The notes under the pieces were generated by a model. It did not search any database and had not been told where the DNA came from. It saw only the letters and a list, made by a program, of their open reading frames with translations. From IMG/VR virus record IMGVR_UViG_3300021087_000010: 64,000 bases of DNA; one strand, written 5' to 3'. Position numbers and translations under genes: made by a program. Positions within the stretch are counted from its first letter, which is position 1, and every line of letters starts with the position of its first letter. The stretch is from an uncultured virus (IMG/VR IMGVR_UViG_3300021087_000010) (taxonomy: Duplodnaviria; Heunggongvirae; Uroviricota; Caudoviricetes). Below, piece after piece: positions 1 to 64,000 of the stretch.

Positions 1-935
1 TTTAACTTCTCCTCGTCTATATCTTGCTCACAAGTTGGGCATTGTCCTTCAAGTTCTGAGAGTTTGTCCAAATGCGCTGTAGCTTCAGACACTTTGGAAC
101 TATATGTTCCCTGTTTCTGCAACATAGCGTCAAGGTCAATCTTCTCGCCTGAAAATAATCTATTCAAGTCAGTATCAAGTACATGCAACTGCTCCCTATT
201 AAAATTATTATCTATAATTTTTTTATTATTCTCCGAGATTTTTTCAAAATCGCTTCGTAACTGCTGTAATTGTAGCTCGTCCTTTTCTGAAAATTTTGGT
301 AAGTTTAATATAGGAAGTATGTCTGTACTCTCCAATTTATTTTCATTTAACCATTTCACTATTGTATCAGACTTACTATCTAGGGAAGCAACTTCTAATG
401 TTATTTCTCTAGCTGCGTCCTTGAAAATATCAAAAAATTCTACATACTCGGTTAACTTTAAAAGATCAATTAGAAACTTTTTTCTGTTTGTATCTGTTGC
501 AGTTAAAAACTGAAGTGATGTATTAGTATTTTGATATACTAATTGTGTAAAGGTCTTGAAATCTAACCCAAGTAATTCCTGTACTGTCTTATATGTATTA
601 GTAGCTGTATGTGAAGATATATCCTCTCCATTCTCATACAACTTACATTTGATACTAGCTTTTCTACTAACATCAATTTCGTACTCATTATCGTCAACAT
701 CAAAGGTAAGGTTAATACTGTAGCCATCATTAATGAAGCGATTTTGTATCTCTTGCTTTTTTATCCCCTTACTATTTTTATTGAATAAGACTTCCTCGAT
801 AATAAGTGGAATGGAAGACTTGCCCATTCCATTTGTGCCAACGAGCTGGGTAAGGTTGCTATCATTAAGCTCAAGAATATTGTCTTTACCATAACTAAAA
901 CAGTTATCCCAACGTAGCGTTTTTAGAGTAATCAT
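1..935 (-). CDS. SbcC/Rad50-like recombination ATPase (T5 D13-like), 3' end outside window
   Basis: Manual translation from ATG at 935 gives MITLKTLRWDNCFSYG...Walker A GTNGMGKSS, with a CPTC zinc hook near position 30-45. Follows the SbcD-like gene. Confidence 0.9.
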   Translation of the reverse strand, partial: MITLKTLRWDNCFSYGKDNILELNDSNLTQLVGTNGMGKSSIPLIIEEVLFNKNSKGIKKQEIQNRFINDGYSINLTFDVDDNEYEIDVSRKASIKCKLYENGEDISSHTATNTYKTVQELLGLDFKTFTQLVYQNTNTSLQFLTATDTNRKKFLIDLLKLTEYVEFFDIFKDAAREITLEVASLDSKSDTIVKWLNENKLESTDILPILNLPKFSEKDELQLQQLRSDFEKISENNKKIIDNNFNREQLHVLDTDLNRLFSGEKIDLDAMLQKQGTYSSKVSEATAHLDKLSELEGQCPTCEQDIDEEKL

Positions 936-1854
936 TAAACACCCCCATTATTTGTTGTATTTTTTTATCATTTAAGTTCAGTATTGCACTTAAATATTCT
1001 ATTAGTTCTTCCTCCATTGTTAAATCTTTAAGATTAAGCGTAGCTTGTGAACTTCGTTTTATTACTTTCTTATCTAGTAAGTCGGTATTCTTAACGGCAG
1101 CTAAATCTGCTACATCACCTTCAATTTCATAAATTGTATGGTGATACTCCGAAGCTATCATGTCAGCGGGATCCGTCACAGTTTTTCTAATAAGCTGTGG
1201 TAAATCAAATTCGTGCCAAGTCCAATCTTCGTTATCTGGATCAATTAGAAGGTAACCAGTTTTGACAATCTCTCTGTGAAAAGAGGTAGTCATAGGTGAG
1301 CCTGGATAGATAATATTTCTTTGTGTATTAGTGTGACTATGTAAGTCACCAGCAAATACAACAAGGAATTCATTAAACCTATCCAAGTCAACTTCTGGTG
1401 TAACGTGAGGCGGGATTTCTCCTCTCACATGGGTATAAAGAGGTTTATTGGGATCACACTTTTCTATAGCACCTTTTTTATGAAGGTCTGCATATGGAAG
1501 TATAGTACCCCACTCAAATTCAGTAGTCTCATCTACTATTGTAACGAGACTATTGACATCTTGAGTTGCTCTCTTTAAATTTGAAAAGAATGTTTTGTTT
1601 TTCTTAGTGGCTTCATGGTTACCATCATATATAATGGTAGGTATACTAACTCCTCTTACAAAATCAAAATATAATGTAAGTTCGTCCATTGAAGGGACTC
1701 GATCAAACAAGTCTCCACCTATGATGTGCAAATCAACTTCTTTCTCTATTTCATAGATAGTTTGAAAAAAGAGTTCAAATCTTGCACAAGCCCACGGCAA
1801 GGGCACATTCTTTTGCCCTAGCTTTAAATGCCAGTCAGCCGTGAATAAAATCAT
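904..1854 (-). CDS. SbcD/Mre11-like metallophosphoesterase nuclease (T5 D12-like)
   Basis: Motifs ADWH, GGDLFD, GNHE, GDLH and YPGSP. Start moved to MILFTADWH. Confidence 0.92.
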   Translation of the reverse strand: MILFTADWHLKLGQKNVPLPWACARFELFFQTIYEIEKEVDLHIIGGDLFDRVPSMDELTLYFDFVRGVSIPTIIYDGNHEATKKNKTFFSNLKRATQDVNSLVTIVDETTEFEWGTILPYADLHKKGAIEKCDPNKPLYTHVRGEIPPHVTPEVDLDRFNEFLVVFAGDLHSHTNTQRNIIYPGSPMTTSFHREIVKTGYLLIDPDNEDWTWHEFDLPQLIRKTVTDPADMIASEYHHTIYEIEGDVADLAAVKNTDLLDKKVIKRSSQATLNLKDLTMEEELIEYLSAILNLNDKKIQQIMGVFNDYSKNATLG

Positions 1855-1855
1855 A

Positions 1856-2485
1856 CTATGATATGCTGAACTCCGAAGAAACTTCATCAGGTGTTTCACT
1901 TGATGGAGTTGTTACTCTTTGGAGAAGCTCTAATTGAGCATCAGGTGTGGGTCTAGGTAGAACGTCGTCCATAGAACGAAGGTCTGCTATTGCAGCCATT
2001 TCTTCCTCACCTAAGGCTCTTTTCTTGCACTTAAGTGCTTGTAGTCTATATTCTACATTAAAAGCCATTGGCCCTGTTTTGACCCTTTGAAAGTATATAT
2101 CCCAACCTTCTGCTGGTTCAGTAGGATCGCCGAGGTCTTCTGCAGCTACCATTATCTGTTCCATCAATTTTTTCTTTAGATTTAGAACTTTTACACTTCC
2201 ATCAGCTGGATCTATACACTGTGCAGCGTATGCCCAACCACATTTTAAGTCAGGAAAGAAGTCACGAACGTGATCTTTTTCCTTATTATTAAATGTTTCT
2301 GTCTGTCTGTCGAAAGCGAGACATTCCATAGGAATGTTTTTACCGTTTTCTCCTTTAATCCAGTAAACATATCTTGGTAATAAATCACCTACGATACGGA
2401 GTACATTATCTCCTTCTTTGTATGTGTATTGATTTATTTTCTCTTTTTTTGCGCTCCCTTGAGCTTGGTTAAATTTTATTGCCAT
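1856..2485 (-). CDS. ssDNA-binding protein (T5 D11-like)
   Basis: gp32-like pattern (RIVGD..RYVYW, GDPT...GWDIYFQRVKTG), acidic tail, D10-D11-D12-D13 synteny. Confidence 0.8.
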   Translation of the reverse strand: MAIKFNQAQGSAKKEKINQYTYKEGDNVLRIVGDLLPRYVYWIKGENGKNIPMECLAFDRQTETFNNKEKDHVRDFFPDLKCGWAYAAQCIDPADGSVKVLNLKKKLMEQIMVAAEDLGDPTEPAEGWDIYFQRVKTGPMAFNVEYRLQALKCKKRALGEEEMAAIADLRSMDDVLPRPTPDAQLELLQRVTTPSSETPDEVSSEFSIS

Positions 2486-2502
2486 TTTTTATTTTCCTGT
2501 TG

Positions 2503-2892
2503 TTATTTAGCGTTATCTTCAAATAGAAAGTGAATTTTATCCCCTTCATATCGAAGCAATCTGTTGTCGTTTACTATTTGTTTAGTTAATGGATTATGCA
2601 ACATATGTAATGTTACTTCTCCTGTTCTTTTATAATTATTAAAATTTCTGAATGAAGCCATCATAATATATGATACGCATTCAGCAGTTGTATACTTACT
2701 CCTTTCAGCGAGTAGTTTCTTCGGGTTTAGTAAAAAACTATGACCGTCAAAAGTCTGCCCATAATATTTATAGGTAGGATCACTCGTGCTTCTAGGAATA
2801 CGAGGATAAGTTAAGAGATGAATAATCATCAAGACTGAACCATGTTCAGCTTTCGTTACCGAGAATATCTTATCCCAATTATATTTTATCAT
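2503..2892 (-). CDS. conserved T5-like hypothetical protein
   Basis: 129-aa ORF between D10 and D11, with a consensus promoter immediately upstream. Confidence 0.6.
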   Translation of the reverse strand: MIKYNWDKIFSVTKAEHGSVLMIIHLLTYPRIPRSTSDPTYKYYGQTFDGHSFLLNPKKLLAERSKYTTAECVSYIMMASFRNFNNYKRTGEVTLHMLHNPLTKQIVNDNRLLRYEGDKIHFLFEDNAK

Positions 2893-2944
2893 TCTATTAT
2901 ATCAAAATTTTGAACCCGTGTCAAGTAGTATTTTTCGGAGGTGT

Positions 2945-4225
2945 TTACAGGGTTGATATCTCGTATCCTTGTTTGATATAGTATCCTAGTCGTTGACTAG
3001 CCTGTCTCCTTGCGGTATTTCCGATTAAATTTATATCTACTACTACAGGTTGAGGTTTTCCGTCATAATTACGGATTATTCTTCCAATGAGCTGTGTAAG
3101 TAACGGCTCGTTATTTACTGGTGTTCCGAGAATTAAACAACTAAGAATATCTAAAGATATGCCTTCAGAGAATATAGATTGTGTTCCATACAGAACATCT
3201 TTATCCTCAAAAATCTGTTTAATTATATCGGGTCTTTCTTCATGTGGGATTGCTCCCGTTACACAAACTGCGTTATCACCAGTGAGTTTCGCACAGTTCT
3301 TTAGAAAATCTACTCTATCAGATACTACTAACACTTTATGACCTTTTGCCGCATATGATGCAGCAGTCATAGCCACAGAATGTTGGTACTCTGGGTTATA
3401 GGCTAATTCATTAACTCGATTAGCCCACGGGATAGCATTTCCGTCCATGAAGCGTATCGGCAGTTTTAGGATATTTATTTTTGGGGGCATGAAGTTTTCC
3501 TTTGCAGGTTTTAATACATGCTTTCCAAAATAATCCTCAAACACTACATGTCTGCCATCTTTTCTTTGTAATGTTCCTGTAAGACCAACCTTGTGTCTAG
3601 CACAAGATTTATCTATAATTCTTGAAAAGGTTGGACTAGAAACGTGATGCATCTCATCTAAGATGATTGTCCCAAATTCTTGTCTAATCTCAGGAATTCT
3701 TCTATATAAACTTTGAATATTTCCTATTACTATAGGAGTATCTATATTGAATTTTCCACTTCCAATAATGCCTGGTGTAAAACCAAACACTTTTTTACAT
3801 TCAGTTTCCCACTGCTTTCTTAAAGATAAAGTATGGGTTACTACTAATGTTTTTTGACCTAGCTTGCCAGCTATAGCCAAAGCCGTAAATGTCTTTCCCC
3901 AACTTACCCAAGCGTTTATTATTGCATTGCCTTCGACTTCGTTATATACAGCTTCTTGGCTTGGTCGTAAATCAAACTTGAAGGGGGGAAATTTTACTGG
4001 TTTATTAATTCGTTTATCTACTACTTCGTGATCCTCTGGAATTAAATCCGTTCTGCCACTAGGAATAGCAATAAGCCCTTGTTTTATGAGAGCCATGTTT
4101 TTTATCATTATAGGCGGATCCCCATACCTAAATGATGGTATAGCATATGTTAACTCCGCATCAATTTTTTTCTGTGTATGGGGTAATACATCTAAATAAA
4201 TTCTGTCACTTATTACTGCTTTCAT
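2945..4225 (-). CDS. SF2 DExH helicase (T5 D10-like)
   Basis: Motifs WGKT, DEMHH, GLTGT and QLIGRIIR. Confidence 0.92.
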   Translation of the reverse strand: MKAVISDRIYLDVLPHTQKKIDAELTYAIPSFRYGDPPIMIKNMALIKQGLIAIPSGRTDLIPEDHEVVDKRINKPVKFPPFKFDLRPSQEAVYNEVEGNAIINAWVSWGKTFTALAIAGKLGQKTLVVTHTLSLRKQWETECKKVFGFTPGIIGSGKFNIDTPIVIGNIQSLYRRIPEIRQEFGTIILDEMHHVSSPTFSRIIDKSCARHKVGLTGTLQRKDGRHVVFEDYFGKHVLKPAKENFMPPKINILKLPIRFMDGNAIPWANRVNELAYNPEYQHSVAMTAASYAAKGHKVLVVSDRVDFLKNCAKLTGDNAVCVTGAIPHEERPDIIKQIFEDKDVLYGTQSIFSEGISLDILSCLILGTPVNNEPLLTQLIGRIIRNYDGKPQPVVVDINLIGNTARRQASQRLGYYIKQGYEISTL

Positions 4226-4393
4226 CTAATATGTTAATATACCTGGTGGAAAATGCCACAATAATGTAAAGATTAAATAAATCATAGACCCACTTATTAT
4301 AGCTAATTGTTGTTCTTTCCATAAAAGGGATAAGGTTAACATAAATATAATAAAACTAAGATCTGCGGTAAATATTCCTACTTGTTCAATCAT
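4226..4393 (-). CDS. small two-TM membrane protein
   Basis: Manual 55-aa ORF MIEQVGIFTADLSF... fills the gap exactly between neighbouring genes. Confidence 0.55.
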   Translation of the reverse strand: MIEQVGIFTADLSFIIFMLTLSLLWKEQQLAIISGSMIYLIFTLLWHFPPGILTY

Positions 4394-4594
4394 TTATCTA
4401 CTTGCACAAAAATTAGTAGCAGAGCTGTCTAGCTCTGGGTCATAATCTGGGCACTCCTTTTCTGGAGTCTTATTAAGATCTGGGCAGAGGTATGTTCCCT
4501 CTCTATCATTATAGCATAGACCATCTAGTACTTCCATTGTTGAACAACTTGTTATAGTAAGTACAATTATTAAAGCTAATATTAGCTGGTTCAT
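4394..4594 (-). CDS. small Cys-rich lipoprotein
   Basis: Hydrophobic signal peptide with lipobox-like ITSC. Confidence 0.55.
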   Translation of the reverse strand: MNQLILALIIVLTITSCSTMEVLDGLCYNDREGTYLCPDLNKTPEKECPDYDPELDSSATNFCASR

Positions 4595-4908
4595 TGTATT
4601 ATATCGTCGTAGCCTACCGTATAATAAACGGTTAATTCTTCCCCTGCTAGAACTGGTTTTACTGTATATAATTCCCTTCTATGAGAGTCTTTCCAAATAA
4701 AACAGTTAGGATTATCACTATGGTTAATAAAACCACCTAGTGGTGTTCTTATCCACTCATTAACATAGTCATTCCAAATATGTGTTTCTCCAAGATAAAC
4801 TCCTGCCTTCCACTCTTCTGTGGCATGTAACCCTAGTCTATTTATAGAACTTTTCTGTATAGTAAGTCCTTCCAATAGGGGTCTATAGTGATCTTGTCCA
4901 AATTTCAT
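4591..4908 (-). CDS. SET-domain protein
   Basis: S.I...GLHA, GFINHSDNPNC and GEELTVYY match SET signature motifs. Confidence 0.85.
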   Translation of the reverse strand: MKFGQDHYRPLLEGLTIQKSSINRLGLHATEEWKAGVYLGETHIWNDYVNEWIRTPLGGFINHSDNPNCFIWKDSHRRELYTVKPVLAGEELTVYYTVGYDDIIQ

Positions 4909-4909
4909 A

Positions 4910-5257
4910 TTAGTGTATTAGTGCTACTATTAATATATAAGTTAAAAAATGTAACAACTGATCGACACCAATAAGTGTTCGTAGTGTTACTCCATTATAA
5001 AAAAGTTTATATTTTTGAATTATCTTACTCTTTGTCCAATCAATATGGTAGTGGGCTAGTCCGTCTATTAACGCACAAGCTACTGCTATATCTGGCTCGA
5101 CAAAAAATAATAAAGTAAATAAACAAGTATAAAAATGAGTAAAAGAATGGAGCTTTCCACCTTTTAAATATAAGTGTTTATCTTTTCCCATATACTTTCT
5201 ATTTAAAAAATAGTCAGCAAGGGTGTGTTTAAGCATTAAAGCTATTAGTATTTCCAT
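4910..5257 (-). CDS. DUF3307-like membrane protein
   Basis: Motifs KHTLADY, HS..H, HYHIDW.K and G.DQLLH. Confidence 0.75.
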   Translation of the reverse strand: MEILIALMLKHTLADYFLNRKYMGKDKHLYLKGGKLHSFTHFYTCLFTLLFFVEPDIAVACALIDGLAHYHIDWTKSKIIQKYKLFYNGVTLRTLIGVDQLLHFLTYILIVALIH

Positions 5258-5279
5258 AATTTTTTCATAATTTTTTTAT

Positions 5280-5354
5280 TGGCGGTCTAACGGAGAATTG
5301 AACTCCGATTTCAAGCGTGACAAGCTTGTGTGGTAACCATTACACTATTAGACC
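5280..5354 (-). tRNA. tRNA-Asp(GTC)
   Basis: Acceptor GGTCTAA/TTAGACC, anticodon arm CAAGC-TTGTCAC-GCTTG, T-loop GTTCAATTC, encoded CCA. Confidence 0.93.
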
Positions 5355-5356
5355 AT

Positions 5357-5432
5357 TGGTGGAGCTGATAGGAATCGAACCTACGACCTTTCGGATGCAA
5401 ACCGAACGCTCTCCCTTCTGAGCTACAGCCCC
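5357..5432 (-). tRNA. tRNA-Ala(TGC)
   Basis: Acceptor GGGGCTG/CAGCTCC with G3:U70, anticodon arm TTCGG-TTTGCAT-CCGAA, GTTCGATTC, encoded CCA. Confidence 0.95.
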
Positions 5433-6112
5433 TCTAAAGTTTGGTCTAATCTACCAAAGTTATATAGATGTATCTGTTCGTGATTTAAATAACTAATAAA
5501 CTTACTAGTATTAAATCCATTCTTATTAATATATTGTATGCCTACTAAATTTTCTATAATATGCTTAAAACTTTCTGTTAATCCACATATTTTCATATAC
5601 TTTAATAAGCCTTCAATAGAGCAATTTGTTGGTACTCCAGCAATTGTTTTATTTTCCCATGTGTTTAATAATTTACTATTAAGACATAATTGCGTTATGC
5701 CTTTTGAAAACTTTCCATACTTAGTCAAAAGAGTATGATTGAAAGATTCTTCTTGTGGATAAACACCACAATACATTTCAAAATCATATCTTTTAATTAC
5801 ACGATATACTTCATCTACTCCTTGAAATGCTCTTCCTTTTCGCTCACTTCCTCCAATAACTAGAACTTTGTCAATGCCAGCTTCTTTAGCTTTATCGAGT
5901 GCTATATGAAGTCCAGCTTCAGAACCTAAATTCCTAGCAGCTATATGAGGCATTGCCTTTGCTTTACCAGCAAGTTCATTTATGTCAATTGCTGCATTTA
6001 TTACTTGACTAAAGGGTGTCTTAGGTAAATGAGTAATAGAAACAGTTGTTGCAGTATCAATTGCATACTGTGACATCTTTTGATTAGGTGTTTTCTCAAC
6101 ACTAATTTTCAT
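5423..6112 (-). CDS. MTHFR (MetF)-like FAD-linked oxidoreductase, shortened
   Basis: SITHLP, MPHIAARN, GIDKVLVIGG, GVYPQ and ITQ resemble MTHFR-fold motifs. Only 229 aa. Confidence 0.65.
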   Translation of the reverse strand: MKISVEKTPNQKMSQYAIDTATTVSITHLPKTPFSQVINAAIDINELAGKAKAMPHIAARNLGSEAGLHIALDKAKEAGIDKVLVIGGSERKGRAFQGVDEVYRVIKRYDFEMYCGVYPQEESFNHTLLTKYGKFSKGITQLCLNSKLLNTWENKTIAGVPTNCSIEGLLKYMKICGLTESFKHIIENLVGIQYINKNGFNTSKFISYLNHEQIHLYNFGRLDQTLEGL

Positions 6113-6121
6113 CTTTTCTCC

Positions 6122-6454
6122 TTATTTATTAAAAGTATATCTAATTTCTGTTTGTAGTTTACTTTTATGTTCTAGTTGATTTTTAAATTCCCATTTCCCT
6201 TTAAATGTCCAATTATCTTTATTAAACTTATATCCTATTTCTCCAGATTCACCATGCTCTGACATGACTCCTGCTTCTATAAACATAAATCCTTTGTCCA
6301 TCTTAAATTGGTAACCTGTTCTGAAATGATTTAAGTTTTTAACATAATTATCGTATTTAAACTCTACTTCATTTTTATACTCTATATAGGGAGCAGCCGC
6401 TAATTGCGACACCATACCTATTAGTAAAATTATTATTTTCAAATTTTTCTCCAT
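6122..6454 (-). CDS. small secreted beta-barrel-like outer-membrane protein
   Basis: Signal peptide, alternating aromatic beta-strands, C-terminal EIRYTF. Confidence 0.55.
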   Translation of the reverse strand: MEKNLKIIILLIGMVSQLAAAPYIEYKNEVEFKYDNYVKNLNHFRTGYQFKMDKGFMFIEAGVMSEHGESGEIGYKFNKDNWTFKGKWEFKNQLEHKSKLQTEIRYTFNK

Positions 6455-6918
6455 GTGTCTTTTTCCTTCTGTGTGGATAAATCATATAGTACCCACGGTA
6501 TACCTTCCCTATAAAGAACCCCTGCCCAAGTACAAGACTCGGGCACAGGCCTTTCAAGAGTGAAAGGGAAGGGGCAATCTTTTATCCATAGCACTGTGGC
6601 TATAATCTTTTTTTCCACTCTTAAAATTTTGTGGTATTTTAAATCCACTTTGTTCAATTTTTGTTTTACAAAAAAGTAACCTGTACTATCTATATAAAAC
6701 TTTCCTTGATGATTTAGATACGAAGGAATATCTCGTAGCATATATTTTAAAGGATATATACTTTTCATTGGGCTCTGTAATCTTCTTAGCCCAAGAGTTT
6801 TTCCTGTCATATTTCTATCATCTAATACTTGATTTTCAATCCATAAAATACCATCAATAAGTTCTACATTTGAGGTATGAACTACAAATAATGGAAATTC
6901 TATTTTATCATATATCAT
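6439..6918 (-). CDS. conserved T5-like hypothetical protein downstream of Pol
   Basis: ORF overlaps the Pol stop. Start moved to MIYDKIEFP. Confidence 0.65.
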   Translation of the reverse strand: MIYDKIEFPLFVVHTSNVELIDGILWIENQVLDDRNMTGKTLGLRRLQSPMKSIYPLKYMLRDIPSYLNHQGKFYIDSTGYFFVKQKLNKVDLKYHKILRVEKKIIATVLWIKDCPFPFTLERPVPESCTWAGVLYREGIPWVLYDLSTQKEKDTWRKI

Positions 6919-9181
6919 ACATCTTTTCAAACTTTCCGAAGGAATAATCATCTCCTACATCAAAGTCACAGCCGACTGGGCAGTTAGGGATTGACAGACC
7001 CCTATCCCGCTGAACATGCTCTCGTAGCAAATAAGAGTATGAATCTACGGCTGTTTCTTCTACTTCTGCAAGAATGGAGTCATGTACTAAAGCAAAAATA
7101 TTTGCTTTAGAACCCCACGGCATCTGTTTTAATTCATTATGAGTATCTATAGCTCCCAATAAATTTATATCTGAAGCTACAGATTGAACTAAAAAGTTCA
7201 TACCTGATCTAGCTTCATGACTAGCAACGCCTTTGTTATCCGAACGAACATTGGGTAACCGTCTTTTTCTTCCAAAGAAGGAGTATATAAACCCATTATC
7301 CATTATATACTTTGTAGACTGGTCTATCCATGCTCTAAGTTTGAAAAACTGTCGAAAGTAATCATCAATTACTTCTTGTGCCTCATTCCTACTAAAATAC
7401 TTGCCACTATCTTTAGTGACTTGCTCTGATATTTTAGCTGGGCCTGCACCATACATAATACCAAAAGTTACAGCTTTTGCTGCCTGCCTTTCAGTAGGAT
7501 AATCAGTTACAATATTTTCTACATCACCTGATAAGTTAAATACTAACTTAGCAATACTACTGTGAAAATTACCGCCTGATTGAAATACTTGTTGTAAGTT
7601 TTTGTCTTGTGCAAGTACAGCAGCGACATACACCTCTGCTGTTGTTAAATCCATTGCAACTATTTTATTGCCTGGCTTGGCTTTAATACACCCTTTTACA
7701 ATAGGGTTGTCTCGTGGTATTTGTTGCATATTCATTTTACCACTAGATGATAGTCTGCCAGAGGTTGTACTATGTATGTTGAACCCTGTGCGTAATCTGT
7801 CATCTCTATCTAACTGAGGTAATATTTTATCTAAATAAGTATTCTTTATCTTTGACTTTTGTCTTATAGAAAGAATATGTTTAGGTATTGAGTGCACCTC
7901 TGCTAGTCCTTGTAAAACTTCTGCATCTGTAGAATACGCTCCTGTAGCTGTTTTCTTAGATGGTTTAAGTCCTACAAAATCAAATAATAAAGCTCGTAAT
8001 TGAACTGTACTATTTGGATTAAATTCTTTTTCTTTTAATTTTTCAAACTTTTGTACTTCTTCAAAAGCATATAGTTCTGCTACTGCACAATCAATGTCAT
8101 GTTGCATTAACTCTGTACCTTTAGCAAGTCTATCCCTATCAAAAGGAACACCAACATCTTGTACATCTGTTAAGAATCTACATGCTGGAATAAGTATATT
8201 TTCATATACGGATAAAAGCTTTGCGTTTTTCATAACTGCTGGGTATAGCTTTTCAAATACTAATAGAGTTACTACTGCGTCCATAGCAGCATATGTTTTC
8301 ATTACTTCAAATGGAATTGAGTCCCATTGAAAGTCATCTTTAAGTATTCTATTAGCTTTTTTATAGTTAGCTATCCAATCTTGCATTGGTTTTTCGTAAT
8401 CCCCATAAGGAGTATACTTCATTGCAAGTTGTTTTAATCCATGTGTGCCTGGTACTTCTTCTAAGCAATAATGAAGTAACATTGTATCATGAAAATTAGG
8501 AAACTTAAAATTAAAGTGATATTCAAAGAAGGCTAAATCAAATTTTGCATTATGAAAAACTACTTGTTTTTCGTTAAATAACTTTTGCATTAATTCCTCA
8601 ACTTCATTATCAATAACATCAGTTACTATATAAGCGCCTTTATCTTTTTCATAAGATATACTAAATCCAAGCATATACCCATCTCTGGGGTATAATCCTG
8701 TGGTTTCTGAATCAAGTGCTATAAATTTATTAGGGTGTGCAAGTGCCTTTTCTAAAAACCCTTTAGCCTCTTCTACGGTATCTATGCCTAATGCGTTTTC
8801 TGAAGTTACTTTTTCTACTACTAAATCTCCACTAATATACTCTATAATATTCTTTTTGCTTTCGTCCCATAACGGCTTAGCTTCAGGTTTAAACGAAAGC
8901 ATAGCAGGATTAATAGCTGGTAAGAATTTATCATCTATACATCTCCCACTATACTCAGTTATTGAATTTGCAGAAGTATAACTTTTAAGTGCCTCTGAAC
9001 CTATGAGTATAACCCAATCATAATCGTCAATGTTAATTTCTATATCTACGTCAGCTTTAAGTACTTTCTTTTTACTTCTATCTGAGCATAGTGCATATCT
9101 ATCAAATTCAAATTTATTATCGAATCTATCTATATAGTTAGTTCTACTTGGTTTAGTCTCTATTAGTGCAATTTTATTCAT
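6908..9181 (-). CDS. family A DNA polymerase with 3'-5' exonuclease
   Basis: Exonuclease motifs DSETTG, HNAKFD and YAAMD. Polymerase motifs TSGRLSS, RQAAKAVTFGIMYG and VHDS. Confidence 0.97.
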   Translation of the reverse strand: MNKIALIETKPSRTNYIDRFDNKFEFDRYALCSDRSKKKVLKADVDIEINIDDYDWVILIGSEALKSYTSANSITEYSGRCIDDKFLPAINPAMLSFKPEAKPLWDESKKNIIEYISGDLVVEKVTSENALGIDTVEEAKGFLEKALAHPNKFIALDSETTGLYPRDGYMLGFSISYEKDKGAYIVTDVIDNEVEELMQKLFNEKQVVFHNAKFDLAFFEYHFNFKFPNFHDTMLLHYCLEEVPGTHGLKQLAMKYTPYGDYEKPMQDWIANYKKANRILKDDFQWDSIPFEVMKTYAAMDAVVTLLVFEKLYPAVMKNAKLLSVYENILIPACRFLTDVQDVGVPFDRDRLAKGTELMQHDIDCAVAELYAFEEVQKFEKLKEKEFNPNSTVQLRALLFDFVGLKPSKKTATGAYSTDAEVLQGLAEVHSIPKHILSIRQKSKIKNTYLDKILPQLDRDDRLRTGFNIHSTTSGRLSSSGKMNMQQIPRDNPIVKGCIKAKPGNKIVAMDLTTAEVYVAAVLAQDKNLQQVFQSGGNFHSSIAKLVFNLSGDVENIVTDYPTERQAAKAVTFGIMYGAGPAKISEQVTKDSGKYFSRNEAQEVIDDYFRQFFKLRAWIDQSTKYIMDNGFIYSFFGRKRRLPNVRSDNKGVASHEARSGMNFLVQSVASDINLLGAIDTHNELKQMPWGSKANIFALVHDSILAEVEETAVDSYSYLLREHVQRDRGLSIPNCPVGCDFDVGDDYSFGKFEKMYDI

Positions 9182-9187
9182 TATTAT

Positions 9188-9216
9188 ATTATATCAAATT
9201 TTAAGCGCCATGTCAA
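9188..9216 (-). promoter_or_regulatory. sigma70-type promoter of Pol (leaderless geometry)
   Basis: TTGACA-17-TATAAT, then 6 nt, then ATG. Confidence 0.8.
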
Positions 9217-10052
9217 GAACTATATAACCTATCCCTCAAACTGGTAACCTTACTAGCAGCAAGACCGCCTGGGTCTATATTAGCTCCTAAGTTTACATTC
9301 CTAGAAATAAGTCCTACCTTATCTGCCATGATCTTTATGTTTTCTGCAGCTGATTGTCCAGCTTCATCCCCATCAAATACTATATCTACTCCATCTACAT
9401 TCTGCATTTTAAGAATAGATAATTTATCTTCATCTATGTTCTTTGTTCCAAAGCAACATACTGAATTAGATAAACCCTTGTCGAAAAGATTTATCATATC
9501 AAAAATCCCTTCGACAAGAATTATCTTGCCTTTTATTGGTTTAACATTAGAGGGGAAAAGCGGCATAACGGCTTGGGGAGGATATATTAAGTACTTTGGC
9601 CTTTCGGTCATAGTCATATGTCTACCGTTAAATGCTACTACTTTTCCCGTAATGTCACGAATAGGAAAAACGATCCTGCCGTTGAAACTCCTATCATGAT
9701 GTAAGAAGGCTTCAAAGTGTTTATATGTTTCGGGCTTTATTCCACGCCAGTTTCCCACATAAGGTGTGAACCCTATTGGAAAGTCAAAACCTACACTTGA
9801 ACTTCTTGTTTCCTCTATTTTATCTTTTAGTTTTTGTCTCCTTATTTCTAAGAAGTTAGCTGCTGCTCCGAAGTGATTAAAGATACTCCCTCGAAACCCA
9901 CAAGCAAAGCAATGAAAAATCCCTGTAAGATTATCTATTCTCATAGAAGGACTCTTGTCCTCATGTTCAGGGTTTAAACATTTGACTAAATAGTCTCTGC
10001 CAGAAACTTTAAAGTCTACATTTCTTTCTTGTAGTAGTTCGTCTACTCTCAT
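9213..10052 (-). CDS. DNA primase (zinc finger plus TOPRIM)
   Basis: C..P.H.D..PS...FHCFAC zinc finger, VEGIFD and FDGD. Confidence 0.95.
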   Translation of the reverse strand: MRVDELLQERNVDFKVSGRDYLVKCLNPEHEDKSPSMRIDNLTGIFHCFACGFRGSIFNHFGAAANFLEIRRQKLKDKIEETRSSSVGFDFPIGFTPYVGNWRGIKPETYKHFEAFLHHDRSFNGRIVFPIRDITGKVVAFNGRHMTMTERPKYLIYPPQAVMPLFPSNVKPIKGKIILVEGIFDMINLFDKGLSNSVCCFGTKNIDEDKLSILKMQNVDGVDIVFDGDEAGQSAAENIKIMADKVGLISRNVNLGANIDPGGLAASKVTSLRDRLYSS

Positions 10053-10597
10053 TCTAACTCACTATTATCCATATTAGTATTATGAGAGTGTATAGTATTA
10101 TTTCTATCATGTTTCCATTTTAGTTTTTCGCCTAAGTCTTCGTAATCGGTCATTTGCGTCCCTTGCCCATCAACTTCATGTGGGTAGTAGAGGCTTTTAA
10201 ATACTACTTCTTGTAGTTGAAACCAAATGGCCACGGCTTTGTCAACAAGTTCCTTGTTTGGCCACAAGTAAAATACATTGTGGTAGTCTCCTAAAAACCT
10301 GTGGACTGTTATGTTTAAATTATAGTTTTCATCTATATTGTCTCTAATATGAGCTACCGCTCTTATTCTTTGACTTCCCGCTATAGGGTACCAGTTTTCC
10401 ATACATAAATGAGGATTTTTAATACCCTCCATTAATATACTTTCTACTAGTGGTTCATTTAGCGGTACATTTCTTATATTGTCCTCAACTTTTGGTTGAG
10501 CTAATATAAAATTAGTTGTAATTGCTCTTATTTCAAAAGGGGGTACGGCTACTAATGACGCTGCAGTTTTTCCTATTCTATCGCTTGCCAATGTCAA
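10049..10597 (-). CDS. ParB/sulfiredoxin-like domain protein
   Basis: LVESILMEGIKNP...IAGSQRIRA resembles the ParB N-terminal motif. Confidence 0.55.
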   Translation of the reverse strand: MTLASDRIGKTAASLVAVPPFEIRAITTNFILAQPKVEDNIRNVPLNEPLVESILMEGIKNPHLCMENWYPIAGSQRIRAVAHIRDNIDENYNLNITVHRFLGDYHNVFYLWPNKELVDKAVAIWFQLQEVVFKSLYYPHEVDGQGTQMTDYEDLGEKLKWKHDRNNTIHSHNTNMDNSELE

Positions 10598-10841
10598 ACC
10601 CCACTTCTCTATCTGCTACCCATTGTGAAAATCTATCAAGTAAACTTTGTTTATTTAATTGATCTGTATACTCTGTCCAGACTTTTCCATTCTTTTTTGT
10701 TTCTTCATACCTAAAAGAGCCATTATTATATGCTATTGTTAAAAGTCCATTATCAGCATAAATATATTTAATTTCTCTTCCCCATTCTTCTGCTTCCATT
10801 TTTAGTTTATGGTCTCTTACTTCGTCATCATACTGCGTCAT
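10578..10841 (-). CDS. hypothetical protein
   Basis: 87-aa ORF overlapping both neighbours. Confidence 0.55.
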   Translation of the reverse strand: MTQYDDEVRDHKLKMEAEEWGREIKYIYADNGLLTIAYNNGSFRYEETKKNGKVWTEYTDQLNKQSLLDRFSQWVADREVGFDIGKR

Positions 10842-12183
10842 GTATATCTTCTCCTGTTGCTAAACTGTCTTTTAAATTGTCCCTATCTTTAGGGTTCATT
10901 GTTGACTGAGGGCCTATTTTTAGTGTTTCCCAGTCCATTACACTTGTGAATCCTTCCATTTTTGCACTTCTCATTTTTGTACAGTTGAATGTAATACATT
11001 CATCTTCTGGAGCCCATGTTTCAATAGTAAAGGCTGCATCTGCTGCATCAAGAATTCCTTTTGCAAATCTAGCTTCTCCTGTATTGTCTGTTTGAAAAGG
11101 AGAGAATACAGGTACTTCATATTCCTGAGCCATGCTTTTCAGAGTCTTACTTACTTCAATTTGCTCTGTCCAGTCATACTGTCCGCTTTTAGACGGCACA
11201 TTTGTTCGTTTTACTTGGTTTATATAATCTACTATAATTACACCTACATCTGTTTGATTTATTTTTGATTCCAATTCTTTTCGTATTCGAGAAAGACTTA
11301 GTACAGGGTCATACACTACATCTATTTGTCTGTCTTTATTTAATTTATTTTTCGTAAGCGTACTATGAAAAGAATCAAAATCTCTATTATCATAGAATTC
11401 AGGTAATAAATCTACTCCGCCTTCAAATCTTCCTGCCCACCATTCTGCTACTCTATTCCACTCAACATTTGTCAAGTTCTTAGTAGCTAATCTACCTATC
11501 GGTATTCTTGCACCTAATGCACAAGCTCTTTGTAGAATAGCACGACTATCCATTTCTATTGTAAAATAGATGGCACTCTTACCTTGATTGTAAACATTAT
11601 TAGCAATATTAACACAAGTAAAAGTTTTACCTGCCCCTCTACGTCCGCCTATAAGAATAAGATCTCTTGGAGAAAATTTCATAGTCTGGTCATAATCGTC
11701 ATTTAATCCAAGCGGTAGATACTTTCTTAGATTTTTATCAGAATCAAATAGATTTATTGTTTTCATATCTTCTTCTGGTGGTTTCAAATCAACTCTATCC
11801 CCAATATCTAAAACTATTTGTTGTAGAGATTCTACATTTTCTTCAGCATTAGAAATGGCTACTGTCTTATCAATAAATGAGTCTAATTCCCCTAGGATTT
11901 CTACTTGGGTATATTCATTTTTTAAGTACTCGAGCAAAACCCAAGCGTCAACATCTACTTCGACTGCCTGTATTGCGTGTACTTTTTCTTGTAGTTTTCT
12001 ATCACGAATGGATAGTTTAAGGTCTTCAAAAGTTGGGAGGTGATTGAAGTGTTTTAAATGGTTGGATATAACTCTAAACAGAGCCTGATACTCGCCAGGT
12101 AAATAATTCTCCCTTAGGCTGCCCCAAGTATCGAAATCTTCCTGTACTATAATCTGCTTCAGTAAAGCTGAAGTTAAGTTCAA
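10828..12183 (-). CDS. DnaB-like replicative helicase
   Basis: Walker A GRRGAGKT, FTIEM, IIVDYIN and ARFAKGILDAADA. Confidence 0.93.
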   Translation of the reverse strand: MNLTSALLKQIIVQEDFDTWGSLRENYLPGEYQALFRVISNHLKHFNHLPTFEDLKLSIRDRKLQEKVHAIQAVEVDVDAWVLLEYLKNEYTQVEILGELDSFIDKTVAISNAEENVESLQQIVLDIGDRVDLKPPEEDMKTINLFDSDKNLRKYLPLGLNDDYDQTMKFSPRDLILIGGRRGAGKTFTCVNIANNVYNQGKSAIYFTIEMDSRAILQRACALGARIPIGRLATKNLTNVEWNRVAEWWAGRFEGGVDLLPEFYDNRDFDSFHSTLTKNKLNKDRQIDVVYDPVLSLSRIRKELESKINQTDVGVIIVDYINQVKRTNVPSKSGQYDWTEQIEVSKTLKSMAQEYEVPVFSPFQTDNTGEARFAKGILDAADAAFTIETWAPEDECITFNCTKMRSAKMEGFTSVMDWETLKIGPQSTMNPKDRDNLKDSLATGEDIHDAV

Positions 12184-12200
12184 TGTATATCCTCCCAGAT

Positions 12201-12230
12201 AAAAAGAAACGGGGGAGGATAGACCTCCCT
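12201..12230 (-). terminator. intrinsic terminator after D5
   Basis: GGGAGG-loop-CCTCCC stem followed by a T-rich tract on the - strand. Confidence 0.65.
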
Positions 12231-12254
12231 CATCTCAAGATGAAATAAAAAGAA

Positions 12255-12983
12255 TTAGCTAGATGCTTTTTCTTTTCTTGCTGCGCCATCGTAATCGGCA
12301 CAAGTTAACCCTCTACGAGTTAGCATTGTTTTAACGCCTCTTACAGTTTTGCCAATTTCATCAGCAATAGCTTCAACAGTTAATTCACCGATGTTGCCAT
12401 TTAGGTCTGCTAAAGGATCAGCTTTAGAACTGCCTTTAGTAACCTTTTGCTTAGGTATAGCGCCAATGTCGCCACTTCTAAGTAAGCTAAGAGCCTTTCC
12501 TCTGATAGAATTAACAGTTTTGCCTAGTGCCGCTGCAATTTCTTCAACGAAAGCACCATCGTTTACCATAGTGGTAAAAGTTGCTTCTTCTTCGGGAGAG
12601 TAAGTTCTAACTGATTCTGGTTTCTCAGCTGGTTTTACATGGGAAGTAAGTTCCATTGATAGGATTTTCCCTTGTATTGATTTAGCAGAAAATGCTCCAC
12701 TCTCGAAAGAGCTTGCTATGTCTGCGTAAGTGTATACGCCACTGTTGTCAGTAACGAAGTTTGATAGAGTAGCTTCTTGATCATCAGAAAAAGTTCTGTG
12801 TGATACTGAAGATGCTAACTCTACATCGAATCCCATTTTTCTCAATTTGCTAGAAACTGATCTTGTAGATGTTTCTAATTCAACTGCTGCTGTAGCTACA
12901 GTTGCTTGAGAGATAGGGCTTTCTGAACCAACAAAATCTGTGAGTTGTTGTGTTCTTTCATCTGTCCATTTTGGTAATGCCAT
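12255..12983 (-). CDS. DNA-binding protein (T5 D5-like, tandem HTH repeats)
   Basis: Repeated W/Y-T/S-x-E..L...IA..LGKTV.S/GV HTH units. Lies between ligase and helicase. Confidence 0.85.
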   Translation of the reverse strand: MALPKWTDERTQQLTDFVGSESPISQATVATAAVELETSTRSVSSKLRKMGFDVELASSVSHRTFSDDQEATLSNFVTDNSGVYTYADIASSFESGAFSAKSIQGKILSMELTSHVKPAEKPESVRTYSPEEEATFTTMVNDGAFVEEIAAALGKTVNSIRGKALSLLRSGDIGAIPKQKVTKGSSKADPLADLNGNIGELTVEAIADEIGKTVRGVKTMLTRRGLTCADYDGAARKEKASS

Positions 12984-12985
12984 GA

Positions 12986-13756
12986 TTATTTTTCCTCTAT
13001 AAAGTCTTTTAAATTTGTTATTATTTGAACACCCCGTAATCGGGCTGCTTGTGTTTTTGCGGATTCGACCCCGCTTTCATTTATCAAGATATTTACATCT
13101 TTAGTCAAGCTACTCTTAACAAGAAAGCCCATTTTGTTTAAAACTTCTGTGGCTGCTGCTTTCGTTTTGTAAGACTGTAGTTTGCCTGAGATACATACTA
13201 CTCCTTTTTCAGTTGTTTGTTTTTGGAGTGAACCAATTTGTTGCCATCTGAAAGGAAGTCTATCATACCCATTGGCAAATTCTTCTATTAACCAATCTAG
13301 TAAATTATCTGTTGCTGTTGGGCCGAGTCCTGCTTGTTTGCAAGTTTCTTCATTTATCTCATTAATATTTCGTATTACTGAGCATATCTTGTTGGAAGCA
13401 GTGCGTCCTATCAGCTTAATAGAGAAAGCTGGTAATAAGTCAACTAAGTCAACGTTCTTACTGTTCTCTAATTCTCTATGCAGTTTAACTGCAAGTTTCT
13501 CGGATTGAAGTGCATCTATCATCATTTCAAGAGGCAGTTCGTATAGGTCGTGAAAAGTTACTACTTGTAATTTTTCTATTGTGGCGGGTCCGAGTCCCTT
13601 AATTTTAAGAGTCCTTGCAAAATGCTCAAGTTTTCTACTGGTCTTTCCAGAGCAATCTGGATTATAGCAAAATAATTGATCCTTCACCCAACTTAGCTCT
13701 GTACTACAAGTAGGGCAGTGACTAGGCGGTGTTATCGTTTGCAGTTCTTCTCTCAT
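12986..13756 (-). CDS. NAD-dependent DNA ligase, C-terminal subunit (Zn finger, HhH, BRCT)
   Basis: CPTC..C...C zinc finger, IKGLG and GLGP HhH motifs, VCISG BRCT. Confidence 0.92.
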   Translation of the reverse strand: MREELQTITPPSHCPTCSTELSWVKDQLFCYNPDCSGKTSRKLEHFARTLKIKGLGPATIEKLQVVTFHDLYELPLEMMIDALQSEKLAVKLHRELENSKNVDLVDLLPAFSIKLIGRTASNKICSVIRNINEINEETCKQAGLGPTATDNLLDWLIEEFANGYDRLPFRWQQIGSLQKQTTEKGVVCISGKLQSYKTKAAATEVLNKMGFLVKSSLTKDVNILINESGVESAKTQAARLRGVQIITNLKDFIEEK

Positions 13757-13793
13757 TTCTATTTATATATTATAACAAATTTGGGTTGCCATG

Positions 13794-14165
13794 TCAAGAA
13801 TTATTTTTAGGGAACTCCTGAAGAATGAGAGAATCAATTTTGAAACACTCAGTGTGACCTCCAAACCTAATTTTTGGTTCGTATTTGTCATGTATATATT
13901 GTTCATGTAAGTATTGTTCTTGAATCCACACATGATAAAGAGTATCAGCCCATGTTCGTTGAATACGAATATCGTATCCTTTAAAACCGCCACTACGCTT
14001 TATAATATGTCTCCAGTCTTTACCTGAAGCTATTCCTACTTTTATGCACTCTCTTTCATGAGTTTCCCTATTAACTAGAACTATTCCGTATAAAACACCT
14101 TCGCGGTCTTTTTCTTCGGGGTGGTTCTCGAAATAGGTTTCGTTATATTTACCTATGCTTGGCAC
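13794..14165 (-). CDS. GIY-YIG/T5orf172-like nuclease
   Basis: GVLY...IKVGIA...EQYLH...FGGHTECF. Confidence 0.6.
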   Translation of the reverse strand: MPSIGKYNETYFENHPEEKDREGVLYGIVLVNRETHERECIKVGIASGKDWRHIIKRSGGFKGYDIRIQRTWADTLYHVWIQEQYLHEQYIHDKYEPKIRFGGHTECFKIDSLILQEFPKNNS

Positions 14166-14733
14166 TAATGAGTCCTTTTCTGCGAACCCAGTTCTTTAAA
14201 TTCCTCTAGTAAATCTTCAAAGAAATCTGCATCGGGCATTTCTTCCATCATTGTACGAAAAAACTCTATGTTAGGTACTGTTTGCCCTATTGGTATTTTG
14301 GTACAGTATACTCTATATGCTTGCTCTAGCTGCCATTCTAAATATAATATCATGGAGTTGTTCCTACAGGACTTATTATTGCTGAAGTTACCCCTATAGT
14401 ACCTGTTGTTGGAGCTGTCTGTCCAAAAATCATTGCTTCAGCTGCTTCTGGTGTTGACATTGGGGAAGTATTCCTCTTCTCATGAACTGGTGGAGTATTA
14501 TCTTCACAGTCCGTTTCTCTAGCGGAAGAACCTATTACATTACCATTTATATCATAATACTTAATTACATACCAACAAATTTGTGAATATGCTGAAGGGT
14601 GTCTTTCCTCTGGTTCTACTGGTGTTTCAGCTACAACTCTTATAGCAATAAAAATCAATACTAAAGAAAAGCCTATAGCTATTGATAGTCTTGTTACTAT
14701 ACTTGATAATTGTTCTAAATCGTTGTCTTGCAT
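14165..14733 (-). CDS. two hypothetical proteins (14165-14353; 14350-14733 with one TM helix)
   Basis: Overlapping ORFs between the ligase halves. Confidence 0.55.
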
Positions 14734-15674
14734 TATAATCTCCTTACTATACGAGGGATAATTTCTCCACTTCGTATTACTTCTACTTGGCAGCCTATTT
14801 CTAAATTTAATCCTTCAATATGTGCCATATTATGTAAAGTTGCTCTACTAATCATAGCCCCATCTATTTCTATAGGGTCTAAAATAGCTACTGGAGCAAC
14901 TACTCCTGACTTGCCCACATTCCAAAGAACATCAACTAATGTTGTCTCTACCCCTACTTGCCTTGTTTTAAAAGCATAAGCACCTCTAGGGTGATGAGCG
15001 GTATATCCCATGTCTTCAAAATGTTTATTACTATCTACGCGAAAGACTAATCCATCATCTGGAAATTCACTCCAATCGCGGTCTAATACTGTATTAATAT
15101 AGGGATTAAGTTGTTTCAAATCTTTACTCCATAGTAAGGATTTGTACTTGTGTTGTACTCCATAAGCTATAAAGGTTAATTTTCTTTTACAAAATTCTTC
15201 TCCATCTTTTAAGCCAAGAGCTCCCGCCGCATAATTGCGAGCATTTTTATAAGTCTTGGGGGCTACTACTTCTCCTGTGATTTGTAGGATACTAGGTATA
15301 TTTGGAAGAGATTGAGGAACTAGATGTACTAGATGTCTTTTCACATCTAAGCCTTCTTTTCCGTCTCCTCGAGTTAAGGCTCTATGTAATATTCCCCCTA
15401 CATACAATAAGGACACCGCTGCTCCGTCTAACTTAGGAGTTACAACAACTGCGCCTTTATAATCTTTGAAGGGGGCGTTTTGTACTTCATCTTCAAATAC
15501 TTTCTGAAGTGAGTACATTTGGAATAAATGAGGAGTTCTATTTCCTAGTTTAGTGCCGACTTCATCAAAGTCATGTATTTCTGCTAAACTATCAAACTCT
15601 GCGTCTGACATGATAGGTGTACCTTCATAGTACGCCGCTGATGCTTTTTGCAAGAGTGCATTTATTTTTTCCAT
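14733..15674 (-). CDS. NAD-dependent DNA ligase, N-terminal adenylation/OB subunit
   Basis: YY.G...SDAEFD, KLDG, TRGDG..G, RNYAAG, DGLV, ATLHN and RSGEIIP. Confidence 0.95.
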   Translation of the reverse strand: MEKINALLQKASAAYYEGTPIMSDAEFDSLAEIHDFDEVGTKLGNRTPHLFQMYSLQKVFEDEVQNAPFKDYKGAVVVTPKLDGAAVSLLYVGGILHRALTRGDGKEGLDVKRHLVHLVPQSLPNIPSILQITGEVVAPKTYKNARNYAAGALGLKDGEEFCKRKLTFIAYGVQHKYKSLLWSKDLKQLNPYINTVLDRDWSEFPDDGLVFRVDSNKHFEDMGYTAHHPRGAYAFKTRQVGVETTLVDVLWNVGKSGVVAPVAILDPIEIDGAMISRATLHNMAHIEGLNLEIGCQVEVIRSGEIIPRIVRRL

Positions 15675-15718
15675 GTATATATTATAACAAAATATAACAT
15701 ATAAGTCAAGAAATAAAT

Positions 15719-16021
15719 TCAGTTAAGGTAAATTTTGTCTAGTATATCTTTGAAGTGTACTTCTAAAGTATCCTTCACTTCTGCTAAAGATAGTATCTCG
15801 ACTAATCCCTCAAATAATGCTTTGGAGTTTTGGAAATCTAAGGACATAGCTAACCCGTCCTTACTAGGCTTGAATTCTCCATCAAAGTCTAAGTAGTATT
15901 TTCTAATATGTAAATACTCAGTGCCTCTGAATTCGTTTATTGTTAATCTCACTTGCTCAGTACCATCAGCATTTTCTGAAATTAACTTTTCATAAACTTC
16001 GGGTGATTCGTAAATCTTCAT
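15719..16021 (-). CDS. PC4-like ssDNA-binding protein
   Basis: INEFRG.EYLHIRKYY....GEFKPSKDG. Confidence 0.85.
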   Translation of the reverse strand: MKIYESPEVYEKLISENADGTEQVRLTINEFRGTEYLHIRKYYLDFDGEFKPSKDGLAMSLDFQNSKALFEGLVEILSLAEVKDTLEVHFKDILDKIYLN

Positions 16022-16284
16022 CGCTTGTTCTTAAGTATTGCACTTAAGGGAACAATGCTAGTAACATTGTCTGGTCTTAATAACCTGTATGAATCTGTAT
16101 CCCAACAAAATAATAGAACCGTGTCTTTAGTTTCTTTGGCACGGTTCTTCTTATTTTGAATATATTTATTATTAAAGTCTAGTGTACAAACATTATACTT
16201 TAATTTTCGAGAATTGGTACTTCTGTATGTGATAACTGCGTCGCCACATTTATCAACTTGAGTTTTGAACTCGTCTTTTTTCAC
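16018..16284 (-). CDS. conserved T5-like protein (SH3-like)
   Basis: ITYRS...YNVCT...FCWDTDSYR. T5-type synteny between D3 and PC4. Confidence 0.6.
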   Translation of the reverse strand: MKKDEFKTQVDKCGDAVITYRSTNSRKLKYNVCTLDFNNKYIQNKKNRAKETKDTVLLFCWDTDSYRLLRPDNVTSIVPLSAILKNKR

Positions 16285-16337
16285 TAATATACTCCATTAC
16301 TGTTAAGAAAACTCTTTCTTTTCAGTAAGGTAGCTTA

Positions 16338-16778
16338 TTAGTTGTTTATTGCATTGATTACGCCTGCAAAGTAAACAGCAGCTTTTCCTGTCAATTTGTC
16401 AATGATGTCATCATCACTTTCTTGACCTGCATCAGATAAAGCACTTTTTAAAGTGTTCTGTGCATCTGCTTTGCTTACTCTAGCTGTTGCTGTACCACCA
16501 TTAGATGATGAAGCTCTAGCTGCAGGAGTTTTCTTTACATATACACCAGCTTTTGTAAGAATCATTCTAACTCCATTAGGGCTTTCCCCTAATTGGTCAG
16601 CAATATCTTTTACAATTTCCATACTTGTGTCTGGAGTTGCGCTTGCGTCTACGTAAAGTTCAACGGCTTCGGCTTTACTTTCGTCAGTCCATGCCATCTT
16701 TCTTCTCCTTTTTGTACCTCGATAGCCTGGATAAGAACCAGTTGCTTCGAGTTGTTGTTGATAAAATCTATCTCCCAT
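16338..16778 (-). CDS. DNA-binding protein (T5 D3-like)
   Basis: MAWTDE...IA..LGESPNGVRMILTKAGVYVKK and IIDKLTGKAA. Confidence 0.8.
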   Translation of the reverse strand: MGDRFYQQQLEATGSYPGYRGTKRRRKMAWTDESKAEAVELYVDASATPDTSMEIVKDIADQLGESPNGVRMILTKAGVYVKKTPAARASSSNGGTATARVSKADAQNTLKSALSDAGQESDDDIIDKLTGKAAVYFAGVINAINN

Positions 16779-16968
16779 ATTTATATTATACAGAAAATAA
16801 AGGGCGAAGTCAAGTACTATTTTTTAATTGTTCTAGTCTCTGCCTCTAATTCTTGAATGAATTGGACGCATTGATCGATATCGTGTCTAGTTAGTATCAT
16901 TCCTTCTTTCATTTTTAAGTATTTTTTAAACGCTTCCGTTTTCGTTTTAACCTGCTCTATGCTATGCA

Positions 16969-17429
16969 TTAGTACCCTATGGTGTCAAGATAATCAAGTT
17001 TCTCTTGAGCGTGTGCGGCTTTCTCTATCTGTGTATCGATTGCGGCAATAATATCGGGGTGTTCCCCAATCCCTACTGAGTTGTTCATATAAATTGCTAT
17101 GTTTGCGTTTGCTGCGGCGATGTCTCCTTTATACTTAAGCTGTAATGCTTGTATTAAGTTGTCTCTCATTTGTTTTCCTGTGTTACGGAGTTTACATATC
17201 CTATACAGAAGCTTTTCCTTGCTTTATCGGAAAAAGCTACTTTGGGTATTAATGGGACTAGCAAAAATACTCCAATAGAAAATGCCATAAATCCTATTTT
17301 ATTATAAATTAGCATGATGTTGCTAGGGTCTCTTACTCGTATCATTCTAATACATATCGAGTAAGTTCTAGCCATCATCATTACATAAGTTGCAAGGTAC
17401 ATTGCCCCAAGCATAGTCCATAGTCCCAT
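16969..17429 (-). CDS. two small hypothetical proteins (16969-17169; 17166-17429 membrane)
   Basis: ORF track. The first has the NSVGIGEHPD motif common in phage proteins. Confidence 0.55.
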
Positions 17430-17445
17430 AATGTTTTTTATTTAG

Positions 17446-18129
17446 CTAGATACTAGCGCCGTACTTTTCTAAGTGCTTTAGACTACCTAAGTCATAAGCT
17501 ATTGCGTGGGCATTAAACCCACCAAATTCTATAAAGCCAAAGTAAGGACTTTCAAAATCTGTTAATTGTATTACATATATTTGGTAGCATTTACCACCAT
17601 ATTTTTCTTCGTAATTTGTAAACTGGTTATTTTCTGTTTCTTTTTTAATTATGGCTGGAAGGTCATATTTGGCACACCATACCTTTTCTCCTACCTCGAA
17701 AGTTTCAGATACACACTCGTCTGGTAAATATCCTATCTTGCTTCCTCCACCTTGTTCTGTTTTAGGTCTTTTTTCTGGTATGCCCACTCTATTAATTATA
17801 TTTTTAACAAAAGTTGATGACCGATACATAGCTTTTGCAATCTCTGATATTGGGTGTTCATTTAAATACCACTCTATAGTTTGCGTAACTTCTGCGTCTG
17901 TAGCTTTTGTTCCTCTTAATTGTGCTTTTCTAGCGGCTCTGTAATCCATAGTTTCTCTATGTTCTACTAGTATTTTGCTTAATCTCGTAGTATTATAACT
18001 AATATTAAGCATTTCGCACGCTTCTTTCTTTGTTATAGGAGAGTCCTCATTAAGTGCCTCCCATACTTTTTGTAGTGTTATATCGTCTAGTTTTTCGTGA
18101 GACTTAGCACGAATTCCTCTTGCTACCAT
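17446..18129 (-). CDS. T5 D2-like DNA-binding protein
   Basis: TKKEACEMLNISYNTTRL plus a second HTH. Lies upstream of D3. Confidence 0.7.
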   Translation of the reverse strand: MVARGIRAKSHEKLDDITLQKVWEALNEDSPITKKEACEMLNISYNTTRLSKILVEHRETMDYRAARKAQLRGTKATDAEVTQTIEWYLNEHPISEIAKAMYRSSTFVKNIINRVGIPEKRPKTEQGGGSKIGYLPDECVSETFEVGEKVWCAKYDLPAIIKKETENNQFTNYEEKYGGKCYQIYVIQLTDFESPYFGFIEFGGFNAHAIAYDLGSLKHLEKYGASI

Positions 18130-18265
18130 TATTCTATATTTAGTCTTTTCTTTAATACAGCGATTTGTTCTTGCTGTAATTTGTTGGGTTTATCAATTTT
18201 TTTAAGTCTATCGAGTGCCCCTTGACGCCTCCCCTTTATGTTTTTATTTCTCCATGCATTTGTCA

Positions 18266-18586
18266 TTATTCGCTATCCAACATAAGTTCATTTTGATATG
18301 TTACATACTCATCTTTTTTCACTTGTTCTAATTTACCTAGAAGTATAACTGCGTAATGAATTATTTTCATTAAATCTTCTTCGTTTCTGCCTTCTTTTTT
18401 CCCAAAACGCTGAGCATACTTCATTATATTACCTATACAAAAGCCTTCACCATGTTCTGCAGCAAAGATTACATCTGTTGCTTGTATCTTCTTACTTCCA
18501 TAATGTTGACTATAGGTTTTATCTATATATGATTTAACATTGTTTAATACAATATCTTCATTGAACCCGTATTTTATGTTTGCCAC
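18266..18586 (-). CDS. DUF3310-like protein
   Basis: YSQHY...GEGFCIGNIMKYAQRFGKKEG...DLMKIIHY. Confidence 0.8.
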   Translation of the reverse strand: MANIKYGFNEDIVLNNVKSYIDKTYSQHYGSKKIQATDVIFAAEHGEGFCIGNIMKYAQRFGKKEGRNEEDLMKIIHYAVILLGKLEQVKKDEYVTYQNELMLDSE

Positions 18587-18773
18587 TATTATTTCTTCTT
18601 GTTTGGCATGTGAGGAGATTTCTTCTCTTTATAGTCATGATACTTGTTAGATATCCAATCTCGAGTTTCATAATAAATATCTGATTGTAATATAAATTGA
18701 ATTAAAAGTATCCAGCCCACTCCTGCTAGTAAATACTTAAATAATGTAAAAGGCAATAAATAAATTTCTATCA

Positions 18774-19190
18774 TTATATGTCCCCTTCTGCTCTTTCTTC
18801 GCTTCTGGTAGCTTCAAAGCCGTTTGGATACCTTTTCTCAAGTTTATTTATATTTTCTTCCATTACTTGCTGAGGTGTGTACCCTAGTGCTGTGCAACCT
18901 TGAACCCAATACCATAGAACATCTCCCAACTCTCGTTTGAGATGGAATCGTTCGTCTTCTGTAAAAGGTTTGCCTTGAAATATTATTTTCTTAACTACTT
19001 CTGAAAACTCTCCTGATTCGGCTTGCATGCCTATAGAAGAAGTGAGTAGCTGTGAAAATTCTACAGAAGTTGTTATATCTAATTTCAATAGTCTATCGAC
19101 TAGAGCTAATGTATTTAGACTTTCTTCTGATGTAGTTGATAGTACGAATTTTCCGTACTGATTAAATTGTTTTTGTTCTGTTTCTGTCAT
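18774..19190 (-). CDS. MazG-like nucleotide pyrophosphohydrolase
   Basis: ESGEFSEVVKK, ELGDVLWY and NINKLEKRYP. Confidence 0.88.
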   Translation of the reverse strand: MTETEQKQFNQYGKFVLSTTSEESLNTLALVDRLLKLDITTSVEFSQLLTSSIGMQAESGEFSEVVKKIIFQGKPFTEDERFHLKRELGDVLWYWVQGCTALGYTPQQVMEENINKLEKRYPNGFEATRSEERAEGDI

Positions 19191-19297
19191 TATGTCCTAT
19201 TTAATGTAATCTATTATTATAGTTATAGTAATTCCATAACCATTTGTCTATCCTGTCTTGACTCCAATCTCTTGGAAAAAATACTGATACGAAAGGT

Positions 19298-19867
19298 TTA
19301 TCTCGTAATACGACTCTCATAGCTAGCCTCTGAGTCTAACCACCATTCGGGTCGTCCTCTAAATTTCCACTCTGCAAAGGTTGCTTTGTCTTTGTGGTAG
19401 AATCTTCTATATGCTTCAACAGCATCTGATCCCTTGAGCCCATCTGGCATAGCCTGAGCAAATGCTGTGAGTCCGATGCGAGGTATGGCGTACTCTGGTA
19501 ACTTAAGTATGACGTCATGCACAGATTTGTGGCTTTTTCCATATCGAAAGCCGTACTCTTCATTGAGTGCGAGGGCATAGCAGTATAACCATTCATAGTT
19601 ATCAAGGCTACACCGAGCCCAGATAGTGCAAGGGTGGTTATACATAGTAGGCAGGTAAGGAAAATCTCTGATTTCATTACTCTTTGCGTTTTTGATAATT
19701 TGCCATTCATTTGATTCTAGTTTTCTTGGTGTGTGTCCTAAGTATTTATTTATCCAATGATTAGTACATAACATTTGAGCGGCTTCTAGAGGCATCTTTA
19801 CTATATGCTTGTCTACATGAGCTTCTGCACACTTGTCTATGTTTTCATCAAGTATAAAAATATTCAT
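19298..19867 (-). CDS. pyrimidine-dimer DNA glycosylase (DenV)-like protein
   Basis: MNIFILD, DKHIVKMPLEAAQML, NHPCTIW and QAMPD...AYRRFY. Confidence 0.75.
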   Translation of the reverse strand: MNIFILDENIDKCAEAHVDKHIVKMPLEAAQMLCTNHWINKYLGHTPRKLESNEWQIIKNAKSNEIRDFPYLPTMYNHPCTIWARCSLDNYEWLYCYALALNEEYGFRYGKSHKSVHDVILKLPEYAIPRIGLTAFAQAMPDGLKGSDAVEAYRRFYHKDKATFAEWKFRGRPEWWLDSEASYESRITR

Positions 19868-19905
19868 AATGATATTATACTAAATTTTAAGGGCTGTGTC
19901 AAGAA

Positions 19906-20283
19906 CTATTTTGAGTTAATCTTATCTTTTGCAGTTCCTGCGTATAGTCCAAACCAAGCTGCACCTGCTCCTACTACTATCGAAATCAACCCTGATTGCT
20001 CAAATGATGGTACTTCTAAAGCCATAAACCAAAGTGTACATTTGTACAATAGTACCATGTATATACTTAGAAATGCTCTAGGGAATAGCCGCCATGCGTC
20101 TATCATTTGAGAAAACCATATTACCTTTTGCCAAGGATTATCTGGCTCTCTTTCGTTCTCCATTTCCATTATTTTTGCTTTTAGTTCCCCTATTTCGGAA
20201 ACCATTGCCATGAATTTATTAAGGTCTATCTCTACCTCATTACGGCTCATGTCACCGCTAAACTGTTCGCTAGGTTGTGCCAT
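19906..20283 (-). CDS. putative holin-like membrane protein
   Basis: N-terminal coiled coil, then DAWRLFPR and two TM segments. GGAG SD before MAQPS. Confidence 0.5.
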   Translation of the reverse strand: MAQPSEQFSGDMSRNEVEIDLNKFMAMVSEIGELKAKIMEMENEREPDNPWQKVIWFSQMIDAWRLFPRAFLSIYMVLLYKCTLWFMALEVPSFEQSGLISIVVGAGAAWFGLYAGTAKDKINSK

Positions 20284-20384
20284 GCTCCAATTTCTCCTTT
20301 CTTTCTCGAAGGTCAATTAACTCGTCCTCGAGGCTTTGCCATATTGAAGGGCTTTTAGCGACTTTTTGTTGTCCTTCTATTGTC

Positions 20385-21270
20385 CTAATGGCTATAAGTA
20401 AATTGTTTATTGTGGTTCCCACCATTCTTTTCTCTCCTTACTTGTTCATGGTATAATCTGGCGACGTCCCATGCTGTGCTATCACTTATTTGATAATATT
20501 CTACTAATATCTTAACTGCTTGTGACGGCATATATGATTGTTCTGTTATTAAAGTTTTATACAGCTTAAACTGTTCTGGCTCTTCGTCCATTAATCTCCT
20601 GTTTGATTGTGTAACTGTCTATACTTTATCTAAATCGTCTAAAAACTTCCATTTCGGATTAGACCTATCGATAGGCTCAACTTCTGTACTATATATTTTA
20701 TTTGTTTTGTACTTAAAATTGCCTTCCCGTAATGCTTGAGGTAGCCAATCCTTAGGATCGCCATCTTTTACATCTGCGGAAAAAGCTACGGTTATTATAT
20801 AATCTTGGGTAATCATTTTACTAATATTTCTTCTCTCCAAATATTTCCAAATTTATCTACATGAACCCACTGTTCTCCTGGCTTAAATAAATATTTAGGG
20901 AAAACTTTTGGTTCTTTTTTAATATTTTTCATTTTACTACTCCATGATTCTCTATGAATCCTAATACTAATGAATCTTTGAATTTGTCCATATATTCATG
21001 CTCTTCATAAGTTATGCAGCCTGGTGCTTTGTTTTCATCACAATGGTCTAGCCATAATCTTCGGCTATAACCTTCAAAGTCACTATACCATTGTTTCATG
21101 TCTGTCCAGCTACGATATTCTTTTATTTCGTTTATCCAGTACCGACCTTTATAAATATTATGTTCCATAGACTTAGCCATTTCTAAGTCATCTGATTCAT
21201 CATATTCTGTTGGGTGAGTTATAGGCTCTAAGTTACTTTGCATCTGTTCTGATACTGTTGTCTTTTTCAT
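20385..21270 (-). CDS. cluster of small hypothetical proteins (20385-20591, 20619-20840, 20929-21270)
   Basis: ORF track, with AGGA/GGAG SD-like motifs. Confidence 0.5.
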
Positions 21271-21401
21271 TTTCTTCCTGCTGTTTCAATTTTGTAAATG
21301 CTTCAGCAATATATTCTTCTAGTGTCATTCCTCTTTGTATAGCGTGTTCTCCGCATTTGACCAAAAAGTTATCTGGTACTTCTATTTCTTTTCCTTTATA
21401 T

Positions 21402-21887
21402 TTAAATTTCACTAAATAAGTTTGCTTCTGCTTTTCTTCTCTTAATTAATCCTTCTAGAACTTGTCCACCTGCTTTATTCCATCGTTTAATTTCGATAGG
21501 TACTGCTTGGTAGTTTCCGTTATTGAGTTCTTTTAAAAGAGTGCTTTTTCTGAAGTTGGTGGGGCCGAGGTTGTATACCCATACTACTAGGGCATCAAAC
21601 TGGTTTTGATTTAGGGGGACTGTTACTAGGTCATCTACATAACTTTCATACTCTTTGAGTTCGTCAAGTAACATTTGTTCTGCTTGCTCTTGAGTAATTG
21701 TCATGCCTTCGTACACACCTTTAGTGTGCCCATATCCTATAGTCCACACACCTACAGAGTCCTGATAAGCTACGAGTTTGCAACCTTCATAGAACTTTAG
21801 TAAGTCTGTTCCTTTATATCCTAAATTCATTAATATGTATCCTATTATTAGTAGTATAATTACTACCCATTGTAAAAAATTGTTCAT
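21402..21887 (-). CDS. GH24 lysozyme endolysin with N-terminal TM (SAR-type)
   Basis: EG...AYQDSVGVWTIGYGHT, NQFDALV..YNLG and GL..RR.AE. The start at 21887 overlaps the IscA stop and gives a hydrophobic N-terminus. Confidence 0.92.
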   Translation of the reverse strand: MNNFLQWVVIILLIIGYILMNLGYKGTDLLKFYEGCKLVAYQDSVGVWTIGYGHTKGVYEGMTITQEQAEQMLLDELKEYESYVDDLVTVPLNQNQFDALVVWVYNLGPTNFRKSTLLKELNNGNYQAVPIEIKRWNKAGGQVLEGLIKRRKAEANLFSEI

Positions 21888-22192
21888 ATGGTAAAGCTTT
21901 CGCCACAACCACACCTGCTTGTTTCCATACCATTCGTAACAGATATTTCTTCATTAATACCTTTTACCTCCCAATCAACTACTGCGTTAGCTAGTATTTC
22001 ATGGCTATGTATATCAACTGCTAATATATTTTGGTATAATATATCATTGGAATTATTAGGGTTATCCTCATAATTCAAATCATACTTATATCCTCCACAT
22101 CCGCCACCTTTGACGGAAAGCCTCGCGCCCCAACTTCCTGCTGAGACGCAACGCTCTTTAAGTTTTGATAATGCTTTTTCTGTTATTATCAT
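21884..22192 (-). CDS. iscA: A-type Fe-S carrier (IscA/HesB family)
   Basis: GGGCGGY and C-terminal CGCGESF. Confidence 0.88.
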   Translation of the reverse strand: MIITEKALSKLKERCVSAGSWGARLSVKGGGCGGYKYDLNYEDNPNNSNDILYQNILAVDIHSHEILANAVVDWEVKGINEEISVTNGMETSRCGCGESFTI

Positions 22193-22203
22193 AACACTTG
22201 TCT

Positions 22204-22371
22204 TTATAACCAATTAAAGTAAGGCCACATTACTATATATGATAAACTAATCATGTATATAGTGAATGTTATTCCTATACAAGTATTCCCGTTTGGGCAA
22301 TACTTATCTTTAAAGTCTTGAACCGCTTGCAGACTAACATTGCGATTCAGGAATCGTAATGCTCTCTGCAT
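22204..22371 (-). CDS. small membrane protein
   Basis: Manual 55-aa ORF MQRALRFLNR... with AGGAG SD. Confidence 0.55.
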   Translation of the reverse strand: MQRALRFLNRNVSLQAVQDFKDKYCPNGNTCIGITFTIYMISLSYIVMWPYFNWL

Positions 22372-22384
22372 TTTGTTTCTCCTA

Positions 22385-22813
22385 TTAGCCGATACTTATT
22401 GTTCTCGGCTTTTCTGACTCAGGGGTGTTAACCTTGAGATTTATTACTAACAATCCGTTCATAAAGCCTGCTTCTGCAACCTCAACCCAATCGCCAAGAG
22501 TAAACACTCGTTTAAATGTTTTTCCGCTAAGTCCCTTGTAAATATACCTTTCTTCAGCTTTTGTCTCTTGTTTTTCCTTACCTTCTATAGTAAGTGTGTT
22601 TTTGTGTTGTTTTATGTCTATATTATCTTTCTTCCAGCCAGGAAGTGCCATTTCGATTCGGTAAGCCTCTTCGCCTACGGCAACCAAGTTGTATCTTGGA
22701 TAATTAGTCACAGGGAACTTTTCGTTCCTATTCGCTAGTTCGCTATGCAAACGGTCAAAACCGACAAATAATTTGTCGAAGTCATTAAAATTCAATGCTG
22801 CTAATCCAGTCAT
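22385..22813 (-). CDS. small heat-shock protein (Hsp20/IbpA-like)
   Basis: FVGFDRL, NYPRYNL, IEMALPG and NGLLVINL..PE. AGGAG SD before MTGLAAL. Confidence 0.93.
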   Translation of the reverse strand: MTGLAALNFNDFDKLFVGFDRLHSELANRNEKFPVTNYPRYNLVAVGEEAYRIEMALPGWKKDNIDIKQHKNTLTIEGKEKQETKAEERYIYKGLSGKTFKRVFTLGDWVEVAEAGFMNGLLVINLKVNTPESEKPRTISIG

Positions 22814-23088
22814 ATCTTTTCTCCTATTTTCGTGTCCTTTCGGCACACACTGTGCAGTCCTTTCGGTACTACGGGTTAATTTAAAGTCTGTGCAAATCCC
22901 GTCCACTGGTGGAAGTGGAACTCCTATCCTCGCCCTCGGAAAGCTTTTAATATTGTTTCCTACTCGTGCCAGACATAATGTGAGCTTTTGTTATTGCTGA
23001 CCTCACGAACAGCTAAAAATCATATAAAAATTATAATTTTCACACTATAATTATAACAAAATTACACCAACTTGTCAAGAACTATTTT

Positions 23089-23280
23089 TCAGTCCTCATC
23101 TAGCTCTAATAGGCCTTCTTTCGTTAGGTGGTCTATTGTCTTACTAATACCATGTCTTTTGGCTATTGTCCATGTCATATGGATTGCAAACCCTAGAAAT
23201 AGTAAATAATATATATCAAATTCTGTAAATAAAACCATTCCATTTTTCCTGTTTAAATTGTTTATAGATTGCCCGTCCAT
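23089..23280 (-). CDS. small membrane protein
   Basis: Shortened from the track ORF so that it lies downstream of the - strand promoter at ~23300-23328. Confidence 0.4.
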   Translation of the reverse strand: MDGQSINNLNRKNGMVLFTEFDIYYLLFLGFAIHMTWTIAKRHGISKTIDHLTKEGLLELDED

Positions 23281-23394
23281 AATTAATGTTAATATATCTA
23301 TTATAACAAAATTTTGAAGCCGAGTCAAGAATTGTTTTCTACTTATCCAAAAATAGTTCTTGACATTCGAGGTTAATTTTAGTATAATAGAGAT

Positions 23395-23574
23395 ATGGAA
23401 AAATCTCAATCAAGTAGATGGAGCGACAAAGAAATTCGCCTACTAAATCAATGGTATGGCGATATTAGTATAGAAGAAATGAGCACTATGGTGGGAAAAT
23501 CACACAGTGCCATTAGAGCTAAAGTCCACTACTTAAGGAAGCGAGGCTGGGCATTTAATACCACGCGAAGATAG
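23395..23574 (+). CDS. small Myb/GcrA-like HTH protein
   Basis: Manual 59-aa ORF MEKSQSSRWSDKEIRLL...IEEMSTMVGKSHSAIRAKVHYLR, preceded by TTGACA-17-TATAAT-6nt. Confidence 0.7.
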   Translation: MEKSQSSRWSDKEIRLLNQWYGDISIEEMSTMVGKSHSAIRAKVHYLRKRGWAFNTTRR

Positions 23575-23583
23575 GAGAACATC

Positions 23584-23847
23584 ATGAACGGAAAGGTAAT
23601 ACCATTTCCAAAAGTATTTATGACTACAAAAGATAGGTCAGATATACTTGTAAACGATATTTCTTTAGAACTACTACAGTTACTAGAGGAATACAATATT
23701 AACACTACCAGCGAAGATTTCATCTTCGACATGGCTTGGGTTGTCAAATTTATAGAGGTAATGATTGACAATTCGCTAGGGGTACACAATCCACTTAGCA
23801 AACATATACGACAATTCGTACCAAAAGAATATGAGGAACAAAAATGA
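23584..23847 (+). CDS. hypothetical protein
   Basis: AGGAG SD and N-terminal KVIPFP motif. Confidence 0.6.
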   Translation: MNGKVIPFPKVFMTTKDRSDILVNDISLELLQLLEEYNINTTSEDFIFDMAWVVKFIEVMIDNSLGVHNPLSKHIRQFVPKEYEEQK

Positions 23848-24046
23848 TAATTACAACTTTGATAGAATGTTACGCACTTTCAAGCGTAATGTACAAAAGT
23901 CTGGAAAATTAGAAGAATTCCGAAACAAACAGTATTACAAGAAGCCCTCTGAGAAACGGCAAGAAAAAATGAACGCTGCTAAACGCAGATCAGCGCAGAC
24001 CCAGAGAGCCAATTCACTTCCACCTCGACCAAAGTGGCGACTATAG
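23831..24046 (+). CDS. rpsU: ribosomal protein bS21
   Basis: FDRMLRTFKRNVQKSGKLEEFRNKQYYKKPSEKRQEKMNAAKRR matches the bS21 pattern. Confidence 0.9.
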   Translation: MRNKNDNYNFDRMLRTFKRNVQKSGKLEEFRNKQYYKKPSEKRQEKMNAAKRRSAQTQRANSLPPRPKWRL

Positions 24047-24179
24047 CCCACAACAAACCTTTTCCCTACTTAAAAATTACACTTTTTTATGTTAACTTCG
24101 AAGCCCACAGCTCGGAGAATCAATGACATGAGCAAAAATGCGATTTGCAATTTTGTTAAAAGTGTGATATAATAATAAC

Positions 24180-24380
24180 ATAAATTGGCAATAACAAAGA
24201 TAGCTACTGTTTATAAAACTCAACAAAACCTAGACAAAGAGTTCCACTCGAGAGACAGCTCTCCCTCAGGAGAGATGGCTCGATGACTGGAATCTCTCTT
24301 TAATTGTTGTGGTTTTTATACTATTAAATCAATCTATTGTACTATTTGAATCAAACAATGGTATAAACTAACGCCAATTT
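24180..24380 (+). ncRNA. putative ~200-nt structured ncRNA
   Basis: Promoter TTGCAA-17-TATAAT at 24145-24173, terminal stem AAATTGGC/GCCAATTT, long irregular internal hairpin, no ORF. Confidence 0.5.
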
Positions 24381-24516
24381 TAAGATAAAAGAGAATTGCT
24401 ACACCTGCGTCAACTTTTTGAACCAACTTTGTTGCATAACTTCTGCCAACCGAAAATATATTTTAACAAGTTAATGCACTATGTACTAAACTTTACCTAA
24501 TTTCCCCCTAGACTAC

Positions 24517-24565
24517 TATACACCCGTTGCGGTTTGGTGTAAACGATATACACCCGTTGCGGTTT
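24517..24565. repeat. 19-bp direct repeat x2 (TATACACCCGTTGCGGTTT)
   Basis: Copies at 24517-24535 and 24547-24565, 30-bp period. Confidence 0.9.
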
Positions 24566-24576
24566 CGTTTAAGAAA

Positions 24577-24652
24577 TGGCTCCCCGAGCTGGGCTCGAAC
24601 CAGCGACCCATTGATTAACAGTCAATTGCTCTGCCAACTGAGCTATCGGGGA
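24577..24652 (-). tRNA. tRNA-Asn(GTT)
   Basis: Acceptor TCCCCGA/TCGGGGA, anticodon arm ATTGA-CTGTTAA-TCAAT, GTTCGAGCC, encoded CCA. Confidence 0.95.
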
Positions 24653-24688
24653 ATAATTTTGATATAATACTAGAATTAGTATTACTTT

Positions 24689-25196
24689 TTAGAATTTCTC
24701 TTTAAATGTCCTTAGCCCCATATATTTTCCATCTTTCCAGATGTATATAGGTTTTGCTACATTATATGGGTTTACACCATTGCCCACATATTTAAATTTA
24801 CTAGAAACGCAACTAGGATTTATGTGGACTAAGTATCTATCTACACAAGTTACTTGTTCTTCTGCATATTTCTCTATCTCCTCATAAGTTCCTAGCACGA
24901 ATTCTCCATTATCTAGTTTTGCTTTTTCAGTCCCTGTAAGCACTCTGACCTCCATCAATTTCCATAAATTCATCTACGCTTAGCGCCTCTGATTCTTCTA
25001 TCCATTGCCCCGATATTTCTTCTTCCTGTATTTCGGTTTCAGTAACCTTTACAGTATCGTCCATTTCTCCAGCACAATAATCATCTAACATATCCTCAGC
25101 TTCTTTTTCTGTTTCAGCTATGAATTCTAGCGTTTCTATTGTATAAAGTGTTTTCTCCACTTTAGCGATATATTTTTTGTGCATGTGTTCAGCCAT
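24689..25196 (-). CDS. two small hypothetical proteins
   Basis: ORF track 24689-24973 and 24927-25196. Confidence 0.5.
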
Positions 25197-25512
25197 TTGT
25201 TTCTCCTACATTATCAAATAAATATTTGATTGCTTGTTTCGGAGCTTTTTCTAGCCCCATAAGTTTACTACTATCCAAATTTAATCTAAGTGCTAGATTC
25301 ATTATTAATTCTGCTTTTGTAATTGGCATTTCTCCAGTTTTTGTAGTATATACTGCTTTTTGGTACACGCCTTCGCGTGATAACTTACCAATTATAGATT
25401 TTACACTCTTATTAAGTTCTTCCGCTAGTATATTTACTGTGTCTCTGTTGGGGCTACCTTTATATGTTTTTACCATATAGCCCACTTGTTTATCCGTATA
25501 ATTTGCTGTCAT
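25189..25512 (-). CDS. T5 A2-like DNA-binding protein, paralogue 2
   Basis: Clearly homologous to 28834-29151 (NYT..V.....P.RDTV..LA.E..KSV.SII.KLSREGVY). Confidence 0.65.
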   Translation of the reverse strand: MTANYTDKQVGYMVKTYKGSPNRDTVNILAEELNKSVKSIIGKLSREGVYQKAVYTTKTGEMPITKAELIMNLALRLNLDSSKLMGLEKAPKQAIKYLFDNVGETNG

Positions 25513-25586
25513 TTAAGTTACTCCTATAACTATTAAAACAAAAACCACCCATAAAAGTATTATTATTCTAGGGTCTTCGTTCCACA

Positions 25587-27595
25587 TTACTTGTAATAAA
25601 GGTTTAAGCCTAAGAAAGCTTCTCTTACGCCACTATCTTCTGAACCAATGTCAATCTTAGCATTGCCTGCACTGCTTGCTATCAACTGAGTTTTACCACT
25701 AGCTGAGGGCCCAAGCTCTTTATTCGTATCTATTTTGATGGTTAAAATGCCATCATTCATTTCGTAGCTTAAACTACCGTTTTTTCCTATTTGTTCCATT
25801 AATCCTCCTCTGGATTGTCGTCTATGTTAAAATCTGGGGTAAATTCAAAATCATCTCCCCATTCGTTTGTGAACTCTATATCTGGCCCTTCCAGCTTATA
25901 AAGTATTGCTAATTCTTTGAGAACTACCCCAATTTCCTCAGCATTTGCACTTATCACTTTTTGCAAATGTTCTATGTCTGCGTGTATAAAAGAAGTTTCA
26001 GTTTCCAACTCTTGTAATTTAGCCTCTAGAATCTTTATTTTGGACTCATTCTGTGGCTGATTAGGGAATTTTATTACATTGCTTACCATAACTTCCACTT
26101 TGTATCCTTAGCGTTTTCTAGGTCAGCTACTTCATTCTTTAATCTAGCTATTTCTCTTTTCCTAAAAGCTATTTCTTTATCTGCTTCAGCATGTTTCCCA
26201 GCTTTTAGCCACCACTTTCGTACTAAGTCCCATGCGTCCTCGGGGTCTAAGACTTTGTAGCCTTTAACTATATATTCCATTAAGTCAGTAATTACAATTT
26301 TTCCGTTTTCTACTTCAATACTTAATGAAAAATCTTCTGCGATATCTAAAAGATTGCCTCTTTCGAGGATTTTACATATATCAGCAGGTACTACTAATAT
26401 TTGGTCTGTATAATTATCATTTGTTGCCATTAGCAAACTCCTCCGCTGTCATAGCGAAATCTATATGAACCGAACTATCTTTACAGTCGTGGGCCTTTGC
26501 CCATTTTTCTGCTCTTTCATAAACTTTATCTCTGAATTCTTCTTCGTCAATACAATTTAAAATAATATCTTCTTGCTTATCAAAAGACATAGTTATTTGC
26601 CCAATCCATTTCTGTCTACCTATTACTTTGTCATGACCATCTCTAACGACTCCGTCTCGTTGGCTAACTTTTAGTTGTTGCATCTGCCATATAGCTCTTG
26701 CAGCTTTACTTGTTTCATTTACTTCCATACTAGTTTCACTCCTCTTCTTTGCAGTTCGTTTGTGCACTTTTGTCTTACTTTTGGTTTAGTTCTATCACTA
26801 TTAATGGCTTCTAGTAAAGTTGCTTTACTTTGGCACTTAATGTAAAAGTGATTCCATTTCGTAGTTTTAACAGCCGTATTCATTCTCCCAAAGGAGTTTT
26901 TACTGTAAGCTCTTTCGCTTTGTTTAAATTTAGTTGGCATTTCTTGTTTTCTCCTGTAATTCTACACCGATTAAAAATTCTATTGTTTCTGCTACTTTTG
27001 GTTCTGTTTTAACCAATAGGTGAGCAACCCCTGTTATTTGTTTTACACTCATAGAGGCTAAGTACTCCACTATATGTTTTGTACTGTCATCTATAAGTTT
27101 ACTACTATTCGGCATTTTGTGCCTCCTGTAGCTTTCTGATTGGCTTCATATGTCGTTCATATCTAGCGTCTTCATCTACTTTTGTAAATAAAGGGCATAC
27201 AGCTTCTGCATCTTCTTTAGCCATAATAGGGTCTAACCCTACAAGCTGAATAGGTACATCATACTGGTCAATCGTTAATTCTTCTTCTGGCTCTGCGAAT
27301 TTTCTTTTTATCAAATTCCATAGCCTTCTACTCCTAGTTCCATGAGAGTGGTTATTAAATTTTCTTCTGTTTACCACTATATTCTCCTTACGCCTTCTGC
27401 GTATTCTCTTTCTTCTGGGTTTATCTTTGGCTCTTCTATTTCCGCTTTAGGGTCTACTACTATTCTAGCTGTCCCATCACTATAGCCTACCATCTTTCTG
27501 CGCTTGATTTCTTTTCTAGCGTCTTTTCCAAATTTATCTTGCCTGTCTCTAAGCATTTGTAAATCTTTGTCTGTTGTACTTAATAATAAAGTCAT
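25587..27595 (-). CDS. operon of eight small early hypothetical proteins (25587-25799, 25799-26098, 26083-26436, 26417-26767, 26719-26940, 26930-27115, 27105-27377, 27377-27595)
   Basis: Tightly overlapping co-oriented ORFs, several with GGAG SD motifs. Confidence 0.6.
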
Positions 27596-27599
27596 TTTG

Positions 27600-27743
27600 C
27601 TACTCCTGTTCTTCTGTGTTATTTTGTTGTTTACGAGAATATTTAGTCCTATCGCGCATTCTACAGGCACGATTAAATCTCCGAGCAAATTTTGCTACGG
27701 GGTTACGATTTTTTCTCTTAGGATTTTTAGTTCTCTTTTTCAT
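27600..27743 (-). CDS. small highly basic protein (NPVAK motif, possibly ArfA-like)
   Basis: Manual 47-aa ORF MKKRTKNPKRKNRNPVAKFARRFNRACRMRDRTKYSRKQQ..., with leaderless promoter geometry. Confidence 0.6.
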   Translation of the reverse strand: MKKRTKNPKRKNRNPVAKFARRFNRACRMRDRTKYSRKQQNNTEEQE

Positions 27744-27799
27744 ATATCTATTATACTACGCTTTCAGTGAATTGTCAAGAACTATTTTTTACTAGGCAT

Positions 27800-27826
27800 A
27801 AAAAAACCCCGCACTCTGGCGGGGTT
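27800..27826 (-). terminator. intrinsic terminator
   Basis: AACCCCGC-cagagt-GCGGGGTTTTTTT on the - strand. Confidence 0.85.
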
Positions 27827-27848
27827 CAAAAATGTTGATTATTTAGAT

Positions 27849-28715
27849 TGGCGGGTGAGTAAATCCTTCAGCCGTCTGTAGGGGATTAGGCTACTTACTA
27901 CTTGAGTTCTCGTTAGGGCTCAGCGTCATGAATTCGCATTTTCGTCCATTTATTACTGCTCTCGTAGATTTGTTATGTTGCACTATTAATGCTTGCATTG
28001 TATGTTTAAGTAGTTCGTATGCTCTTCCACTTGTCAATTTATTACTCGGCTTATACACTCCGATGTTTAGTACTGCCCCCTTCATTTGCAATCACGCAGG
28101 TACTAGATGAACTCTCGCCGTTCTCGGATTCTCACTCGAGAGTGCTCCTTCCGAAGAGTTGGCTATCCTCTATGCTCTTAGAGTTCTTACCACAGGGTTG
28201 GTTTGATAGCTTAATTAATTTTACTACTTGGTGTCCTTCTCACCCATGCATTATTTAACGACCTGTTCTTTCGGGTCGGAACCAGGCTCATATTTTTCCT
28301 GCCTTCCTAGTCACAGACAGCTGTCTCATACAGCCTGCCGAGACGACAGACTGTATCAAGGTATGATGTAGTGTACCACCCTGCATAGTGATGCTTTGTT
28401 TTACATGAGGCTCAATCACTGCGCGCTCTGACTCATGGTTTGTTATTTGAAGGATTTATCACTAGTGCGTGCTAGATTTACTACCCCTTTTCCGAGCATT
28501 CCGCTCCCGAGATGTTATCGTGGCATCTACGGCTCAATCACGACCCAATTTCTAGGCGGGACACCTACTTACCAATGGTAATGCTGGTAAGCGCAATAAT
28601 CGGGAAGAAGAAGCGTATTTAAAGGCTAGGATTCCGCGTCTACACGCGACACCATTATTGCTCTTTCATAAAGCCCGAAGGCTATTTTTTACTTTTGGTC
28701 TTTTTCTCAATTTCT
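27849..28715 (-). ncRNA. putative large structured ncRNA (GOLLD/ROOL size class)
   Basis: Bounded by TTGACA-17-TATAAT (28722-28750) and a terminator (27800-27826). No credible ORF, raised GC, many hairpins and a long-range 11-bp helix 28448-28458/27860-27870. Confidence 0.7.
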
Positions 28716-28833
28716 GTATATATTATACTAAATTTTTGAAGCTGTGTCAAGAAGTTTCTTAAGATTTGCTTAAAATACTTTTTGGGAATCTGCTAGGGAA
28801 TCTCACGATTAACCCTAGCATATCCTTTGGGAC

Positions 28834-29151
28834 TTAGCTTAATATGTCAACTAATTTTTGTAAATCAGCTTTACTAGCTTTTACTAAAGTCGGTAATTCG
28901 ATGCCGAAGTGTACATTAATCTGAGCAACAAGTTCAGCTTTGCGAACAACTGGCTCACCTGATTTGGTAACCTTTGGTTGTGCGATGTATACGCCTTCTC
29001 TTGATAACTTAGCTATTATGCTTCTTACGGATTTTCCGAACTCAGCGGCTAGTGCTTCAACAGTATCTCTGGTAGGGTTAGCTTCGTACATTGCTGTCAT
29101 TTGCTCTACCATTGCGTCTGTATAATTTTTTGCTCTTGCTACTTCTGTCAT
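28834..29151 (-). CDS. T5 A2-like DNA-binding protein
   Basis: Architecture like T5 A2 (N-terminal HTH with SV.S.KL...Y, C-terminal RKA.LV...L.KA...L). Own promoter and CAGGAG SD. Confidence 0.65.
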   Translation of the reverse strand: MTEVARAKNYTDAMVEQMTAMYEANPTRDTVEALAAEFGKSVRSIIAKLSREGVYIAQPKVTKSGEPVVRKAELVAQINVHFGIELPTLVKASKADLQKLVDILS

Positions 29152-29240
29152 TGTTTTCTCCTGCGAAAATTGTGTTATTAAATTTTGTTTATGGTATTAT
29201 TATATCACGCTACCAGTTGCGTGTCAAGGGTTAGCTTATG

Positions 29241-29366
29241 CTAGAGTAAACCCTTTGCCTCTAGAGCGATTGCGAAAATCGCTAATGTTAGAAAAATTAC
29301 TAGCGAGTAAAGTATGGAATACTTATTCCAATGTTTCGCTATTTTGTATTTCTCGTAATTTGTCAT
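29241..29366 (-). CDS. 41-aa single-TM protein
   Basis: Manual ORF MTNYEKYKIAKHWNKYSILYSLVIFLTLAIFAIALEAKGLL, downstream of a consensus promoter at 29378-29406. Confidence 0.5.
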   Translation of the reverse strand: MTNYEKYKIAKHWNKYSILYSLVIFLTLAIFAIALEAKGLL

Positions 29367-29568
29367 TTATAGTATCTATTATATAGAGCGTAATCAGTGT
29401 TGTCAAGAATTATTTTAAGATAGCACTCATTATTTAACGCCAGCGAACTCTCGGGGGCCGAACGCGAAATCTCGAAACTTCGTTTCAAATATCGCAAAAA
29501 ACGAAAATTCCTCGGCGGGTGTGCGTAAATCTTCCCGAAACTTCGCATAACCCCGCATAAGCTATTTC

Positions 29569-29597
29569 TTGACATTCTGTCCCCGCTATGGTATAAT
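29569..29597 (+). promoter_or_regulatory. consensus sigma70 promoter with no downstream ORF
   Basis: TTGACA-17-TATAAT. Confidence 0.75.
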
Positions 29598-29886
29598 ATC
29601 CAGGGTGGGAAGGGGGATATCCTAGATTTAGTACTCGCTCGCACGCTCGCGCGTAATTTCATGTGTTTACTACTATGCGACGCTACGGCGCAGCCGGCAT
29701 TAATTTCATTTGTTTACTACTGTGTGTTCGGCGCGCTCGCTGTGAAAAGTGAAACAGTCGCTATAGGGAGGCGTCCCAAAGTGAAATATATTTAGCCCTC
29801 TGAGAGGTTAATTTAGGAAAAGTGAGATAGTTAGCGTCTCATTTTAGACTGTTTTAAATTATTTCACTATTCGCGTAAGAAAAGAC

Positions 29887-29922
29887 TTGACAAATCGTAA
29901 AAAGCGTGGTATAATGGGCGCC
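29887..29922 (+). promoter_or_regulatory. consensus sigma70 promoter with GC-rich discriminator, no ORF
   Basis: TTGACA-17-TATAAT-GGGCGCC, followed ~25 nt later by the hairpin AACCCCGA...TCGGGGTT. Confidence 0.75.
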
Positions 29923-29988
29923 GCCCAAGCCTAAACGCAAAAAACCCCGACACGGCTTGGCTCGTTCGGGGTTGTTTCGGTACTCGTT

Positions 29989-30138
29989 TTAGGAGAGTAA
30001 GCCTTTGACCATTTCTAGTGCTTCAATGTTAGCTCTGCTAAGGGATTGTGCTATTTTAGGGTCTACGCCTTTGGCGATTATCTCATTGATGAGGGCTTTT
30101 TTAGTTGGTCTCGCAACTTTTGCTTTTTCTTGTTTCAT
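29989..30138 (-). CDS. small protein resembling the A2 C-terminal domain
   Basis: MKQEKAKVARPTKKALINEII...SLSRANIEAL. CAGGAG SD and own promoter. Confidence 0.6.
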   Translation of the reverse strand: MKQEKAKVARPTKKALINEIIAKGVDPKIAQSLSRANIEALEMVKGLLS

Positions 30139-30243
30139 GTCTTTCTCCTGATTAACTACTATTATATAGAGCCAACAGGGAATTGTCAATAAGAATTATA
30201 GACTTGGCTTAAGATATATTTGATGCCACGCGCAAGAAAGTAC

Positions 30244-30277
30244 TTGACTTTCCCTCCCCGCTGTGGTATAATGGCGC
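30244..30277 (+). promoter_or_regulatory. consensus sigma70 promoter with GC-rich discriminator, no ORF
   Basis: TTGACT-17-TATAAT-GGCGC. Confidence 0.75.
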
Positions 30278-30424
30278 TGCCGCGCGTAGACTTTAAACTT
30301 CACATTTGCACTTTGTTTGGCGCGCACGCCACTTTTAAACTTCATATTTGCACTTCCTCTCTGGCGCAGGCGGCACGCGTAATTTCATATCACCACTACT
30401 TCGGCGCGCTTTGGCGCAGCGCGG

Positions 30425-30447
30425 ATGAGAATGATTATCATTCTCAT
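30425..30447. promoter_or_regulatory. Fur-box-like palindrome 1 (extended)
   Basis: ATGAGAATGAT-T-ATCATTCTCAT. Confidence 0.7.
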
Positions 30448-30519
30448 TTGGCTTTTTTCAGGCAAAAGAGAATCCCCTGAGGCTATTAGGGGCATTACCA
30501 TTACGAAAGCTAAGTCAGT

Positions 30520-30705
30520 TTAGCTTGCGTTGAGCATACGAAGAATCAATTCCAAATTTTGGATATTGGTTCTTTCAAGAGATACCATGTTAAACTCACC
30601 GCCACCTAAAAGTGGAGAATCAGTTTCCATGATATTTCTTATAAGCTCTTTTTTGGATTTTGCTTTCGCTTTTTCCATTTCAGGCTCCGAAGAATTGTTA
30701 AACAT
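30520..30705 (-). CDS. small protein resembling the A2 C-terminal domain
   Basis: SKKELIRNIMET...GGEF..VSLERTNIQNL. Leaderless promoter geometry. Confidence 0.65.
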   Translation of the reverse strand: MFNNSSEPEMEKAKAKSKKELIRNIMETDSPLLGGGEFNMVSLERTNIQNLELILRMLNAS

Positions 30706-30750
30706 AAGGGTATTATAGCAAAAAAACGCAGACCTGTCAAGCGAAAAAGC

Positions 30751-30967
30751 GAAAATAAATAAATTATTTTCCTTGACATTTCCGAGCGGCTGTGTTATAA
30801 TCGGCGCTCCAAATGAGAATCATTCTCATTTGGCTTTCTTGTTTTTTTGGGCTTTTTTTGGTGGCTTATCTCGTCGTGCTTTATAATTTGGTATAACCAA
30901 ATTATAAAGCGTGTCGGCGTATTTGTCAAGCATTTTTCGGAAAATAAATAAATTATTTTCCTTGACA
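30751..30967. repeat. convergent-promoter cassette, copy 1
   Basis: + promoter 30773-30801, Fur-like box 30811-30831, 33-bp palindrome 30878-30910, - promoter to ~30930. Repeated at 32344-32549. Confidence 0.85.
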
Positions 30968-30993
30968 TTTGGCAAAATTCGTGCTAGGAATTT

Positions 30994-31593
30994 TTAACCT
31001 GTGGCTCGAATTAATGCGTCTAAAAGTTCAATTTTTCCTGTGTCTTTTTGAACCACATTCCAAGAAGGGCAAGTTGAAAACATAATTTCTTTTGCGTTCG
31101 TAATTGCTTCAAAATAATCAATCGCTAGAGCGTCAGAGGGAGAATATTTATAAGGCTTATTTATTTTTCTGTTTTCTAAAACGATAGCTTGTCTTTCTTT
31201 AGAAATTGAAATCCAATTTTTGTATATCTCAACATTTTTTTCTGTAAGCATTTTATTTTCCCATTTGGCAACCTTTCGCATATGATTAATATATTGTCTT
31301 TTTGTGCAATAATTAAAAACAGGGTGAACCCATGAGCGTGTGTGCCACGACCTATCATAAATAACAACCTCTGATTTTTTCGGCATGATTTTTTCATAAT
31401 CAGAAAGCCATTTTTTCATGCGTGTTTTTGTCGGCATACCTTGATGACGATAAACAAAGTTAATATCATTTTTAATTAGTAGCTTGACAAAGCCACCTTT
31501 TCCAGAAGCGTCTCGACCTTCCAAAACAAAAGCGATTTTTCTATCGCCTAAGTTTTGGATATTTTCTTTTAGCATTTCGATTGAATTTTTCAT
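30994..31593 (-). CDS. ppk2: polyphosphate kinase 2 family protein
   Basis: Walker A VLEGRDASGKGG, DRSW, K.WISIS..RQ and YKYSPSD. The start overlaps the upstream stop (ATGA). Confidence 0.82.
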   Translation of the reverse strand: MKNSIEMLKENIQNLGDRKIAFVLEGRDASGKGGFVKLLIKNDINFVYRHQGMPTKTRMKKWLSDYEKIMPKKSEVVIYDRSWHTRSWVHPVFNYCTKRQYINHMRKVAKWENKMLTEKNVEIYKNWISISKERQAIVLENRKINKPYKYSPSDALAIDYFEAITNAKEIMFSTCPSWNVVQKDTGKIELLDALIRATG

Positions 31594-31832
31594 AGTACCC
31601 AGATTAAAGTTAGTAAAGGAATAACAACCCAAATTATAAAATCGGTTGTTAGTGAATATCTGAAATATAGTTTTTTCAGAAAATTAGTTGCGACAGTTTC
31701 AGTTCCAATTTGAAAATCGAAATTTTCTTTTTCTAGGATTTTACAAGCTGTTTCAAATTTTTTGACATCTTCGGAATTGTCAATTTCAAAGTTGGTTTTT
31801 ATTGTTAGTCTTTTTGTTATTAATTTTTTCAT
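31590..31832 (-). CDS. small C-terminally anchored membrane protein
   Basis: 80 aa with a hydrophobic C-terminus. Confidence 0.55.
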   Translation of the reverse strand: MKKLITKRLTIKTNFEIDNSEDVKKFETACKILEKENFDFQIGTETVATNFLKKLYFRYSLTTDFIIWVVIPLLTLIWVL

Positions 31833-31836
31833 TGTT

Positions 31837-32298
31837 TTATTTTAGCATTAAATGGTCTTGATGTAAACAGTTAATTCCAATTTTTTGCATTTCTTTTTGA
31901 ATTATTTTGTTATCATCAAACATGATTTTTTCCATGTTTTTAAATTGTTTTAGATTGAAAAGTCTTTTCAGTTTTGCTGTTTTCATTTCAGCGTCGGCTC
32001 TGTGGTCGCCATTTTTTCTGCAAAGAATAGTTTTTGCTTTGATTCCATGATGAGCCAAAAAGTCAAAATCTGCTTTGCTCATATTTCTAGCTGTGCAAAT
32101 CCAAACATTTTTATTTGCTTTTATTAATGCTTTCATAAAATCGGCAAGTGGCAAAAGTGAATCTTTGAAAATGTTTTTTCTTGTGGAATCTGAAATCCAT
32201 TTTTCAAGGTCTAATTTTCCTTCGGCAGTTCCTGTGAATCTGTGCGAAGAATCAATGACAGTTCCGTCAAGGTCAAATATGTATAATTTATTTTTCAT
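31837..32298 (-). CDS. HAD-superfamily phosphatase (PNKP-phosphatase-like)
   Basis: FDLDGT, ICTAR, D..MK and MFDD. Confidence 0.85.
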   Translation of the reverse strand: MKNKLYIFDLDGTVIDSSHRFTGTAEGKLDLEKWISDSTRKNIFKDSLLPLADFMKALIKANKNVWICTARNMSKADFDFLAHHGIKAKTILCRKNGDHRADAEMKTAKLKRLFNLKQFKNMEKIMFDDNKIIQKEMQKIGINCLHQDHLMLK

Positions 32299-32343
32299 AA
32301 TGTAATTATATCAAAAAAAGCAAGACCTGTCAATAAAAAAGAT

Positions 32344-32549
32344 GAAAATAAAAAAAATAAATCGCTTGACATTGGGCGGCTTTTGTGGTATAATCGGCGC
32401 CTCCAAATGAGAATCATTCTCATTTGGGGTTTTTATTTTTTGGGGTCTTTTCGAGGCGTGCTTTATAATTTGGTATAACCAAATTATAAAGCGTGTCGGT
32501 CCAAATGTCAAGGGTCTCAAGGAAAATAAATAAATTATTTTCCTTGACA
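32344..32549. repeat. convergent-promoter cassette, copy 2
   Basis: + promoter 32366-32394, Fur-like box 32405-32425, 33-bp palindrome 32460-32492, - promoter to ~32511. Confidence 0.85.
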
Positions 32550-32608
32550 ATCTCCTCTATTTATGCTTGCGGCTCATTCATGAAATCTATAGCTTCCTAT
32601 AGATTCCA

Positions 32609-33034
32609 TTAATAAGGCTTTTTGTATATAGAGCCATCTCGTTTTCTCTCCCACGCCATAGGCATAGGCGCAGGTGATTTTTTAAAGTGTCTAAAACCTA
32701 ACGCTAGATATTTCTTTATCTTAGGCATTCCACCCTTGACATAGAACCATTCAGAACCACCATTAGATTTAACGCCAGTAGTCCTAGAGTTCTGACCTTG
32801 CCATTTCTTTTGATAGCCTAGCTTAGCGAGATAGTATTGTATTTGCCATTCGATAGAGTAAGCGTCATGTTTAGAAGCTATCTCTATAGTGTGTAATACC
32901 TTGAGCCTATGGTCTAAGCCATATTCCTTTTGTATAGATGTCTCTATATCATAACGCCTATGGTGTATGTCATTGGCTACACCTATCTTATGATAGGGTT
33001 TCTTATTACATTTCATTATGTATAGTGTAGTCAT
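32609..33034 (-). CDS. GIY-YIG/T5orf172-like nuclease
   Basis: LYIM...HKIGVA...R...IE..I...GGSEWF. Confidence 0.7.
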   Translation of the reverse strand: MTTLYIMKCNKKPYHKIGVANDIHHRRYDIETSIQKEYGLDHRLKVLHTIEIASKHDAYSIEWQIQYYLAKLGYQKKWQGQNSRTTGVKSNGGSEWFYVKGGMPKIKKYLALGFRHFKKSPAPMPMAWERKRDGSIYKKPY

Positions 33035-33572
33035 TAGTCTCTTGCTCCTGTCATTATAACCAGTGATAAGCAAAGGCTAGAAGCAACCGAAGTCAATACC
33101 AATAGGGCAATTTCAATAACCCATATATCAGTATATCCGACATCTTCAAAGCATAGCACATTATTCTGTGCAGTTAATATTACCATAGCTTGCATATAAG
33201 CTATGAACCCAAATGCCACCATTCCCATTGATGACGCAATCAATATAGTTTTATTTAACATTATATTATTATCCTTATTAACATAGAACCATTAAGAGCC
33301 AAGCCAATTAAATTACCTATGGTATAAACCATATCGCCCTGTTTCCACGCTCTGTATTGGTAGCATAGCAACCCAAGACATATACCTGTGGGCAATGTCC
33401 AGTGTGGCATGATACCATTATAATGCGAGGGTAACAAAGAAACCTGTACCAAAAACATACCAAGATAAGCGACCTTATCTTCAAAAGATATTTTTGTTTT
33501 AATCTCAATATCGTTAATGAGATTGGCTCTGTGAGAAGCCAAGATTTTTTGTTGTCTAATTGTTTGATTCAT
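33034..33572 (-). CDS. two small membrane proteins (33034-33261; 33261-33572, three TM, PQ-loop/SemiSWEET-like pattern)
   Basis: Hydrophobic segments and a C-terminal GDMVYTIGNLIG. Confidence 0.5.
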
Positions 33573-33622
33573 AATAATTCCAGTAAAAATGGGGGCTGAG
33601 TAATGGCAACCCCCGAACCATT

Positions 33623-33802
33623 TTATTTTGCGTCTTTCAGCAAAATGTCTCTAAGAAGAATAAGATTAAAAATATTCATTCTTTCCAAAGATACATGGTC
33701 GAATTCTCCACCAGTATTTGTTGGGGTTTCAATGATTTCTCTAATCAAGATTTTTTTAGAGGGTCTTTTTGGAAGTGAGTTTCCAGCTTTTTTATTTAAC
33801 AT
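33623..33802 (-). CDS. small protein resembling the A2 C-terminal domain (paralogue of 30520-30705)
   Basis: Manual 59-aa ORF ...PSKKILIREIIETPTNTGGEFDHVSLERMNIFNL, preceded by TTGCTA-17-TATAAT-6nt. Confidence 0.7.
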   Translation of the reverse strand: MLNKKAGNSLPKRPSKKILIREIIETPTNTGGEFDHVSLERMNIFNLILLRDILLKDAK

Positions 33803-33888
33803 ACCTGTATTATACAGGAAGATTAACCCAATAGCAATAGCAAAACCGAAAATAAATGAATTAATGCGACACCATATGACGCAGGGTT

Positions 33889-33907
33889 AATGATAATCAT
33901 TCTCATT
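33889..33907. promoter_or_regulatory. Fur-box-like palindrome 4
   Basis: AATGATAATCATTCTCATT. Confidence 0.7.
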
Positions 33908-33921
33908 TGGGGCCCCCGTCA

Positions 33922-33977
33922 TAGTGTAGTAGTAGAGTAACACACCCCGCCTTAGTGTATTAGTATAGTAACACACC
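33922..33977. repeat. 25-bp imperfect direct repeat x2 (TAGTGTA.TAGTA.AGTAACACACC)
   Basis: Copies at 33922-33946 and 33953-33977, flanked by G/C runs. Confidence 0.85.
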
Positions 33978-34143
33978 GAGGGGGCGGTTCATTGACCTTG
34001 ACACGCTCTCTCTCTGTGGGCCCCCCTTTACGTACTACTTGGGATTTTTCAAAAAAGCAAAAAAGACGCTATCGTCAGTATCATAATGATACATCTAGAA
34101 AATATTTCTTGACAATACTGCTAAATTTTGATATAATACTAGC

Positions 34144-34605
34144 ATGAGTACAAATTTAGTAACCAAAATGAGTCCTGAAGGACTGGAGATCGCAAACGCT
34201 TATCTGGAGAAGGGAACTATCCCGGCCGTTTGCACTAAATTAGGCATAACCGAAAATGAGGTTAGTGAAGTCCTAAATAAAAGAGAAATCAAACAATATA
34301 TAGATACTGTTTTTCTAGACACAGGTTATAGAAACCGATTTAAAATATCGGAAACTTTAGATATGCTTATTGAAAAAAAGCTAGAAGAAGCAGATGAAAC
34401 TGAAATATATACTACTAAGGATATGGCAGATCTATTACAGATGGCACATAAAATGAGAATTGAGGAATTGAAAGCTCAGACAGAAATGGAAAAAGCAAAA
34501 GCGCAAACCATTAAAACTCAAGTTAATATTCAAGACAATTCTGGAACCCCTTTTGGGCAAGGAAACTATGGACTACTCATAAAAAAATTGATGAAAGATC
34601 AATAG
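34144..34605 (+). CDS. terminase small subunit (T5-like)
   Basis: MSPEG.EI..AYL, GYRNR, KKLEE and AHKMR match my recollection of T5 TerS. Leaderless promoter at 34109-34137. Confidence 0.8.
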   Translation: MSTNLVTKMSPEGLEIANAYLEKGTIPAVCTKLGITENEVSEVLNKREIKQYIDTVFLDTGYRNRFKISETLDMLIEKKLEEADETEIYTTKDMADLLQMAHKMRIEELKAQTEMEKAKAQTIKTQVNIQDNSGTPFGQGNYGLLIKKLMKDQ

Positions 34606-34666
34606 ACACATTCCGTGTCAAGAATGGTTTATCGGGGGAGAGTCCGAAACCTAAAGGGAGAAAAAA

Positions 34667-35833
34667 ATGAAAAGACTAGCCTTACTAGCTGGCCTACTAG
34701 TGTTCACACCACTACAAGTGTTTGCTGATGGACCAGATCAGACTGGAACAGGTTGTGCTAATGGTACTGAATTTTGCGAAAACAATACTTTAGATACTAC
34801 TAATACTACTACTACTACTAATACAAACACGAATACCAATACAAATGCTAATACCAATACTAACACTAATACAAACACAAATACTAATACAAATACCAAC
34901 ACCAATACTAACGCTAATACAAATACCAACACGAATACTAATACAAATGCTAATACCAATACTAATACAAATGCGAATACTAATGTAAATACCAGTACTA
35001 ATACTAATGCTAATACAAATGTAAATACTAATACTAGTACTAACAACAATACTAATACTAACAACAATACAAACAATAATACCAATACTAATACTAACAA
35101 TAATACCAATACTAATACTAACAATAATACCTCAACCTCAACTAGTAATAATACTAATACGAATAATAACACAAACACAAATGTGAATACTTCTACTGTT
35201 GACAGTACTTCGAACTCTACTAGTAATAATACAAATAATAATAATAACACTAATACTAACAATAGTACTAGTAATAACACTAGTAATAATACTAATACAA
35301 ATAACAACACCTCAACTTCTGACAGTAATGTAACTACTGATAATACTAATAACAATAACAACAATACTAAGTCAGATAATAGAAACGAAAATTATAACAA
35401 ATCTGAGTCAGTTCAAACAATTAATCAGAATGTTAAATCTCCTCCCCCAAGTGCAATCGCACCTTCAATTATGTCCTATTCGCAAGATTTATGTACAAGT
35501 GGAGTATCAGGAGCAGTACAAACACAAGTTTTCGGATTTTCTGGTGGTAAAGCGATAGTTGACAAAAATTGTGAAAGATTAAAACTCTCTAAATACTTAT
35601 ACGACATGGGCATGAAGGTAGCTTCTGTTGCTTTACTTTGTCAAGATAAAAGAGTATTTGCAGCTATGGAAATGGCGGGAACTCCTTGTCCTTACATGGG
35701 TGAAATAGGAAAGAAAGCCACTATAGCATGGGCAGAAAATGAAGAAGACAAACCAACTTACGAGAAAGTAGTAGAAAAAGGAAAATCTTGTAAACGAAAA
35801 GGAAAACGTAAGCCGGGCGCAATCTGTAAATAG
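34667..35833 (+). CDS. secreted protein with long Asn/Thr repeat and Cys-rich C-terminal domain
   Basis: Signal peptide, ~190 aa of NT repeats, then PPPSAIAP...C..GVSG...NCERLKL...C.D.RV...GTPCP. Confidence 0.85.
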   Translation: MKRLALLAGLLVFTPLQVFADGPDQTGTGCANGTEFCENNTLDTTNTTTTTNTNTNTNTNANTNTNTNTNTNTNTNTNTNTNANTNTNTNTNTNANTNTNTNANTNVNTSTNTNANTNVNTNTSTNNNTNTNNNTNNNTNTNTNNNTNTNTNNNTSTSTSNNTNTNNNTNTNVNTSTVDSTSNSTSNNTNNNNNTNTNNSTSNNTSNNTNTNNNTSTSDSNVTTDNTNNNNNNTKSDNRNENYNKSESVQTINQNVKSPPPSAIAPSIMSYSQDLCTSGVSGAVQTQVFGFSGGKAIVDKNCERLKLSKYLYDMGMKVASVALLCQDKRVFAAMEMAGTPCPYMGEIGKKATIAWAENEEDKPTYEKVVEKGKSCKRKGKRKPGAICK

Positions 35834-38443
35834 ATGAACATGAACCTATTTCCTAAATTTGCACTGGTGGCTCTGTTAGGAGCCTTCTGTGCGAGCCCCA
35901 TACAAGCTGATTACATCTATGAAGCAAATCAAGGTTTATACGATTTACAAACTAATTCATCGGGTACAACAGGATTGGGCTCAAATGATGATTCAGTATC
36001 AGGAGCTTTTAATTTAGGTTTTACTTTTACTTTTTATGGTGAAGACTTCACTCACGCTAGAATGGCAACTAATGGTTGTCTTCATTTTAAGACTTCAGGA
36101 GCTTACTGCAACGATTATACACCCGACCCCTTAACAGGACAACACACTTATACTTTATATCCTTTTTGGACTGATTTAATAAAAGATAATGGTTCAGCTA
36201 TGAAAGCTAAGGCTTTTAATGACTATACTATTTTTGGTTGGTATAAGATGAGGGAGTATAATCAATCTAATACAGATAATAGTTTTGAAGTTTGGTTATA
36301 TCCTAATAACACATTTGAATATAGATATCGTGAACTTGATATTGATAGTCATGATGTACTTATTGGAGAAATAGGAAGTGGAACATCAGAAATGTATACT
36401 TATCTATACCATGATGAATGTAATACAGGTACGACCAACTCTAATAGCTGTGTAAGCGTTAACTGGAATAGTACCTCTTTTAATACTTTATTAGAAAACG
36501 GGGGTTCTTTGTATGGAGTAGGCACAGGAAATGCATTAGATTGTAGCAGCGCATTAAATAATGAAGCCTGCCCAGGATATGCAGCAGCCTATTTAACACA
36601 ACAATGTGATATAAACTCTTTATATAGCAACTCTTGTACTGGTTATGCAGCAGCATACTTAGCTCAACAATGTGCTTTAGATTCTTTATACGATTCAGCG
36701 TGTCCTTACTATGCTTCAACTTTATTTGATGCTGATTGCGAAGATGACCCTCAATTCTCTCCAGCCTGCGCAGGTTACACACAAGAAGCCTCCGTAGCTT
36801 ATTATACTGAGTATGAAGAGGATACGTATGGCTATGAAGAAGATTCTCAATATGGTTATGACGAAGATGGAAATGCTTGGGCTGAAGAAGATATGTGGTA
36901 TGATGAAGAGTATGATGAGTACTTAGACCCAAATGACCCTTGTTTTGAAAACAGGTGCGAAGGATTCACAGATGCTGATTGGTACGCACTAGATATAGAA
37001 GAATTTGGACAAGAACAAGTTGACCTATTATACGGAACTGAAGTAGCTTTTGATAATGAAGGCATGGTGAATTTTAGTGAAAGCACTCATAGTACTTATG
37101 ATGACTTAGACACTAACTTTGATATAATGGATCAAGAAATGGAAGAATACCATGCTTATGTAGATGACCTTCCTGAACTATTTGAGATAGAAGAATTTTC
37201 AACAGTTACTGATTATATACCAAATGACTTATTAGAAGAGTTCGAATTCCAAGTTTTAGTACTTAATGATACATTCCGTGAAGAAGAAGAAATTTTTGAA
37301 GAATTTGAAAATATTGAAGAATTTGAAGAATGGTATGAAGAAGAAATGGAAGAGTACTTCTCCGAAGAAGTTTTTACCGAAGAAGAATATGAAGAAGAAC
37401 TTTACGCAGAGGAAGAGATATTTGAAGAAGAATTTGTTGAAGAAATTTTTGAAGATATAGAAGAACTAAGGGAAGAATTAATCGAAGAAGAGCTACTTGC
37501 AGAGGAAGGCGAAAGAGCTCAAACAGAAGAACTACTCGCTGAGGAAACTCCAGAGTTAGTTGCTTTTTCAGAGCCCGCAAGACAATCAGACCGTTCTTCA
37601 CGAAGAGAAGCAGCAAGAAGAATAGTTGCAGGAACAATAGCAGCAGCTACACGAAGTACAGACTATAGTGGCAGTACTGCAGGAACCTCAGCAACACAAA
37701 CAGGAACTTCTGTAGCTTCAGGTGGGGCCTCTTCAACAGGTGGTATAAGTGTATCAAGTTCCCCTAGTATATCAGACCAATTTTCAAGTGCTTCACAACA
37801 AACTCAACAAGTTTTATCTATGAGCCCTAGTACTGCTGTAGCAAGTAGTTCAGTAGGTGGAGGAGGAACAACCTTTGCAAGTTCATCAAGTTCCTCAAAT
37901 TCCTCAAACTCATCAAGTACAGTGGTAGCTTCAAATACTTCAAGCTCCTCTAGTAGTGATTCGAGTACTTCAGGTTCCTCGACCTCAGAGTCTTCAGTAG
38001 GCTCTTCTTCAGTATCTATAACACCAATGCCAGGAATAGATGGAACAGCAACTGGAGCAATGGTAGATGTACAAGTTTCCAACTTATCTGGAGAAATTGA
38101 TACTGCAATGTCTGGCGCTATGACAGCTTCCGAAGCTGATACAATAGCAGATCAAATTGTTGCAGCTAATATTGAAGAACAACAAGAACAAGGAACAACT
38201 ACTCAAGAAGAAACAGGAAAATATGGAGACGAGAGTACTCTTGTAGCCTATTTAGGATATGTGCCAGGTTTTAATGCCTATACAAGTGCACAACTTCCAA
38301 AACAAACAAGCTGGTATGAGCCAACATCTCTTGATGGTGGTTATATAGAAGACAACATACAAGCATTTTATCAATTAGCAGGTACTAACATAAGAAATAT
38401 GACTGCTATGGTTAATTCACAACCAAATTTATTAGGAGAATAA
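35834..38443 (+). CDS. large secreted acidic protein (NIDO-like N-terminus, Cys repeats, Glu-rich and Ser-rich tracts)
   Basis: Signal peptide, LGFTFTFYG..NG...YPFWTDL, and C.GYAAAYL.QQC repeats. Confidence 0.8.
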   Translation: MNMNLFPKFALVALLGAFCASPIQADYIYEANQGLYDLQTNSSGTTGLGSNDDSVSGAFNLGFTFTFYGEDFTHARMATNGCLHFKTSGAYCNDYTPDPLTGQHTYTLYPFWTDLIKDNGSAMKAKAFNDYTIFGWYKMREYNQSNTDNSFEVWLYPNNTFEYRYRELDIDSHDVLIGEIGSGTSEMYTYLYHDECNTGTTNSNSCVSVNWNSTSFNTLLENGGSLYGVGTGNALDCSSALNNEACPGYAAAYLTQQCDINSLYSNSCTGYAAAYLAQQCALDSLYDSACPYYASTLFDADCEDDPQFSPACAGYTQEASVAYYTEYEEDTYGYEEDSQYGYDEDGNAWAEEDMWYDEEYDEYLDPNDPCFENRCEGFTDADWYALDIEEFGQEQVDLLYGTEVAFDNEGMVNFSESTHSTYDDLDTNFDIMDQEMEEYHAYVDDLPELFEIEEFSTVTDYIPNDLLEEFEFQVLVLNDTFREEEEIFEEFENIEEFEEWYEEEMEEYFSEEVFTEEEYEEELYAEEEIFEEEFVEEIFEDIEELREELIEEELLAEEGERAQTEELLAEETPELVAFSEPARQSDRSSRREAARRIVAGTIAAATRSTDYSGSTAGTSATQTGTSVASGGASSTGGISVSSSPSISDQFSSASQQTQQVLSMSPSTAVASSSVGGGGTTFASSSSSSNSSNSSSTVVASNTSSSSSSDSSTSGSSTSESSVGSSSVSITPMPGIDGTATGAMVDVQVSNLSGEIDTAMSGAMTASEADTIADQIVAANIEEQQEQGTTTQEETGKYGDESTLVAYLGYVPGFNAYTSAQLPKQTSWYEPTSLDGGYIEDNIQAFYQLAGTNIRNMTAMVNSQPNLLGE

Positions 38444-38444
38444 T

Positions 38445-38816
38445 ATGGAGTTTTTTCAAAAGAAAACAACACAAATAATAGGATTAGTAACTATTATAGG
38501 AACCTTAGCAGGTTTCGGATATACTGGAGCAACCTATGTCAATAGACTAGAAAATCTGGAAGCAAAGATTGGTGGAGTAAAGGAAGCAGATGACGGGCTA
38601 CAAGCAATCGAAGAAAGATTTGTAGCTATAGAAACTTCTGTGCAATTTATTAATAAGTCTATAGATGAAAGTCTAGTAGCTAGACTTAATAGAAATGGCG
38701 ATAGTTTAAAGGTAATAGACGAAGGTTTAACATCAATAAAAACTGATATCGCTACTTTAAAGGCGGACGTAAAGAATCTTAAAGAGGACACAGAAGGAAA
38801 TCCTCTCGCCGATTAA
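38445..38816 (+). CDS. N-terminal TM coiled-coil protein
   Basis: TM helix followed by a heptad pattern, ending GNPLAD. Confidence 0.65.
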   Translation: MEFFQKKTTQIIGLVTIIGTLAGFGYTGATYVNRLENLEAKIGGVKEADDGLQAIEERFVAIETSVQFINKSIDESLVARLNRNGDSLKVIDEGLTSIKTDIATLKADVKNLKEDTEGNPLAD

Positions 38817-38917
38817 CTGACTAGTTATACCAATCGAAAAATAGTTCTTGACTTTGATTCTTAATTTTGGTATAATTAACAAGTGGAATTTTAATTCACA
38901 AGGAAAAGGGCAACTTA

Positions 38918-39163
38918 ATGAATGAGGCAGACTCGAAAGAAACTGAACTCGATATGAGACTTACCACACATGAAGCAATTTGTGCAGAGCGTTGGAAAAC
39001 TGTATTTAACCAGCTAGAGGGTATAGAATCCCGAGCTGGAGGAAGGTTTTCTGGGCTGGAAGGTCAAGTAACTCGTTTAGAGACAATAATGATCGGCGTA
39101 GCAGCTACTGGCTTAATGGCGGGTGGCGGATTGCTTTGGTCAATGTTCATGATGCTGCCCTAA
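38918..39163 (+). CDS. small coiled-coil plus C-terminal TM protein
   Basis: HEAICAERW motif, seen in phage lysis-associated proteins. Promoter at ~38848-38876. Confidence 0.55.
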   Translation: MNEADSKETELDMRLTTHEAICAERWKTVFNQLEGIESRAGGRFSGLEGQVTRLETIMIGVAATGLMAGGGLLWSMFMMLP

Positions 39164-39184
39164 TTTAAAGGAAAATTTAAAAAT

Positions 39185-39790
39185 ATGAAAAAAATACTCG
39201 CATTAATACTAACCTTAACTGCAACATCAGCTTTTGCTGACGTTAGCGGAGGTGTTAGTTTAGTTTCAGATTATTTCTGGAGAGGCGTAAGCCAAACAGA
39301 GGGTTCCGCTGCAGTCCAATTTGGAATAGAAGCAGACAAAAATGGTTTTTATGGTGGGGCTTGGGCATCTACTGTAGATTTTGGAGGAGACGAATCCATA
39401 GAATATGATTTCTACGGAGGATATACTGTTGCACTTGGGGATTTAGCGATAGATCTTGGAGTAATTCAATATAACTATGATGATGGCGCAGATTCTGTAG
39501 AAGAATGGTATTCAGTACTTTCTTACAGTGTATTATCTCTTGGTTATTATCAAGATATGGATAATCAAAATGCTGATTACGTAGAAGTAGAAGTAGGACT
39601 CCCATTTGTTAAATTTATAGACGCATCTTTAAGATACGGTGAATTTGCAGATGATAGTAACTATACACAATTAACTCTCTCAAAAGACTTATCAAACAGT
39701 TTTTCAGTAGGACTAGAATTAGTTTCAGAAGAAGCTATTGATTTAGACTTATCAGAAAGAGTTGCAGTAAATTGGGGGTGGTCATTCTAA
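39185..39790 (+). CDS. TorF/Gcw_chp-like putative outer-membrane porin
   Basis: Signal peptide, VSDYFWRGVSQT..AVQFG...GFYGGAWAS, EYDFYGGY and terminal F. Confidence 0.85.
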   Translation: MKKILALILTLTATSAFADVSGGVSLVSDYFWRGVSQTEGSAAVQFGIEADKNGFYGGAWASTVDFGGDESIEYDFYGGYTVALGDLAIDLGVIQYNYDDGADSVEEWYSVLSYSVLSLGYYQDMDNQNADYVEVEVGLPFVKFIDASLRYGEFADDSNYTQLTLSKDLSNSFSVGLELVSEEAIDLDLSERVAVNWGWSF

Positions 39791-40213
39791 GTGGCTTACT
39801 CACAAAAAGTAGTACAACGATTTGAAAATGTACTAAAAAACCCACAAGCACATAACGTTGGTCGTTTTGACCCTGCTAAACCTAATATTGGTACTGGTAT
39901 GGTCGGAGCTCCAGCTTGTGGAGATGTTATGAGATTACAACTAAAAGTTGAAGATGGCATAATTGAAGACGTTAAATTTAAAACATATGGTTGTGGATCA
40001 GCCATAGCAAGTTCGAGTGAGTTAATCGACTTACTTACAGGCAGTACTTTGGAACAGGCGAAATCTATCACTAATAAACAAATAGCTAACGCATTAGAAC
40101 TTCCGCCTATCAAATTACACTGTTCTGTACTCGCTGAAGATTCAATTAAACAAGCTGTAGGTGATTATGAATCCAAAGCAGAGCAAAGAAGGCACAATGG
40201 AGGCCCAGAATGA
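39791..40213 (+). CDS. iscU: Fe-S scaffold IscU/NifU-N
   Basis: GAPACGDVM, KTYGCGSAIAS and LPPIKLHCSVLAE. Confidence 0.95.
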   Translation: MAYSQKVVQRFENVLKNPQAHNVGRFDPAKPNIGTGMVGAPACGDVMRLQLKVEDGIIEDVKFKTYGCGSAIASSSELIDLLTGSTLEQAKSITNKQIANALELPPIKLHCSVLAEDSIKQAVGDYESKAEQRRHNGGPE

Positions 40214-40642
40214 TTAAAGATTATAGCACAAAAGAGGTTAAAGCAACAAAAATGAAAAAACCTAAACCTAGCACAATGAAAGCACCAGCTCACGAAGACG
40301 GTTTTATTTTTGAGAAAGATAAGATGTTTTTCTTTAAATGGAAAGGGGGAGAATGTGGATATCATTCTCGCGTAGATGCTGAAGCTGGTTTAGAAAAAGT
40401 AAGTGGCAAATTTAAAGAAGAAGATTAAAGCTGCTTGGTTATGGTTTATATCGAAATTCTTTCCTCGATATGAACTTACAGTAAGTTATAACCAGACATG
40501 GGGAGATACAGATGACAGAGCGTTTACTGTCAAAAAATTCTATAAACGAACAGATAAATATTTGAAATTTAAAACACATGAGGGCGACATGGTAGAAATA
40601 AGGGGCGCTCAAGGACTTAATTATAGAATAGAGGAGTTATAA
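40210..40642 (+). CDS. two small hypothetical proteins (40210-40428, 40403-40642)
   Basis: Overlapping ORFs in the track. Confidence 0.5.
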
Positions 40643-40736
40643 TGGAATATTATTGGTTATTAAACTTAACATGTATTATCTTAGTTTCATATTGGATAGG
40701 TAGATGGGACGGCAAGAGTAAAGTGGAGAATAAATT

Positions 40737-41132
40737 ATGAACCAAGTATTAATAGGAATACTACTAGTATTAGGAATATTCAGTTATTACTTATACAGTG
40801 AAAATATTACTTTAAAAGCCAATAATTTAGCTTTAGAGGGTGCAATAGAAACACAAAAAGAAGCTATGGAAGTCATGAAAGGAGACTTTGAACTTCAAAG
40901 TACTCAACTGAATGAACTATCTCTAAAGAGCCAAGCGGCCCAAAGAGAATTAAATAGGTATTCTCAATTTATATCAGAATACAAACTTACAGCAAAAATT
41001 TTAGAAAATCCAACTGAAATGGAAAGGAAAATAAACAATGGAACAAAACACATATTCGAAGACATTGAGAAACTTAGCGATACTGTTGACAATCTCGATG
41101 ATGGCCTCCAGTTGCAGCCTTCTAGGCACTAA
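40737..41132 (+). CDS. i-spanin (Rz-like)
   Basis: N-terminal TM plus coiled coil, overlapped by a lipoprotein gene. Confidence 0.75.
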   Translation: MNQVLIGILLVLGIFSYYLYSENITLKANNLALEGAIETQKEAMEVMKGDFELQSTQLNELSLKSQAAQRELNRYSQFISEYKLTAKILENPTEMERKINNGTKHIFEDIEKLSDTVDNLDDGLQLQPSRH

Positions 41133-41496
41133 ACAGGTAGAAATAGTAGCGAAACCGATTGAGCGAACTATCGTTCAACCAGTCATGCCTCGAGAAATAG
41201 ACTTAAAAGAGCCCACATGGTTTGTAGTTACTCCTGCTAACTTTGAGGAGTTCCAATCAAGAGTAATTGAACAAGAGAAAGAATTGGTATTTTTAGCAAT
41301 GACAGTACCAGATTACGAAGTAATGGCATACAATATGCAAGAACTTAAACGATATATAACCGAACTTAAAGAAGTGGTTGTTTATTATCGTAAAGTCACA
41401 ATGCCACCTTCTGAAGTAAAGAAGGAAAATGAAGAGGGGAGTAAACGACCAACAATAGGTCTATTCCCTAGAGATAAAACTGAAACAACAGACTAA
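41038..41496 (+). CDS. o-spanin (Rz1-like lipoprotein)
   Basis: Lipobox ASSC, Pro-rich segment, overlaps the i-spanin 3' end. Confidence 0.75.
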   Translation: MEQNTYSKTLRNLAILLTISMMASSCSLLGTKQVEIVAKPIERTIVQPVMPREIDLKEPTWFVVTPANFEEFQSRVIEQEKELVFLAMTVPDYEVMAYNMQELKRYITELKEVVVYYRKVTMPPSEVKKENEEGSKRPTIGLFPRDKTETTD

Positions 41497-41712
41497 ATGA
41501 AACATATGATAAAATGGCTTAAAGTATGCGCCTTTTTATTAGCACTCATGTTGGTAGTACATATGCTAGAAATAGCGTATGATATTATATATCATTCAAT
41601 CGATATTACAACATTATTTGATAAACGCTAATAGATAAAACTAATGGTTGTCGTAGATAGTTTATTACGACATGAATCAGTAGATAGATTATTACTGATA
41701 AGGAGAACTAAT

Positions 41713-41985
41713 ATGAAGTACTTAATAATAAGTATTTTCACCCTACTTATAGCAAGTTGCGCATCAGTCGGATCAGTTATAGATAGTACAAAAGCTGTAG
41801 CCACAGGGGTACTAGATATGACCGTAGGAACTGCCTCTAGAGTTGTTGGAGCTGTTGCAGAAGATGTAGCAGATACAACAGCATTTGTAGCAGATACAAC
41901 AGCGGGCACAATTACTGCAGTTGCAGAAAAAGTAGATGAAGAAACAGATCAATTACAGGACGAAGATAGCCCAAAAGAGAAATAG
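41713..41985 (+). CDS. lipoprotein with Ala/Thr/Val-rich amphipathic repeats
   Basis: AGGAG SD and MKYLIISIFTLLIASC. Confidence 0.7.
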   Translation: MKYLIISIFTLLIASCASVGSVIDSTKAVATGVLDMTVGTASRVVGAVAEDVADTTAFVADTTAGTITAVAEKVDEETDQLQDEDSPKEK

Positions 41986-42185
41986 CCCCTCTAAGTCAGA
42001 AAGAGGAATCTGCTAAATCAAAAGCATTAATAGAAATAGAAGTAGAAAATAAGTCAGAATTGACCAATGTTTCTGCTTTTATAAAACATTATTGTAGTGG
42101 CGATATCATTAGATGTGAACTAAAAATTATATTTAAAGACTGACCTTGATAATATATCATGCCTATTACATTAAAGGAGAAAGAG

Positions 42186-42329
42186 ATGATTCACAAAAGT
42201 AGACTTAAAGTTTGCAGTACCTGTGATCAGTTAAATAAGTTTAAGGTGTGTAAAGCATGTATGTGCTTTATGCCGATTAAAGCAAGGCTTAATAGGGCAT
42301 CGTGTCCAAAGCAAAAATGGGAGAAATAG
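42186..42329 (+). CDS. small Cys-rich metal-binding protein
   Basis: Manual 47-aa ORF R..VCSTC...CKACMCF..KAR....CP..KW with GGAG SD. Confidence 0.7.
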   Translation: MIHKSRLKVCSTCDQLNKFKVCKACMCFMPIKARLNRASCPKQKWEK

Positions 42330-42488
42330 ATGGATTGGTTAAAGAGTAGAGTTTCAGAAAGAACAAGTTGGGACGGAGCGGTTCTAGTAGTAGTTTGTGG
42401 ACTAGTATTGTTCACAGGCGGAGTTGCCAAAATATTAGCAGCAGCTGGACTATGCTACGGTGCATGGACTTGTTATAAAGCTGAATAA
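42330..42488 (+). CDS. small two-TM protein
   Basis: Manual 52-aa ORF MDWLKSRVSERTSWDG... Confidence 0.65.
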   Translation: MDWLKSRVSERTSWDGAVLVVVCGLVLFTGGVAKILAAAGLCYGAWTCYKAE

Positions 42489-42571
42489 TGCCTTACGGTA
42501 AAGGAACATATGGGAAGACAAGGGGTCGTCCCAAAAAGAAAAAAGGGAAGAAGAGAGGCAAAAAGTCTTAA
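42488..42571 (+). CDS. 27-aa basic peptide with AT-hook-like RGRP
   Basis: MPYGKGTYGKTRGRPKKKKGKKRGKKS, coupled to the upstream stop (TAATG). Confidence 0.55.
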   Translation: MPYGKGTYGKTRGRPKKKKGKKRGKKS

Positions 42572-42649
42572 TAACTTCTCAGAATTAAAACAGAGTGAGC
42601 GTACCAAGATAAGTGACTTCTTAAGCGGTACGCTCAATCACATAATAAA

Positions 42650-42799
42650 ATGGTAAATAAATTTAAACAAAAAGCTAAACAGCTATGGAACATGATTAAT
42701 GGTACAGACAAAAACTTAGATGGACAAGTCGATATTCAGGATAAAATGATTGAAGCCAAGCAAAAAGCAAAAGAACGAGAAATCGTAAAGGAGAAATAA
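42650..42799 (+). CDS. small protein with EF-hand/dockerin-like loop
   Basis: Manual 49-aa ORF containing DKNLDGQVDIQD. Confidence 0.55.
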   Translation: MVNKFKQKAKQLWNMINGTDKNLDGQVDIQDKMIEAKQKAKEREIVKEK

Positions 42800-43293
42800 A
42801 TGTCTTTCAGAGTAATCGCTGCTGAAGCAGCTTGCGGTGTTAACGTGGGTGCAGCTTCCACATTTTCTAACTCTACAGATGTTAGACTTGTGAATTCAGG
42901 GGCTACAAATAGAGTAGTAACTGTTGCAAATAGCGCAGACGCTACACTAGGGTCTTTCACACTAGCAGATGGAGAAGTAACTTTCATTAGAAAAGATCAA
43001 ACTGATCAAATATTTGCTGCTAACGCAGAAGTATTAGGTACACCAGTAATTTTTAGCTAATGGACGATAAAACTGTTTGGTTAGAAGAGGTTGCAGCTAC
43101 TTGTAGCGTGACTTTGTCTATCTTAAACAAAAAAGCTGAACAGGACGGACACGTATCTGAGCCTGATCAGGTTATGAGTAATATATGTATGGGGTATTTA
43201 TATCTTTTGAACGTATGCGACTCAGCAGGAGTGCTAGATGATTTTGTTAATCAGCACCAAATAGGTACTGTACTAAATAGAACTATACACTAA
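42800..43293 (+). CDS. two small proteins (42800-43060 beta-rich, possibly virion; 43060-43293)
   Basis: AGGAG SD, coupled to TerL. Confidence 0.55.
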
Positions 43294-44594
43294 TGCTCGA
43301 TGTTAGCAGAAAAGATATTCTTAGCGAAGATATTATGACTTTCGGTACAGCTGAAAGATTTATAAAGTTACCTATAGATGAATATATGAACTTATTAGGT
43401 ATAGAACCTAATTCGGCTCAAACGGCATTAATCAATGCCTTAAACAACCCAAAATACAGATTTGTATGCGCCGCTATATCTAGACGGCAAGGAAAAACGT
43501 ATATAACAAATGTCATCGGACAACTTGTTTCACTCGTGCCAGGCTCCAGCATATTAATTATGTCCCCCAACTACTCATTATCACAAATTTCTTTTGATTT
43601 ACAAAGACAGCTAATAAAGCACTTTGATCTTGAAGTGGTAAAAGATAACGCAAAAGATAAGGTAATAGAATTGTCAAATGGGTCGACAATAAGAATGGGT
43701 TCAGTAAATCAAGTGGATTCTGCTGTAGGTAGATCATATGATTTAATAATTTTTGACGAAGCAGCACTTGCTGATGGAAAGGATGCTTTTAATGTGGCTC
43801 TTCGTCCCACATTAGATAAAGATAATAGTAAAGCAGTATTTATTTCTACTCCTAGAGGGAGAAATAATTGGTTTGCTGACTTTTATCACAGAGGATTTAG
43901 TGATGAATTTAAAGATTGGGCTTCAATAAGAGCCACTTATCATGAAAACCCTCGCTTCAGTGATGAGGACATCAAAGAAGCACAAAGATCAATGTCCCAA
44001 GCGGAGTTTGCCCAAGAATACATGGCAGATTTTAACACTTATGAGGGACAAATTTGGAATTTTAATTTTGAAGAGTGTGTCGCAGACCTTAATCAGTTAG
44101 ATACTAGTAATATGGATGTATTCGCAGGATTGGACGTAGGATATAAAGATCCTACAGCTTTCTGCGTTATAGCATATGATTGGGATCAACGAAAATTTTA
44201 TCTTGTAGATGAATACATGGACGCTGAAAGAACTACAGAACAACATGCTATCGAAATTCGGAAAAGAGTAGAGAAATATAACATTGATTGGATTTATATC
44301 GATTCAGCGGCACAGCAAACTAGGTTTGACTTTGCACAAAACTACGATATTTCTACAATTAATGCTAAAAAGTCTATTCTAGACGGAATTGGGCATACAG
44401 CGGGTATCATAGACAATGATAATTTGATTATTGACCAACGATGTCAACAAGCTTTATCATGTGTAGACCAATATCAATGGGATAGTAACCCAAATTTACT
44501 TAAAGAAAAGCCAAAACATAATATGGCAAGTCATATGTCAGACGCTATTAGATATGCGCTGTACACTTTTGAGACTACAGCGAGTACTTTTTAG
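43293..44594 (+). CDS. terminase large subunit
   Basis: SRRQGKT, IIFDEAA, ISTPRG, GLDVG..DPTA and H.SDAIRY. Confidence 0.96.
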   Translation: MLDVSRKDILSEDIMTFGTAERFIKLPIDEYMNLLGIEPNSAQTALINALNNPKYRFVCAAISRRQGKTYITNVIGQLVSLVPGSSILIMSPNYSLSQISFDLQRQLIKHFDLEVVKDNAKDKVIELSNGSTIRMGSVNQVDSAVGRSYDLIIFDEAALADGKDAFNVALRPTLDKDNSKAVFISTPRGRNNWFADFYHRGFSDEFKDWASIRATYHENPRFSDEDIKEAQRSMSQAEFAQEYMADFNTYEGQIWNFNFEECVADLNQLDTSNMDVFAGLDVGYKDPTAFCVIAYDWDQRKFYLVDEYMDAERTTEQHAIEIRKRVEKYNIDWIYIDSAAQQTRFDFAQNYDISTINAKKSILDGIGHTAGIIDNDNLIIDQRCQQALSCVDQYQWDSNPNLLKEKPKHNMASHMSDAIRYALYTFETTASTF

Positions 44595-44667
44595 ATTTTG
44601 ACCTACCAAAAAATAAATGTTGACATGAAGGTGAATTTTTGGTATAATTTTATATAAATAGGAATTT

Positions 44668-45039
44668 ATGGATTTAAAACGAGATTTAGTCAAGTACGTT
44701 AGAGACAAAGCGAAATCTAAATATAAGAAAGACACCCAGTGCTTTATCTGTGGTGCGACGGAACATTTAGACTTTCACCATTTCTACGGAATGACTGAGT
44801 TATTAGAAAGTTGGCTGAGGAGTAATAGAATTACTATCACTTCTGCCGATGAAATCATGAATGTCCGAGAAAAATTTATTGATGAATTTAACAATGAGAT
44901 TTACAATGAAGCTGCTACACTATGCAAAGCCCACCACTTAAGGCTCCACAGTATTTATGGTAAGAGACCAAGATTAGTGACTGCACTTAAGCAAAAACGA
45001 TGGGTTGGAAAACAGAGAGAAAAACATGGCATGGTATGA
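44668..45039 (+). CDS. HNH nicking endonuclease (T5-type, between TerL and portal)
   Basis: CFICG...LDFHH...TLCKAHH..LH. Promoter at 44620-44648. Confidence 0.85.
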   Translation: MDLKRDLVKYVRDKAKSKYKKDTQCFICGATEHLDFHHFYGMTELLESWLRSNRITITSADEIMNVREKFIDEFNNEIYNEAATLCKAHHLRLHSIYGKRPRLVTALKQKRWVGKQREKHGMV

Positions 45040-46255
45040 CAGATTTTTAGGTAGAAATCAAACTGACGAGAAGTTAAACCCTTCTCAGTCATTTATAGCC
45101 TTAAACGAAGGGTTAACATTAGATACCCGAGAAAACAAAGATAATTATAGATCAGCTTATGAAGAACTAGAAGTAGTTAATAGGGCTGTAAACATGATCG
45201 TAGACGATTCTGCGGACATCAAATATGATGTCAGCAACAAAGTAAATGGAGTAGCACCAGTAGTAGAAAATGTTCGAAAAACTCGTGTTGATTTATTACT
45301 TAATAAAGAACCAAATCCATTTCAGGATATCAATACTTTTAAGAGAAATCTTATAATTGATCTACTAATAGATGGTAATATTTTCGTATATTTTGATGGA
45401 AGACATTTATATCATCTTCCAGCACAGAATGTAACTATCCATTCTGATACTAGTACTTACATAGAGAAGTTCACATATGAAGGACATGTCGATTATTCAA
45501 CGAAAGAGATAATACATATTAAAGAAAACTCATTTAAATCGATCTATCGAGGAGTACCTCGACTAAAACCAGCATATAGAACCATGTATCTACTTGATAA
45601 CATGAGGAAGTTTCAAGATAACTTCTTCAAGAATGGAGCAGTTCCAGGATTAGTTCTAAAAAGCCCTAACACTCTTTCCGAGAGAATCAAAGAAAGAATG
45701 CTGCAAGCCTGGGCTACTAGGTATAATCCTTTAAATGGCGGTAAACGACCACTTATTTTAGACGGTGGAATTGAAGTTGATGATTTAACAAAAATTAATT
45801 TTAAAGAACTAGACTTTCAATCATCTATCAACGCGAATGAGAAAATAATTTTAGAAGCTATGGGTGTTCCACCTATACTTCTAGATGGTGGGAATAATGC
45901 AAACATTAGACCTAATCACAGACTTTACTATCTAGAGACAATTCTCCCGATAGTAAGAAAAATAGCTTATGCTTTTGAAAGATACTTTGGATTTGAACTT
46001 GTTGAAAATGTTTCAAATATTCCAGCACTACAACCAGAGTTAAGGGACCAAGCGGCGTATTACGCAACGCTAGTCAACACAGGCATAATGACACCAAATG
46101 AAGCTAGAGACGCAATGGGGCATGAACCTTTAGAAGGACATGATGATTTGAGAGTCCCAGCTAATATAGCGGGTAGCGCAGCAAACCCCGAAGACGGTGG
46201 GAGACCACCACAAGAAGAGGAACAGGATAATGGCGAACAAGAAAGCAGTACTTGA
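45026..46255 (+). CDS. portal protein (HK97/T5 pb7-like)
   Basis: PNPFQ..LL.DGN, IIHIK, FFKNGAVPG, GVPP.LL and GIMTPNEAR. Confidence 0.95.
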   Translation: MAWYDRFLGRNQTDEKLNPSQSFIALNEGLTLDTRENKDNYRSAYEELEVVNRAVNMIVDDSADIKYDVSNKVNGVAPVVENVRKTRVDLLLNKEPNPFQDINTFKRNLIIDLLIDGNIFVYFDGRHLYHLPAQNVTIHSDTSTYIEKFTYEGHVDYSTKEIIHIKENSFKSIYRGVPRLKPAYRTMYLLDNMRKFQDNFFKNGAVPGLVLKSPNTLSERIKERMLQAWATRYNPLNGGKRPLILDGGIEVDDLTKINFKELDFQSSINANEKIILEAMGVPPILLDGGNNANIRPNHRLYYLETILPIVRKIAYAFERYFGFELVENVSNIPALQPELRDQAAYYATLVNTGIMTPNEARDAMGHEPLEGHDDLRVPANIAGSAANPEDGGRPPQEEEQDNGEQESST

Positions 46256-46520
46256 ACAATTAGCAAATTTTTTTGCTGAACAAGGAAAAGTTTTAACACC
46301 CTCAGAGTATAAAGCTCTAGGTGCAGATGTACCTATGAGATTTATGGCGGCAAAAAGACCTTTCGGGTCTTGGTCTCGTATGACTCAGATGTTAAAAATC
46401 AACTTTCCAGACCAATGGGCCAAAGCTAACTCTGAAGCAGCACCTGCTCCAGCCCCTAAGGCTGAAGTAAAAGCAGCTCCAAAAGCAGCAAAGGCAGCTC
46501 CCAAAAAAGCTAAGAAATAA
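46230..46520 (+). CDS. small protein with Ala/Lys/Pro-rich tail
   Basis: FGSWS motif and C-terminal KAAPKAAKAAPKKAKK. Confidence 0.6.
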   Translation: MANKKAVLEQLANFFAEQGKVLTPSEYKALGADVPMRFMAAKRPFGSWSRMTQMLKINFPDQWAKANSEAAPAPAPKAEVKAAPKAAKAAPKKAKK

Positions 46521-46531
46521 GGTAGGTACAT

Positions 46532-48541
46532 ATGGAGAAAATTTTTCATTGGACTAATACTTTCAAAACTCTTGGCGAGGACGAAGATGGTAGTGTTAAT
46601 ATTAAAGGATTAGCATCTACTAATGCGATTGACCGAGCAGGAGACGTTATAAACCATGATGCATGGATAAAAAAGAATGGACTAGAAAATTATAAAACTA
46701 ATCCAATAATTTTATTTAATCATGATTATAATAAACCTATAGGTCGTGCAACTTCACTGGAAGTTACAGATAAGGGTCTCGAACTTGGAGCTAAAGTCTC
46801 TAAGTCCGCAGGCGAAATAAAAGATCTTATTAAAGATGGTGTTCTTGGAGCCTTTTCAGTCGGTTTCAGAGTCAAGGATGCAGATTATAACTCAGAAACC
46901 GATGGATATACAATAAAAGATGCCGAACTATTCGAAGTATCAGTTGTTAGTGTACCTTGCAATCAGGGAGCTATGTTCTCAGTTGCGAAGTCATTTGACA
47001 GCATGGAAGAATACGACGAGTGGAAAACGCACTTTAATAATCAGGCTCAGAACGTTTCTGCGCCACAAGCCGAGGGTAAAACCTCAAAACAGGAGACTAA
47101 TATGTCAAATGACAAAACAGTTCCCGAAGCTAATATCGACTTAAAAGCTTTTGCAGAAGAAGTAGCGAAATCAACTGCTGCTAAAATTGCAATGCAACAA
47201 GCCGAAACTAAAGCTAAGGAACTTGCGGACGCAGAAGAGAAAGCAGCTCAACAAGAAGTTGAAACTGCTGAAACAGAAGCTGAGCAAGAAAAAGTTAGAA
47301 CAATAGTCGAAGTTGGAATGTCTGGAGCTGAACAGCTCATGAATGACGTTGAAAAACGTGTTTCAGAAAAACATGAAGACTTAGAGAAAGTTGTCAATGA
47401 ACTTCAGTCTGCACTAAAAGATAAAAAAGAAGAAATCGAAGCAATTCGTGAATCTAAAAGAATCTTTGGTGACAGGAATAACTCTGACTGGCAAAAAGCC
47501 TTCCAAAGCGACATTGATGACGCTTGGGTAATGGGTCTTGCTACAGGTAAAGGTTACGATACTAAACTGGGTAGATCAGTAATGGAAAAAGTTAACGCAC
47601 ATTCAGGTGTGGGTGTTTCTTCCGCTGATTTTGAACAAACAGTATCAACTAATATCGAAAGGGATATTCAACTAGAATTAGTACTAGCTCCGTTATTTAG
47701 AGAAATCCAAATGGCGTCAGCTACACAAATAATCCCAATCTTACCAGATGCTGGGTATGCTGAATTTACAGCTAACCAAACAGCTACGGGCTCAAGCCCA
47801 CATGGTAACTTGGAAGAAAGAGGTGATACTTATGACGGAACTATGTCAGGTATCGACTTAACTGAAAGAACTCTTTCAACTAAAAAACTTATTTCTCAAT
47901 CTTACTTAGGTAATGAGACAGAAGAAGACGCAATCTTGCCAATTCTACCTTTGATCAGAGAATCAATCGTAAGAGCACACGCAAGAGGTGTTGAAAATGC
48001 ACTGTTAGTGGGTAACCACGCAGACGGCGTTTACGGCACAAGTGGAGCGACATTTGAAGGACTAGTTACAATGGCTGGATCTAACAAAACTCAATCCGCA
48101 ACTGCATTTGCTTCTGAATCTTTAACAGCACTACATTTGTTAGCTGCTAGAAAGAATATGGGTAAATATGGAATGAACCCTGCAGACGTTACGTATATCG
48201 TTAACTCTACAGAGTACTACAGCTTATTGCAAGATGCAGAATTCCAAGATGTTAACCTAGTTGGCGACGTAGCTACTAAACTACGTGGCGAAATCGGATC
48301 AGTCTTTGGCTCTAAAGTCATAGTTTGTGATGAATTTGCAACACCAGCAGTTGCTAAGTTTTATGCCATAGCGGTATATGCGAAGAACTATGTAATGCCT
48401 CGACTAAGAGGAATGACAATCGAATCTGACTACGAAGTAGCTAATCAGAGACGAGTACTTGTTGCTTCTCAAAGACTTGGATTCACCGATATGATCGATG
48501 CTTCCACTTCAGCTTGGGCACTTCAGTACAAAGCTAGTTAA
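46532..48541 (+). CDS. prohead protease-major capsid protein in one ORF (internal MCP start at 47102)
   Basis: N-terminal HK97 protease motifs (DRAGD, FNHD..PIG, FSVGF, EVSVVSVPCN), a coiled-coil scaffold, then the capsid domain. Confidence 0.93.
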   Translation: MEKIFHWTNTFKTLGEDEDGSVNIKGLASTNAIDRAGDVINHDAWIKKNGLENYKTNPIILFNHDYNKPIGRATSLEVTDKGLELGAKVSKSAGEIKDLIKDGVLGAFSVGFRVKDADYNSETDGYTIKDAELFEVSVVSVPCNQGAMFSVAKSFDSMEEYDEWKTHFNNQAQNVSAPQAEGKTSKQETNMSNDKTVPEANIDLKAFAEEVAKSTAAKIAMQQAETKAKELADAEEKAAQQEVETAETEAEQEKVRTIVEVGMSGAEQLMNDVEKRVSEKHEDLEKVVNELQSALKDKKEEIEAIRESKRIFGDRNNSDWQKAFQSDIDDAWVMGLATGKGYDTKLGRSVMEKVNAHSGVGVSSADFEQTVSTNIERDIQLELVLAPLFREIQMASATQIIPILPDAGYAEFTANQTATGSSPHGNLEERGDTYDGTMSGIDLTERTLSTKKLISQSYLGNETEEDAILPILPLIRESIVRAHARGVENALLVGNHADGVYGTSGATFEGLVTMAGSNKTQSATAFASESLTALHLLAARKNMGKYGMNPADVTYIVNSTEYYSLLQDAEFQDVNLVGDVATKLRGEIGSVFGSKVIVCDEFATPAVAKFYAIAVYAKNYVMPRLRGMTIESDYEVANQRRVLVASQRLGFTDMIDASTSAWALQYKAS

Positions 48542-48559
48542 TAGCTAATGCGAATATTT

Positions 48560-48593
48560 GGAGGGAATCTCGAGTTCCCTCCTATATTTTTTT
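48560..48593 (+). terminator. intrinsic terminator after the capsid gene
   Basis: GGAGGGAA-loop-TTCCCTCC followed by a T run. Confidence 0.8.
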
Positions 48594-48602
48594 AAAATAA
48601 TT

Positions 48603-49214
48603 ATGGCAGATTTAATAACATTACAGCAATACAAAGACTTTCAAGGTTTAACTGGCGTTCAACAAGATGCCCGTATTAATGTAATAATCGATTCAGTTAG
48701 TCAATTAGTTAAAAACTATTGTGGCACTAACTTTATTGATAATTATTCAAGCGCCAAAACAGAATACTTTGATGTTAAAGATAATGTAACTACTAGAGTT
48801 ATGTTAGATGAAGGACCGATTAATGCGGTAACTTCAGTTTCAGAAAGAGATTCACAGGCAGATGCATATGTTACCCTCATTAAGGAAAATTCCGATAGCA
48901 GTGGTAAATATGAATATGTTGTTGATAATCTTACAGATAGTATAGTTCGCACTAATGAAAATGTGGACAAATCTTTTCCAAAAGGAAGAAAAGCAGTAAA
49001 AGTAGTTTATACCGCAGGGTATAGTGCTACACCTGAAGATTTAAAATTAGCAGTATTTGATTTGATTAAGTACTACTTAAAAGATGAAAGCAGGGAAAGA
49101 ATGAGTGTTGCAGGAGCAACAATAGAAAACCCAGGTTCTAGTAGTGTCCCTAATAGTTCTGGATTTCCAGACCATATTAAACGAGTACTAGATATGTACA
49201 AAGTTTATAACTAA
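48603..49214 (+). CDS. head completion/connector protein (T5 p144-like)
   Basis: LIT..QYK, VYTAGY...PEDLKLA and FPDHIKRVLDMYK. Confidence 0.8.
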   Translation: MADLITLQQYKDFQGLTGVQQDARINVIIDSVSQLVKNYCGTNFIDNYSSAKTEYFDVKDNVTTRVMLDEGPINAVTSVSERDSQADAYVTLIKENSDSSGKYEYVVDNLTDSIVRTNENVDKSFPKGRKAVKVVYTAGYSATPEDLKLAVFDLIKYYLKDESRERMSVAGATIENPGSSSVPNSSGFPDHIKRVLDMYKVYN

Positions 49215-50677
49215 TGGCAACAGGTGATCAGAAAAAACGATTAGAAGAACTATGGAAAACTGCCGACAAAGCAGTAAGAGGGGACTTAGAAGATTTATAC
49301 AATACAGGAGCATGCGAGTGCGAAATAAATGTTTCAGAAATATCAAAACAGTTTAATGACCAGTGGGTACATACTAATAAAGCAGCCGCACCTGAAGAAG
49401 TGCGAAAACTATTTATAAGTTTAGCTAGAGATATAAAAAAGGAGTGGGTAAATAAAGTTTCAACAGGAACTCTCACAAATTCTGGATCAACAGTAAAAGT
49501 TACAAGGAATGGAAGTAGTGGTCAAGTTTTAAACTTTACTATGGAAAAGGGGGAATCCGGAAGAAAAGGTAAAAAAGCTCAGGGTGCTTCAAATAATTTT
49601 AAGATTTTTAAAGAAGTAAACGCAAAGATTTTTCAAGGCTTAGCAAAGAGTTCTACTTATAAATCATTATTTACAGGCTACTCGAAAAAGAAAAGTGGAG
49701 GTTTAAGATCTCCAATTGATATTGGTCACGTAAAAGCTTTAGGTTCTGCAGGTAGAGCATCTGCAGCCGCTGGTATCATAGAAGGAGTATTAGAGCTAGA
49801 TCAACTATCTCCAGCTGTTAAAGCAGACTTTATAAAAACTCGAGATTCACTTCTCACATTAGGACTTAGTGATACTAGTAAACAAGTAGTTAAGTATAGT
49901 AATGGAGAACTTAAATTTATAGGTACACAACAGTATACTCTTGAGACTTCTAAGAAGAATAAAGGTGATAAGAAAAAAGACGATGACGACAAAGAAGCAG
50001 AAGTCGTAAAAACTTTAAATGATCTTTTAGAAAGTTTAGCCCCTTCTGCTAAAGATTTTGTTAATCAAACAGGCTCTCCCTCTATGGTAAATATAGTTGG
50101 AGACATGATAGTTAATACTCCTTTAAAGAAACGAGCCTATAAGAAGAAAAGAGCAAAAAATCTATCTAAATATAAAAAGCCTATAAAAGCTAGAAGCGGT
50201 TCAAGAACAGCTAGTAAAGAAGAGAAATATAAGGGCAGTAATGGAAAAGCAAGTTTTGGGTTAGACTCAGCAATGGCTGCAGGATTACCAAAAAGTGCAA
50301 GACCAGGAAAACAAACAGAAGGTGGATCAGGGCAAACTCCAGAAGATTTTGCTCAAAAGATAAGAGGGTTACTAAAGGTAAAAAGAGCAATAAATGCTCG
50401 ATTACCTGCAGAAGTTAGAAGAAACATGGGAAGTGCTTCTACTCTTAATAATAGGACAGGAAGATTCTCAAATTCCGCAGAAGTAACACAAATTTTACCC
50501 GCAGCACAGACACTAATGGTAAAATACTCATACAGATTAGACCCTTATGAAACATTTGAGAACAGAGGCAAGAGAAGGTGGCCCGCAGGGTATAATCCTA
50601 AACCTTTAATTGCCAAAAGCATAAGAGGACTAGCACTAGGACTAGTAGATGAAAAATTAACAATTAGGAGAGAATAG
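49214..50677 (+). CDS. tail completion protein (T5 p143-like) with long N-terminal extension
   Basis: C-terminal RTGRF...PY..FE...NP..LI..SIR, plus synteny. Confidence 0.65.
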   Translation: MATGDQKKRLEELWKTADKAVRGDLEDLYNTGACECEINVSEISKQFNDQWVHTNKAAAPEEVRKLFISLARDIKKEWVNKVSTGTLTNSGSTVKVTRNGSSGQVLNFTMEKGESGRKGKKAQGASNNFKIFKEVNAKIFQGLAKSSTYKSLFTGYSKKKSGGLRSPIDIGHVKALGSAGRASAAAGIIEGVLELDQLSPAVKADFIKTRDSLLTLGLSDTSKQVVKYSNGELKFIGTQQYTLETSKKNKGDKKKDDDDKEAEVVKTLNDLLESLAPSAKDFVNQTGSPSMVNIVGDMIVNTPLKKRAYKKKRAKNLSKYKKPIKARSGSRTASKEEKYKGSNGKASFGLDSAMAAGLPKSARPGKQTEGGSGQTPEDFAQKIRGLLKVKRAINARLPAEVRRNMGSASTLNNRTGRFSNSAEVTQILPAAQTLMVKYSYRLDPYETFENRGKRRWPAGYNPKPLIAKSIRGLALGLVDEKLTIRRE

Positions 50678-51129
50678 TGGCATCACAATACAGAACAGCA
50701 AGAAAAAAGATAGTAGATGCACTAGTTAAACAGATTAAAGGAATTAATGGTATACACCCATATAATTCTAACGCTTTTAATAATGTTCATGGAAACATGA
50801 TATTTTTAGATCAAATCCAGGAGTACCCAAAAATTTGTGTAGTCGCTGGAGATGAAGCCAGGCAATATCAGCCTGGTGAATTTAAGTGGAGATTCTTGAA
50901 CGTAGACATAAGAGTTTATGTAGAAAATCAAGAAGATTCACAGGAAGCTTTGGCTATTTTAATGGAAGACATTGAAAGAGTCATAGACGACAATGATATT
51001 CTGTCTTACGATACTACTGTAAGTCCGAATTTAAAAACTACTTCCTTAACTTTATTATCATTATCAACAGACGAAGGAGTTTTAGCTCCCTTAGCAATCG
51101 GTGAGATGACAGTAGAGTGTAGGTATTAA
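50677..51129 (+). CDS. tail terminator (T5 p142-like)
   Basis: Synteny, plus EDIERVID...TDEGVLAP. Confidence 0.75.
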   Translation: MASQYRTARKKIVDALVKQIKGINGIHPYNSNAFNNVHGNMIFLDQIQEYPKICVVAGDEARQYQPGEFKWRFLNVDIRVYVENQEDSQEALAILMEDIERVIDDNDILSYDTTVSPNLKTTSLTLLSLSTDEGVLAPLAIGEMTVECRY

Positions 51130-51196
51130 TCGAAATTACAAAGCAGGTAAAAACCTAGCTAAGTACTTTCAAAGAAAATAGAATAGGAGAAAAGCA

Positions 51197-52831
51197 ATGG
51201 CTTTAAATCTTTCAAGAAATACCAAAGTATTCGTTAGTTCAGCTAATGGAGTTCCCACTGCAGGTGGGGGTATACTAACAGCTTATGTTAGTACTAAAGG
51301 TACTGGATACGCTGTCGGAGACATCGTAACCTTAGCTACCACTTCTGGCTCAGGCGTAAATGCAAAATGTATAGTTCTTTCTATTGGTTCTAGTGGCATC
51401 GTGGAAACGATAGCAATCCCAAATAACTTTAGAGGTAATGGCTTTGTTGTAGATGAAACAGCAACTGAATCAGCAGTAGAATCCTTTGCAGGCGTTAATA
51501 ACGCTGGTGCAAGTGGACTAGTAGTAACAGTAAAAACTGTTACAGGAACTACTACAGCAGAAGGCGCAAGAGCAGGAACAGGACGATTCAAAGGTAATGA
51601 AACAAGTGCAAACTGTTTTAGAATTGGTGTATTAGATGGATATAGCTTCTCGCAAGGAAGTGAATCTACTGATGTAACAATCAATGAAGCAGGTGCAACG
51701 CCTAATAGAGGCTCAAAGAGATTCAATGACTCTTTACCACCAGCAGAATGGTCGTTTGGCACATATGTCAGACCATTTGTTCATGGTGCAGCAAGTTGGA
51801 GAGCAGATGGCACGTATGACTGTGTAGAAAACATTTTGTGGTCTGCATTAGCAGGAACAGGGCTATCAGACGCTACAGGCTCAGCAATAGCTACCAGTAC
51901 TGGTGCAGCAGGCGGAGCAACAATCGACTTTTTAGAATCAGATGTTCATGAACTTATGAAACTTAATATATATTTCGTACTAGAGAACACTACTTATAGG
52001 TTGAACCAAGCTCAGATTAATAGTGCAGAAATCGATTTTTCAATCGACGGAATAGCACAGATCACATGGGGCGGAAACGCAACAACTATTGACCAAGTAA
52101 CAACAGCATTTGAAGATCCTTCAAAGTATCAAATCGAAGCTTATGATGCAGATGGCGCAAGTCTAACGCATACAAGTGGTAATACAGATACTTATGCAGA
52201 AGGGTATAACTTTGCAGACAACGTTGGCCCAGCTGACGCTGATTACTTAAGAAACAAACTATCATCATTATACATTGACACTGATGCTCAAGGTGGTGGT
52301 AATGCTTCTGGAGGCTTAGATGACAGAACTTATGATATCAATATCACAGGTGGGTCAATATCTATAGCAAATAATGTTACTTATGTAACACCAGAAACAA
52401 TCGGTATCGTGGATAAACCAATTGGTTCATTCACAGGTTCTAGAACTATTAGTGGCTCATTAAACATGTATTTGGATAATAAGTCAAATGGATCTAACCA
52501 ATTACTATCAGACTTAGCTGACGCTAATGACCTTGTATCAAACGTATTTGATTTACGTTTATATATGGGTGTAGCAGGTGCAGTAGGATCTGATGGAGAT
52601 GCAATGGGAGCTGATGACTTTACAGCCCCAGGCGTAGAATTTAATTTACCAAAAGCTCATCTATCAATACCAGCTATTGAAGTTGCAGATTTAATATCTG
52701 TGTCCGTAGAATTTGCGGCTCATGGAACTAATCTACAAACTGGAGATGAGATGAAAGTCAAATACTTAGGTTCAACTTCTCACACTCAAGCAGGTTATTC
52801 TGCAGCAAGTGCTAGAGCAGTAGATGCTTAG
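51197..52831 (+). CDS. major tail tube protein (T5 pb6-like)
   Basis: LSRNTKVFVS, VLDGYSFSQ, RGSKRFNDSL.PAEWSF.TY.RP and FTGSR.ISGSL. Confidence 0.88.
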   Translation: MALNLSRNTKVFVSSANGVPTAGGGILTAYVSTKGTGYAVGDIVTLATTSGSGVNAKCIVLSIGSSGIVETIAIPNNFRGNGFVVDETATESAVESFAGVNNAGASGLVVTVKTVTGTTTAEGARAGTGRFKGNETSANCFRIGVLDGYSFSQGSESTDVTINEAGATPNRGSKRFNDSLPPAEWSFGTYVRPFVHGAASWRADGTYDCVENILWSALAGTGLSDATGSAIATSTGAAGGATIDFLESDVHELMKLNIYFVLENTTYRLNQAQINSAEIDFSIDGIAQITWGGNATTIDQVTTAFEDPSKYQIEAYDADGASLTHTSGNTDTYAEGYNFADNVGPADADYLRNKLSSLYIDTDAQGGGNASGGLDDRTYDINITGGSISIANNVTYVTPETIGIVDKPIGSFTGSRTISGSLNMYLDNKSNGSNQLLSDLADANDLVSNVFDLRLYMGVAGAVGSDGDAMGADDFTAPGVEFNLPKAHLSIPAIEVADLISVSVEFAAHGTNLQTGDEMKVKYLGSTSHTQAGYSAASARAVDA

Positions 52832-52837
52832 GTAAAA

Positions 52838-53779
52838 ATGTCTTATAGTTTTCTCAAGGAGAGTAAGCTATACATAGTGTATGGCGAGGTTGGTGGGACT
52901 TTATATAAATATAGAGTCTACACCTCCTCCGCTATATCTTTTAATCAAACATTTGCTAGCGATTCGTACTCAGTAAAGACTCTGCACGATCAATCAAAAA
53001 TGTTTGAAGGCTCAACAATAACGAAAGCCAACCCGGCTAACTTTGAAATTGATGTTCCTCTTACAGATGAAAAAGATGAAAGTATCATAATAGATTTATT
53101 AAGTGATGTAACTGCTGGTCAGTTAAGATCGTTTGATATGTATGTACAAACAAATCAGAGTACTTTTAAATTAGAAAATGCAATAATTACAGGAGGCGCT
53201 TTGGACTTTGGTTCAAATAACGTTTTCACAATTAGACTGCAAGGAGAAGGAACCAAATTATCAAGGGCGGGAGACGAAAGTTATACCATTCCTGGCACAG
53301 CTCGATCAGAGTCAGCCACAAGAACCCCTTTAATGGTTTATCCAGTTGTCACAGCTGACAGCTTAGATATGAATAATATCACTAGTGTTACTTTGAATAT
53401 TCAAAATAACATTGATTGGACACCATTTGAAACCCTCCATAGCAGCTTAAATGTTACTAATTCTAGTAATGTAATGCGTGCGTCTAATTATACGGTAACG
53501 AAAAGAGTTGTTTCGGGAGCAATCAATCAATACCAAACTGATAATAATATAACACAATTTGATGATTTTAGTACTAATACTGATTTAACTATTAAAGCAG
53601 TGAAAGTGGGGAATGCAGCTAATGCTACTCCTTTCTTTCAAATACGACTAAATCCAATAACTTACACAGCAAGAATGACTCCAAGTGAGGTATATATGCA
53701 AAGTTATGATTTTAGTTCTACTGATAATAGTACAACACTTGATGCTTCAATTACTCAATATAATAATAGATATTTCTAG
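52838..53779 (+). CDS. baseplate tube / minor tail protein (T5 p140-like)
   Basis: YSFLKESKL, FNQTF..KTLH, plus synteny. Confidence 0.75.
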   Translation: MSYSFLKESKLYIVYGEVGGTLYKYRVYTSSAISFNQTFASDSYSVKTLHDQSKMFEGSTITKANPANFEIDVPLTDEKDESIIIDLLSDVTAGQLRSFDMYVQTNQSTFKLENAIITGGALDFGSNNVFTIRLQGEGTKLSRAGDESYTIPGTARSESATRTPLMVYPVVTADSLDMNNITSVTLNIQNNIDWTPFETLHSSLNVTNSSNVMRASNYTVTKRVVSGAINQYQTDNNITQFDDFSTNTDLTIKAVKVGNAANATPFFQIRLNPITYTARMTPSEVYMQSYDFSSTDNSTTLDASITQYNNRYF

Positions 53780-53791
53780 GAGAAATAACAC

Positions 53792-54241
53792 ATGGAATTA
53801 AAAAACCTGTTGGTTGACAGTAAGACCACTTGGGTCGAGTTTCCCGGACTAGAGGACTTCGAAGTCGAACTAGCAAACTTATCCCGAAAAGAATTAGTAG
53901 CATTAAGAAAGAAATGCACACAAAACAAATTTAACAGAAAGACAAGGGCTTTCGAAGAAACATTAGATGATGATAAGTTCGTAAAAGAATTTACAAATTC
54001 AACTGTAAAAGGTTGGAAAGGGTTACAGCTCGCTTTTTTAGAAGATTTACTACTTGTAGATTTAAAAAGTAATGATCCAAAATCCTTATTAGAGTATACA
54101 GAAGAGAACGCTTTACTATTAGTGGAGAATTCAAGCGAATTTGATAATTGGCTCAACGAGGTAGTCTTTGATTTAGAAAACTTTCGTACTAACTTCAAAG
54201 GAACAGATAAAGAAACGCCTCCAAGTATTCCTGCAAAATGA
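53792..54241 (+). CDS. tail assembly chaperone (gpG-like)
   Basis: Lies before the TMP. VKGWKGL...NS.EFD.W...LENFR. Confidence 0.75.
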   Translation: MELKNLLVDSKTTWVEFPGLEDFEVELANLSRKELVALRKKCTQNKFNRKTRAFEETLDDDKFVKEFTNSTVKGWKGLQLAFLEDLLLVDLKSNDPKSLLEYTEENALLLVENSSEFDNWLNEVVFDLENFRTNFKGTDKETPPSIPAK

Positions 54242-54251
54242 TTCTATAGGA

Positions 54252-54575
54252 ATGACCAAAGACCAGTATCTGCGAATGGTAGAGCAGACTGGTGAAGAGA
54301 TAGATTGGGAAAAATGCCCTCCAGACTTGGAGGATTTTCCTAACTCTGTAATAGATGCTTTAAATATTTTCCATTCCTTAGGAAATAAGGTATATCCAGA
54401 AATTGGGTTAATAGGAAAAGATTATACTAATACGAAGATACTATTTGAGCTTTATGGTATAAAAAAATACCAAAAGGATTGGATAATGGAATTACTCTTA
54501 TTTCTAGAAAATGAAACAGTAAATGAGTCACAGCGTAAATTAAAAGCTGAATATGACAAGATAAAAAGAAAATAA
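54252..54575 (+). CDS. tail assembly chaperone C-terminal part (gpT-like, probably reached by frameshift)
   Basis: Reading frame is open back to 54177. Lies directly before the TMP. Confidence 0.65.
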   Translation: MTKDQYLRMVEQTGEEIDWEKCPPDLEDFPNSVIDALNIFHSLGNKVYPEIGLIGKDYTNTKILFELYGIKKYQKDWIMELLLFLENETVNESQRKLKAEYDKIKRK

Positions 54576-57500
54576 ATGGCAGATAAAATTATATTTGAGG
54601 TAATCGCTACCGCTAAGGGAGTTAAGGTTGTACAACAACAAACTGACAAACTAGCTAAGTCTACTGATAAAGCAGATAAGAGTACAAAGAAACTCGATAA
54701 ATCCCGTGACGCATATAACCGTCGTGAAAAAGGTGCTGCAAATATATCTTCCAATTCTACCAAAAACTTCTCTAAAATGCAACAAGGCATTGACGGGGGA
54801 GGCGGGTCAGGTGGGCTGGTTCGTGCTTACGCATTACTAGCCGCTAACGTATTTGCCTTAACAGCAGCTTTCGGAGTTCTTTCGAGATCTGCACAAATTG
54901 ACACCTTAACTCAATCAATGGAAGTATTGAGTACTACAGGTGGAATATATATTAAAAATCTAGCTAAAGAGATGCAAATAGCTTCAGGTGGAGCAATCGA
55001 TCTTGCACAAGCTTTTAGCCAGGTATCTTTAGCATCGAGTGCAGGACTTAGTACTACGGAAATTGAAGGATTAACTAAAGTTGCAAAAGGTGCAGCAATC
55101 TCATTAGGTAGAAACTTACCAGACGCTATGGATAGAATATTCCGTGGTGCAATCAAACTCGAGCCAGAAATACTAGACGAAATTGGACTTTTTATTCGTG
55201 TAGATGAAGCTGCTCAAAAATTCGCAAGAAATAATGGTAAAGTTGTTTCATCACTCTCACAAGTAGAAAAAAGACAGGCTTTCTTAAATGAAATACTTGA
55301 ACAAGGGGGTAAAAAGTTTGCCGTATACGCTGAGACTATTCAGCCTGACGCATTTGTAAGAATTGCAGCAGCTCTTGGAGATGTTGCTCAAACTGCTTTA
55401 TCCTTAGTTAATAGAGCTTTTAATCCTTTGCTTAATATGTTAGCAGATTCAAAATCTGCTTTAACACTTGTATTTGGAGTAGTAGTATTTAGCCTATTAA
55501 AATTAGCAATACCTGCTATTGGTCAATTTAATCAAAAATTAGCTCAGAATGCTATACAAGCCAAAGAGAATGCAGATAAATATGTTGCAGGATTAAGAAC
55601 TACTGCACAAGCACAATCAGACCATACCAAACACATACTGGCAGAAAAAAATAAAGTATTACAAGATGACTTTTCAGGTATAGAAACAGCTAAACAGTAT
55701 GGGAGAGGATCTAAACAAGATAAAGCAGACCTTGCGGAAATGAACTCAACTACAGATAATATTAGAAAACAAGAATTAACGAAGAAGAGAATAGCTAAAT
55801 TAGATAAACAGAAATTTTCAGAAGGAAGCAAATACAAAAGTATTGTAGACAAGGAACTAAAAGTTTTAAGGAAGCAGAAAAAGGTCTTAGATGAAATAGT
55901 ACGAAATGAAAAAACAATAACTGCAGAAAACGAGAAACAACTAAAGGCAGATAAAAAATATCTTGCGGGAAGAAATCAGGAAAAATTAATATCAAAAGCT
56001 GAAACAAGTGGAGCCGTGGCAGGCATATCAGGAACAGCTGAGATGTCAGGTATGAGTGCAGGTTTTAAAGACTTAGGAGATACACTAAAACACGGAATAG
56101 TAGTTGAAGGTGAAGAAGGAAGAAAAAAATTAAAAGGTATGCAAAAGGCCACGGTAGCCTTAAAAGGCTCCGTAGGTATACTAGGTGTAGGATTTTCTAA
56201 TCTTATGGCAATGATGGGACCTATTATGATAGCCTTTGGAGTACTTATGGCTTTAGGTGCTGGACTTGCAAAAATGCTTAAACTAAATAGTGAAGAATCA
56301 AAAGCTTTTGATGAAAGTCTTTCAGCCGCATCAGAGGCTTCTGAAAACCTTACTAAACGGTTTAAAACACAAACAGACCAACTAAATTCTGGACTATTAA
56401 GTTACATAGAGACTAATAATGCTCAACTTGCTTTTAATAAAGGAATGTCAGAAGCTAGTGAAAATACAATAAAAATGAATAAGTCACTTGAGGAATTCAA
56501 AAGAAATGCAAGCGACGGAGCTTTAGCATGGGAAAAGTTTAAAGCTATATTTGGATTAGATAGAGAGACCGAAGCTTTAGACCAACAATTAAAAACAGTT
56601 AAAGAACAAATAGAAGGAATGGCTAGAGAGTCAGGAGCAGAGGGGGCAAAAGACTTTTTTAATATAAAAGGAGCAAAAGACTATGCTATATCTGTAGAAG
56701 AGTTACAACGCACAGAACAAAATTACGCTAAGGCTAAGAAAGATGCTATGGGCGACGAGATGTCTTTAAGTACAAGACAAACACAGATACTAGAGGATTA
56801 TAGGAAAGAGCAGCTGAGGGCTTCAGACGTGCATGGGCAACTCTTTAAAGATGCACTACACCAACATAGATTAAAAAAACTAGTAATAGCAGGCGAAAAA
56901 GAAGGTCTTAAGCTACCAATTTTTAAGGCTATTATAGAAAGAAGTAATGCTTTAAATCTTTTGAATGCCGCCTATAAAAGAGTAGTAGGATCAACAGAAC
57001 AACTAACCGATGTGCAAGAAAATTCTCTAGCTAAAAGTAAACCAGAAGCAGATAGATTAGCAATACTTAAATCTAACATTGACGGGGCTGCTGAAGCTAT
57101 GGGGAAGTTTACCTCAAACTTTCAAACAAAAACCAAAGTAGATGATGTAGTAGCTTCATTTGATTCTATGTCAGCAAGTATTGTAGATATGTCAGATGGC
57201 ACAGAGAAAGGCGCTGAAAAGGTTAAAGACTTTTATAAATCTGTGGGAACTGAGAAAGACAATCCTTTTTCAAAGTTATTTAACGAAGAAGAACTAAAAC
57301 AATTAGCAACAGGAAGTGGCGCAGTATGGGAGTCGTTAAGAGAACAAGTAGATCAATACAGACAATCTATTATAATGGCAGCAGCAAAACAATCAGAATT
57401 AGCACGAGTAATAAAACAACTTAGTAAGTTTCAAGCTGGCGGTCAAGCTGTAAATGTCGCACGTTATACAGCTGAAGCTAAGTCTTTAAAAATCACTGCA

Positions 57501-59348
57501 GATCTTAAAAAGTCTGAGCATGAAATGATTCTAAGAAAGAATAATATGACTCAAGACCAATTAGATCAAGGTATAGACATAATAGAACAAGGTGGGACAA
57601 TAAAAGAGATAGAAGATGCATTACTGAATAAAGGATTAAATAGAGCAGATGTATTAGCCGCAATGAAAACTAATACGATAGCAATAACTGCATCTGCAAA
57701 AGAGCTGGAAGCTACTGAAACCGCAACAGCAAAAGCAACTATAGATACTCTTAAAGCAAAACAAAAAATAGTAGCCGCACAAAAAGCACTAACAGAATCT
57801 CAGCTTGCAGGATTCAAATTAGAACAGCAAGTACATGCCCTAGAAACTAGAGGTAGTGTTAAACTAGCTCCTAAAGAAGAAGCAGCAGCAGCTATAGAGT
57901 CTGCAAAGAAAAAGCTAGAAATGACAATAGCGGAAGCTAAAATTAAGATGTCTATTATTGATGCAGAAAGACAACTCCTTATGATAAGGGTTGCATTACT
58001 GACAGAGGAACAAGCTAAGGAAGCGGGCATTGATAAAGGAGCAATGATAAAAAATCTAAAAGCATTGGGAGATTTACAAAAAGCTACTTTATCACAAACT
58101 TTGACAAATGCTGCAGCGCAATTTAAACTTGATATGGGAAAAGCTGTATCAGACTCCTTCAAACACGGAATAACGAATGGCATAAGAACAGGTGGAGAAG
58201 TATTAAAAGAGAAACTAGCTGAGATAGAGGAAAGAAGAAAAGAAGCGGTTGGGGCAGCTATAACGAAAAGTAACGAAGAAGGTGGAAGCCTCAGTGAGGG
58301 AATTAGTGCAGGACTTGCAGCATCTAAGCCATTTGATACAGAAACTGATGCTGCTAAAAAAGCAGCAGGCGTACAAATGATGAGAGAAGGCTTGGAGGGG
58401 TATGCTGCTGAATTAGCTAAGTTAGGTCCAGAAGGAGAACTTATAAGTAGCGTTATTCAAGGAGCTTACGCTATTTCAGATGCTTTCAAAGTATTAAGTG
58501 CAAGTGAATCAACTGGCATGGCTAAAGCGGCAGAGACAGCAGAATTTGCAGCACAAGCTTTACAACAAATAGGACAAATGATGGCTGCAAACTCTAAAGC
58601 TCAAGTTGCAGAAATAGATAATCAAATTAATGCTGAAAAGAAACGTGATGGAAAGTCAGCAGAATCCATGGCAAAAATAAAACAACTAGAAGCTAAAAAA
58701 TTAGCAATGCAGAAAAAAGCATTTGAACAAAACAAAAAGATGCAAATGGCTACAACTATTGTAAGTACAGCTGCGTCTATTATGCAAGTAGCTGCTGATC
58801 CTAGTCTTGGTTGGTATGGCAAATTAGCAATGGGAATTATGTTTGCTGCAATGGGAGCGGCTCAACTTGCAATTATTTCTAAGACTAAGTTCCAAGGAGG
58901 AGCGGGTGAAGTCGAAAAACCAAAAATGACAGCTTTATCTATAGGAAAACGAGATAACAAAGTAGATGTTTCAAGAGGAGCTGCTGGTGGAGAAATGAGC
59001 TATCTCAGAGGTGGAAGAGGCGTAGGCTCAAATGCAAATGACTTTAGACCAACTGGTGGAGCTTATGGAATAAGAAGTTATGGGTATGCAGGAGAAGGAA
59101 TACTAGTTGGAGAACAAGGACCAGAAGTAGTAACTCCAACACAACCAGTAGATGTACTAGCTACTGGAACAAACGGCGGGGCACAGAATGTAAACTTTAC
59201 AATTAATACAATAGACTCTCAAGGAGTTGCAGACTTCTTAGACACAAATCAAGGAGCTATTATACAAACAATCAGAGGAGCTGCAAACGGCTACGGAACA
59301 GGATTTTTAGAAGAAGTGGATACTACGGTACTCGCTCCAGGGGGTTAA
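54576..59348 (+). CDS. tape measure protein (T5 pb2-like)
   Basis: 1590 aa, helical, YALLAANVFAL, KLEPEILDEIG, TM segments and C-terminal VGEQGPE. Confidence 0.92.
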   Translation: MADKIIFEVIATAKGVKVVQQQTDKLAKSTDKADKSTKKLDKSRDAYNRREKGAANISSNSTKNFSKMQQGIDGGGGSGGLVRAYALLAANVFALTAAFGVLSRSAQIDTLTQSMEVLSTTGGIYIKNLAKEMQIASGGAIDLAQAFSQVSLASSAGLSTTEIEGLTKVAKGAAISLGRNLPDAMDRIFRGAIKLEPEILDEIGLFIRVDEAAQKFARNNGKVVSSLSQVEKRQAFLNEILEQGGKKFAVYAETIQPDAFVRIAAALGDVAQTALSLVNRAFNPLLNMLADSKSALTLVFGVVVFSLLKLAIPAIGQFNQKLAQNAIQAKENADKYVAGLRTTAQAQSDHTKHILAEKNKVLQDDFSGIETAKQYGRGSKQDKADLAEMNSTTDNIRKQELTKKRIAKLDKQKFSEGSKYKSIVDKELKVLRKQKKVLDEIVRNEKTITAENEKQLKADKKYLAGRNQEKLISKAETSGAVAGISGTAEMSGMSAGFKDLGDTLKHGIVVEGEEGRKKLKGMQKATVALKGSVGILGVGFSNLMAMMGPIMIAFGVLMALGAGLAKMLKLNSEESKAFDESLSAASEASENLTKRFKTQTDQLNSGLLSYIETNNAQLAFNKGMSEASENTIKMNKSLEEFKRNASDGALAWEKFKAIFGLDRETEALDQQLKTVKEQIEGMARESGAEGAKDFFNIKGAKDYAISVEELQRTEQNYAKAKKDAMGDEMSLSTRQTQILEDYRKEQLRASDVHGQLFKDALHQHRLKKLVIAGEKEGLKLPIFKAIIERSNALNLLNAAYKRVVGSTEQLTDVQENSLAKSKPEADRLAILKSNIDGAAEAMGKFTSNFQTKTKVDDVVASFDSMSASIVDMSDGTEKGAEKVKDFYKSVGTEKDNPFSKLFNEEELKQLATGSGAVWESLREQVDQYRQSIIMAAAKQSELARVIKQLSKFQAGGQAVNVARYTAEAKSLKITADLKKSEHEMILRKNNMTQDQLDQGIDIIEQGGTIKEIEDALLNKGLNRADVLAAMKTNTIAITASAKELEATETATAKATIDTLKAKQKIVAAQKALTESQLAGFKLEQQVHALETRGSVKLAPKEEAAAAIESAKKKLEMTIAEAKIKMSIIDAERQLLMIRVALLTEEQAKEAGIDKGAMIKNLKALGDLQKATLSQTLTNAAAQFKLDMGKAVSDSFKHGITNGIRTGGEVLKEKLAEIEERRKEAVGAAITKSNEEGGSLSEGISAGLAASKPFDTETDAAKKAAGVQMMREGLEGYAAELAKLGPEGELISSVIQGAYAISDAFKVLSASESTGMAKAAETAEFAAQALQQIGQMMAANSKAQVAEIDNQINAEKKRDGKSAESMAKIKQLEAKKLAMQKKAFEQNKKMQMATTIVSTAASIMQVAADPSLGWYGKLAMGIMFAAMGAAQLAIISKTKFQGGAGEVEKPKMTALSIGKRDNKVDVSRGAAGGEMSYLRGGRGVGSNANDFRPTGGAYGIRSYGYAGEGILVGEQGPEVVTPTQPVDVLATGTNGGAQNVNFTINTIDSQGVADFLDTNQGAIIQTIRGAANGYGTGFLEEVDTTVLAPGG

Positions 59349-59351
59349 GAT

Positions 59352-60071
59352 ATGGGAGTTATAACACATTCAAATAGATTACCAGATCCTAACTATTCAA
59401 TAGAGGAAACAGGAAAGGGAGGATCAGGAACGGTTGGACCGGGTTTTGCAACTGTAAAACTTGATTCAGTACAACCAACAGCAGTAAGTATTACAAATAG
59501 TGGACGAGTAACTTCTCGTTCCATAGCAGCACATAGGTGGTCAATAAATATTACTTATAACCCAATGACTCGAGACCAATTCGAGCCCGTCTTTAATTTT
59601 CTTATGGAAAAAAGAGGACGATTAAAACCTTTTGAAGTCGTACTACCTCAGTATGCTGCACCAAGAACAACATTAGCACTTACTAGTGGTAGTAACATAA
59701 TTGTAGATGGAGCAATTTTAGCAGGAGCACCTTACTTTAAAGCTGATAATCACAGTGCTACTACTACAGGAAATATGAGACCTGGAGATATGTTTACTTT
59801 TACTGATTCAGCAAATTCAAATCATAAGAAAGTATATAGAGTTACGAGTGTAACAAATAATACTAATTATCTAGATGGAGAACAACCAGCTGCAGATGAG
59901 AGATACTACTATGTAACTCCTTCAATAGAAAAAGCAGTTGCAGATAATGCAACACTTGTTACTACAAACCCAACTTTTAGAGTTATACAAAGTGGAGACA
60001 CTCGTTCGTATTCTCTTGGAACAAACAATTTATACCAATTTGATCTAAGCCTAATCGAGGCTCAACCATAA
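59352..60071 (+). CDS. distal tail protein (T5 pb9-like)
   Basis: RLPDP...PGF.....QP.....SGR...W.INI.YN, plus synteny. Confidence 0.8.
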   Translation: MGVITHSNRLPDPNYSIEETGKGGSGTVGPGFATVKLDSVQPTAVSITNSGRVTSRSIAAHRWSINITYNPMTRDQFEPVFNFLMEKRGRLKPFEVVLPQYAAPRTTLALTSGSNIIVDGAILAGAPYFKADNHSATTTGNMRPGDMFTFTDSANSNHKKVYRVTSVTNNTNYLDGEQPAADERYYYVTPSIEKAVADNATLVTTNPTFRVIQSGDTRSYSLGTNNLYQFDLSLIEAQP

Positions 60072-63000
60072 TGTCAACAGAAAAAACTATTAATAGTACC
60101 ATTCGAACTAATCTTCTTAACAATGAAGATTTTCTTTATGCGCATCTAGTAAAATTTGAACGTCCTTTTCCTAAGGACTCAGATACTAATACTTTTGGAA
60201 CAGAAGCTAATAGATACGCTTACTACACTGATGGAAGCCATGATATATCATATGATGACGGTAGTGGTAATGGGGCTCAAGTTTATAGAGCAAATAGGAT
60301 ATTAAGTATAGGAAATTACTCGGAAACCACACAAGCTCGTGCCAGCCAAATGAACTTAACTCTTGCGGGAGAAGACTTAAAACCTGCCCTCACTATGACA
60401 GCAACTATAAGTAATGGAGGAATAGTAGCCCCAGTCCTAGGAAATGCTAATTTATATGAAGGGTACACTTTAGATTTTGTAGAAAAAGGTTTTAAAGAAG
60501 GAGACAGAATAAGATTCAAATCTAGTAGCATTGATAAAACTTTTATTATTGATAGCTTTTTAAGTAATAATACTGCCCTACAATTAGCTCGTACAGGTAC
60601 TGATTCAAATGATGACGTTTTTAGTAATAGCGGAAATGGCCCTTGGACTATAACTCAAGAATCTGATGAAATAACGGCTCCTTTACAAGAAAGAGGAATA
60701 ACTATATCAGGCACCTCAGCCGCTAGTCCGAACTTTATAAATAGAAGTGTAATGATTTATAAAGTATTTACAAACCCAGATACAGGCCTACTTTGGGGTA
60801 GTACAGGTATTACTATATTTAAAGGAGTAATCCAAAATGTATCTATTGATGAAGCTTCTACAGGAGTAAAGGTTAAATGGGGGCTTACAAGTCATTGGGG
60901 AGATTGGCAACAAGTAGGGGGTAGATTAACTACTGATGAAATTCATAGAAATATTCAACCTAATGGTAGACCTGCTGAAGTGCAGCCTATACGAAATGAA
61001 TATGCAAGTGATTTAGGCTTTTTACATGCTGAAAGTTCTTTGAGTGCTATAGCAAACTATACTACTCAAGAAACTAGAACTAAGATGAAGGCAAAGAGAA
61101 GAGGGGGCATTGCTGGTCTTGCTGGTGGAAAGTATTACCTACAAATACCTTATCAAGTTGACATACAAAATGAAGTTGATTTAAATGTACATTTACAAGG
61201 AAAATATCTTCCTGTAGTTTATGGTGTACAAAGAATAAATGGTAATCCAATATTTGCAGACACATTAAATAGTGATAGTAAAGTAATATTTACAGCAGAT
61301 GCTATCTGTGAAGGAGAAATTCATGGCTTATATAATATATACATAGATGATATCCCTTTAATATGTACTGATGATAATGACTACGACGTTAGAAAGGTAG
61401 GTGGAACAGACCAAGATAATACGCAACTCCAATGTTATGGTAGAATGTCTCATGGAGAGACTTTAATGGGGAAAGAAGGAGAACCAACCGAAATTAGCGG
61501 AGAACCAGTTGAATTTGATATTAATGATGAAGGTGAAATAGCTATTGCAAGATCATTAGCTGTAGGACCTTTTGGTATGAGCCCCAGAGTATCATCACTA
61601 ATAAACGATTGGTGGAGTGGAGCAGGGGCACTATCTGCAGGTACAAATGGAGTTTTACATAGAAAAAGTTGGAGTATCGATGGCATACATAAAATAGATT
61701 CTAGCTTTTTTAGTGGAAGAGCAAATCAACTAGCTTCTTCTATGTTATATAATCCAGCTCAACTTACAGATGGGATAGAAAGTGTGACAGTTACTAGTGG
61801 AGGTAGTGGTTATACTAGTAATCCAGATGTATTAATATCTGCTCCATCAGGAGGAGGGGTAACAGCAACAGCTGAAGTACAACGTAGAGGAAATGATAAT
61901 GAAGGAAACGAAAGACTAGTTGCAACAATAAAAATAACAAATAAAGGTTCAGGGTATACAGATGCAGATACAGTAACAGTAACTATTGGAAGTGTTACTT
62001 CTGGTGGGGGTTCTGGAGCACGAGCAACTGCAAATCGAGGTGGGTATAAAAGACAAGTAGATTATTATGAAGGCTCAGAACCTTATTGGAGCTCCAATCA
62101 TAGGTTGTTAGATACCGCATATTCAGCAACCCGTTTTGAAATTAGCCCAGATGCCACAGAAATACCTGAAATAGAGTATGTTGTTAAAGGGTCACTACTT
62201 GATTGTTATAATTATGATAATACTTATGTGCCTGATGAAGTTTTAAACCCAGCAAGCCCAGGAGATATTACAAGTAGAGCGGGTACGTTTAAAATAGGAG
62301 ATGTGATAGCCGTTGAATACAGTACAGATGGGGTTAATTGGACTAATGATACTTCGGGGTTAAATGCAAACGGTAAGTTTAAAATAATTGATAAGTACGA
62401 ATTTCAAACTAATAGACAAACAACTCAGTGGAAATTTGAGTTAGATTCTGCTCCAGCTTTAGCAGTTACAAATGGTGCTCCTGCAAGAACTCATTTAAGG
62501 TTAAAGAATTCAAATAATGATTACTGGTACATGATAACATGGAACTATACTTTATGTACTGATAAAACTTTTCCTGATGAATGGAAGCAACCACTGGCAA
62601 CAGATGCTAATACAAAATGGAGAATAGTTAATAATAAATTAACTGGTACATTTTCAACAGCAGATGCAGTACTTCTAGGTAAAAATAGTACTTATACTTC
62701 TTATCAATTCTATACAACTAGTACATCTGAATATATGCTAGATCTTAGTAATTATTTATTAACAGGCACATGGGCAGGAGATGTAGTTACTATAGAACTC
62801 GCTAATTTATCTCTAGCAACTCCAACCGAAACATTAGCTGCAATGAATAGTGCTAGTACAGGATTAAAAATAAAAAATGGTAAAACATTTAAAATGACTG
62901 ATTCTTCAATTACTGGAATAACAAATTCAAAAGAATTATTTAATACCTATGCTGATACTAACTTTGATAGTACAAACACAACTTATGTTGGTCGTGGGGC

Positions 63001-64000
63001 TTTACTTCAAAATACTACTACAGGGGAAGAAAGAGAAATCGAAGATTTTGATACTACTAGTGATACTATAACCCTTTCAACTCCTTTCTATACTCCTCCA
63101 ACTTTAACTGATAAGTTTACAATAACAGGTAGAGGAGCAGATAAACGAAGCTCTAATAATCCTGCAATACAAACACTTGATTATTTAACTAATATTCGAT
63201 ATGGTAAAGGATTAACAAGTACAGATTTAGATATTGACTCTTTTATCTCTTCAGCAAAATTATGTAGTGCTAGATCAAATATAACTGTTAAATTAGAAAG
63301 CGTTACAGGTATAGCAGCAGCAGATGTTTTTGAATTAAAAGTAGGGGGTTCTACGAATAGTGGGGATTTAGTAGCTCAGGGTACAGTAGGGTCAGCTTCA
63401 ACTGATATTGATACTGTAAATAAAACTATTACTCTTACTAATGTACTTGGTAAATTTACTAAAGCCTATAGTACTTATGGACAGTATACAGAAGGAGATA
63501 TAATTTATACTACTGCAGGACGCTATTATAGAGCCGCGTCTACAGTAACACATACCAGCGCTGTAGAACCAGTTCATGAGACTGGTACTACAGATGGTAT
63601 GGCATATATTGGTAAATTTGATGATGCTATAGGAGCTGGGCCTATAGTTTTACATAAAACAGCAGGAAATGGTACTGCAACTACTGTAAACTTACAAAAG
63701 CATTTTGGAATGCCTGTTGAATATGAATTATATGATTCTGATTGGGTAAGATATTGGAGATATTATGGGTGGGATCGTAACAATCAAGCAGAAGTAACTA
63801 GGCACCAAACTAATTTTATACTTGATACAGGTAAGTCTCAATTCGCAAATATAAATTCTCTGCTTTCACACTTTAATGGTATACTATCTTATGAAAATGG
63901 AAAATATGTCTTAGACGTAGAAACACAAGAAGCAGCTCCAACAATAAGTCTTAATTCCTCTCAAGAAAATATTAATCCGTATTATATAGAAAATTCAGAT
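60071..64000 (+). CDS. baseplate hub / tail tip protein (T5 pb3-like), runs off window
   Basis: ATG at 60071 gives MSTEKTIN...YAHLVKFERP, later LPVVYG, ICEGEI and NNPA...DYLTN.RYGKG. Absent from the track, consistent with no stop before 64000; not checked codon by codon. Confidence 0.8.
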   Translation, partial: MSTEKTINSTIRTNLLNNEDFLYAHLVKFERPFPKDSDTNTFGTEANRYAYYTDGSHDISYDDGSGNGAQVYRANRILSIGNYSETTQARASQMNLTLAGEDLKPALTMTATISNGGIVAPVLGNANLYEGYTLDFVEKGFKEGDRIRFKSSSIDKTFIIDSFLSNNTALQLARTGTDSNDDVFSNSGNGPWTITQESDEITAPLQERGITISGTSAASPNFINRSVMIYKVFTNPDTGLLWGSTGITIFKGVIQNVSIDEASTGVKVKWGLTSHWGDWQQVGGRLTTDEIHRNIQPNGRPAEVQPIRNEYASDLGFLHAESSLSAIANYTTQETRTKMKAKRRGGIAGLAGGKYYLQIPYQVDIQNEVDLNVHLQGKYLPVVYGVQRINGNPIFADTLNSDSKVIFTADAICEGEIHGLYNIYIDDIPLICTDDNDYDVRKVGGTDQDNTQLQCYGRMSHGETLMGKEGEPTEISGEPVEFDINDEGEIAIARSLAVGPFGMSPRVSSLINDWWSGAGALSAGTNGVLHRKSWSIDGIHKIDSSFFSGRANQLASSMLYNPAQLTDGIESVTVTSGGSGYTSNPDVLISAPSGGGVTATAEVQRRGNDNEGNERLVATIKITNKGSGYTDADTVTVTIGSVTSGGGSGARATANRGGYKRQVDYYEGSEPYWSSNHRLLDTAYSATRFEISPDATEIPEIEYVVKGSLLDCYNYDNTYVPDEVLNPASPGDITSRAGTFKIGDVIAVEYSTDGVNWTNDTSGLNANGKFKIIDKYEFQTNRQTTQWKFELDSAPALAVTNGAPARTHLRLKNSNNDYWYMITWNYTLCTDKTFPDEWKQPLATDANTKWRIVNNKLTGTFSTADAVLLGKNSTYTSYQFYTTSTSEYMLDLSNYLLTGTWAGDVVTIELANLSLATPTETLAAMNSASTGLKIKNGKTFKMTDSSITGITNSKELFNTYADTNFDSTNTTYVGRGALLQNTTTGEEREIEDFDTTSDTITLSTPFYTPPTLTDKFTITGRGADKRSSNNPAIQTLDYLTNIRYGKGLTSTDLDIDSFISSAKLCSARSNITVKLESVTGIAAADVFELKVGGSTNSGDLVAQGTVGSASTDIDTVNKTITLTNVLGKFTKAYSTYGQYTEGDIIYTTAGRYYRAASTVTHTSAVEPVHETGTTDGMAYIGKFDDAIGAGPIVLHKTAGNGTATTVNLQKHFGMPVEYELYDSDWVRYWRYYGWDRNNQAEVTRHQTNFILDTGKSQFANINSLLSHFNGILSYENGKYVLDVETQEAAPTISLNSSQENINPYYIENSD

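Follow-up and report, generated by a model that had tools for sequence, protein, structure and literature searches.

Phages and prophages encode the large, ornate RNAs GOLLD and ROOL, said to have been described by Weinberg and colleagues in 2009 and 2017. RNA-only, homo-oligomeric cages are characteristic of their kind, and in phages or prophages GOLLD often adjoins tRNA genes. From marine metatranscriptomes, the groups of Weinberg and Shi are likewise said to have reported abundant orphan RNAs in 2009, the IMES RNAs among them. ColE1 RNA II and phage origin transcripts are structured, ORF-less and several hundred nt long and start from a strong sigma-70 promoter, and RNA II together with the promoter-driven origins of T7 and T4 provides the models for an origin transcript.

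Cryo-EM of GOLLD and ROOL is the subject of a preprint (10.1101/2024.12.08.627333). Structured RNA candidates have also been derived from IMG/VR on the basis of covariation, 8,495 of them unnamed (Fremin et al., 2023; PMC10690425), and these may include the RNA considered here, in whole or in part. Its core motif and two contig numbers were absent from six searched supplementary files of that paper, the available passages of the article describe no RNA of such kind, and a full-text search of the literature returned no such RNA for T5-like or marine phages.

The window, that is the whole 64-kb stretch of DNA that was analysed, is DNA of an uncultured marine T5-like siphophage; among cultured phages the closest to it are T5-like ones of Proteus and Vibrio, with 44% identity in the DNA polymerase. 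An ORF-less unit on its minus strand had been taken in an earlier note, made from the letters alone, for a giant structured noncoding RNA that was either GOLLD-like or new. We contend that the unit is very probably a gene standing on its own, whose product belongs to a new family of stable, highly structured ncRNAs of uncultured marine T5-like phages, large in size (0.69-1.48 kb, here about 0.9 kb). The central claim of the note is supported by synteny, three covarying domains, the absence of a conserved frame and abundant RNA contigs.

The search against Rfam, which had been proposed together with that claim, was run both at gathering scores and permissively and matched no family. At gathering score, Rfam 15 returned only three tRNAs in the 64-kb window and one tRNA, with no other family, in 20 related loci. 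In the permissive scan of 27500-29000 no family reached E < 0.09, the best row being an unrelated lncRNA model over the terminator region (E = 0.098); GOLLD gave no row at E <= 10 in this interval, and ROOL had no Rfam match in the window, in the 27500-29000 scan or in the 20 related loci. Group I/II introns, RNase P RNA, tmRNA, 6S RNA, riboswitches and small ribozymes were without a match to their Rfam models, and ARAGORN detected no tmRNA in 23000-33500 or in 51 related loci. Given that no Rfam 15 family matched, the RNA is not GOLLD or ROOL, so that of the two options in the note the new family is supported and the GOLLD branch is not. The 3' segment CAAGUGGAAGA, which the note had likened to GOLLD, does lie within a truly conserved block, but this is not evidence of GOLLD.

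Boundaries and architecture of the unit

The features are listed in the 5' to 3' order of the RNA, preceded by the upstream gene and the promoter; all are on the minus strand.

28837..29151, minus strand: gene for a 105-aa helical protein, upstream neighbour of the RNA gene
28722..28750, minus strand: sigma-70 consensus promoter TTGACA-17-TATAAT, 12/12 hexamer matches
27798..28715, minus strand: body of the large noncoding RNA (about 918 nt; predicted start through terminator T run)
28672..28683, minus strand: 5' hairpin AGCC-UUCG-GGCU, pairs checked in the window sequence
28621..28666, minus strand: conserved 5' helix AAAG[A]GC / GCCUUU with bulged A, pairs checked in the window
28648-28635, minus strand: hairpin CGCGU-GUAG-ACGCG in the variable insert of the 5' helix
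28494..28542, minus strand: conserved core with H-type pseudoknot, from covariation in alignment A1
28542-28539 with 28522-19, minus strand: stem 1 of the core pseudoknot
28532-31, 28530 and 28528-24 with 28514-07, minus strand: stem 2 of the core, U28529 bulged
28506-28494, minus strand: core hairpin GAGC-GGAAU-GCUC
28404..28437, minus strand: helix CAUGAG/CUCAUG around the second copy of GUGAUUGAGCC (28419-28409), in free and constrained folds
28245..28403, minus strand: variable region, largely gapped or poorly aligned in the nearest relatives L226, L217 and L260
28355-28329, minus strand: 12-bp hairpin UACAGUCUGUCG...CGGCAGGCUGUA in the variable region, predicted in both folds
27995..28244, minus strand: conserved 3' multi-helix domain (block 3), alignment A2, window pairs checked
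28237-35/28196-94, minus strand: block 3 helix
28186-81/28114-09, minus strand: block 3 helix
28171-68/28158-55, minus strand: block 3 hairpin with loop GAUAGCCAA
28105-01/28072-68 on 28099-96/28076-73, minus strand: stacked helices of block 3
27835..27994, minus strand: variable 3' region, no conserved counterpart in the nearest relatives by eye
27870-27853, minus strand: tail UGAAGGAUUUACUCACCC, complementary to two alternative upstream segments
27804..27827, minus strand: intrinsic terminator hairpin, 9 pairs (6 G-C), followed by a T run
27778-27750, minus strand: next promoter after the terminator T run, 12/12, for the downstream genes

From the promoter spacing, the RNA start is predicted near 28715. 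The promoter and the terminator, which the note had called perfect and strong, are both confirmed, the former as one of the host sigma-70 type, the latter as a 9-pair stem at 27827-27804 with the T run behind it. The same applies to GC enrichment without a credible CDS: GC is 0.42-0.47 across 27850-28750 versus 0.33-0.38 in the flanks, and it exceeds that of the flank in 37/37 units. In alignments read by eye, relatives keep the terminator stem although both of its strands have changed (CCCCGCC../..GGCGGGG versus CCCAGCC../..GCUGGG). The unit lies in a promoter-dense region of small genes between the replication and structural modules.

As read from the alignments and folds, the RNA is of modular build, with three conserved parts and variable hairpin inserts in between. 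By eye, the 5' hairpin appears in relatives as AGCU-UUCG-GGCU, with one G-U pair, and as AGCU-UUCG-AGCU, with both sides changed, and in L226 the same AGC/GCU closes a longer insert. Within the core, the GAUUGA loop is near-invariant. GUGAUUGAGCC is present twice, at 28541-28531 and 28419-28409, exactly where it had been placed before (28531 and 28409), and the helix around its second copy is aligned, again by eye, with CAUAAG/CUUAUG in L226, L217 and L260; the second copy was rejected as a second core, as the core model R1 makes no core call there. In block 3, GUGGAAGAGCAUACGAACUACUU forms a conserved single-stranded run, and the 28105-01/28072-68 helix spans a 90-nt insert in relatives. Two inverted repeats, I1 (13 nt, 85%) and I2 (11 nt, 100%), overlap in the tail UGAAGGAUUUACUCACCC, I1 being the tail pairing used by both the free and the constrained fold.

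The fold energy of the single sequence is unexceptional (z = -1.11; 3/20 shuffles fold as well), and it is the comparative and expression evidence, not fold energy, that places the observation above chance. All five hairpins named earlier are present, four of them in the unconstrained MFE fold. The pairing of GCAAUAAU with AUUAUUGC, an interrupted 8-pair helix in that fold, was however given up: it competes with the conserved 5' helix, to which it gives way in the constrained fold, and it has no counterpart by eye in L217 despite the same insert. Similarly, the 11-bp complement of 27860-27870 with 28448-28458, supposed to close a domain of about 600 nt, is exact, but it is equalled or exceeded in 16/200 dinucleotide shuffles (8%), occurs in neither fold and has no conserved counterpart by eye in L217 and L260. 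A kissing interaction of the UUG[A]GC motif with the block 3 loop GCCAA was also rejected, as the loop reads GCCUU in the L184 group, whose core keeps GAUUGA.

Compensatory changes and conserved genomic position

In the alignments, the three conserved parts hold their base pairs through compensatory changes, so that the covariation among homologues that had been called for is now documented in three domains, with shuffled and slid controls for two of them. For the core (alignment A1, 23 sequences), 86.0% of cells are paired versus 69.8% in shuffled alignments (0/500 as high) and covariation is 0.395 versus 0.119 (0/500; slid controls <= 0.081), but such shuffle controls, here and below, overstate significance, since the helices were derived or extended on the same sequences that were used for counting and the sequences are related by descent. 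Individual pairs illustrate the changes: pair 13-40 of A1 is CG in 9, AU in 7, GC in 5, GU in 1 and UG in 1, and pair 33-45 is UA in 9, AU in 8 and GC in 5. For block 3 (alignment A2, 14 sequences of which 13 are distinct, 29 pairs scored), 96.8% of cells are paired versus 86.2% shuffled (0/500), both sides are changed in 11/29 pairs versus 6.7 (0/500), and covariation is 0.319 versus 0.134, with slid controls <= 0.084. The motif of the 5' helix occurs in 39/61 non-redundant 5' ends, where 155/156 cells are paired and seven paired haplotypes are seen (AUUG/CAAU 20, AUUU/GAAU 8, AAAG/CUUU 5, UUUC/GAAA 3 and three singletons).

Two further observations bear on the strand. G-U pairs are frequent, such as UG in 13/13 sequences at A2 pair 3-55 and GU in 6 at A1 pair 23-54, and since these would be C-A mismatches on the opposite strand, the minus strand is the folded one. 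Stable tetraloops also favour the sense strand, where they outnumber their reverse complements about 10 to 1: in 37 units (38,034 nt) CUUCGG was counted 40 times in sense versus 4 in reverse complement, C-GNRA-G 112 versus 31 and CGAAAG 27 versus 2.

The position of the unit is conserved as well. A promoter-to-promoter unit of 0.69-1.48 kb lies right after the 105-aa gene in 49/59 related viral contigs, with the same kind of promoter at its head in 49/59 related loci, and in some relatives a further promoter-bounded unit, only 110-300 nt long, immediately precedes it. The core pattern matches 86 metagenome stretches and one contig of the genome collection, and model R1 found the core in 29/50 sources and once in the window. 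R1 is without a match in the L037-L050 subgroup and in L051-L059, the former having only the 5' helix element in common, in 6/8 of its units. An exact 14-mer scan of viral contigs returned 117 stretches, nearly all by chance; of the new loci only 6 had E < 1e-17 against the core profile, all on contigs already in the set of relatives. The DNA of the unit has no match in the phage collection (cultured phages), and the nearest genome record, G001, lacks the window stretch 20000-36000.

The 105-aa gene itself has 59 relatives in viral contigs and lies on the same strand in 59/61 of the loci fetched with the core that have at least 900 nt upstream. Its product belongs to no Pfam or PHROG family and has no match among the proteins of the phage collection (cultured phages). 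The predicted model (pLDDT 87) has five helices; Foldseek against the PDB gave no hit at E <= 0.001, and the weak rows (E >= 0.12) are three-helix DNA-binding domains.

RNA libraries, coding potential and rival readings

Expression was read from assembled contigs of sea-water RNA libraries and their k-mer depth rather than from raw reads. Contigs in four RNA libraries of four studies cover the unit, and in three of these they are far deeper than the flanks: near-identical contigs of up to 851 nt reach depths of about 150-646, versus 0-15 over the flanking phage genes, although contig depth is a rough level, a poor measure by the tool's own warning, and gives neither strand nor ends. In X15, a 796-nt piece has depth 646 versus 11-14.5 over the upstream gene and 2 downstream; in X16, an 851-nt piece has 274 versus 3.9-4.4 and 2.5; in X20, the high-depth contigs are pieces of 103-270 nt with depths of 149-396 versus 8.5. 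The oligo-dT library, X19, contains the unit without enrichment (4-5 versus 2-5). Contigs cover 27833-28685 and 27890-28685 with one differing letter each, and at 27833/27835, immediately before the terminator stem, those of two studies pass into adapter-like letters, a weak hint of the RNA 3' end. The flanks are nearly empty in these libraries, which speaks against carry-over of DNA. The metatranscriptome check suggested earlier was positive, and contig depth puts the RNA among the phage's most abundant transcripts in natural sea water. No RNA covers the stretches 25500-27700 and 29550-31000, which is a sign of libraries free of DNA and not proof of silent genes.

That the region instead codes for small proteins, one or several and on whichever strand, its conservation being that of coding sequence, is extremely improbable. 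A 66-aa sense ORF with a TTG start, the longest on that strand, and antisense ORFs of 79 and 60 aa with ATG starts are present, and over 71 units the antisense ORFs are longer than in shuffled sequence (mean 83.6 versus 67.6 aa), but this excess fits an A-rich sense strand (A 0.33) and the longest sense ORFs are no longer than shuffled ones (mean 52 versus 56.5 aa). The antisense pieces STAPFIC and LPQGG belong to two different ORFs and frames in the window and to one ORF in L226, antisense ORF starts and lengths vary among the eight nearest relatives, and the indels that separate relatives do not come in multiples of three. The antisense ORFs were rejected as genes because their frames are not conserved; as judged from ORF lengths and peptide comparison among relatives, neither strand has a conserved reading frame, and it is base pairs rather than codons that track conservation.

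Two other readings accept an RNA but assign it a different nature. A long precursor that is cut into small RNAs, or a leader acting in cis on its neighbours, would be in line with the mosaic of three conserved blocks among variable stretches, with the short pieces in X20 and with the additional upstream unit of some relatives. Two studies nevertheless have single contigs that take in 796 and 851 nt of the unit, and covarying long-range helices (28186-81/28114-09 and 28105-01/28072-68) join distant segments. A leader role is unlikely given the unit's own terminator and the separate 12/12 promoter of the downstream genes, and we regard this reading as a whole as improbable. Still less probable is a replication-origin transcript, i.e., a structured primer or R-loop RNA that starts phage DNA synthesis at the locus. 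A strong promoter, an ORF-less, GC-richer and purine-rich sequence of a size similar to RNA II and a nearby replication module would suit it, as would the many related contigs that break 100-1300 nt upstream of the neighbouring gene, which points to a region that is unusual for assemblers. A conserved intrinsic terminator, however, ends the RNA, with the next promoter following at once, the very high contig depth in RNA libraries is unlike that of a transient primer, and UUCG and GNRA loops with covarying helices over the whole length indicate a stably folded RNA; the cumulative GC skew makes no turn at the locus, and no iteron-like direct repeats were found beyond pairs of 9-14 nt. A promoter and terminator of its own, compensatory pairs, no conserved frame and the presence of RNA all mark the unit as a stand-alone structured ncRNA gene.

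Proposed role and comparison with known RNAs

The unit would be transcribed by the host RNA polymerase early in infection, its folding would let the RNA accumulate, and the RNA would work in trans. A possible, though doubtful, role is that of a scaffold or decoy, in which the folded frame would show several unpaired copies of AGUAGUA(A/G) and so bind some factor of the host or the phage, or titrate it, in the course of takeover. This idea comes from motif counts: AGUAGU occurs 157 times in 61/71 units versus 16 for its complement ACUACU, and AGUAGUA was seen 61 times versus 4.2 expected in the 37-unit set. Pairing in cis between AGUAGU and ACUACU was rejected as a general rule on these numbers (157 versus 16), both being present in only 11 units. 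By analogy with GOLLD or ROOL, an RNA-only assembly would be the next guess, an unlikely one.

In its widest form, the proposal may be put tentatively as follows. The RNA would represent an undescribed ornate class, the main early product of a whole ocean clade of T5-like phages and one of the phage transcripts that abound most in sea water, and would act as an RNA machine of host takeover, either as a self-assembling RNA-only particle or as a multivalent decoy for a host RNA-binding protein or defence sensor, with the strictly linked 105-aa helix-turn-helix-like protein as its partner. Large, intricately folded RNAs without a known job are rare, and new classes (GOLLD, ROOL, OLE, raiA) have opened structural biology. 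T5-like phages, the classic model of stepwise host takeover, would gain a candidate RNA player, and the RNA, clearly delimited at 0.8-0.9 kb, lends itself to chemical probing and cryo-EM. Support in silico is unusually complete, comprising a defined gene, dozens of diverged homologues, three covarying domains, a modular build and RNA presence.

The comparison with described systems can be drawn at several levels. With ColE1 RNA II the unit shares a structured ORF-less transcript from a strong sigma-70 promoter, but it ends at a terminator, shows high contig depth in RNA libraries and has no origin features that could be found. The candidates of Fremin et al. (2023; PMC10690425) come from the same source, IMG/VR viral contigs, with the same kind of evidence, covariation. 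Like GOLLD and ROOL, the RNA is a stand-alone phage gene in the size class of 0.6-0.9 kb or more, with many helices, pseudoknots and stable tetraloops, conserved parts ringed by variable peripheral hairpins, a high RNA level and no assigned function. Unlike them, it is carried by marine T5-like siphophages. It differs from GOLLD also in that a tRNA gene is found in only 3/51 related loci, all of one sub-lineage, the nearest tRNA in the window being 3.2 kb off (24577-24652). With the IMES RNAs it has in common an origin in ocean metagenomes, great abundance in ocean RNA and no assigned function; those RNAs are much smaller and their Rfam members are without a match here, whereas this RNA has a fixed place in the genomes of a defined group of phages.

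A probable early gene of a T5-like phage and its neighbourhood

Judged by its gene content, the window is a T5-like siphophage. PHROG matches include a split NAD-dependent ligase, a D5-like regulator and SbcD, a DnaB-like helicase, primase and family A polymerase, and the structural set of terminase, portal, protease/capsid, major tail protein, tape measure, distal tail protein and central fibre. Among cultured phages, the closest are T5-like phages of Proteus and Vibrio (polymerase identity 44%), and none gave a match to the candidate RNA gene, hereafter the unit, or to the 105-aa gene upstream of it. The unit lies in a small-gene region (about 23-33.5 kb) that holds 13 promoters with 12/12 matches and is flanked by minus-strand replication genes and plus-strand structural genes.

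Signals of the unit and genes of the early region
28750-28722, minus strand: sigma-70 promoter TTGACA-17-TATAAT, perfect consensus
28837-29151, minus strand: 105-aa gene, just upstream of the unit
27827-27804, minus strand: terminator hairpin and T run, nine pairs, six of them G-C, about 920 nt past the promoter
27778-27750, minus strand: next perfect promoter, immediately behind the unit's terminator
27600-27743, minus strand: DUF7230 peptide, 47 aa, very basic (Pfam E = 4.3e-10; PHROG 6310)
22385-22906, minus strand: Hsp20, auxiliary
30994-31632, minus strand: polyphosphate kinase 2 (PPK2; Pfam E = 1.3e-28), auxiliary
31837-32298, minus strand: polynucleotide-kinase-like protein, auxiliary
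32609-33073, minus strand: T5orf172-domain protein, auxiliary

The unit is a discrete gene with host-type signals, and its fold is conserved and modular. An earlier note, made from the sequence alone, had described a promoter and a terminator enclosing GC-enriched sequence with no credible coding sequence; both signals are present, and GC rises to 0.42-0.47 between them against 0.33-0.38 in both flanks. The five hairpins that it named are also there, as are two copies of its repeat GUGAUUGAGCC (28541-28531 and 28419-28409). The longest sense ORF has 66 aa (TTG start), and ORFs on the plus strand reach 79 and 60 aa. Across 71 units, the mean length of the longest sense ORF is 52 aa, no longer than the 56.5 aa of shuffles, while antisense ORFs are somewhat longer (83.6 against 67.6 aa), an excess that fits the A-rich sense strand. 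Relatives share the antisense pieces STAPFIC and LPQGG, which fall in two separate ORFs in the window and in a single one in the related unit L226; antisense starts and lengths vary across the eight nearest relatives, and indels among relatives do not come in threes. On these sequence grounds the unit is not coding.

Of 61 loci retrieved through the RNA core by itself, 59 also carry the linked 105-aa gene. Its product is predicted to be helical with an HTH-like stretch, and no significant structural match was obtained for it; it may be a partner of the RNA, or the linkage may be mere synteny. The DUF7230 ORF is the first past the RNA gene and is served by a separate 12/12 promoter.

A near-perfect 11-13-bp palindrome of the CCAAATGAGAATCATTCTCATTTGG type occurs three times on the plus strand (30422-30450, 30809-30833 and 32401-32429). 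Two begin at most 10 nt downstream of 12/12 plus promoters (30773-30801 and 32366-94) and the third about 150 nt past an 11/12 promoter (30244-72); they resemble operators or transcription units of very short length, not ordinary terminators. A second GC-richer (0.40-0.48), ORF-poor stretch at 29400-30550 has perfect promoters on the minus (30189, 29406) and plus strands (29569, 29887), with low cover by RNA-library contigs (depth about 2 in run X19, none in X15 and X16), and could hold another noncoding element. Many related contigs break off 100-1300 nt upstream of the 105-aa gene (L001-L004, L007, L010, L011, L014, L024, L032, L034, L036, L040, L041, L044, L047, L048 and others), which points to a repeat, a hypervariable region or a genome end, such as a T5-like terminal repeat, near 29.3-30.5 kb. 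If the contig ends are so explained, the DNA injected first would include or adjoin the RNA gene.

Relatives and conserved parts of the RNA

The 105-aa gene has 59 relatives in IMG/VR contigs, and in 49 of these loci it is followed by a unit of 0.69-1.48 kb, measured from consensus promoter to consensus promoter, in which a simple scan often detects a terminator before the second promoter. We kept 36 non-redundant related units; 13 were dropped because their promoter spacing equalled, exactly or nearly, that of a listed neighbour (L009, L012, L015, L016, L018, L019, L021, L023, L024, L030, L032, L035 and L042), and L017, being truncated, was also excluded. GC exceeds the flanks in 37 of 37 units, window included. 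A degenerate core pattern matched 86 stretches in metagenome contigs and yielded 34 further complete units. The nearest full-length relatives are L226, L217 and L260 (810-821 nt); L060 is 99% identical to the window RNA, but partial. The only match in a prokaryote genome collection, L270, is a 4.4-kb contig binned in a Flavobacteriaceae MAG; it looks like a phage contig because both the 105-aa gene and the RNA core are on it. Consensus TTGACA/TATAAT promoters speak against a Bacteroidota host, and the bin is therefore a weak host clue.

Similarity of relatives to the window is a mosaic of promoter and 5' end, core (unit positions 204-330), a block at about 640-780, and terminator. Three parts of the predicted RNA are conserved with their pairs kept, namely a 5' helix and two further parts:
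28542-28494, minus strand: core, stem 2 from RNAalifold on a plain MAFFT alignment of 23 sequences
28244-27995, minus strand: block 3, 25 pairs by RNAalifold on a MAFFT alignment of 14 sequences

The covariation that the earlier note had proposed to seek among homologues is found as compensatory changes in all three. The 5' helix has the form NNNN[A]GC ... GCN'N'N'N' with the A bulged and a cap that may be as small as a tetraloop or as large as a 35-nt insert; the helix occurs in 39 of 61 non-redundant 5' ends, with 155 of 156 cells paired over seven paired haplotypes (AAAG/CUUU in the window, AUUG/CAAU in most relatives). In the core, both sides changed in four of the seven pairs of stem 2, and a crossing stem 1 added by hand gives an H-type pseudoknot of 12 pairs, whose pair 13-40 is CG 9, AU 7, GC 5, GU 1 and UG 1 times and in no case unpaired. 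One helix added by hand brings block 3 to 29 pairs in eight helices, two of which remain paired across a 90-nt insert present in some relatives only. Since some helices were chosen or extended on the same sequences, which also share ancestry, the shuffle figures are not probabilities: the core has 86.0% of cells paired against 69.8% in shuffles and a covariation of 0.395 against 0.119 (0/500 shuffles as high; at most 0.081 when partners were slid by 1-3 columns), and block 3 has 96.8% against 86.2%, 11 pairs changed on both sides against 6.7 (0/500), and 0.319 against 0.134 (slid controls at most 0.084).

A covariance model of the core gave 29 matches in 50 sources, six of them in loci outside the model-building set, and a single match within the window. 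It recognised no core in the L037-L050 subgroup, in which six of eight units have the 5' helix element displaced inwards by about 400 nt, following an extra 5' domain. The conserved helices often contain G-U pairs, which fits a minus-strand RNA and not the opposite strand. Over the units (38,034 nt), the counts for the motif and for its reverse complement are 40 and 4 for CUUCGG, 112 and 31 for C-GNRA-G, and 27 and 2 for CGAAAG.

An insert of about 33 nt (AUGGUGUCGCG..CGCGGAAUCCUA) inside the 5' helix was seen by eye in the window (28659-28627), in L217 and in the distant L043 (2883-2935). It is absent from closer relatives, and hairpin modules thus seem to have been repeatedly exchanged or lost. 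Many relatives (L008, L013-L033, L036, L041, L046-L049) have an extra short unit of 110-300 nt, delimited by two consensus promoters, that separates the large RNA gene from the 105-aa gene; the L020/L021/L023 lineage has a tRNA-Glu just upstream.

The single-sequence fold alone is unexceptional (-239.8 kcal/mol against -231.7 +/- 7.3 in shuffles; z = -1.11). An 11-bp long-range helix (27860-27870 with 28448-28458), put forward earlier as closing a large domain, exists as an exact complement, but such a match arose in 16 of 200 shuffles, the helix is absent from both the free and the constrained fold, and the alignment, read by eye, showed no conserved counterpart in the nearest relatives. Both folds instead pair the 3' tail with the post-core GGGGUAGUAAAUC, a pairing for which relatives show no evident counterpart.

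High depth in RNA libraries

A 2.5-kb stretch was found in 20 public runs, six of which are RNA libraries from six studies containing 37-55% of its sampled words. For four RNA libraries, one per study, contigs were mapped on 25500-31000.

K-mer depth of RNA-library contigs (a rough figure; contigs carry no strand or end information)
X15: 796-nt piece, 27890-28685, one differing letter; depth 646; upstream gene 11-14.5; downstream 2
X16: 851 nt of an 872-nt contig, 27833-28685; depth 274; upstream gene 3.9-4.4; downstream 2.5
X20 (rRNA-depleted): four pieces over 27994-28611; depth 149-396; upstream gene 8.5; downstream not covered
X19 (oligo-dT): low cover throughout; depth 4-5; upstream gene 2-5

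The unit's contigs have high depth, far above the flanks in X15, X16 and X20 and not in X19, and the metatranscriptome cover suggested as a check in the earlier note is there. That the same libraries contain long near-identical pieces beside near-empty flanks speaks against carried-over DNA and in favour of a very abundant RNA. Immediately upstream of the stem of the terminator, the X15 and X16 contigs pass into adapter-like letters (at 27835 and 27833), a weak hint that a 3' end lies here. Contigs of lower depth match the conserved blocks only and then diverge from the window (loose ends at 28542, 28507 and 28021), which fits transcripts of related RNAs.

Possible function and comparison with known large RNAs

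AGUAGU is present in 61 of 71 units, 157 times in all and at varied positions, against 16 times for its complement; AGUAGUA occurs 61 times against 4.2 expected, and the motif is usually followed by R-R-N-C-U-A. Having no partners in cis, the sites are probably exposed, either unpaired or folded non-canonically. We infer that host RNA polymerase would transcribe the gene early and that the RNA would act in trans. Our best guess, and a tentative one, is that a folded scaffold would display several AGUAGU(A) sites, which would bind or titrate a host or phage factor. The distal face of Hfq follows an A-R-N repeat rule, which AGUAGU(A) fits; this is only a lead.

The earlier note had wavered between a GOLLD-like and a new large RNA. 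Rfam 15 gave no family at gathering score for the unit or across 20 related loci, and a permissive scan of 27500-29000 gave nothing at E < 0.09. Among the families so scanned without a match are GOLLD, ROOL, introns, RNase P, tmRNA, 6S, riboswitches and small ribozymes; the GOLLD-like alternative is not supported, and the new one is. ARAGORN found no tmRNA in the window region or the related loci, and tRNA genes occur in just 3 of 51 related loci. Full-text literature searches returned no description of the RNA. The core motif was absent from the searched passages and six supplementary files of Fremin et al. 2023 (PMC10690425), where the RNA may be listed without a name. After the displaying scaffold, our next guess is an RNA-only assembly of the GOLLD/ROOL kind, and we rate the unit's RNA as a new family within a known kind, the large ornate phage RNAs.

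Follow-up and report, generated by a model that had tools for sequence, protein, structure and literature searches.

A described counterpart is the injection-stop region of phage T5. There, the unit TGAGAATnATTCTCA corresponds to the annotated "direct repeat C / palindromes E-I", and five units (9468-9640) adjoin the T5 DnaA boxes and the 7.9% nick. The strict motif is confined to the T5 terminal repeats, and the T5 copies include unpaired half-sites and tandem units without hairpin potential. The Davison preprint (10.1101/866236) places DnaA boxes in this untranslated stop region and proposes that host proteins bind there. Among other T5-like isolates, three to four units form an array next to a DnaA-type pair in Klebsiella phage pzk-kv7, a single box lies 20 bp from where the PhageTerm-mapped repeat of Proteus phage Stubb ends, and Vibrio phage JSF12 has a box with one mismatch 36-50 bp upstream of A2. 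In Vibrio phage D325, no box was found, even at one mismatch.

We analyzed a window of 64,000 nucleotides from an uncultured virus, together with 55 related viral contigs (L-numbered loci, some of them near-duplicates). The gene order of the window resembles that of T5, with SbcCD, DNA polymerase, primase, a D5-like regulator and a split NAD ligase on the - strand, and the terminase small subunit (TerS) and structural genes on the + strand. By portal, its closest isolates belong to the Demerecviridae, at no more than 39% identity; judged by its sequence, the phage is a distant, marine T5-like siphovirus. An earlier note had read the block at 29400-34050, next to TerS, as putative first-entering DNA built from host-protein binding sites that may serve as a decoy or sensor, an interpretation that is partly supported here. 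Our best explanation, which as a whole we give about an even chance, is that the block is a pre-early control region for host take-over, equivalent to the DNA that enters the cell first in T5. It would combine operators of the host iron regulator Fur with super-consensus sigma-70 promoters in shuffling cassettes, to which the relatives add DnaA boxes.

Genes and cassettes upstream of TerS

The block is gene-poor, as first claimed, only in a relative sense: - strand genes cover 2781 of its 4651 bases (60%), and the remainder is non-coding (Table 1). Merely decoy DNA is ruled out by these conserved genes, which are small, have a consensus sigma-70 promoter each, and are spaced by conserved non-coding cassettes. 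Alignment and family matches agree with the three paralogous mini-proteins, PPK2 and HAD phosphatase named in the earlier note; the mini-proteins have the pattern RPSKK-LI-EI...SLER-NI-NL in common. The mini-protein 2 ATG lies 6 nt after the -10 element, so its mRNA would be near-leaderless, and the HAD gene ATG also lies 6 nt after the -10 of the - strand promoter at 32333. No family match was found for the 80-aa protein in Pfam or PHROGs. On the early-gene side, the 105-aa gene, with tblastn matches in 22 of the 55 relatives about 5 kb upstream of TerS, forms the conserved boundary of the variable zone.

Table 1. Positions of genes, promoters and non-coding elements in and beside the block.
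Feature	Position	Strand	Remarks
105-aa DNA-binding protein gene	28834..29151	-	phrog_1725, E 2.2e-5
Conserved non-coding element	29427..29560		Upstream of first + strand promoter; DNA 76% identical to L005
Promoter P+1	29569..29597	+	12/12, extended -10; then G-rich start AGGGTGGGAAGGGGG, paired repeats to ~29800
Promoter P+2	29887..29915	+	12/12; faces terminator and 3' end of 49-aa gene
G+C-rich hairpin	29944..29973		- strand terminator of 49-aa gene; weaker T-run on + strand; read directly
Mini-protein 1 (49 aa)	29989..30138	-	Own promoter 30189-30161; matches in 6 relatives
Promoter P+3	30244..30272	+	11/12; head of non-coding module B
Module B body	30292..30420		Two 38-nt direct repeats and GGCGC-rich spacers
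Fur-like box 1	30422..30450		Two overlapping 7-1-7 units, 6 bp offset
Terminator hairpin of 61-aa gene	30474..30492	-	Read from sequence
Mini-protein 2 (61 aa)	30520..30705	-	Promoter 30740-30712
Cassette A1	30703..30967		P- 30740, AT-rich palindromic spacer, P+ 30773-30801, CGGCGC, Fur-like box, T-runs, 33-bp palindrome 30878-30910 containing -10 of P- 30929
Fur-like box in cassette A1	30809-30833		7-1-7 palindrome
PPK2 (polyphosphate kinase 2 family)	30994..31632	-	PF03976, E 1.3e-28; matches in 8 relatives
80-aa conserved protein	31590..31832	-	Matches in 9 relatives
HAD phosphatase, T5 dmp (5'-deoxyribonucleotidase) homologue	31837..32298	-	PF25109, phrog_415 (HAD/PNKP-phosphatase family)
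Cassette A2	32296..32549		P- 32333, P+ 32366-32394, box, T-runs, 33-bp palindrome, P- 32511
Fur-like box in cassette A2	32403-32427		7-1-7 palindrome
T5orf172-domain protein	32609..33073	-	PF10544, E 4.7e-4; 75% identical in L005
Two small hydrophobic proteins (75 aa, 103 aa)	33034..33572	-	Matches in 2-3 relatives
Mini-protein 3 (59 aa)	33623..33802	-	Paralogue alignment
Fur-like box 4	33889..33907		~250 bp upstream of TerS; same place in L005 (-344)
Direct repeats, two x 31 bp, then G-rich element GGGGGCGGTT...GGGCCCCCCTTTACGTAC	33914..34041
15-bp palindrome GTATCATAATGATAC, then TerS promoter (34109-34137)	34077..34137	+
Terminase small subunit (TerS)	34144..34605	+	phrog_3802, E 9.3e-38

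T5 dmp, which is a pre-early gene, has its homologue here in the HAD gene (tblastn, 38.5% identity over 96 aa, E 4.2e-14), and the same search also finds homologues in 25 relatives. Its product is the sole pre-early protein common to T5 and the window, in which no A1 or A2 homologue was found. With the synteny and the stop-region repeat units, dmp bears out the likeness to the T5 terminal-repeat region to the extent of a pre-early counterpart. An iron theme recurs elsewhere in this phage, which has genes for NifU-like (E 5.5e-41) and IscA-like (E 1e-6) proteins.

The two identical 33-bp palindromes (the second at 32460-32492), paired repeats and GGCGC-rich spacers of the earlier description are all present. 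Both palindromes sit inside a duplicated cassette of about 265 bp, the copies of which (A1 and A2) are 73-86% identical; the A1 architecture is kept in L003, L006, L016 and L017. A natural contig (run X4) connects 30874 directly with 32457, from one cassette copy to the other, and omits PPK2 through HAD. Gene cassettes are also inverted or absent between relatives; the 49-aa gene, for example, has its L005 orthologue on the opposite strand. As part of the explanation that we hold at even chance, the cassettes would serve as joints at which recombination moves or deletes gene cassettes.

Fur-type boxes in phages and bacteria

As the earlier note had reported, there are four Fur-box-like palindromes in the block. 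The 7-1-7 units, which recur as TGAGAATnATTCTCA, lie at 30426 (overlapped by one at 30432), 30814, 32408 and 33891, and the rest of the 64 kb holds no mismatch-free copy. Across the 55 loci, 25 strict boxes lie within 5.5 kb upstream of TerS (184.6 kb) vs. 0 in the other 566.6 kb, and perfect DnaA boxes follow the same bias (43 vs. 7). Among 26 loci with at least 4.4 kb of upstream DNA, some of them near-duplicates, 14 have a strict box and 21 a DnaA box; in the other 12, no strict box was found. In many relatives the box adjoins pairs of perfect DnaA boxes, such as also occur in T5, while no canonical DnaA box was found in the window's region. Seven of 28 distinct strict boxes come after TTGAC[AT]-N16-18, a -10 element and GGCGC, all seven on the TerS strand. 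The placing of box 1 is that of the module B end boxes in L024, L026, L033, L035, L039, L043, L053 and L054.

We consider TGAGAATnATTCTCA a putative Fur operator, again with about as much confidence as doubt. The exact 19-mer AATGAGAATnATTCTCATT occurs in at least 121 bacterial stretches and, among the matches listed, lies outside any ORF of at least 150 aa in 70 of 80 loci examined in full. Of 75 flanking proteins in these matches, 25 belong to clear metal-uptake or metal-regulation families (5 TonB plug, 5 FUR, 5 ZnuA, 4 FTR1, plus FecR, ferritin, ZIP and others), and a further 12 to families common in Fur-family regulons (8 iron-type solute-binding proteins, 2 AhpC, 1 ECF sigma factor and 1 PepSY_TM). 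Within the same listed matches, the 19-mer stands before genes for TonB receptors, fur, FTR1 and iron-binding proteins, and in other phyla before zinc/manganese (ZnuA) and peroxide (AhpC) genes. It marks the Fur family of regulators rather than Fur alone. With Fur-family operator sequences here and DnaA pairs in the relatives, the sequence can fairly be called an "array of host-protein binding sites".

Phages of widely different hosts (E. coli, Klebsiella, Proteus, Vibrio and marine ones) keep the box equally well, which a conserved phage protein paired with its site would also explain. The palindromes might then be operators through which such a protein, for example the 105-aa protein, a mini-protein or a D5-like regulator, shuts off or times pre-early transcription, and their resemblance to Fur boxes would be accidental or a case of mimicry. 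DNA-binding candidates do lie next door (phrog_1725, and the mini-protein family, one of whose seven members matches HeH faintly, E 0.047), and the neighboring 33-bp palindrome varies symmetrically by lineage, as a phage-specific site might. However, dmp is the only pre-early protein in common with T5, and at all 18 specified bases the phage site is identical to genuine host operators. Box units also overlap at offsets of 6, 12 or 18 bp, a 6-bp register being typical of Fur arrays, and Pfam and PHROGs scans found no Fur-family gene among the window's predicted proteins. We think a phage-encoded regulator unlikely.

The cassettes could instead be regulatory or recombination modules only, with the palindrome as an RNA hairpin or terminator and cross-over site that involves no host regulator. 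Promoter/stem-loop cassettes flank small genes in plastic regions of T4-type phages, and here two cassettes flank PPK2 through HAD and are joined in the natural contig, gene cassettes are inverted or missing in some relatives, and 34 of the 55 related contigs end within 6 kb upstream of TerS. A terminator scan also lists the box hairpins with T-runs at 30422-30450, 30809-30833 and 32401-32429. Nevertheless, the T-run 3' of the box is absent in L003, L005, L006 and L022, so a self-terminating short RNA would be specific to the window phage and a few relatives. The box core does not vary, pairing is broken in asymmetric copies, and the stems of the copies compared show no compensatory change. 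The half-sites and tandem units of T5 lack hairpin potential, and letters, not merely a stem, are kept from T5 to marine phages. These features make the module-only account rather improbable and favor, within the explanation we prefer, a protein site over an RNA stem.

If the Fur assignment is true, the palindromes of T5's still unexplained injection-stop region are Fur-type host sites. The earlier note knew of no such module, which overstates the novelty: host-protein (DnaA) sites in the T5 stop region are already described in the Davison preprint (10.1101/866236), and a Fur reading of the repeats, the sole part not found in print, was absent from the literature searched.

Promoters and a proposed mode of action

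The five + strand consensus promoters without an ORF behind them, another element of the earlier note, were recovered. Four (29569, 29887, 30773 and 32366) match TTGACA-17-TATAAT at 12/12 positions, each with an extended -10 TG, and the one at 30244 matches at 11/12. On both strands, 27500-34700 holds 14 perfect promoters vs. 0.0055 expected (2000 shuffles); the remaining 56.8 kb holds seven. Thirteen + strand ORFs of at least 30 aa were tested by tblastn against the 55 relatives. Nine had no match in any relative, three matched one or two loci (two at the promoter/box cassette; one, 30005-30151, opposite the 49-aa gene), and 33992-34147 matched nine loci at a conserved non-coding element, whereas - strand genes matched at up to 26 loci. 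No conserved ORF was thus found behind the window's + strand promoters in this comparison, and aligning the relatives gave motif conservation without ORF conservation. In contrast, certain + strand promoters of relatives serve genes, namely for mini-proteins in L005 and L033 and for a small membrane protein in L022.

On entry, host RNA polymerase would fire from the consensus promoters on both strands. Two Fur-like boxes cover roughly +5 to +25 relative to ORF-less + strand promoters; iron-loaded Fur bound there would shut these promoters and would also block transcripts from distal - strand promoters, whose path crosses the box. In an iron-starved host, with Fur off the DNA, the + strand promoters would fire, and in the window phage their transcripts would stop at the box hairpin and T-run or else continue as antisense RNA through PPK2 and T5orf172. 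Such gating would tie pre-early transcription to host iron status. A possible secondary effect is that replicating copies draw Fur off host promoters: the block has four strong boxes, vs. 1-3 strict boxes per 0.9-1.2 Mb in the four bacterial (SAR86) genomes checked.

That scarcity makes titration conceivable, and the classical Fur titration assay relies on multicopy Fur boxes to derepress the regulon. The DNA itself could accordingly be a decoy for host RNA polymerase or repressors, or a stop-and-go sensor that gates the second transfer step, as the density of perfect promoters, the ORF-less ones perfect in all elements, and the homology of the boxes to T5 stop-region repeats might suggest. 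We find this improbable: most promoters serve conserved genes, strong promoters are known for T5-like phages in any case, no A1 or A2 homologue was found, and a terminal position and two-step transfer are T5 features that are putative here. The single raw-read run examined lacked this phage, and contig depths were ambiguous as to the ends. A replication origin, in which ORF-less promoters facing T-rich DNA supply a priming or activating transcript beside AT-rich tracts, iteron-like direct repeats and the DnaA-box pairs of relatives, would fit a turn in cumulative GC skew near 35-36 kb but is very improbable, since the window's region lacks a canonical DnaA box, the skew turn coincides with the gene-strand switch, and the Fur-type boxes are left unexplained.

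Several non-coding elements around the promoters recur in relatives. The P+1-type promoter with an A-n-n-AGGGTGG start is also present in L024, L026, L033, L039, L053 and L054. Across the element upstream of P+1, a 99-aa - strand ORF is 47.6% identical in L005, the DNA being better kept than the putative protein. Homologous module B copies begin with a P+3-like promoter and have the same layout, with a DnaA-box pair ahead of the repeats. Among 17 relatives inspected, the G-rich element upstream of TerS is conserved in most and was not seen in L015, L020, L027 and L051. The hairpin at 29944..29973 is absent from the terminator-scan list, and at the place of the 30474..30492 hairpin relatives carry bidirectional terminators.

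Position, promoters and genes of the block

By gene content and gene order, the 64-kb window has a T5-like organization, and the block at 29400-34050 lies between its terminase end and its early genes (see table). On the evidence of its sequence, this block is a T5-type pre-early control region in which predicted sites for host regulators stand together with super-consensus promoters, an informative new form of a kind of region already known. By portal, the closest cultured phages belong to the Demerecviridae and infect Vibrio, Escherichia, Salmonella, Klebsiella and Proteus; none exceeds 39% identity. Searched as DNA, 27500-35000 had no match in the phage collection, and the region is absent from the nearest virus record. 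Near-identical DNA was present in 20 metagenome runs from 16 studies (marine or unlabeled), and a TerS query returned 55 related viral contigs (57-87% protein identity), which serve here as the relatives.

Every element that the earlier note had listed for the block was found in the window: promoters, palindromes, repeats, mini-proteins, PPK2 and the HAD phosphatase. The last two were returned by family searches; the three mini-proteins (49, 61 and 59 aa) align as paralogues, with no relative in Pfam, PHROG or PDB. The predicted promoters are of sigma-70 type (TTGACA, 17 bp, TATAAT, extended -10), and perfect copies, among them the minus-strand promoters of the table, are strongly concentrated: 7.2 kb holds 14, where shuffled sequence gives 0.0055, and the remaining 56.8 kb holds 7.

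Features of the window and of T5-like isolates (positions refer to the window unless a phage is named)
Feature	Position	Strand	Remark
SbcCD-type nuclease subunits, single-strand-binding protein, helicases, DNA polymerase, primase, D5-like regulator	1-27 kb	-	
Split NAD-dependent ligase, endolysin, three tRNAs	1-27 kb	-	
TerS, TerL, portal, protease/capsid fusion, tail tube, tape measure, tail tip	from 34.1 kb	+	TerS at 34144..34605
Consensus promoters	29569, 29887, 30773, 32366	+	perfect TTGACA-17-TATAAT, extended -10
Promoter of module B	30244	+	11/12
Consensus promoters	32511, 32333, 30929, 30740, 30189, 29406, 29227, 28750, 27778	-	
Boxes	30426, 30814, 32408, 33891		TGA[GT]AATnATT[CA]TCA, 0 mismatches
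A cassette, two copies	30703-30967, 32296-32549		
A cassette, part 1		-	proximal promoter; -10 ends 6 nt before ATG of next gene
A cassette, part 2			AT-rich palindromic spacer
A cassette, part 3		+	back-to-back promoter
A cassette, part 4			GGCGC, then box, T-runs
A cassette, part 5		-	33-bp palindrome, contains -10 of distal promoter
dmp-like gene (HAD phosphatase)	31837..32298	-	
T5	inside terminal repeats only		strict motif
Klebsiella phage pzk-kv7	beside DnaA-type pair and palindrome D		three to four units
Proteus phage Stubb	20 bp from end of PhageTerm-mapped repeat		one box
Vibrio phage JSF12	36-50 bp before A2		1-mismatch box
Vibrio phage VCPH	non-coding DNA, 0.8 kb from right end		1-mismatch box
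Vibrio phage D325			no box found

The description of the block as gene-poor applies in part: it is 60% coding, which is low for a phage, but it is not empty, as it holds nine minus-strand genes, all with relatives in other contigs. We compared the 13 plus-strand ORFs of at least 30 aa with the 55 relatives, and none was conserved as a protein. Nine matched no relative, two matched one or two loci at a promoter/box cassette, one matched a single locus, antisense to the 49-aa gene, and the last matched nine loci in a conserved non-coding element that precedes TerS. A reading of the modules as plus-strand ORFs was rejected, with no conserved protein among the 13. A 99-aa minus-strand ORF (29363-29662) was likewise rejected as a gene, because its DNA is better conserved than its protein.

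The claim that the plus-strand promoters have no ORF behind them therefore stands for the window as regards conserved proteins, but some promoters on this strand serve genes in relatives, namely mini-protein genes in L005 and L033 and a small membrane protein in L022. The 49-aa gene has opposite orientations in the window and in L005. Taken together, this inversion and the plus-strand genes of the relatives indicate that cassette inversion explains part of the 'ORF-less' state. Within 5.5 kb upstream of TerS, the 55 relatives carry 51 consensus promoters on the plus strand and 64 on the minus strand, compared with 2 and 36 further upstream and 37 and 0 downstream. Because both strands carry promoters only in this zone, predicted two-way transcription is a family trait of the zone.

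Two further features lie at the early-gene side. A G-rich start (A-n-n-AGGGTGG..GGGG) straight after a consensus promoter, at 29603-29627, is kept in seven contigs (the window, L024, L026, L033, L039, L053 and L054); the stop regions of T5 and of the Klebsiella phage likewise have G-rich tracts. An ORF-poor unit of about 900 bp (27800-28750), with a G+C content of about 42% that is above the genome level, has its own perfect minus-strand promoter (28750-28722) and a strong minus-strand terminator (27827-27804). This unit had no Rfam match and no blastn match in the relatives, and its fold was no better than those of shuffles (z -1.28). Over the whole window, Rfam returned only three tRNAs at gathering score, and 27600-34200 had no credible match even with the threshold relaxed to E 1.

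Form, placement and Fur likeness of the boxes

The four Fur-box-like palindromes reported earlier were borne out as exact matches to the 7-1-7 motif of the table, all inside the block and nowhere else in the window. In the relatives, strict boxes numbered 25 in the zone upstream of TerS and 0 outside it, counts that are inflated by near-duplicate contigs; of the 26 loci that extend 4.4 kb or more upstream, 14 carry a box. The expected conservation of motifs without conservation of ORFs was thus seen, as boxes are kept upstream of TerS and the plus-strand ORFs are not. Perfect DnaA boxes showed a similar distribution in the relatives (43 in the zone vs. 7 outside); they occurred in 21 of the 26 loci, with pairs 11 bp apart.

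Boxes occur in two settings. In the first, a consensus promoter is followed by GGCGC and a box 13 nt after the -10; this arrangement, found in 7 of 28 distinct copies and always on the TerS strand, puts the box over the promoter start, as in bacterial Fur boxes, and predicts repression. Boxes 30814 and 32408 begin 13 nt past the -10 of the plus-strand promoters at 30773 and 32366, respectively, and five box copies in relatives have the matching placement, whereas boxes 30426 and 33891 overlap no promoter. In the second setting, a plus-strand promoter precedes a perfect DnaA-box pair 11 bp apart and two direct repeats that terminate in GGCGC; a single or double box comes next, and a bidirectional terminator closes the module. 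The window's version lacks the DnaA-box pair, and TT[AT]TnCACA has no match in its region. As for a replication origin, direct repeats and T-rich tracts were found in the window, but no DnaA box in the region and no initiator gene among the family matches (Pfam, PHROGs).

In the phages, the box core shows no compensatory change and asymmetric copies lose pairing; box units overlap at 6-, 12- or 18-bp offsets, and T5 has half-sites without a pairing partner. For these reasons, a protein site with the register of Fur arrays, for which a 6-bp register is known, fits the boxes better than an RNA stem.

The reference for the boxes was the Fur operator, which is read either as a 7-1-7 repeat or as hexamers. 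Like bacterial Fur boxes, the window box is an inverted repeat (13 of 15 positions of the 7-1-7 form), two of its copies have one consensus half, its units overlap in the 6-bp register, and in bacteria its 19-mer occurs letter for letter in front of fur and of genes for iron uptake. A scan of 185,579 species genomes for this one motif, the exact box 19-mer, found at least 121 bacterial stretches. Among the matches listed, 80 loci were retrieved whole, of which 70 had the 19-mer outside long ORFs, and 25 of 75 flanking proteins belonged to clear metal families: five TonB-receptor plug, five FUR, five ZnuA and four FTR1 proteins, and one each of FecR, ferritin, ZIP, Fe2+ transport, a periplasmic siderophore-type binding protein and a siderophore monooxygenase. 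Another 12 flanking proteins among these matches are likely cases, from families usual in such regulons.

The marine matches include SAR86 (FTR1, TonB receptors) and Pelagibacteraceae (iron-type binding proteins). Given the G+C content, the gammaproteobacterial hosts of all the portal relatives and the matching boxes, our guess is that the host is a low-G+C marine gammaproteobacterium such as SAR86. Unlike the bacterial boxes, the phage copies occur in a virulent phage with no iron gene behind them, and they are dense: four fall within 4.6 kb, compared with one to three per Mb in those SAR86 and Pelagibacteraceae genomes that were examined. The window's predicted proteins, scanned against Pfam and PHROGs, gave no Fur-family match.

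Phage-borne Fur boxes have a precedent in the sitABCD operon of lambdoid coliphages, where, in the part of the source available, they precede a prophage cargo operon (PMC6969025). There, as would be the case here, a Fur box on the phage couples its DNA to the Fur regulon of the host; in the prophages, however, it controls a host-type cargo operon, whereas the predicted boxes of the window belong to non-coding early control DNA in a lytic T5-like phage.

Cassette anatomy, recombination and the terminal position

The two 33-bp palindromes are identical, as previously noted, and both lie inside a duplicated cassette of about 265 bp (see table). From the order of its elements, the plus-strand promoter and the distal minus-strand promoter converge over about 85 bp with the box in between. 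At the other end, the ATGs of the dmp-like gene (32298) and of the 61-aa gene (30705) stand 6 nt past the -10 of the proximal promoters, so their mRNAs would be leaderless or nearly so. Four relatives (L003, L006, L016 and L017) have a large palindrome in the equivalent place with letters changed symmetrically, which suggests an operator specific to each lineage or a hairpin under selection.

Natural recombination between the cassettes is shown by a contig from metagenome run X4 that joins 30874 to 32457 via 43 shared letters; the 1582 bp it leaves out hold PPK2, the 80-aa gene and the dmp-like gene. Further small joints between the two boxes were also listed. Contig ends of the relatives cluster in the same zone (34 of 55 within 6 kb upstream of TerS vs. 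about 12 within 6 kb downstream), not at one nucleotide, which fits a repeat-rich, hypervariable zone. Hyperplastic regions of T4-type phages carry cassettes of an early promoter and a stem-loop between small variable genes. The window resembles them in repeating an early promoter and stem-loop between small variable genes and in the recombination between copies in a natural contig. It differs in that the stem is a predicted conserved operator sequence without covariation and in that the boxed promoters face against the genes.

The earlier note had proposed that the block is first-entering DNA. Contig depth in runs X1 and X2 was 1.4-1.9x higher over approximately 30.9-34.2 kb, inconsistently between the runs, and in X2 it stayed high into TerS with no clean step; these are Logan contigs, which cannot reveal genome ends. 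In raw-read run X21, only the tRNA at 24.6 kb was matched, and the phage was absent. One 105-kb relative has end repeats according to IMG/VR, but with some 50 kb between these ends and TerS the record is uninformative on physical ends.

Immediately before TerS, a conserved non-coding element (33979-34091) recurs in most of the 17 relatives inspected. It consists of GGGGG-GGTTA-nn-AGAC, about 30 variable bases and CCCCC-ACGTACAACTTT, and is followed by a 15-bp palindrome, G[CT]ATCATAATGAT[GA]C, centered about 60 bp before the start of the TerS promoter. Element and palindrome may be a packaging or late-control site. Directly after TerS, two unusual genes separate it from TerL (34667-38443, plus strand). 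The first encodes 388 aa with long Asn/Thr repeats (12-18-bp tandem DNA repeats) and a hydrophobic, putatively signal-peptide-like N-terminus, as read from the translation; the second encodes a very acidic, Ser-rich protein of 869 aa with no family match.

Relation to T5 and a possible link to host iron

Like Repeat Region 3 of T5, the block has untranslated DNA rich in repeats and palindromes beside pre-early-type genes. It shares with T5 a dmp homologue (window 32307-32032, 38.5% identity over 96 aa, E 4.2e-14, tblastn), which was also detected by tblastn in 25 relatives, and a AAATGAGAATCATT-type unit; the paired DnaA boxes of T5 recur in the window's relatives. In the T5 annotation (AY587007), direct repeat C copies 1-4 and palindromes E-I lie at 9468-9640. 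These repeats, located between the DnaA boxes and the 7.9% nick, contain five AAATGAGAATCATT-type units, and comparison with T5 9468-9640 and pzk-kv7 73416-73530 identified units of the direct repeat C/palindrome E-I type in the window.

Unlike T5, apart from the distant portal, the window has no detectable A1 or A2: neither gave a tblastn match at E up to 1 in the window and the 55 loci, a search that distant homologues could escape. The zone is about 5 kb in the window and 10 kb in T5, and dmp points towards the repeat module in the former and away from it in the latter. The window boxes are dispersed and fused to consensus promoters in cassettes rather than only arrayed as in T5, whose own 12 kb contains no perfect TTGACA-17-TATAAT or TAAAAT site.

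These comparisons make the core unit of the T5 stop region a predicted Fur-type operator. Between T5 and marine phages whose portals are at most 39% identical, this unit has retained both its location and its letters, which argues that it is functional, and reading it as a Fur-type operator names a concrete, testable host protein. DnaA boxes in the T5 stop region, with binding to membrane-bound DnaA proposed, are described in the available part of the Davison preprint (10.1101/866236), where the words Fur, ferric and iron do not appear. Hence, the statement that no such module had been described holds for the Fur part, on which the literature searched (older T5 papers aside) had nothing relevant for T5 or lytic phage genomes, but not for the DnaA boxes of the T5 stop region. 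The interpretation in the earlier note is partly right, as far as a pre-early control region with predicted host-regulator sites goes; that the DNA would also act as a sponge for host RNA polymerase and repressors, or as a sensor of host state, is a separate and less likely proposal.

To our knowledge, what stops and restarts T5 DNA entry has been an open question since the 1960s. We consider it improbable, although worth stating, that host Fur and DnaA together are the missing host factor of the injection stop, with Fur arrays serving from T5 to marine phages as an iron checkpoint that strips host Fur. In such a scheme, Fur-operator arrays in the first-entering DNA would control either the transcription of pre-early genes or the passage to the second transfer step; once present in many copies, they would also draw Fur away from the promoters of host iron-uptake genes. 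Coliphage T5 and abundant marine phages would share this design, rebuilt in the latter as Fur-gated consensus-promoter cassettes. The T5 receptor FhuA is itself Fur-controlled, and iron is limiting in much of the surface ocean. The predicted boxes suggest that an abundant marine phage lineage reads or manipulates host iron status.

Other sites were noted in T5 and the relatives. T5 (L177) has a perfect 7-1-7 box at 233-247, within the 3' part of dmp and 233 bp from the left end, and in pzk-kv7 (L184) a box at 82107 falls within the matching 3' portion of the gene that ends its A1-side cluster. LexA boxes were not found in the window; LexA-type palindromes (CTGT-N8-ACAG) occur relative to TerS at -277 in L052, -274 in L010, -275 in L011 and -1531 in L025/L026. 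The L052 palindrome, about 275 bp upstream of TerS, has the letters of T5 palindrome D, and those of L010 and L011 are close to it.

Elsewhere in the window, family searches returned a MazG-type pyrophosphohydrolase (18777-19190), a PC4-like single-strand-binding domain (15722-16021) and a Gcw_chp family protein (39185-39787). Beyond the block, the iron theme of the phage consists of two iron-sulfur assembly genes, a NifU/IscU-like scaffold at 39791-40210 (plus strand; PF01592, E 5.5e-41) and an IscA-type iron-sulfur carrier at 21887-22213 (minus strand; PF01521, E 1e-6).

Follow-up and report, generated by a model that had tools for sequence, protein, structure and literature searches.

Fur-like palindromes and ORF-less promoters in the putative pre-early block of an uncultured marine phage

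Why should a virulent marine phage, a relative of T5, carry near-perfect copies of the Fur box, the operator of bacterial iron genes, in DNA where no iron gene adjoins them? The question arises from a sequence-only reading of a 64,000-nucleotide stretch of an uncultured virus of the Caudoviricetes (IMG/VR record IMGVR_UViG_3300021087_000010), called here the window, which reported four such boxes.

Four palindromes and their genomic setting

The four strings sit in the 64-kb window as reported, at 30425-30447, 30811-30831, 32405-32425 and 33889-33907. A scan with the Fur consensus at up to three mismatches returned five matches, all within the four sites, and no match in the rest of the window; in the same scan, shuffled versions of the window gave a mean of 0.50 matches, and 0 of 100 shuffles reached five. 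A 15-nt core at up to one mismatch recovered the same five matches against 0.22 expected in the window. The four loci depart from the consensus of the earlier reading by 0-1 mismatches each, and the boxes have the shape of a 19-bp AT-rich inverted repeat (9-1-9, with a 7-1-7 core). Box 1 (30424-30448) is a pair of Fur-like boxes, 30424-30442 and 30430-30448, that overlap with an offset of 6 bp. Boxes 2 (30809-30833) and 3 (32403-32427) are 25-bp palindromes with 19-mer cores at 30812-30830 and 32406-32424, followed by a T-rich stretch reaching 30859 and by a T-run, respectively. Box 4 (33889-33907) is asymmetric, with one GATAAT-type and one GAGAAT-type half; it is adjoined by GC-rich direct repeats (D14) and precedes the terminase small-subunit gene by 237 bp and the start of a gene for a 59-aa protein by about 96 bp.

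The block that bears the boxes ends on the right at the gene of the terminase small subunit, TerS (34144-34605, + strand; phrog_3802, E 9e-38), which opens the late genes of the + strand. On the - strand, an operon begins with a homologue (31837-32298) of Dmp, the pre-early deoxynucleoside-5'-monophosphatase of T5, and ends with a PPK2-family kinase gene (30994-31632, E 1.3e-28). The Dmp homologue belongs to the HAD_PNKP family and shares 40% identity with the Dmp of phage chee24 across 91 aa (E 1e-18); its presence suggests that the boxes sit in a pre-early block. A tblastn search of the window at E<=1 gave no homologues of T5 A1 and A2, and positions 29500-34500 gave no megablast match to named phages. 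Another - strand gene (30520-30705) encodes a 61-aa protein that is a paralogue of the product of 33623-33802, located behind box 4 (58% identity, E 1e-11), and is weakly paralogous to that of 29989-30141 (31%, E 8e-4). A 105-aa protein (28834-29151) occurs in 38 loci, the best-matching ones being 71-77% identical. The phage does encode IscU (39791-40213; NifU_N, E 5.5e-41) and an IscA-like protein (21884-22213; Fe-S_biosyn, E 9.7e-7), as the earlier reading had stated. The search for Fur-family genes gave nothing in the window, in chee24 or in four marine relatives.

Promoter modules, hairpins and short transcripts

Boxes 2 and 3 belong to two related promoter modules, module 2 (32296-32549) being a copy of module 1 (30703-30967) at 73-86% identity (repeats D1, D3 and D5). 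Each module has a + strand promoter, below P+ (30773-30801 in module 1, 32366-32394 in module 2), that matches the sigma-70 consensus perfectly (12/12, TTGACA-17-TATAAT) and has no credible ORF downstream. Box 2 begins 10 nt and box 3 begins 11 nt past the -10 of its own P+, which bears out the earlier remark on two boxes about 10 nt past the -10 of ORF-less promoters. The modules also contain perfect - strand promoters. In module 1, the proximal one (30712-30740) serves the 61-aa gene and diverges from P+ across an AT-rich palindrome, and the distal one (30878-30929) faces P+ and has its -10 inside a 33-nt palindrome (30878-30910, I20). In module 2, the proximal promoter (32305-32333) serves the dmp-like operon, and the distal one (32460-32511) is again associated with a 33-nt palindrome (32460-32492, I21). 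Joints in the DNA runs were seen at the repeated modules and at 31832->33888, with short sides of 20 nt.

The arrangement recurs in 26 distinct phage modules, whose common order is TTGACA, 17 or 18 nt, TAnAAT, (C/T)GGCGC as the discriminator, and the box. In 22 of them the box starts 10-11 nt past the -10, and the sequence further downstream is not conserved; the palindrome is often stretched to 25 bp in phage. This promoter-box geometry is conserved, and by its anatomy the placement of the box is that of an operator. Boxes 2 and 3, like the boxes of those 22 modules, overlap a promoter as Fur operators do, whereas boxes 1 and 4 overlap none. About 150 nt before box 1 lies a + strand promoter with an 11/12 match (30244-30272), which reads into GC-rich, ORF-free DNA with repeats D8, D10 and D11 that ends at box 1. 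A further ORF-less promoter, at 29887, is likewise followed by a terminator.

The earlier reading had mentioned a terminator hairpin as an alternative, and locally this description holds for three of the four sites. Boxes 1-3 resemble + strand terminators, with a stable hairpin and a T-run after it. Box 1 forms a 13-bp hairpin on the + strand (-19.0 kcal/mol, z -5.3), and boxes 2 and 3 fold at -14.1 kcal/mol (z -1.8) and -18.8 kcal/mol (z -3.4), whereas box 4 has no stable hairpin (z +0.9) and no T-run. As a general description it fails, a T-rich tail being present at 11 of 114 distinct viral sites. A Fur-regulated sRNA of the RyhB type has a Fur box at its promoter, a seed-bearing body and a terminator; of these, promoter, box and terminator are present, but the transcript would barely exceed the box hairpin and its U-rich tail. 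An Rfam search of the window gave only tRNAs at the gathering threshold, and 27700-30500 at E<=1 gave two chance-level matches. The contigs of three RNA runs, which are at least 151 nt long and cannot show a 40-nt RNA, leave the modules and 29403-30470 uncovered. A 31-nt core taken from the abundant RNA region had exact matches in 0 viral contigs, and blastn of that region against the loci of relatives matched a 65-nt promoter piece only.

The same motif in bacteria, in other phages and in T5-type terminal DNA

An exact search for the 19-mer in bacterial genome contigs gave at least 121 loci, and the flanks of 80 were examined. Among these listed matches, 74 of 80 sites lie outside ORFs of at least 200 aa, and a metal or peroxide-stress homeostasis gene directly flanks 26 of the 80 by hand count: FUR at 5, FeoA at 5, FTR1 at 4, ZnuA at 3 more, ferritin at 2, AhpC at 2, and TonB plug, HemS, FecR, Peripla_BP_2 and Iron_transport at one each. 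ABC binding proteins of the SBP_bac_6/8 type flank 8 further loci of the 80 listed. The similarity to the proteobacterial Fur consensus claimed by the earlier reading is therefore borne out by an identical 19-mer beside Fur-regulon genes, and the genomic settings strongly support the view that the 19-mer serves as a genuine Fur-family operator in bacteria. It stands between a fur-family gene and znuA in Actinomarina, a Zur-like setting, and before ahpC and ferritin in Gracilibacteria, a PerR-like one, so the motif is generic to the Fur family. ArgR, Zur and PerR were also weighed as readers; since the host would be a proteobacterium and have just one Fur gene, Fur was preferred.

That host probably belongs to SAR86. 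The phage IscU is 65-76% identical to proteins of SAR86-order genomes (E<=1e-52 in 56 of 81), whereas in 400 other genomes across the phylum identity does not exceed 68% (best E 5.8e-49); SAR86 is thus the likely host lineage, as judged from this one gene, IscU. Each of five SAR86-order genomes (5/5) has one Fur gene. The motif, at up to one mismatch, was found in 74 of 81 SAR86-order genomes, against 1 of 81 for the reversed control, and the 30 loci fetched include 20 with TonB-dependent receptor genes, 6 with iron-type ABC binding proteins and 1 with EfeU. Variants seen in the phage recur in SAR86 genomes: the 19-mer of box 4 and the overlapping pair, 6 bp apart, that makes up box 1. It seems that SAR86 encodes Fur and uses the 19-mer in its iron regulon. 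TonB-dependent receptors are the receptor class used by T5-type phages.

Viral contigs contain at least 123 motif loci, against 2 for the reversed control, i.e., an excess of at least 60-fold. The viral sites are intergenic, and 0 iron gene families were found among the 65 flanking ORFs scanned, which agrees with the earlier observation that no iron gene is attached to the boxes in the window. The motif adjoins genes of unrelated phage types, for example T4-type Gp23; given this spread, and with no Fur-family gene found in the window, chee24 or four marine relatives, a shared host protein would be the simplest common binder. The earlier reading had asked whether relatives keep the hairpin only, and the opposite was found: they keep the sequence. 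At 20 of 127 sites the K position is T, which makes the site asymmetric and breaks the hairpin, yet stays inside the G/T choice of the consensus. One feature sets viral boxes apart. A GGCGC lies no more than 16 nt from the box at 30 of 113 viral sites and at 6 of 120 bacterial ones, and GGCGC/GCGCC is found 40 times in the 10 nt that directly adjoin viral boxes, against 2-9 times per 5-nt bin further out; alongside bacterial boxes no enrichment of GGCGC/GCGCC was found. This companion hints at a phage-specific partner or function.

Some relatives have no box, among them two rated complete (G487 and G488), so the element is dispensable. No site was found in a third, rated 93% complete (G486), or in 9 of the 31 relatives whose sequence extends 3 kb or more upstream of TerS. 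G001 (42 kb), the virus record nearest to the window, is likewise free of boxes and may lack the block. Among 35 loci of truncated relatives, 13 have a contig end less than 900 bp upstream of TerS, a pile-up as expected at a repeat boundary or a physical end; together with the dmp homologue in the block, these ends hint indirectly that the marine block may belong to a terminal repeat, near its inner end, and to the first-step-transfer DNA.

In chee24, a T5-like phage of E. coli, every one of the 11 sites found at up to two mismatches lies in the terminal repeats or, in one case, 59 bp outside a repeat (the site ends at 110596, the repeat starts at 110655); with the reversed control, 0 sites were obtained at up to two mismatches. 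In the window the boxes are restricted to the pre-early side. The chee24 sites cluster at 9152-9666 (sites at 9152, 9509, 9613 and 9648), beside DnaA boxes, and by coordinate subtraction the copies in the right repeat are 302-816 bp away from the record's right end. The counterpart of this stretch in T5 is Repeat Region 3, which has been proposed as the injection-stop region; its palindromes have no known function (Davison 2020, bioRxiv 10.1101/866236). The marine block resembles that region in its motif family (via chee24) and in lying on the pre-early side of a T5-type genome. T5-like phages of E. coli have a dense, gene-free array of boxes beside DnaA boxes, whereas the marine phage has four boxes dispersed between genes over 3.5 kb in a block where no DnaA boxes were found, so that a dense gene-free palindrome array with DnaA boxes is absent from it. 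No promoter was seen by eye near the chee24 box at 9152, whereas boxes 2 and 3 are placed on perfect promoters.

Candidate readers of the palindromes

We hold, with moderate confidence, that the four palindromes are host Fur sites gating ORF-less pre-early promoters. Since the sequence is exactly that of a Fur site and two copies are placed like an off-switch, the phage probably reads the iron state of its host. Fe2+-Fur of the host would bind the four palindromes. Boxes 2 and 3 would cover roughly +4 to +22 of their perfect sigma-70 promoters, so iron-loaded Fur would be expected to shut these; in an iron-starved cell, apo-Fur would free them. The P+ promoters would then fire against the facing promoter of the dmp-like operon or of the small paralogous gene, and their short transcripts would stop at the box hairpin and T-run. 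The likely effect would be antisense or collision control of read-through into the pre-early genes, with boxes 1 and 4 as Fur docking sites that stand alone within the block. Gating of two promoters by Fur fits the anatomy; Fur binding, its dependence on iron and its effect on phage genes are what we infer. It is doubtful, though conceivable, that Fe-Fur is more generally the missing host factor on the first-entering DNA of T5-type phages, an iron checkpoint on the ORF-less promoters and, in T5, one contributor to the unexplained halt that separates the first step of DNA transfer from the second.

Compared with the proteobacterial Fur operators described in Chen 2007 (PMC2189734) and Deng et al. 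2015 (PMC4506495), where the former gives a 19-bp 9-1-9 unit and neighbouring sites 6 bp apart, the phage boxes agree in length and symmetry, in a 19-mer that, unchanged, also precedes feoA, FTR1, fur and TonB-dependent receptor genes, in the 6-bp spacing of the box 1 pair and in the overlap of boxes 2 and 3 with the promoter start region. The likeness is one of sequence: the boxes differ in belonging to a virulent phage, with no adjoining iron gene and with ORF-less promoters, and in having the GGCGC companion and a palindrome that often reaches 25 bp. We found no publication that connects Fur with the early DNA of T5-type phages. Phages that enter via iron-regulated TonB-dependent receptors would gain from sensing the iron state of the host. 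The earliest promoters of the marine phage appear to have a host iron operator built in, and this in SAR86, an ocean clade for which iron is limiting; if this is true, one operator sets the abundance of the receptor class and also sits on the pre-early DNA. The same motif occurs in the T5-like injection-stop DNA of chee24, a stretch whose function is unexplained. The promoter-operator unit looks like a compact, portable cassette, conserved in its 26 variants. PhoB boxes precede cyanophage pstS, and NtcA sites occur in cyanomyophages; there too, promoters of a lytic marine phage answer to a nutrient sensor of the host. The genes driven from those boxes are auxiliary metabolic ones, whereas the Fur-like boxes accompany ORF-less promoters and would be read by a repressor.

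It is unlikely, given the breadth of the motif, that a phage-encoded DNA-binding protein reads the palindromes, perhaps together with GGCGC, the resemblance to Fur sites being mimicry or coincidence. The enrichment of GGCGC/GCGCC beside viral and not bacterial boxes would suit such a protein, and the block has small conserved proteins with unassigned functions (the 50-61-aa paralogues and the 105-aa protein). However, the 105-aa protein is also encoded by box-less relatives (L028-L031, L037, L041 and L047), while chee24 has boxes and its regions 1-11871 and 92000-111500 gave no tblastn match to it. Moreover, the 19-mer stands beside genes of unrelated phage types and matches a bacterial Fur-family operator in every letter.

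An architectural role of Fur or another host protein on first-entering or terminal DNA (in an injection pause, in end protection or in help to the terminase) is also unlikely. IHF helps terminase at lambda cos; we know of no mechanism by which a cytoplasmic protein stops phage DNA entry. Such a role would explain why all the chee24 sites are in or close to the terminal repeats and cluster beside DnaA boxes, why the T5 counterpart is the proposed injection-stop region (Davison 2020), why contigs of truncated relatives end upstream of TerS, and why box 4 stands before TerS next to GC-rich direct repeats. The last position has a parallel in nohA and nohB of E. coli, which we take to be prophage homologues of Nu1, the small terminase. 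Fur clusters lie about 130-230 bp upstream of both, confirmed by gel shift for nohA and predicted for nohB (Chen 2007, PMC2189734); nohA and nohB are, however, cryptic prophage remnants in the chromosome. An architectural role would not require the fixed operator geometry of boxes 2 and 3, and the block has no DnaA boxes.

The earlier reading had also considered a Fur decoy, in which replicated genomes soak up Fur and host iron uptake is derepressed. The phage has a stake in the iron supply, since it carries IscU and an IscA-like gene, and its box density is very high (five matches in 3.5 kb, against 2-4 per genome of 0.8-3.3 Mb). However, each genome copy offers only four loci, some complete relatives have none, a decoy needs no fixed position relative to a promoter, and derepression of receptors late in infection would bring no obvious benefit. 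By our reasoning titration by a few boxes per genome is less likely than gating of the promoters by Fur, and we regard a decoy as very unlikely.

Least probable of all is that the palindromes act merely as intrinsic terminators, or as RNA hairpins, in short transcripts of the + strand, with no protein involved: the folds of boxes 1-3 (-14 to -19 kcal/mol) with their + strand T-runs and the terminator after the promoter at 29887 are in line with this, but box 4 lacks both fold and T-run, few viral sites have the T-rich tail, it is the sequence rather than the pairing that is conserved, with uncompensated G/T changes, and in front of bacterial iron genes this sequence serves as an operator.

Boxes, modules and the block that carries them

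The four palindromes that the sequence-only reading had described as Fur boxes were all found in place (boxes 1-4; 30424-30448, 30809-30833, 32403-32427 and 33889-33907). The consensus used in that reading, with up to three mismatches, gave five matches in 64 kb at only these four places, because box 1 comprises two boxes 6 bp apart; 0.50 matches were expected, and none of 100 shuffled sequences reached five. A search with the 15-nt core returned the identical five matches against 0.22 expected.

Judging by its gene content, the window (GC ~35%) is a distant T5-like phage, the T5-like marks being split NAD-ligase genes, a D5-like regulator, an SbcD-like gene and a T5-type tail module; its DNA polymerase shows 44% identity to Demerecviridae polymerases. 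Early genes occupy the minus strand from ~33.8 kb down to position 1, and late genes the plus strand from the terminase small subunit gene TerS (34144). In the box-bearing stretch of 6 kb (27.7-34.1 kb), 14 sigma-70 promoters, spread over both strands, match the consensus perfectly (12/12), and one more matches at 11/12. A homologue of dmp, which is a pre-early gene in T5, lies within this stretch at 31837-32298 (E 1e-18, 40% identity over 91 aa); an 80-aa ORF and then a PPK2 kinase gene come after it. Box 1 terminates an ORF-free, GC-rich, repeat-bearing tract of ~150 nt read from a plus-strand promoter at 30244, and box 4 is isolated, 237 bp ahead of TerS.

Boxes 2 and 3 are parts of a duplicated module of ~265 bp (30703-30967 and 32296-32549; direct repeats D1/D3/D5). 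Each copy has a proximal minus-strand promoter serving the downstream gene and a divergent plus-strand promoter, P+, without an ORF. As the sequence-only reading had noted for two of its boxes, both begin shortly (10-11 nt) after the P+ -10, and a T-rich tract lies on their downstream side. A distal minus-strand promoter faces P+, with ~86 bp between the two inferred starts, and in both modules its -10 sits within a second, 33-nt palindrome. The RNA contigs leave both modules uncovered, and such coverage is uninformative on their transcription. A GGCGC element is located at 30802-30811 and 32395-32405.

The motif in bacteria and the probable host

A scan for the exact 19-mer, with one genome per species, found at least 121 bacterial loci. 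In 74 of 80 flanked loci the site lies outside any ORF of at least 200 aa, and in 26 of the 80 (hand count) it directly adjoins a metal or peroxide-stress gene (FUR, FeoA, FTR1, ZnuA, ferritin, AhpC, TonB plug, HemS, FecR and others); iron-type ABC binding proteins flank it in 8 further loci. Such neighbours identify the motif as a real Fur-family operator. Its setting is Zur-like in Actinomarina and PerR-like in Gracilibacteria.

The IscU (39791-40213) and IscA-like (21884-22213) genes mentioned earlier were both identified, and no box was found near either. The phage IscU matches proteins in 56 of 81 SAR86-order genomes with 178-211 bits and 65-76% identity; elsewhere in the phylum, in a sample of 400 genomes, matches reach at most 167 bits and 68% identity. 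It is likely that SAR86 is the host lineage, with moderate confidence since a single gene carries the evidence. Each of five SAR86-order genomes inspected has one Fur gene, and the motif with at most one mismatch occurs in 74 of 81 genomes of the order versus 1 of 81 for the reversed control (the motif read backwards). Among 30 loci fetched, TonB-dependent receptor genes flank 20, iron-type ABC binding proteins 6, EfeU 1 and rubrerythrin/OxyR 2, with no named neighbour at 1; these matches (E 1e-18 to 1e-49) fall under curated cut-offs because the locus ends cut the ORFs. Phage box variants also occur in SAR86 genomes, namely the box 4 19-mer and pairs with a 6-bp overlap as in box 1.

We lean towards the best-supported reading, in which the boxes are bound by host Fe-Fur; that they are instead the site of a phage protein seems rather unlikely. 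Fe-Fur at boxes 2 and 3 would cover the start region of P+, the product of which would be only a short hairpin-plus-U-tail RNA. This RNA would lie antisense to the leader transcribed from the facing promoter, and derepression of P+ in iron-starved cells could thus affect, through collision or through antisense pairing, the read-through that reaches the dmp-like operon and the small paralogous genes.

Viral occurrences and T5-type terminal DNA

In viral contigs the 19-mer was found at no fewer than 123 loci versus 2 for the reversed control, and a 20-nt version that takes in the TTTGG flank at no fewer than 121. The site lies outside any ORF of at least 150 aa in 77 of 80 flanked loci. The boxes had been noted as unattached to iron genes, and among the 65 larger of 142 viral flanking ORFs, which were scanned, there were 0 iron-uptake genes and varied phage genes (T4-type Gp23 2, GP88 3, CHASE2 cyclases 5, terminases). 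In two T4-type contigs (L336:1501-1519, L368:1501-1519) the 19-mer lies at, or overlaps, the stop end of gp23, the gene for the major capsid protein. Other phages may use the palindrome for different functions.

The common order in 26 distinct modules is TTGACA, 17/18 nt, TAnAAT, (C/T)GGCGC and the box, which starts 10-11 nt past the -10 in 22 of them; sequence beyond the box is unconserved. The first downstream ORF has an ATG start in 3/26 and a Shine-Dalgarno-like motif in 1/26, and a facing promoter follows the box in 8/26. This shared layout is operator geometry. GGCGC/GCGCC stands within 16 nt of the box at 30 of 113 viral (L298-L420) versus 6 of 120 bacterial loci. In 55 relatives followed through TerS, 35 sites (up to two mismatches) lie in 235 kb upstream and none in 400 kb from TerS onward (reversed control: 0 and 1).

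The flanks of viral matches led to T5-like phages of E. coli and Salmonella, and a 421-bp stretch around one match is common to 221 named phage records. In the E. coli phage chee24, each of the 11 sites (up to two mismatches; reversed control 0) either falls inside a terminal repeat or ends 59 bp short of one (site end 110596, repeat start 110655). The main cluster (9152-9666) adjoins DnaA boxes; its T5 equivalent is Repeat Region 3, the proposed injection-stop region, where DnaA and Fur-like boxes occur together. The main text of the Davison 2020 preprint (bioRxiv 10.1101/866236) treats the palindromes of this region as conserved and of unknown function and has 0 occurrences of 'Fur' and 'iron'. 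The right repeat of chee24, beginning with dmp, directly adjoins the late operon start, an arrangement similar to that in the window, except that the window has dmp in inverted orientation. An architectural role of the boxes at entering or terminal DNA is considered unlikely. The lead-in to the box is nearly alike in chee24 (GGGCGCGGTCA) and marine modules (CGGCGCGGTCA).

Box density in the phage is 5 in 3.5 kb versus 2-4 such sites per 0.8-3.3 Mb in bacterial genomes; that the boxes act as a Fur decoy is quite improbable. Least credible are terminators only: boxes 1-3 are also credible plus-strand terminators, but box 4 shows no folding (z +0.9), and, where relatives keeping the hairpin and not the sequence had been named as evidence against Fur, the opposite was found, since a T-rich tail accompanies only 11 of 114 distinct viral sites and G/T changes without compensation occur at 20 of 127.

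A full-text literature search found no paper linking Fur boxes with T5-type phage DNA, and the T5 papers it turned up contained no Fur terms. Fur clusters ahead of nohA (gel shift) and nohB (predicted) are described in Chen 2007 (PMC2189734). Four features are new in this window: a fixed geometry of promoter and operator, the use of the same operator by the SAR86 receptor regulon, the linkage to dmp, and the existence of box-less relatives.

Relatives without boxes and neighbouring elements

Three relatives have no box: G487 and G488, both rated complete, and G486, rated 93% complete. Among 31 relatives whose sequence extends 3 kb or more upstream of TerS, 9 likewise have no site. Two of the box-less relatives have homologous ORF-less promoters, with a discriminator that is GGCGCG or GC-rich, and in place of the Fur-like box a pair of DnaA-box-like sequences comes next. 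This replacement shows that the Fur-like box is dispensable, and points to host-protein sites again. Loci L041:4539-4620 and L028:3918-3995, both without a Fur-like box, contain an ORF-less perfect promoter, the former with a GGCGCG discriminator and two consensus-type DnaA boxes, the latter with a GC-rich discriminator and one variant and one partly read DnaA box.

A further ORF-less perfect plus-strand promoter (29887-29985), with a GGCGCC discriminator, meets a GC-rich terminator hairpin within ~25 nt, which also ends a converging 50-aa gene; it shares the 'promoter then terminator' design of the box modules but has no box. Three small paralogous proteins (30520-30705, 33623-33802 and 29989-30141; 50-61 aa, 58% and 31% identity), without a family match, are each served by a separate perfect promoter, and each of the three is located ~100-300 bp downstream of a box. 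A 105-aa protein (28834-29151) is present in 38 viral loci compared, including relatives without boxes, with 71-77% identity in the best 12 of 38; it had no family match and no match in three chee24 stretches searched.

Directly ahead of TerS, a GC-rich tract (33908-34035) contains two 31-nt direct repeats (33914-33975) with GGGGCCCCC-type palindromes on either side, and in 13 of 35 truncated relatives the contig stops within 900 bp upstream of TerS. Possible identities for the tract are a packaging site, the boundary of a repeat and an end of the genome.

An ORF-free minus-strand cassette (27800-28716) is bounded by a perfect promoter (-35 at 28750) on one side and by a strong terminator (27827-27804) on the other. 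It had no Rfam match, its fold z-score is only -1.3, and it was not found among the relatives compared; joints in a DNA run (28736->27772) indicate related strains without it. The cassette is a candidate source of an abundant non-coding phage RNA of ~0.9 kb. In one metatranscriptome, an RNA contig with 0 differences spans 27994-28685 (depth 648); a second RNA run covers the cassette to a depth of 14.5, and depths over other parts of the phage in these runs are 2-43.
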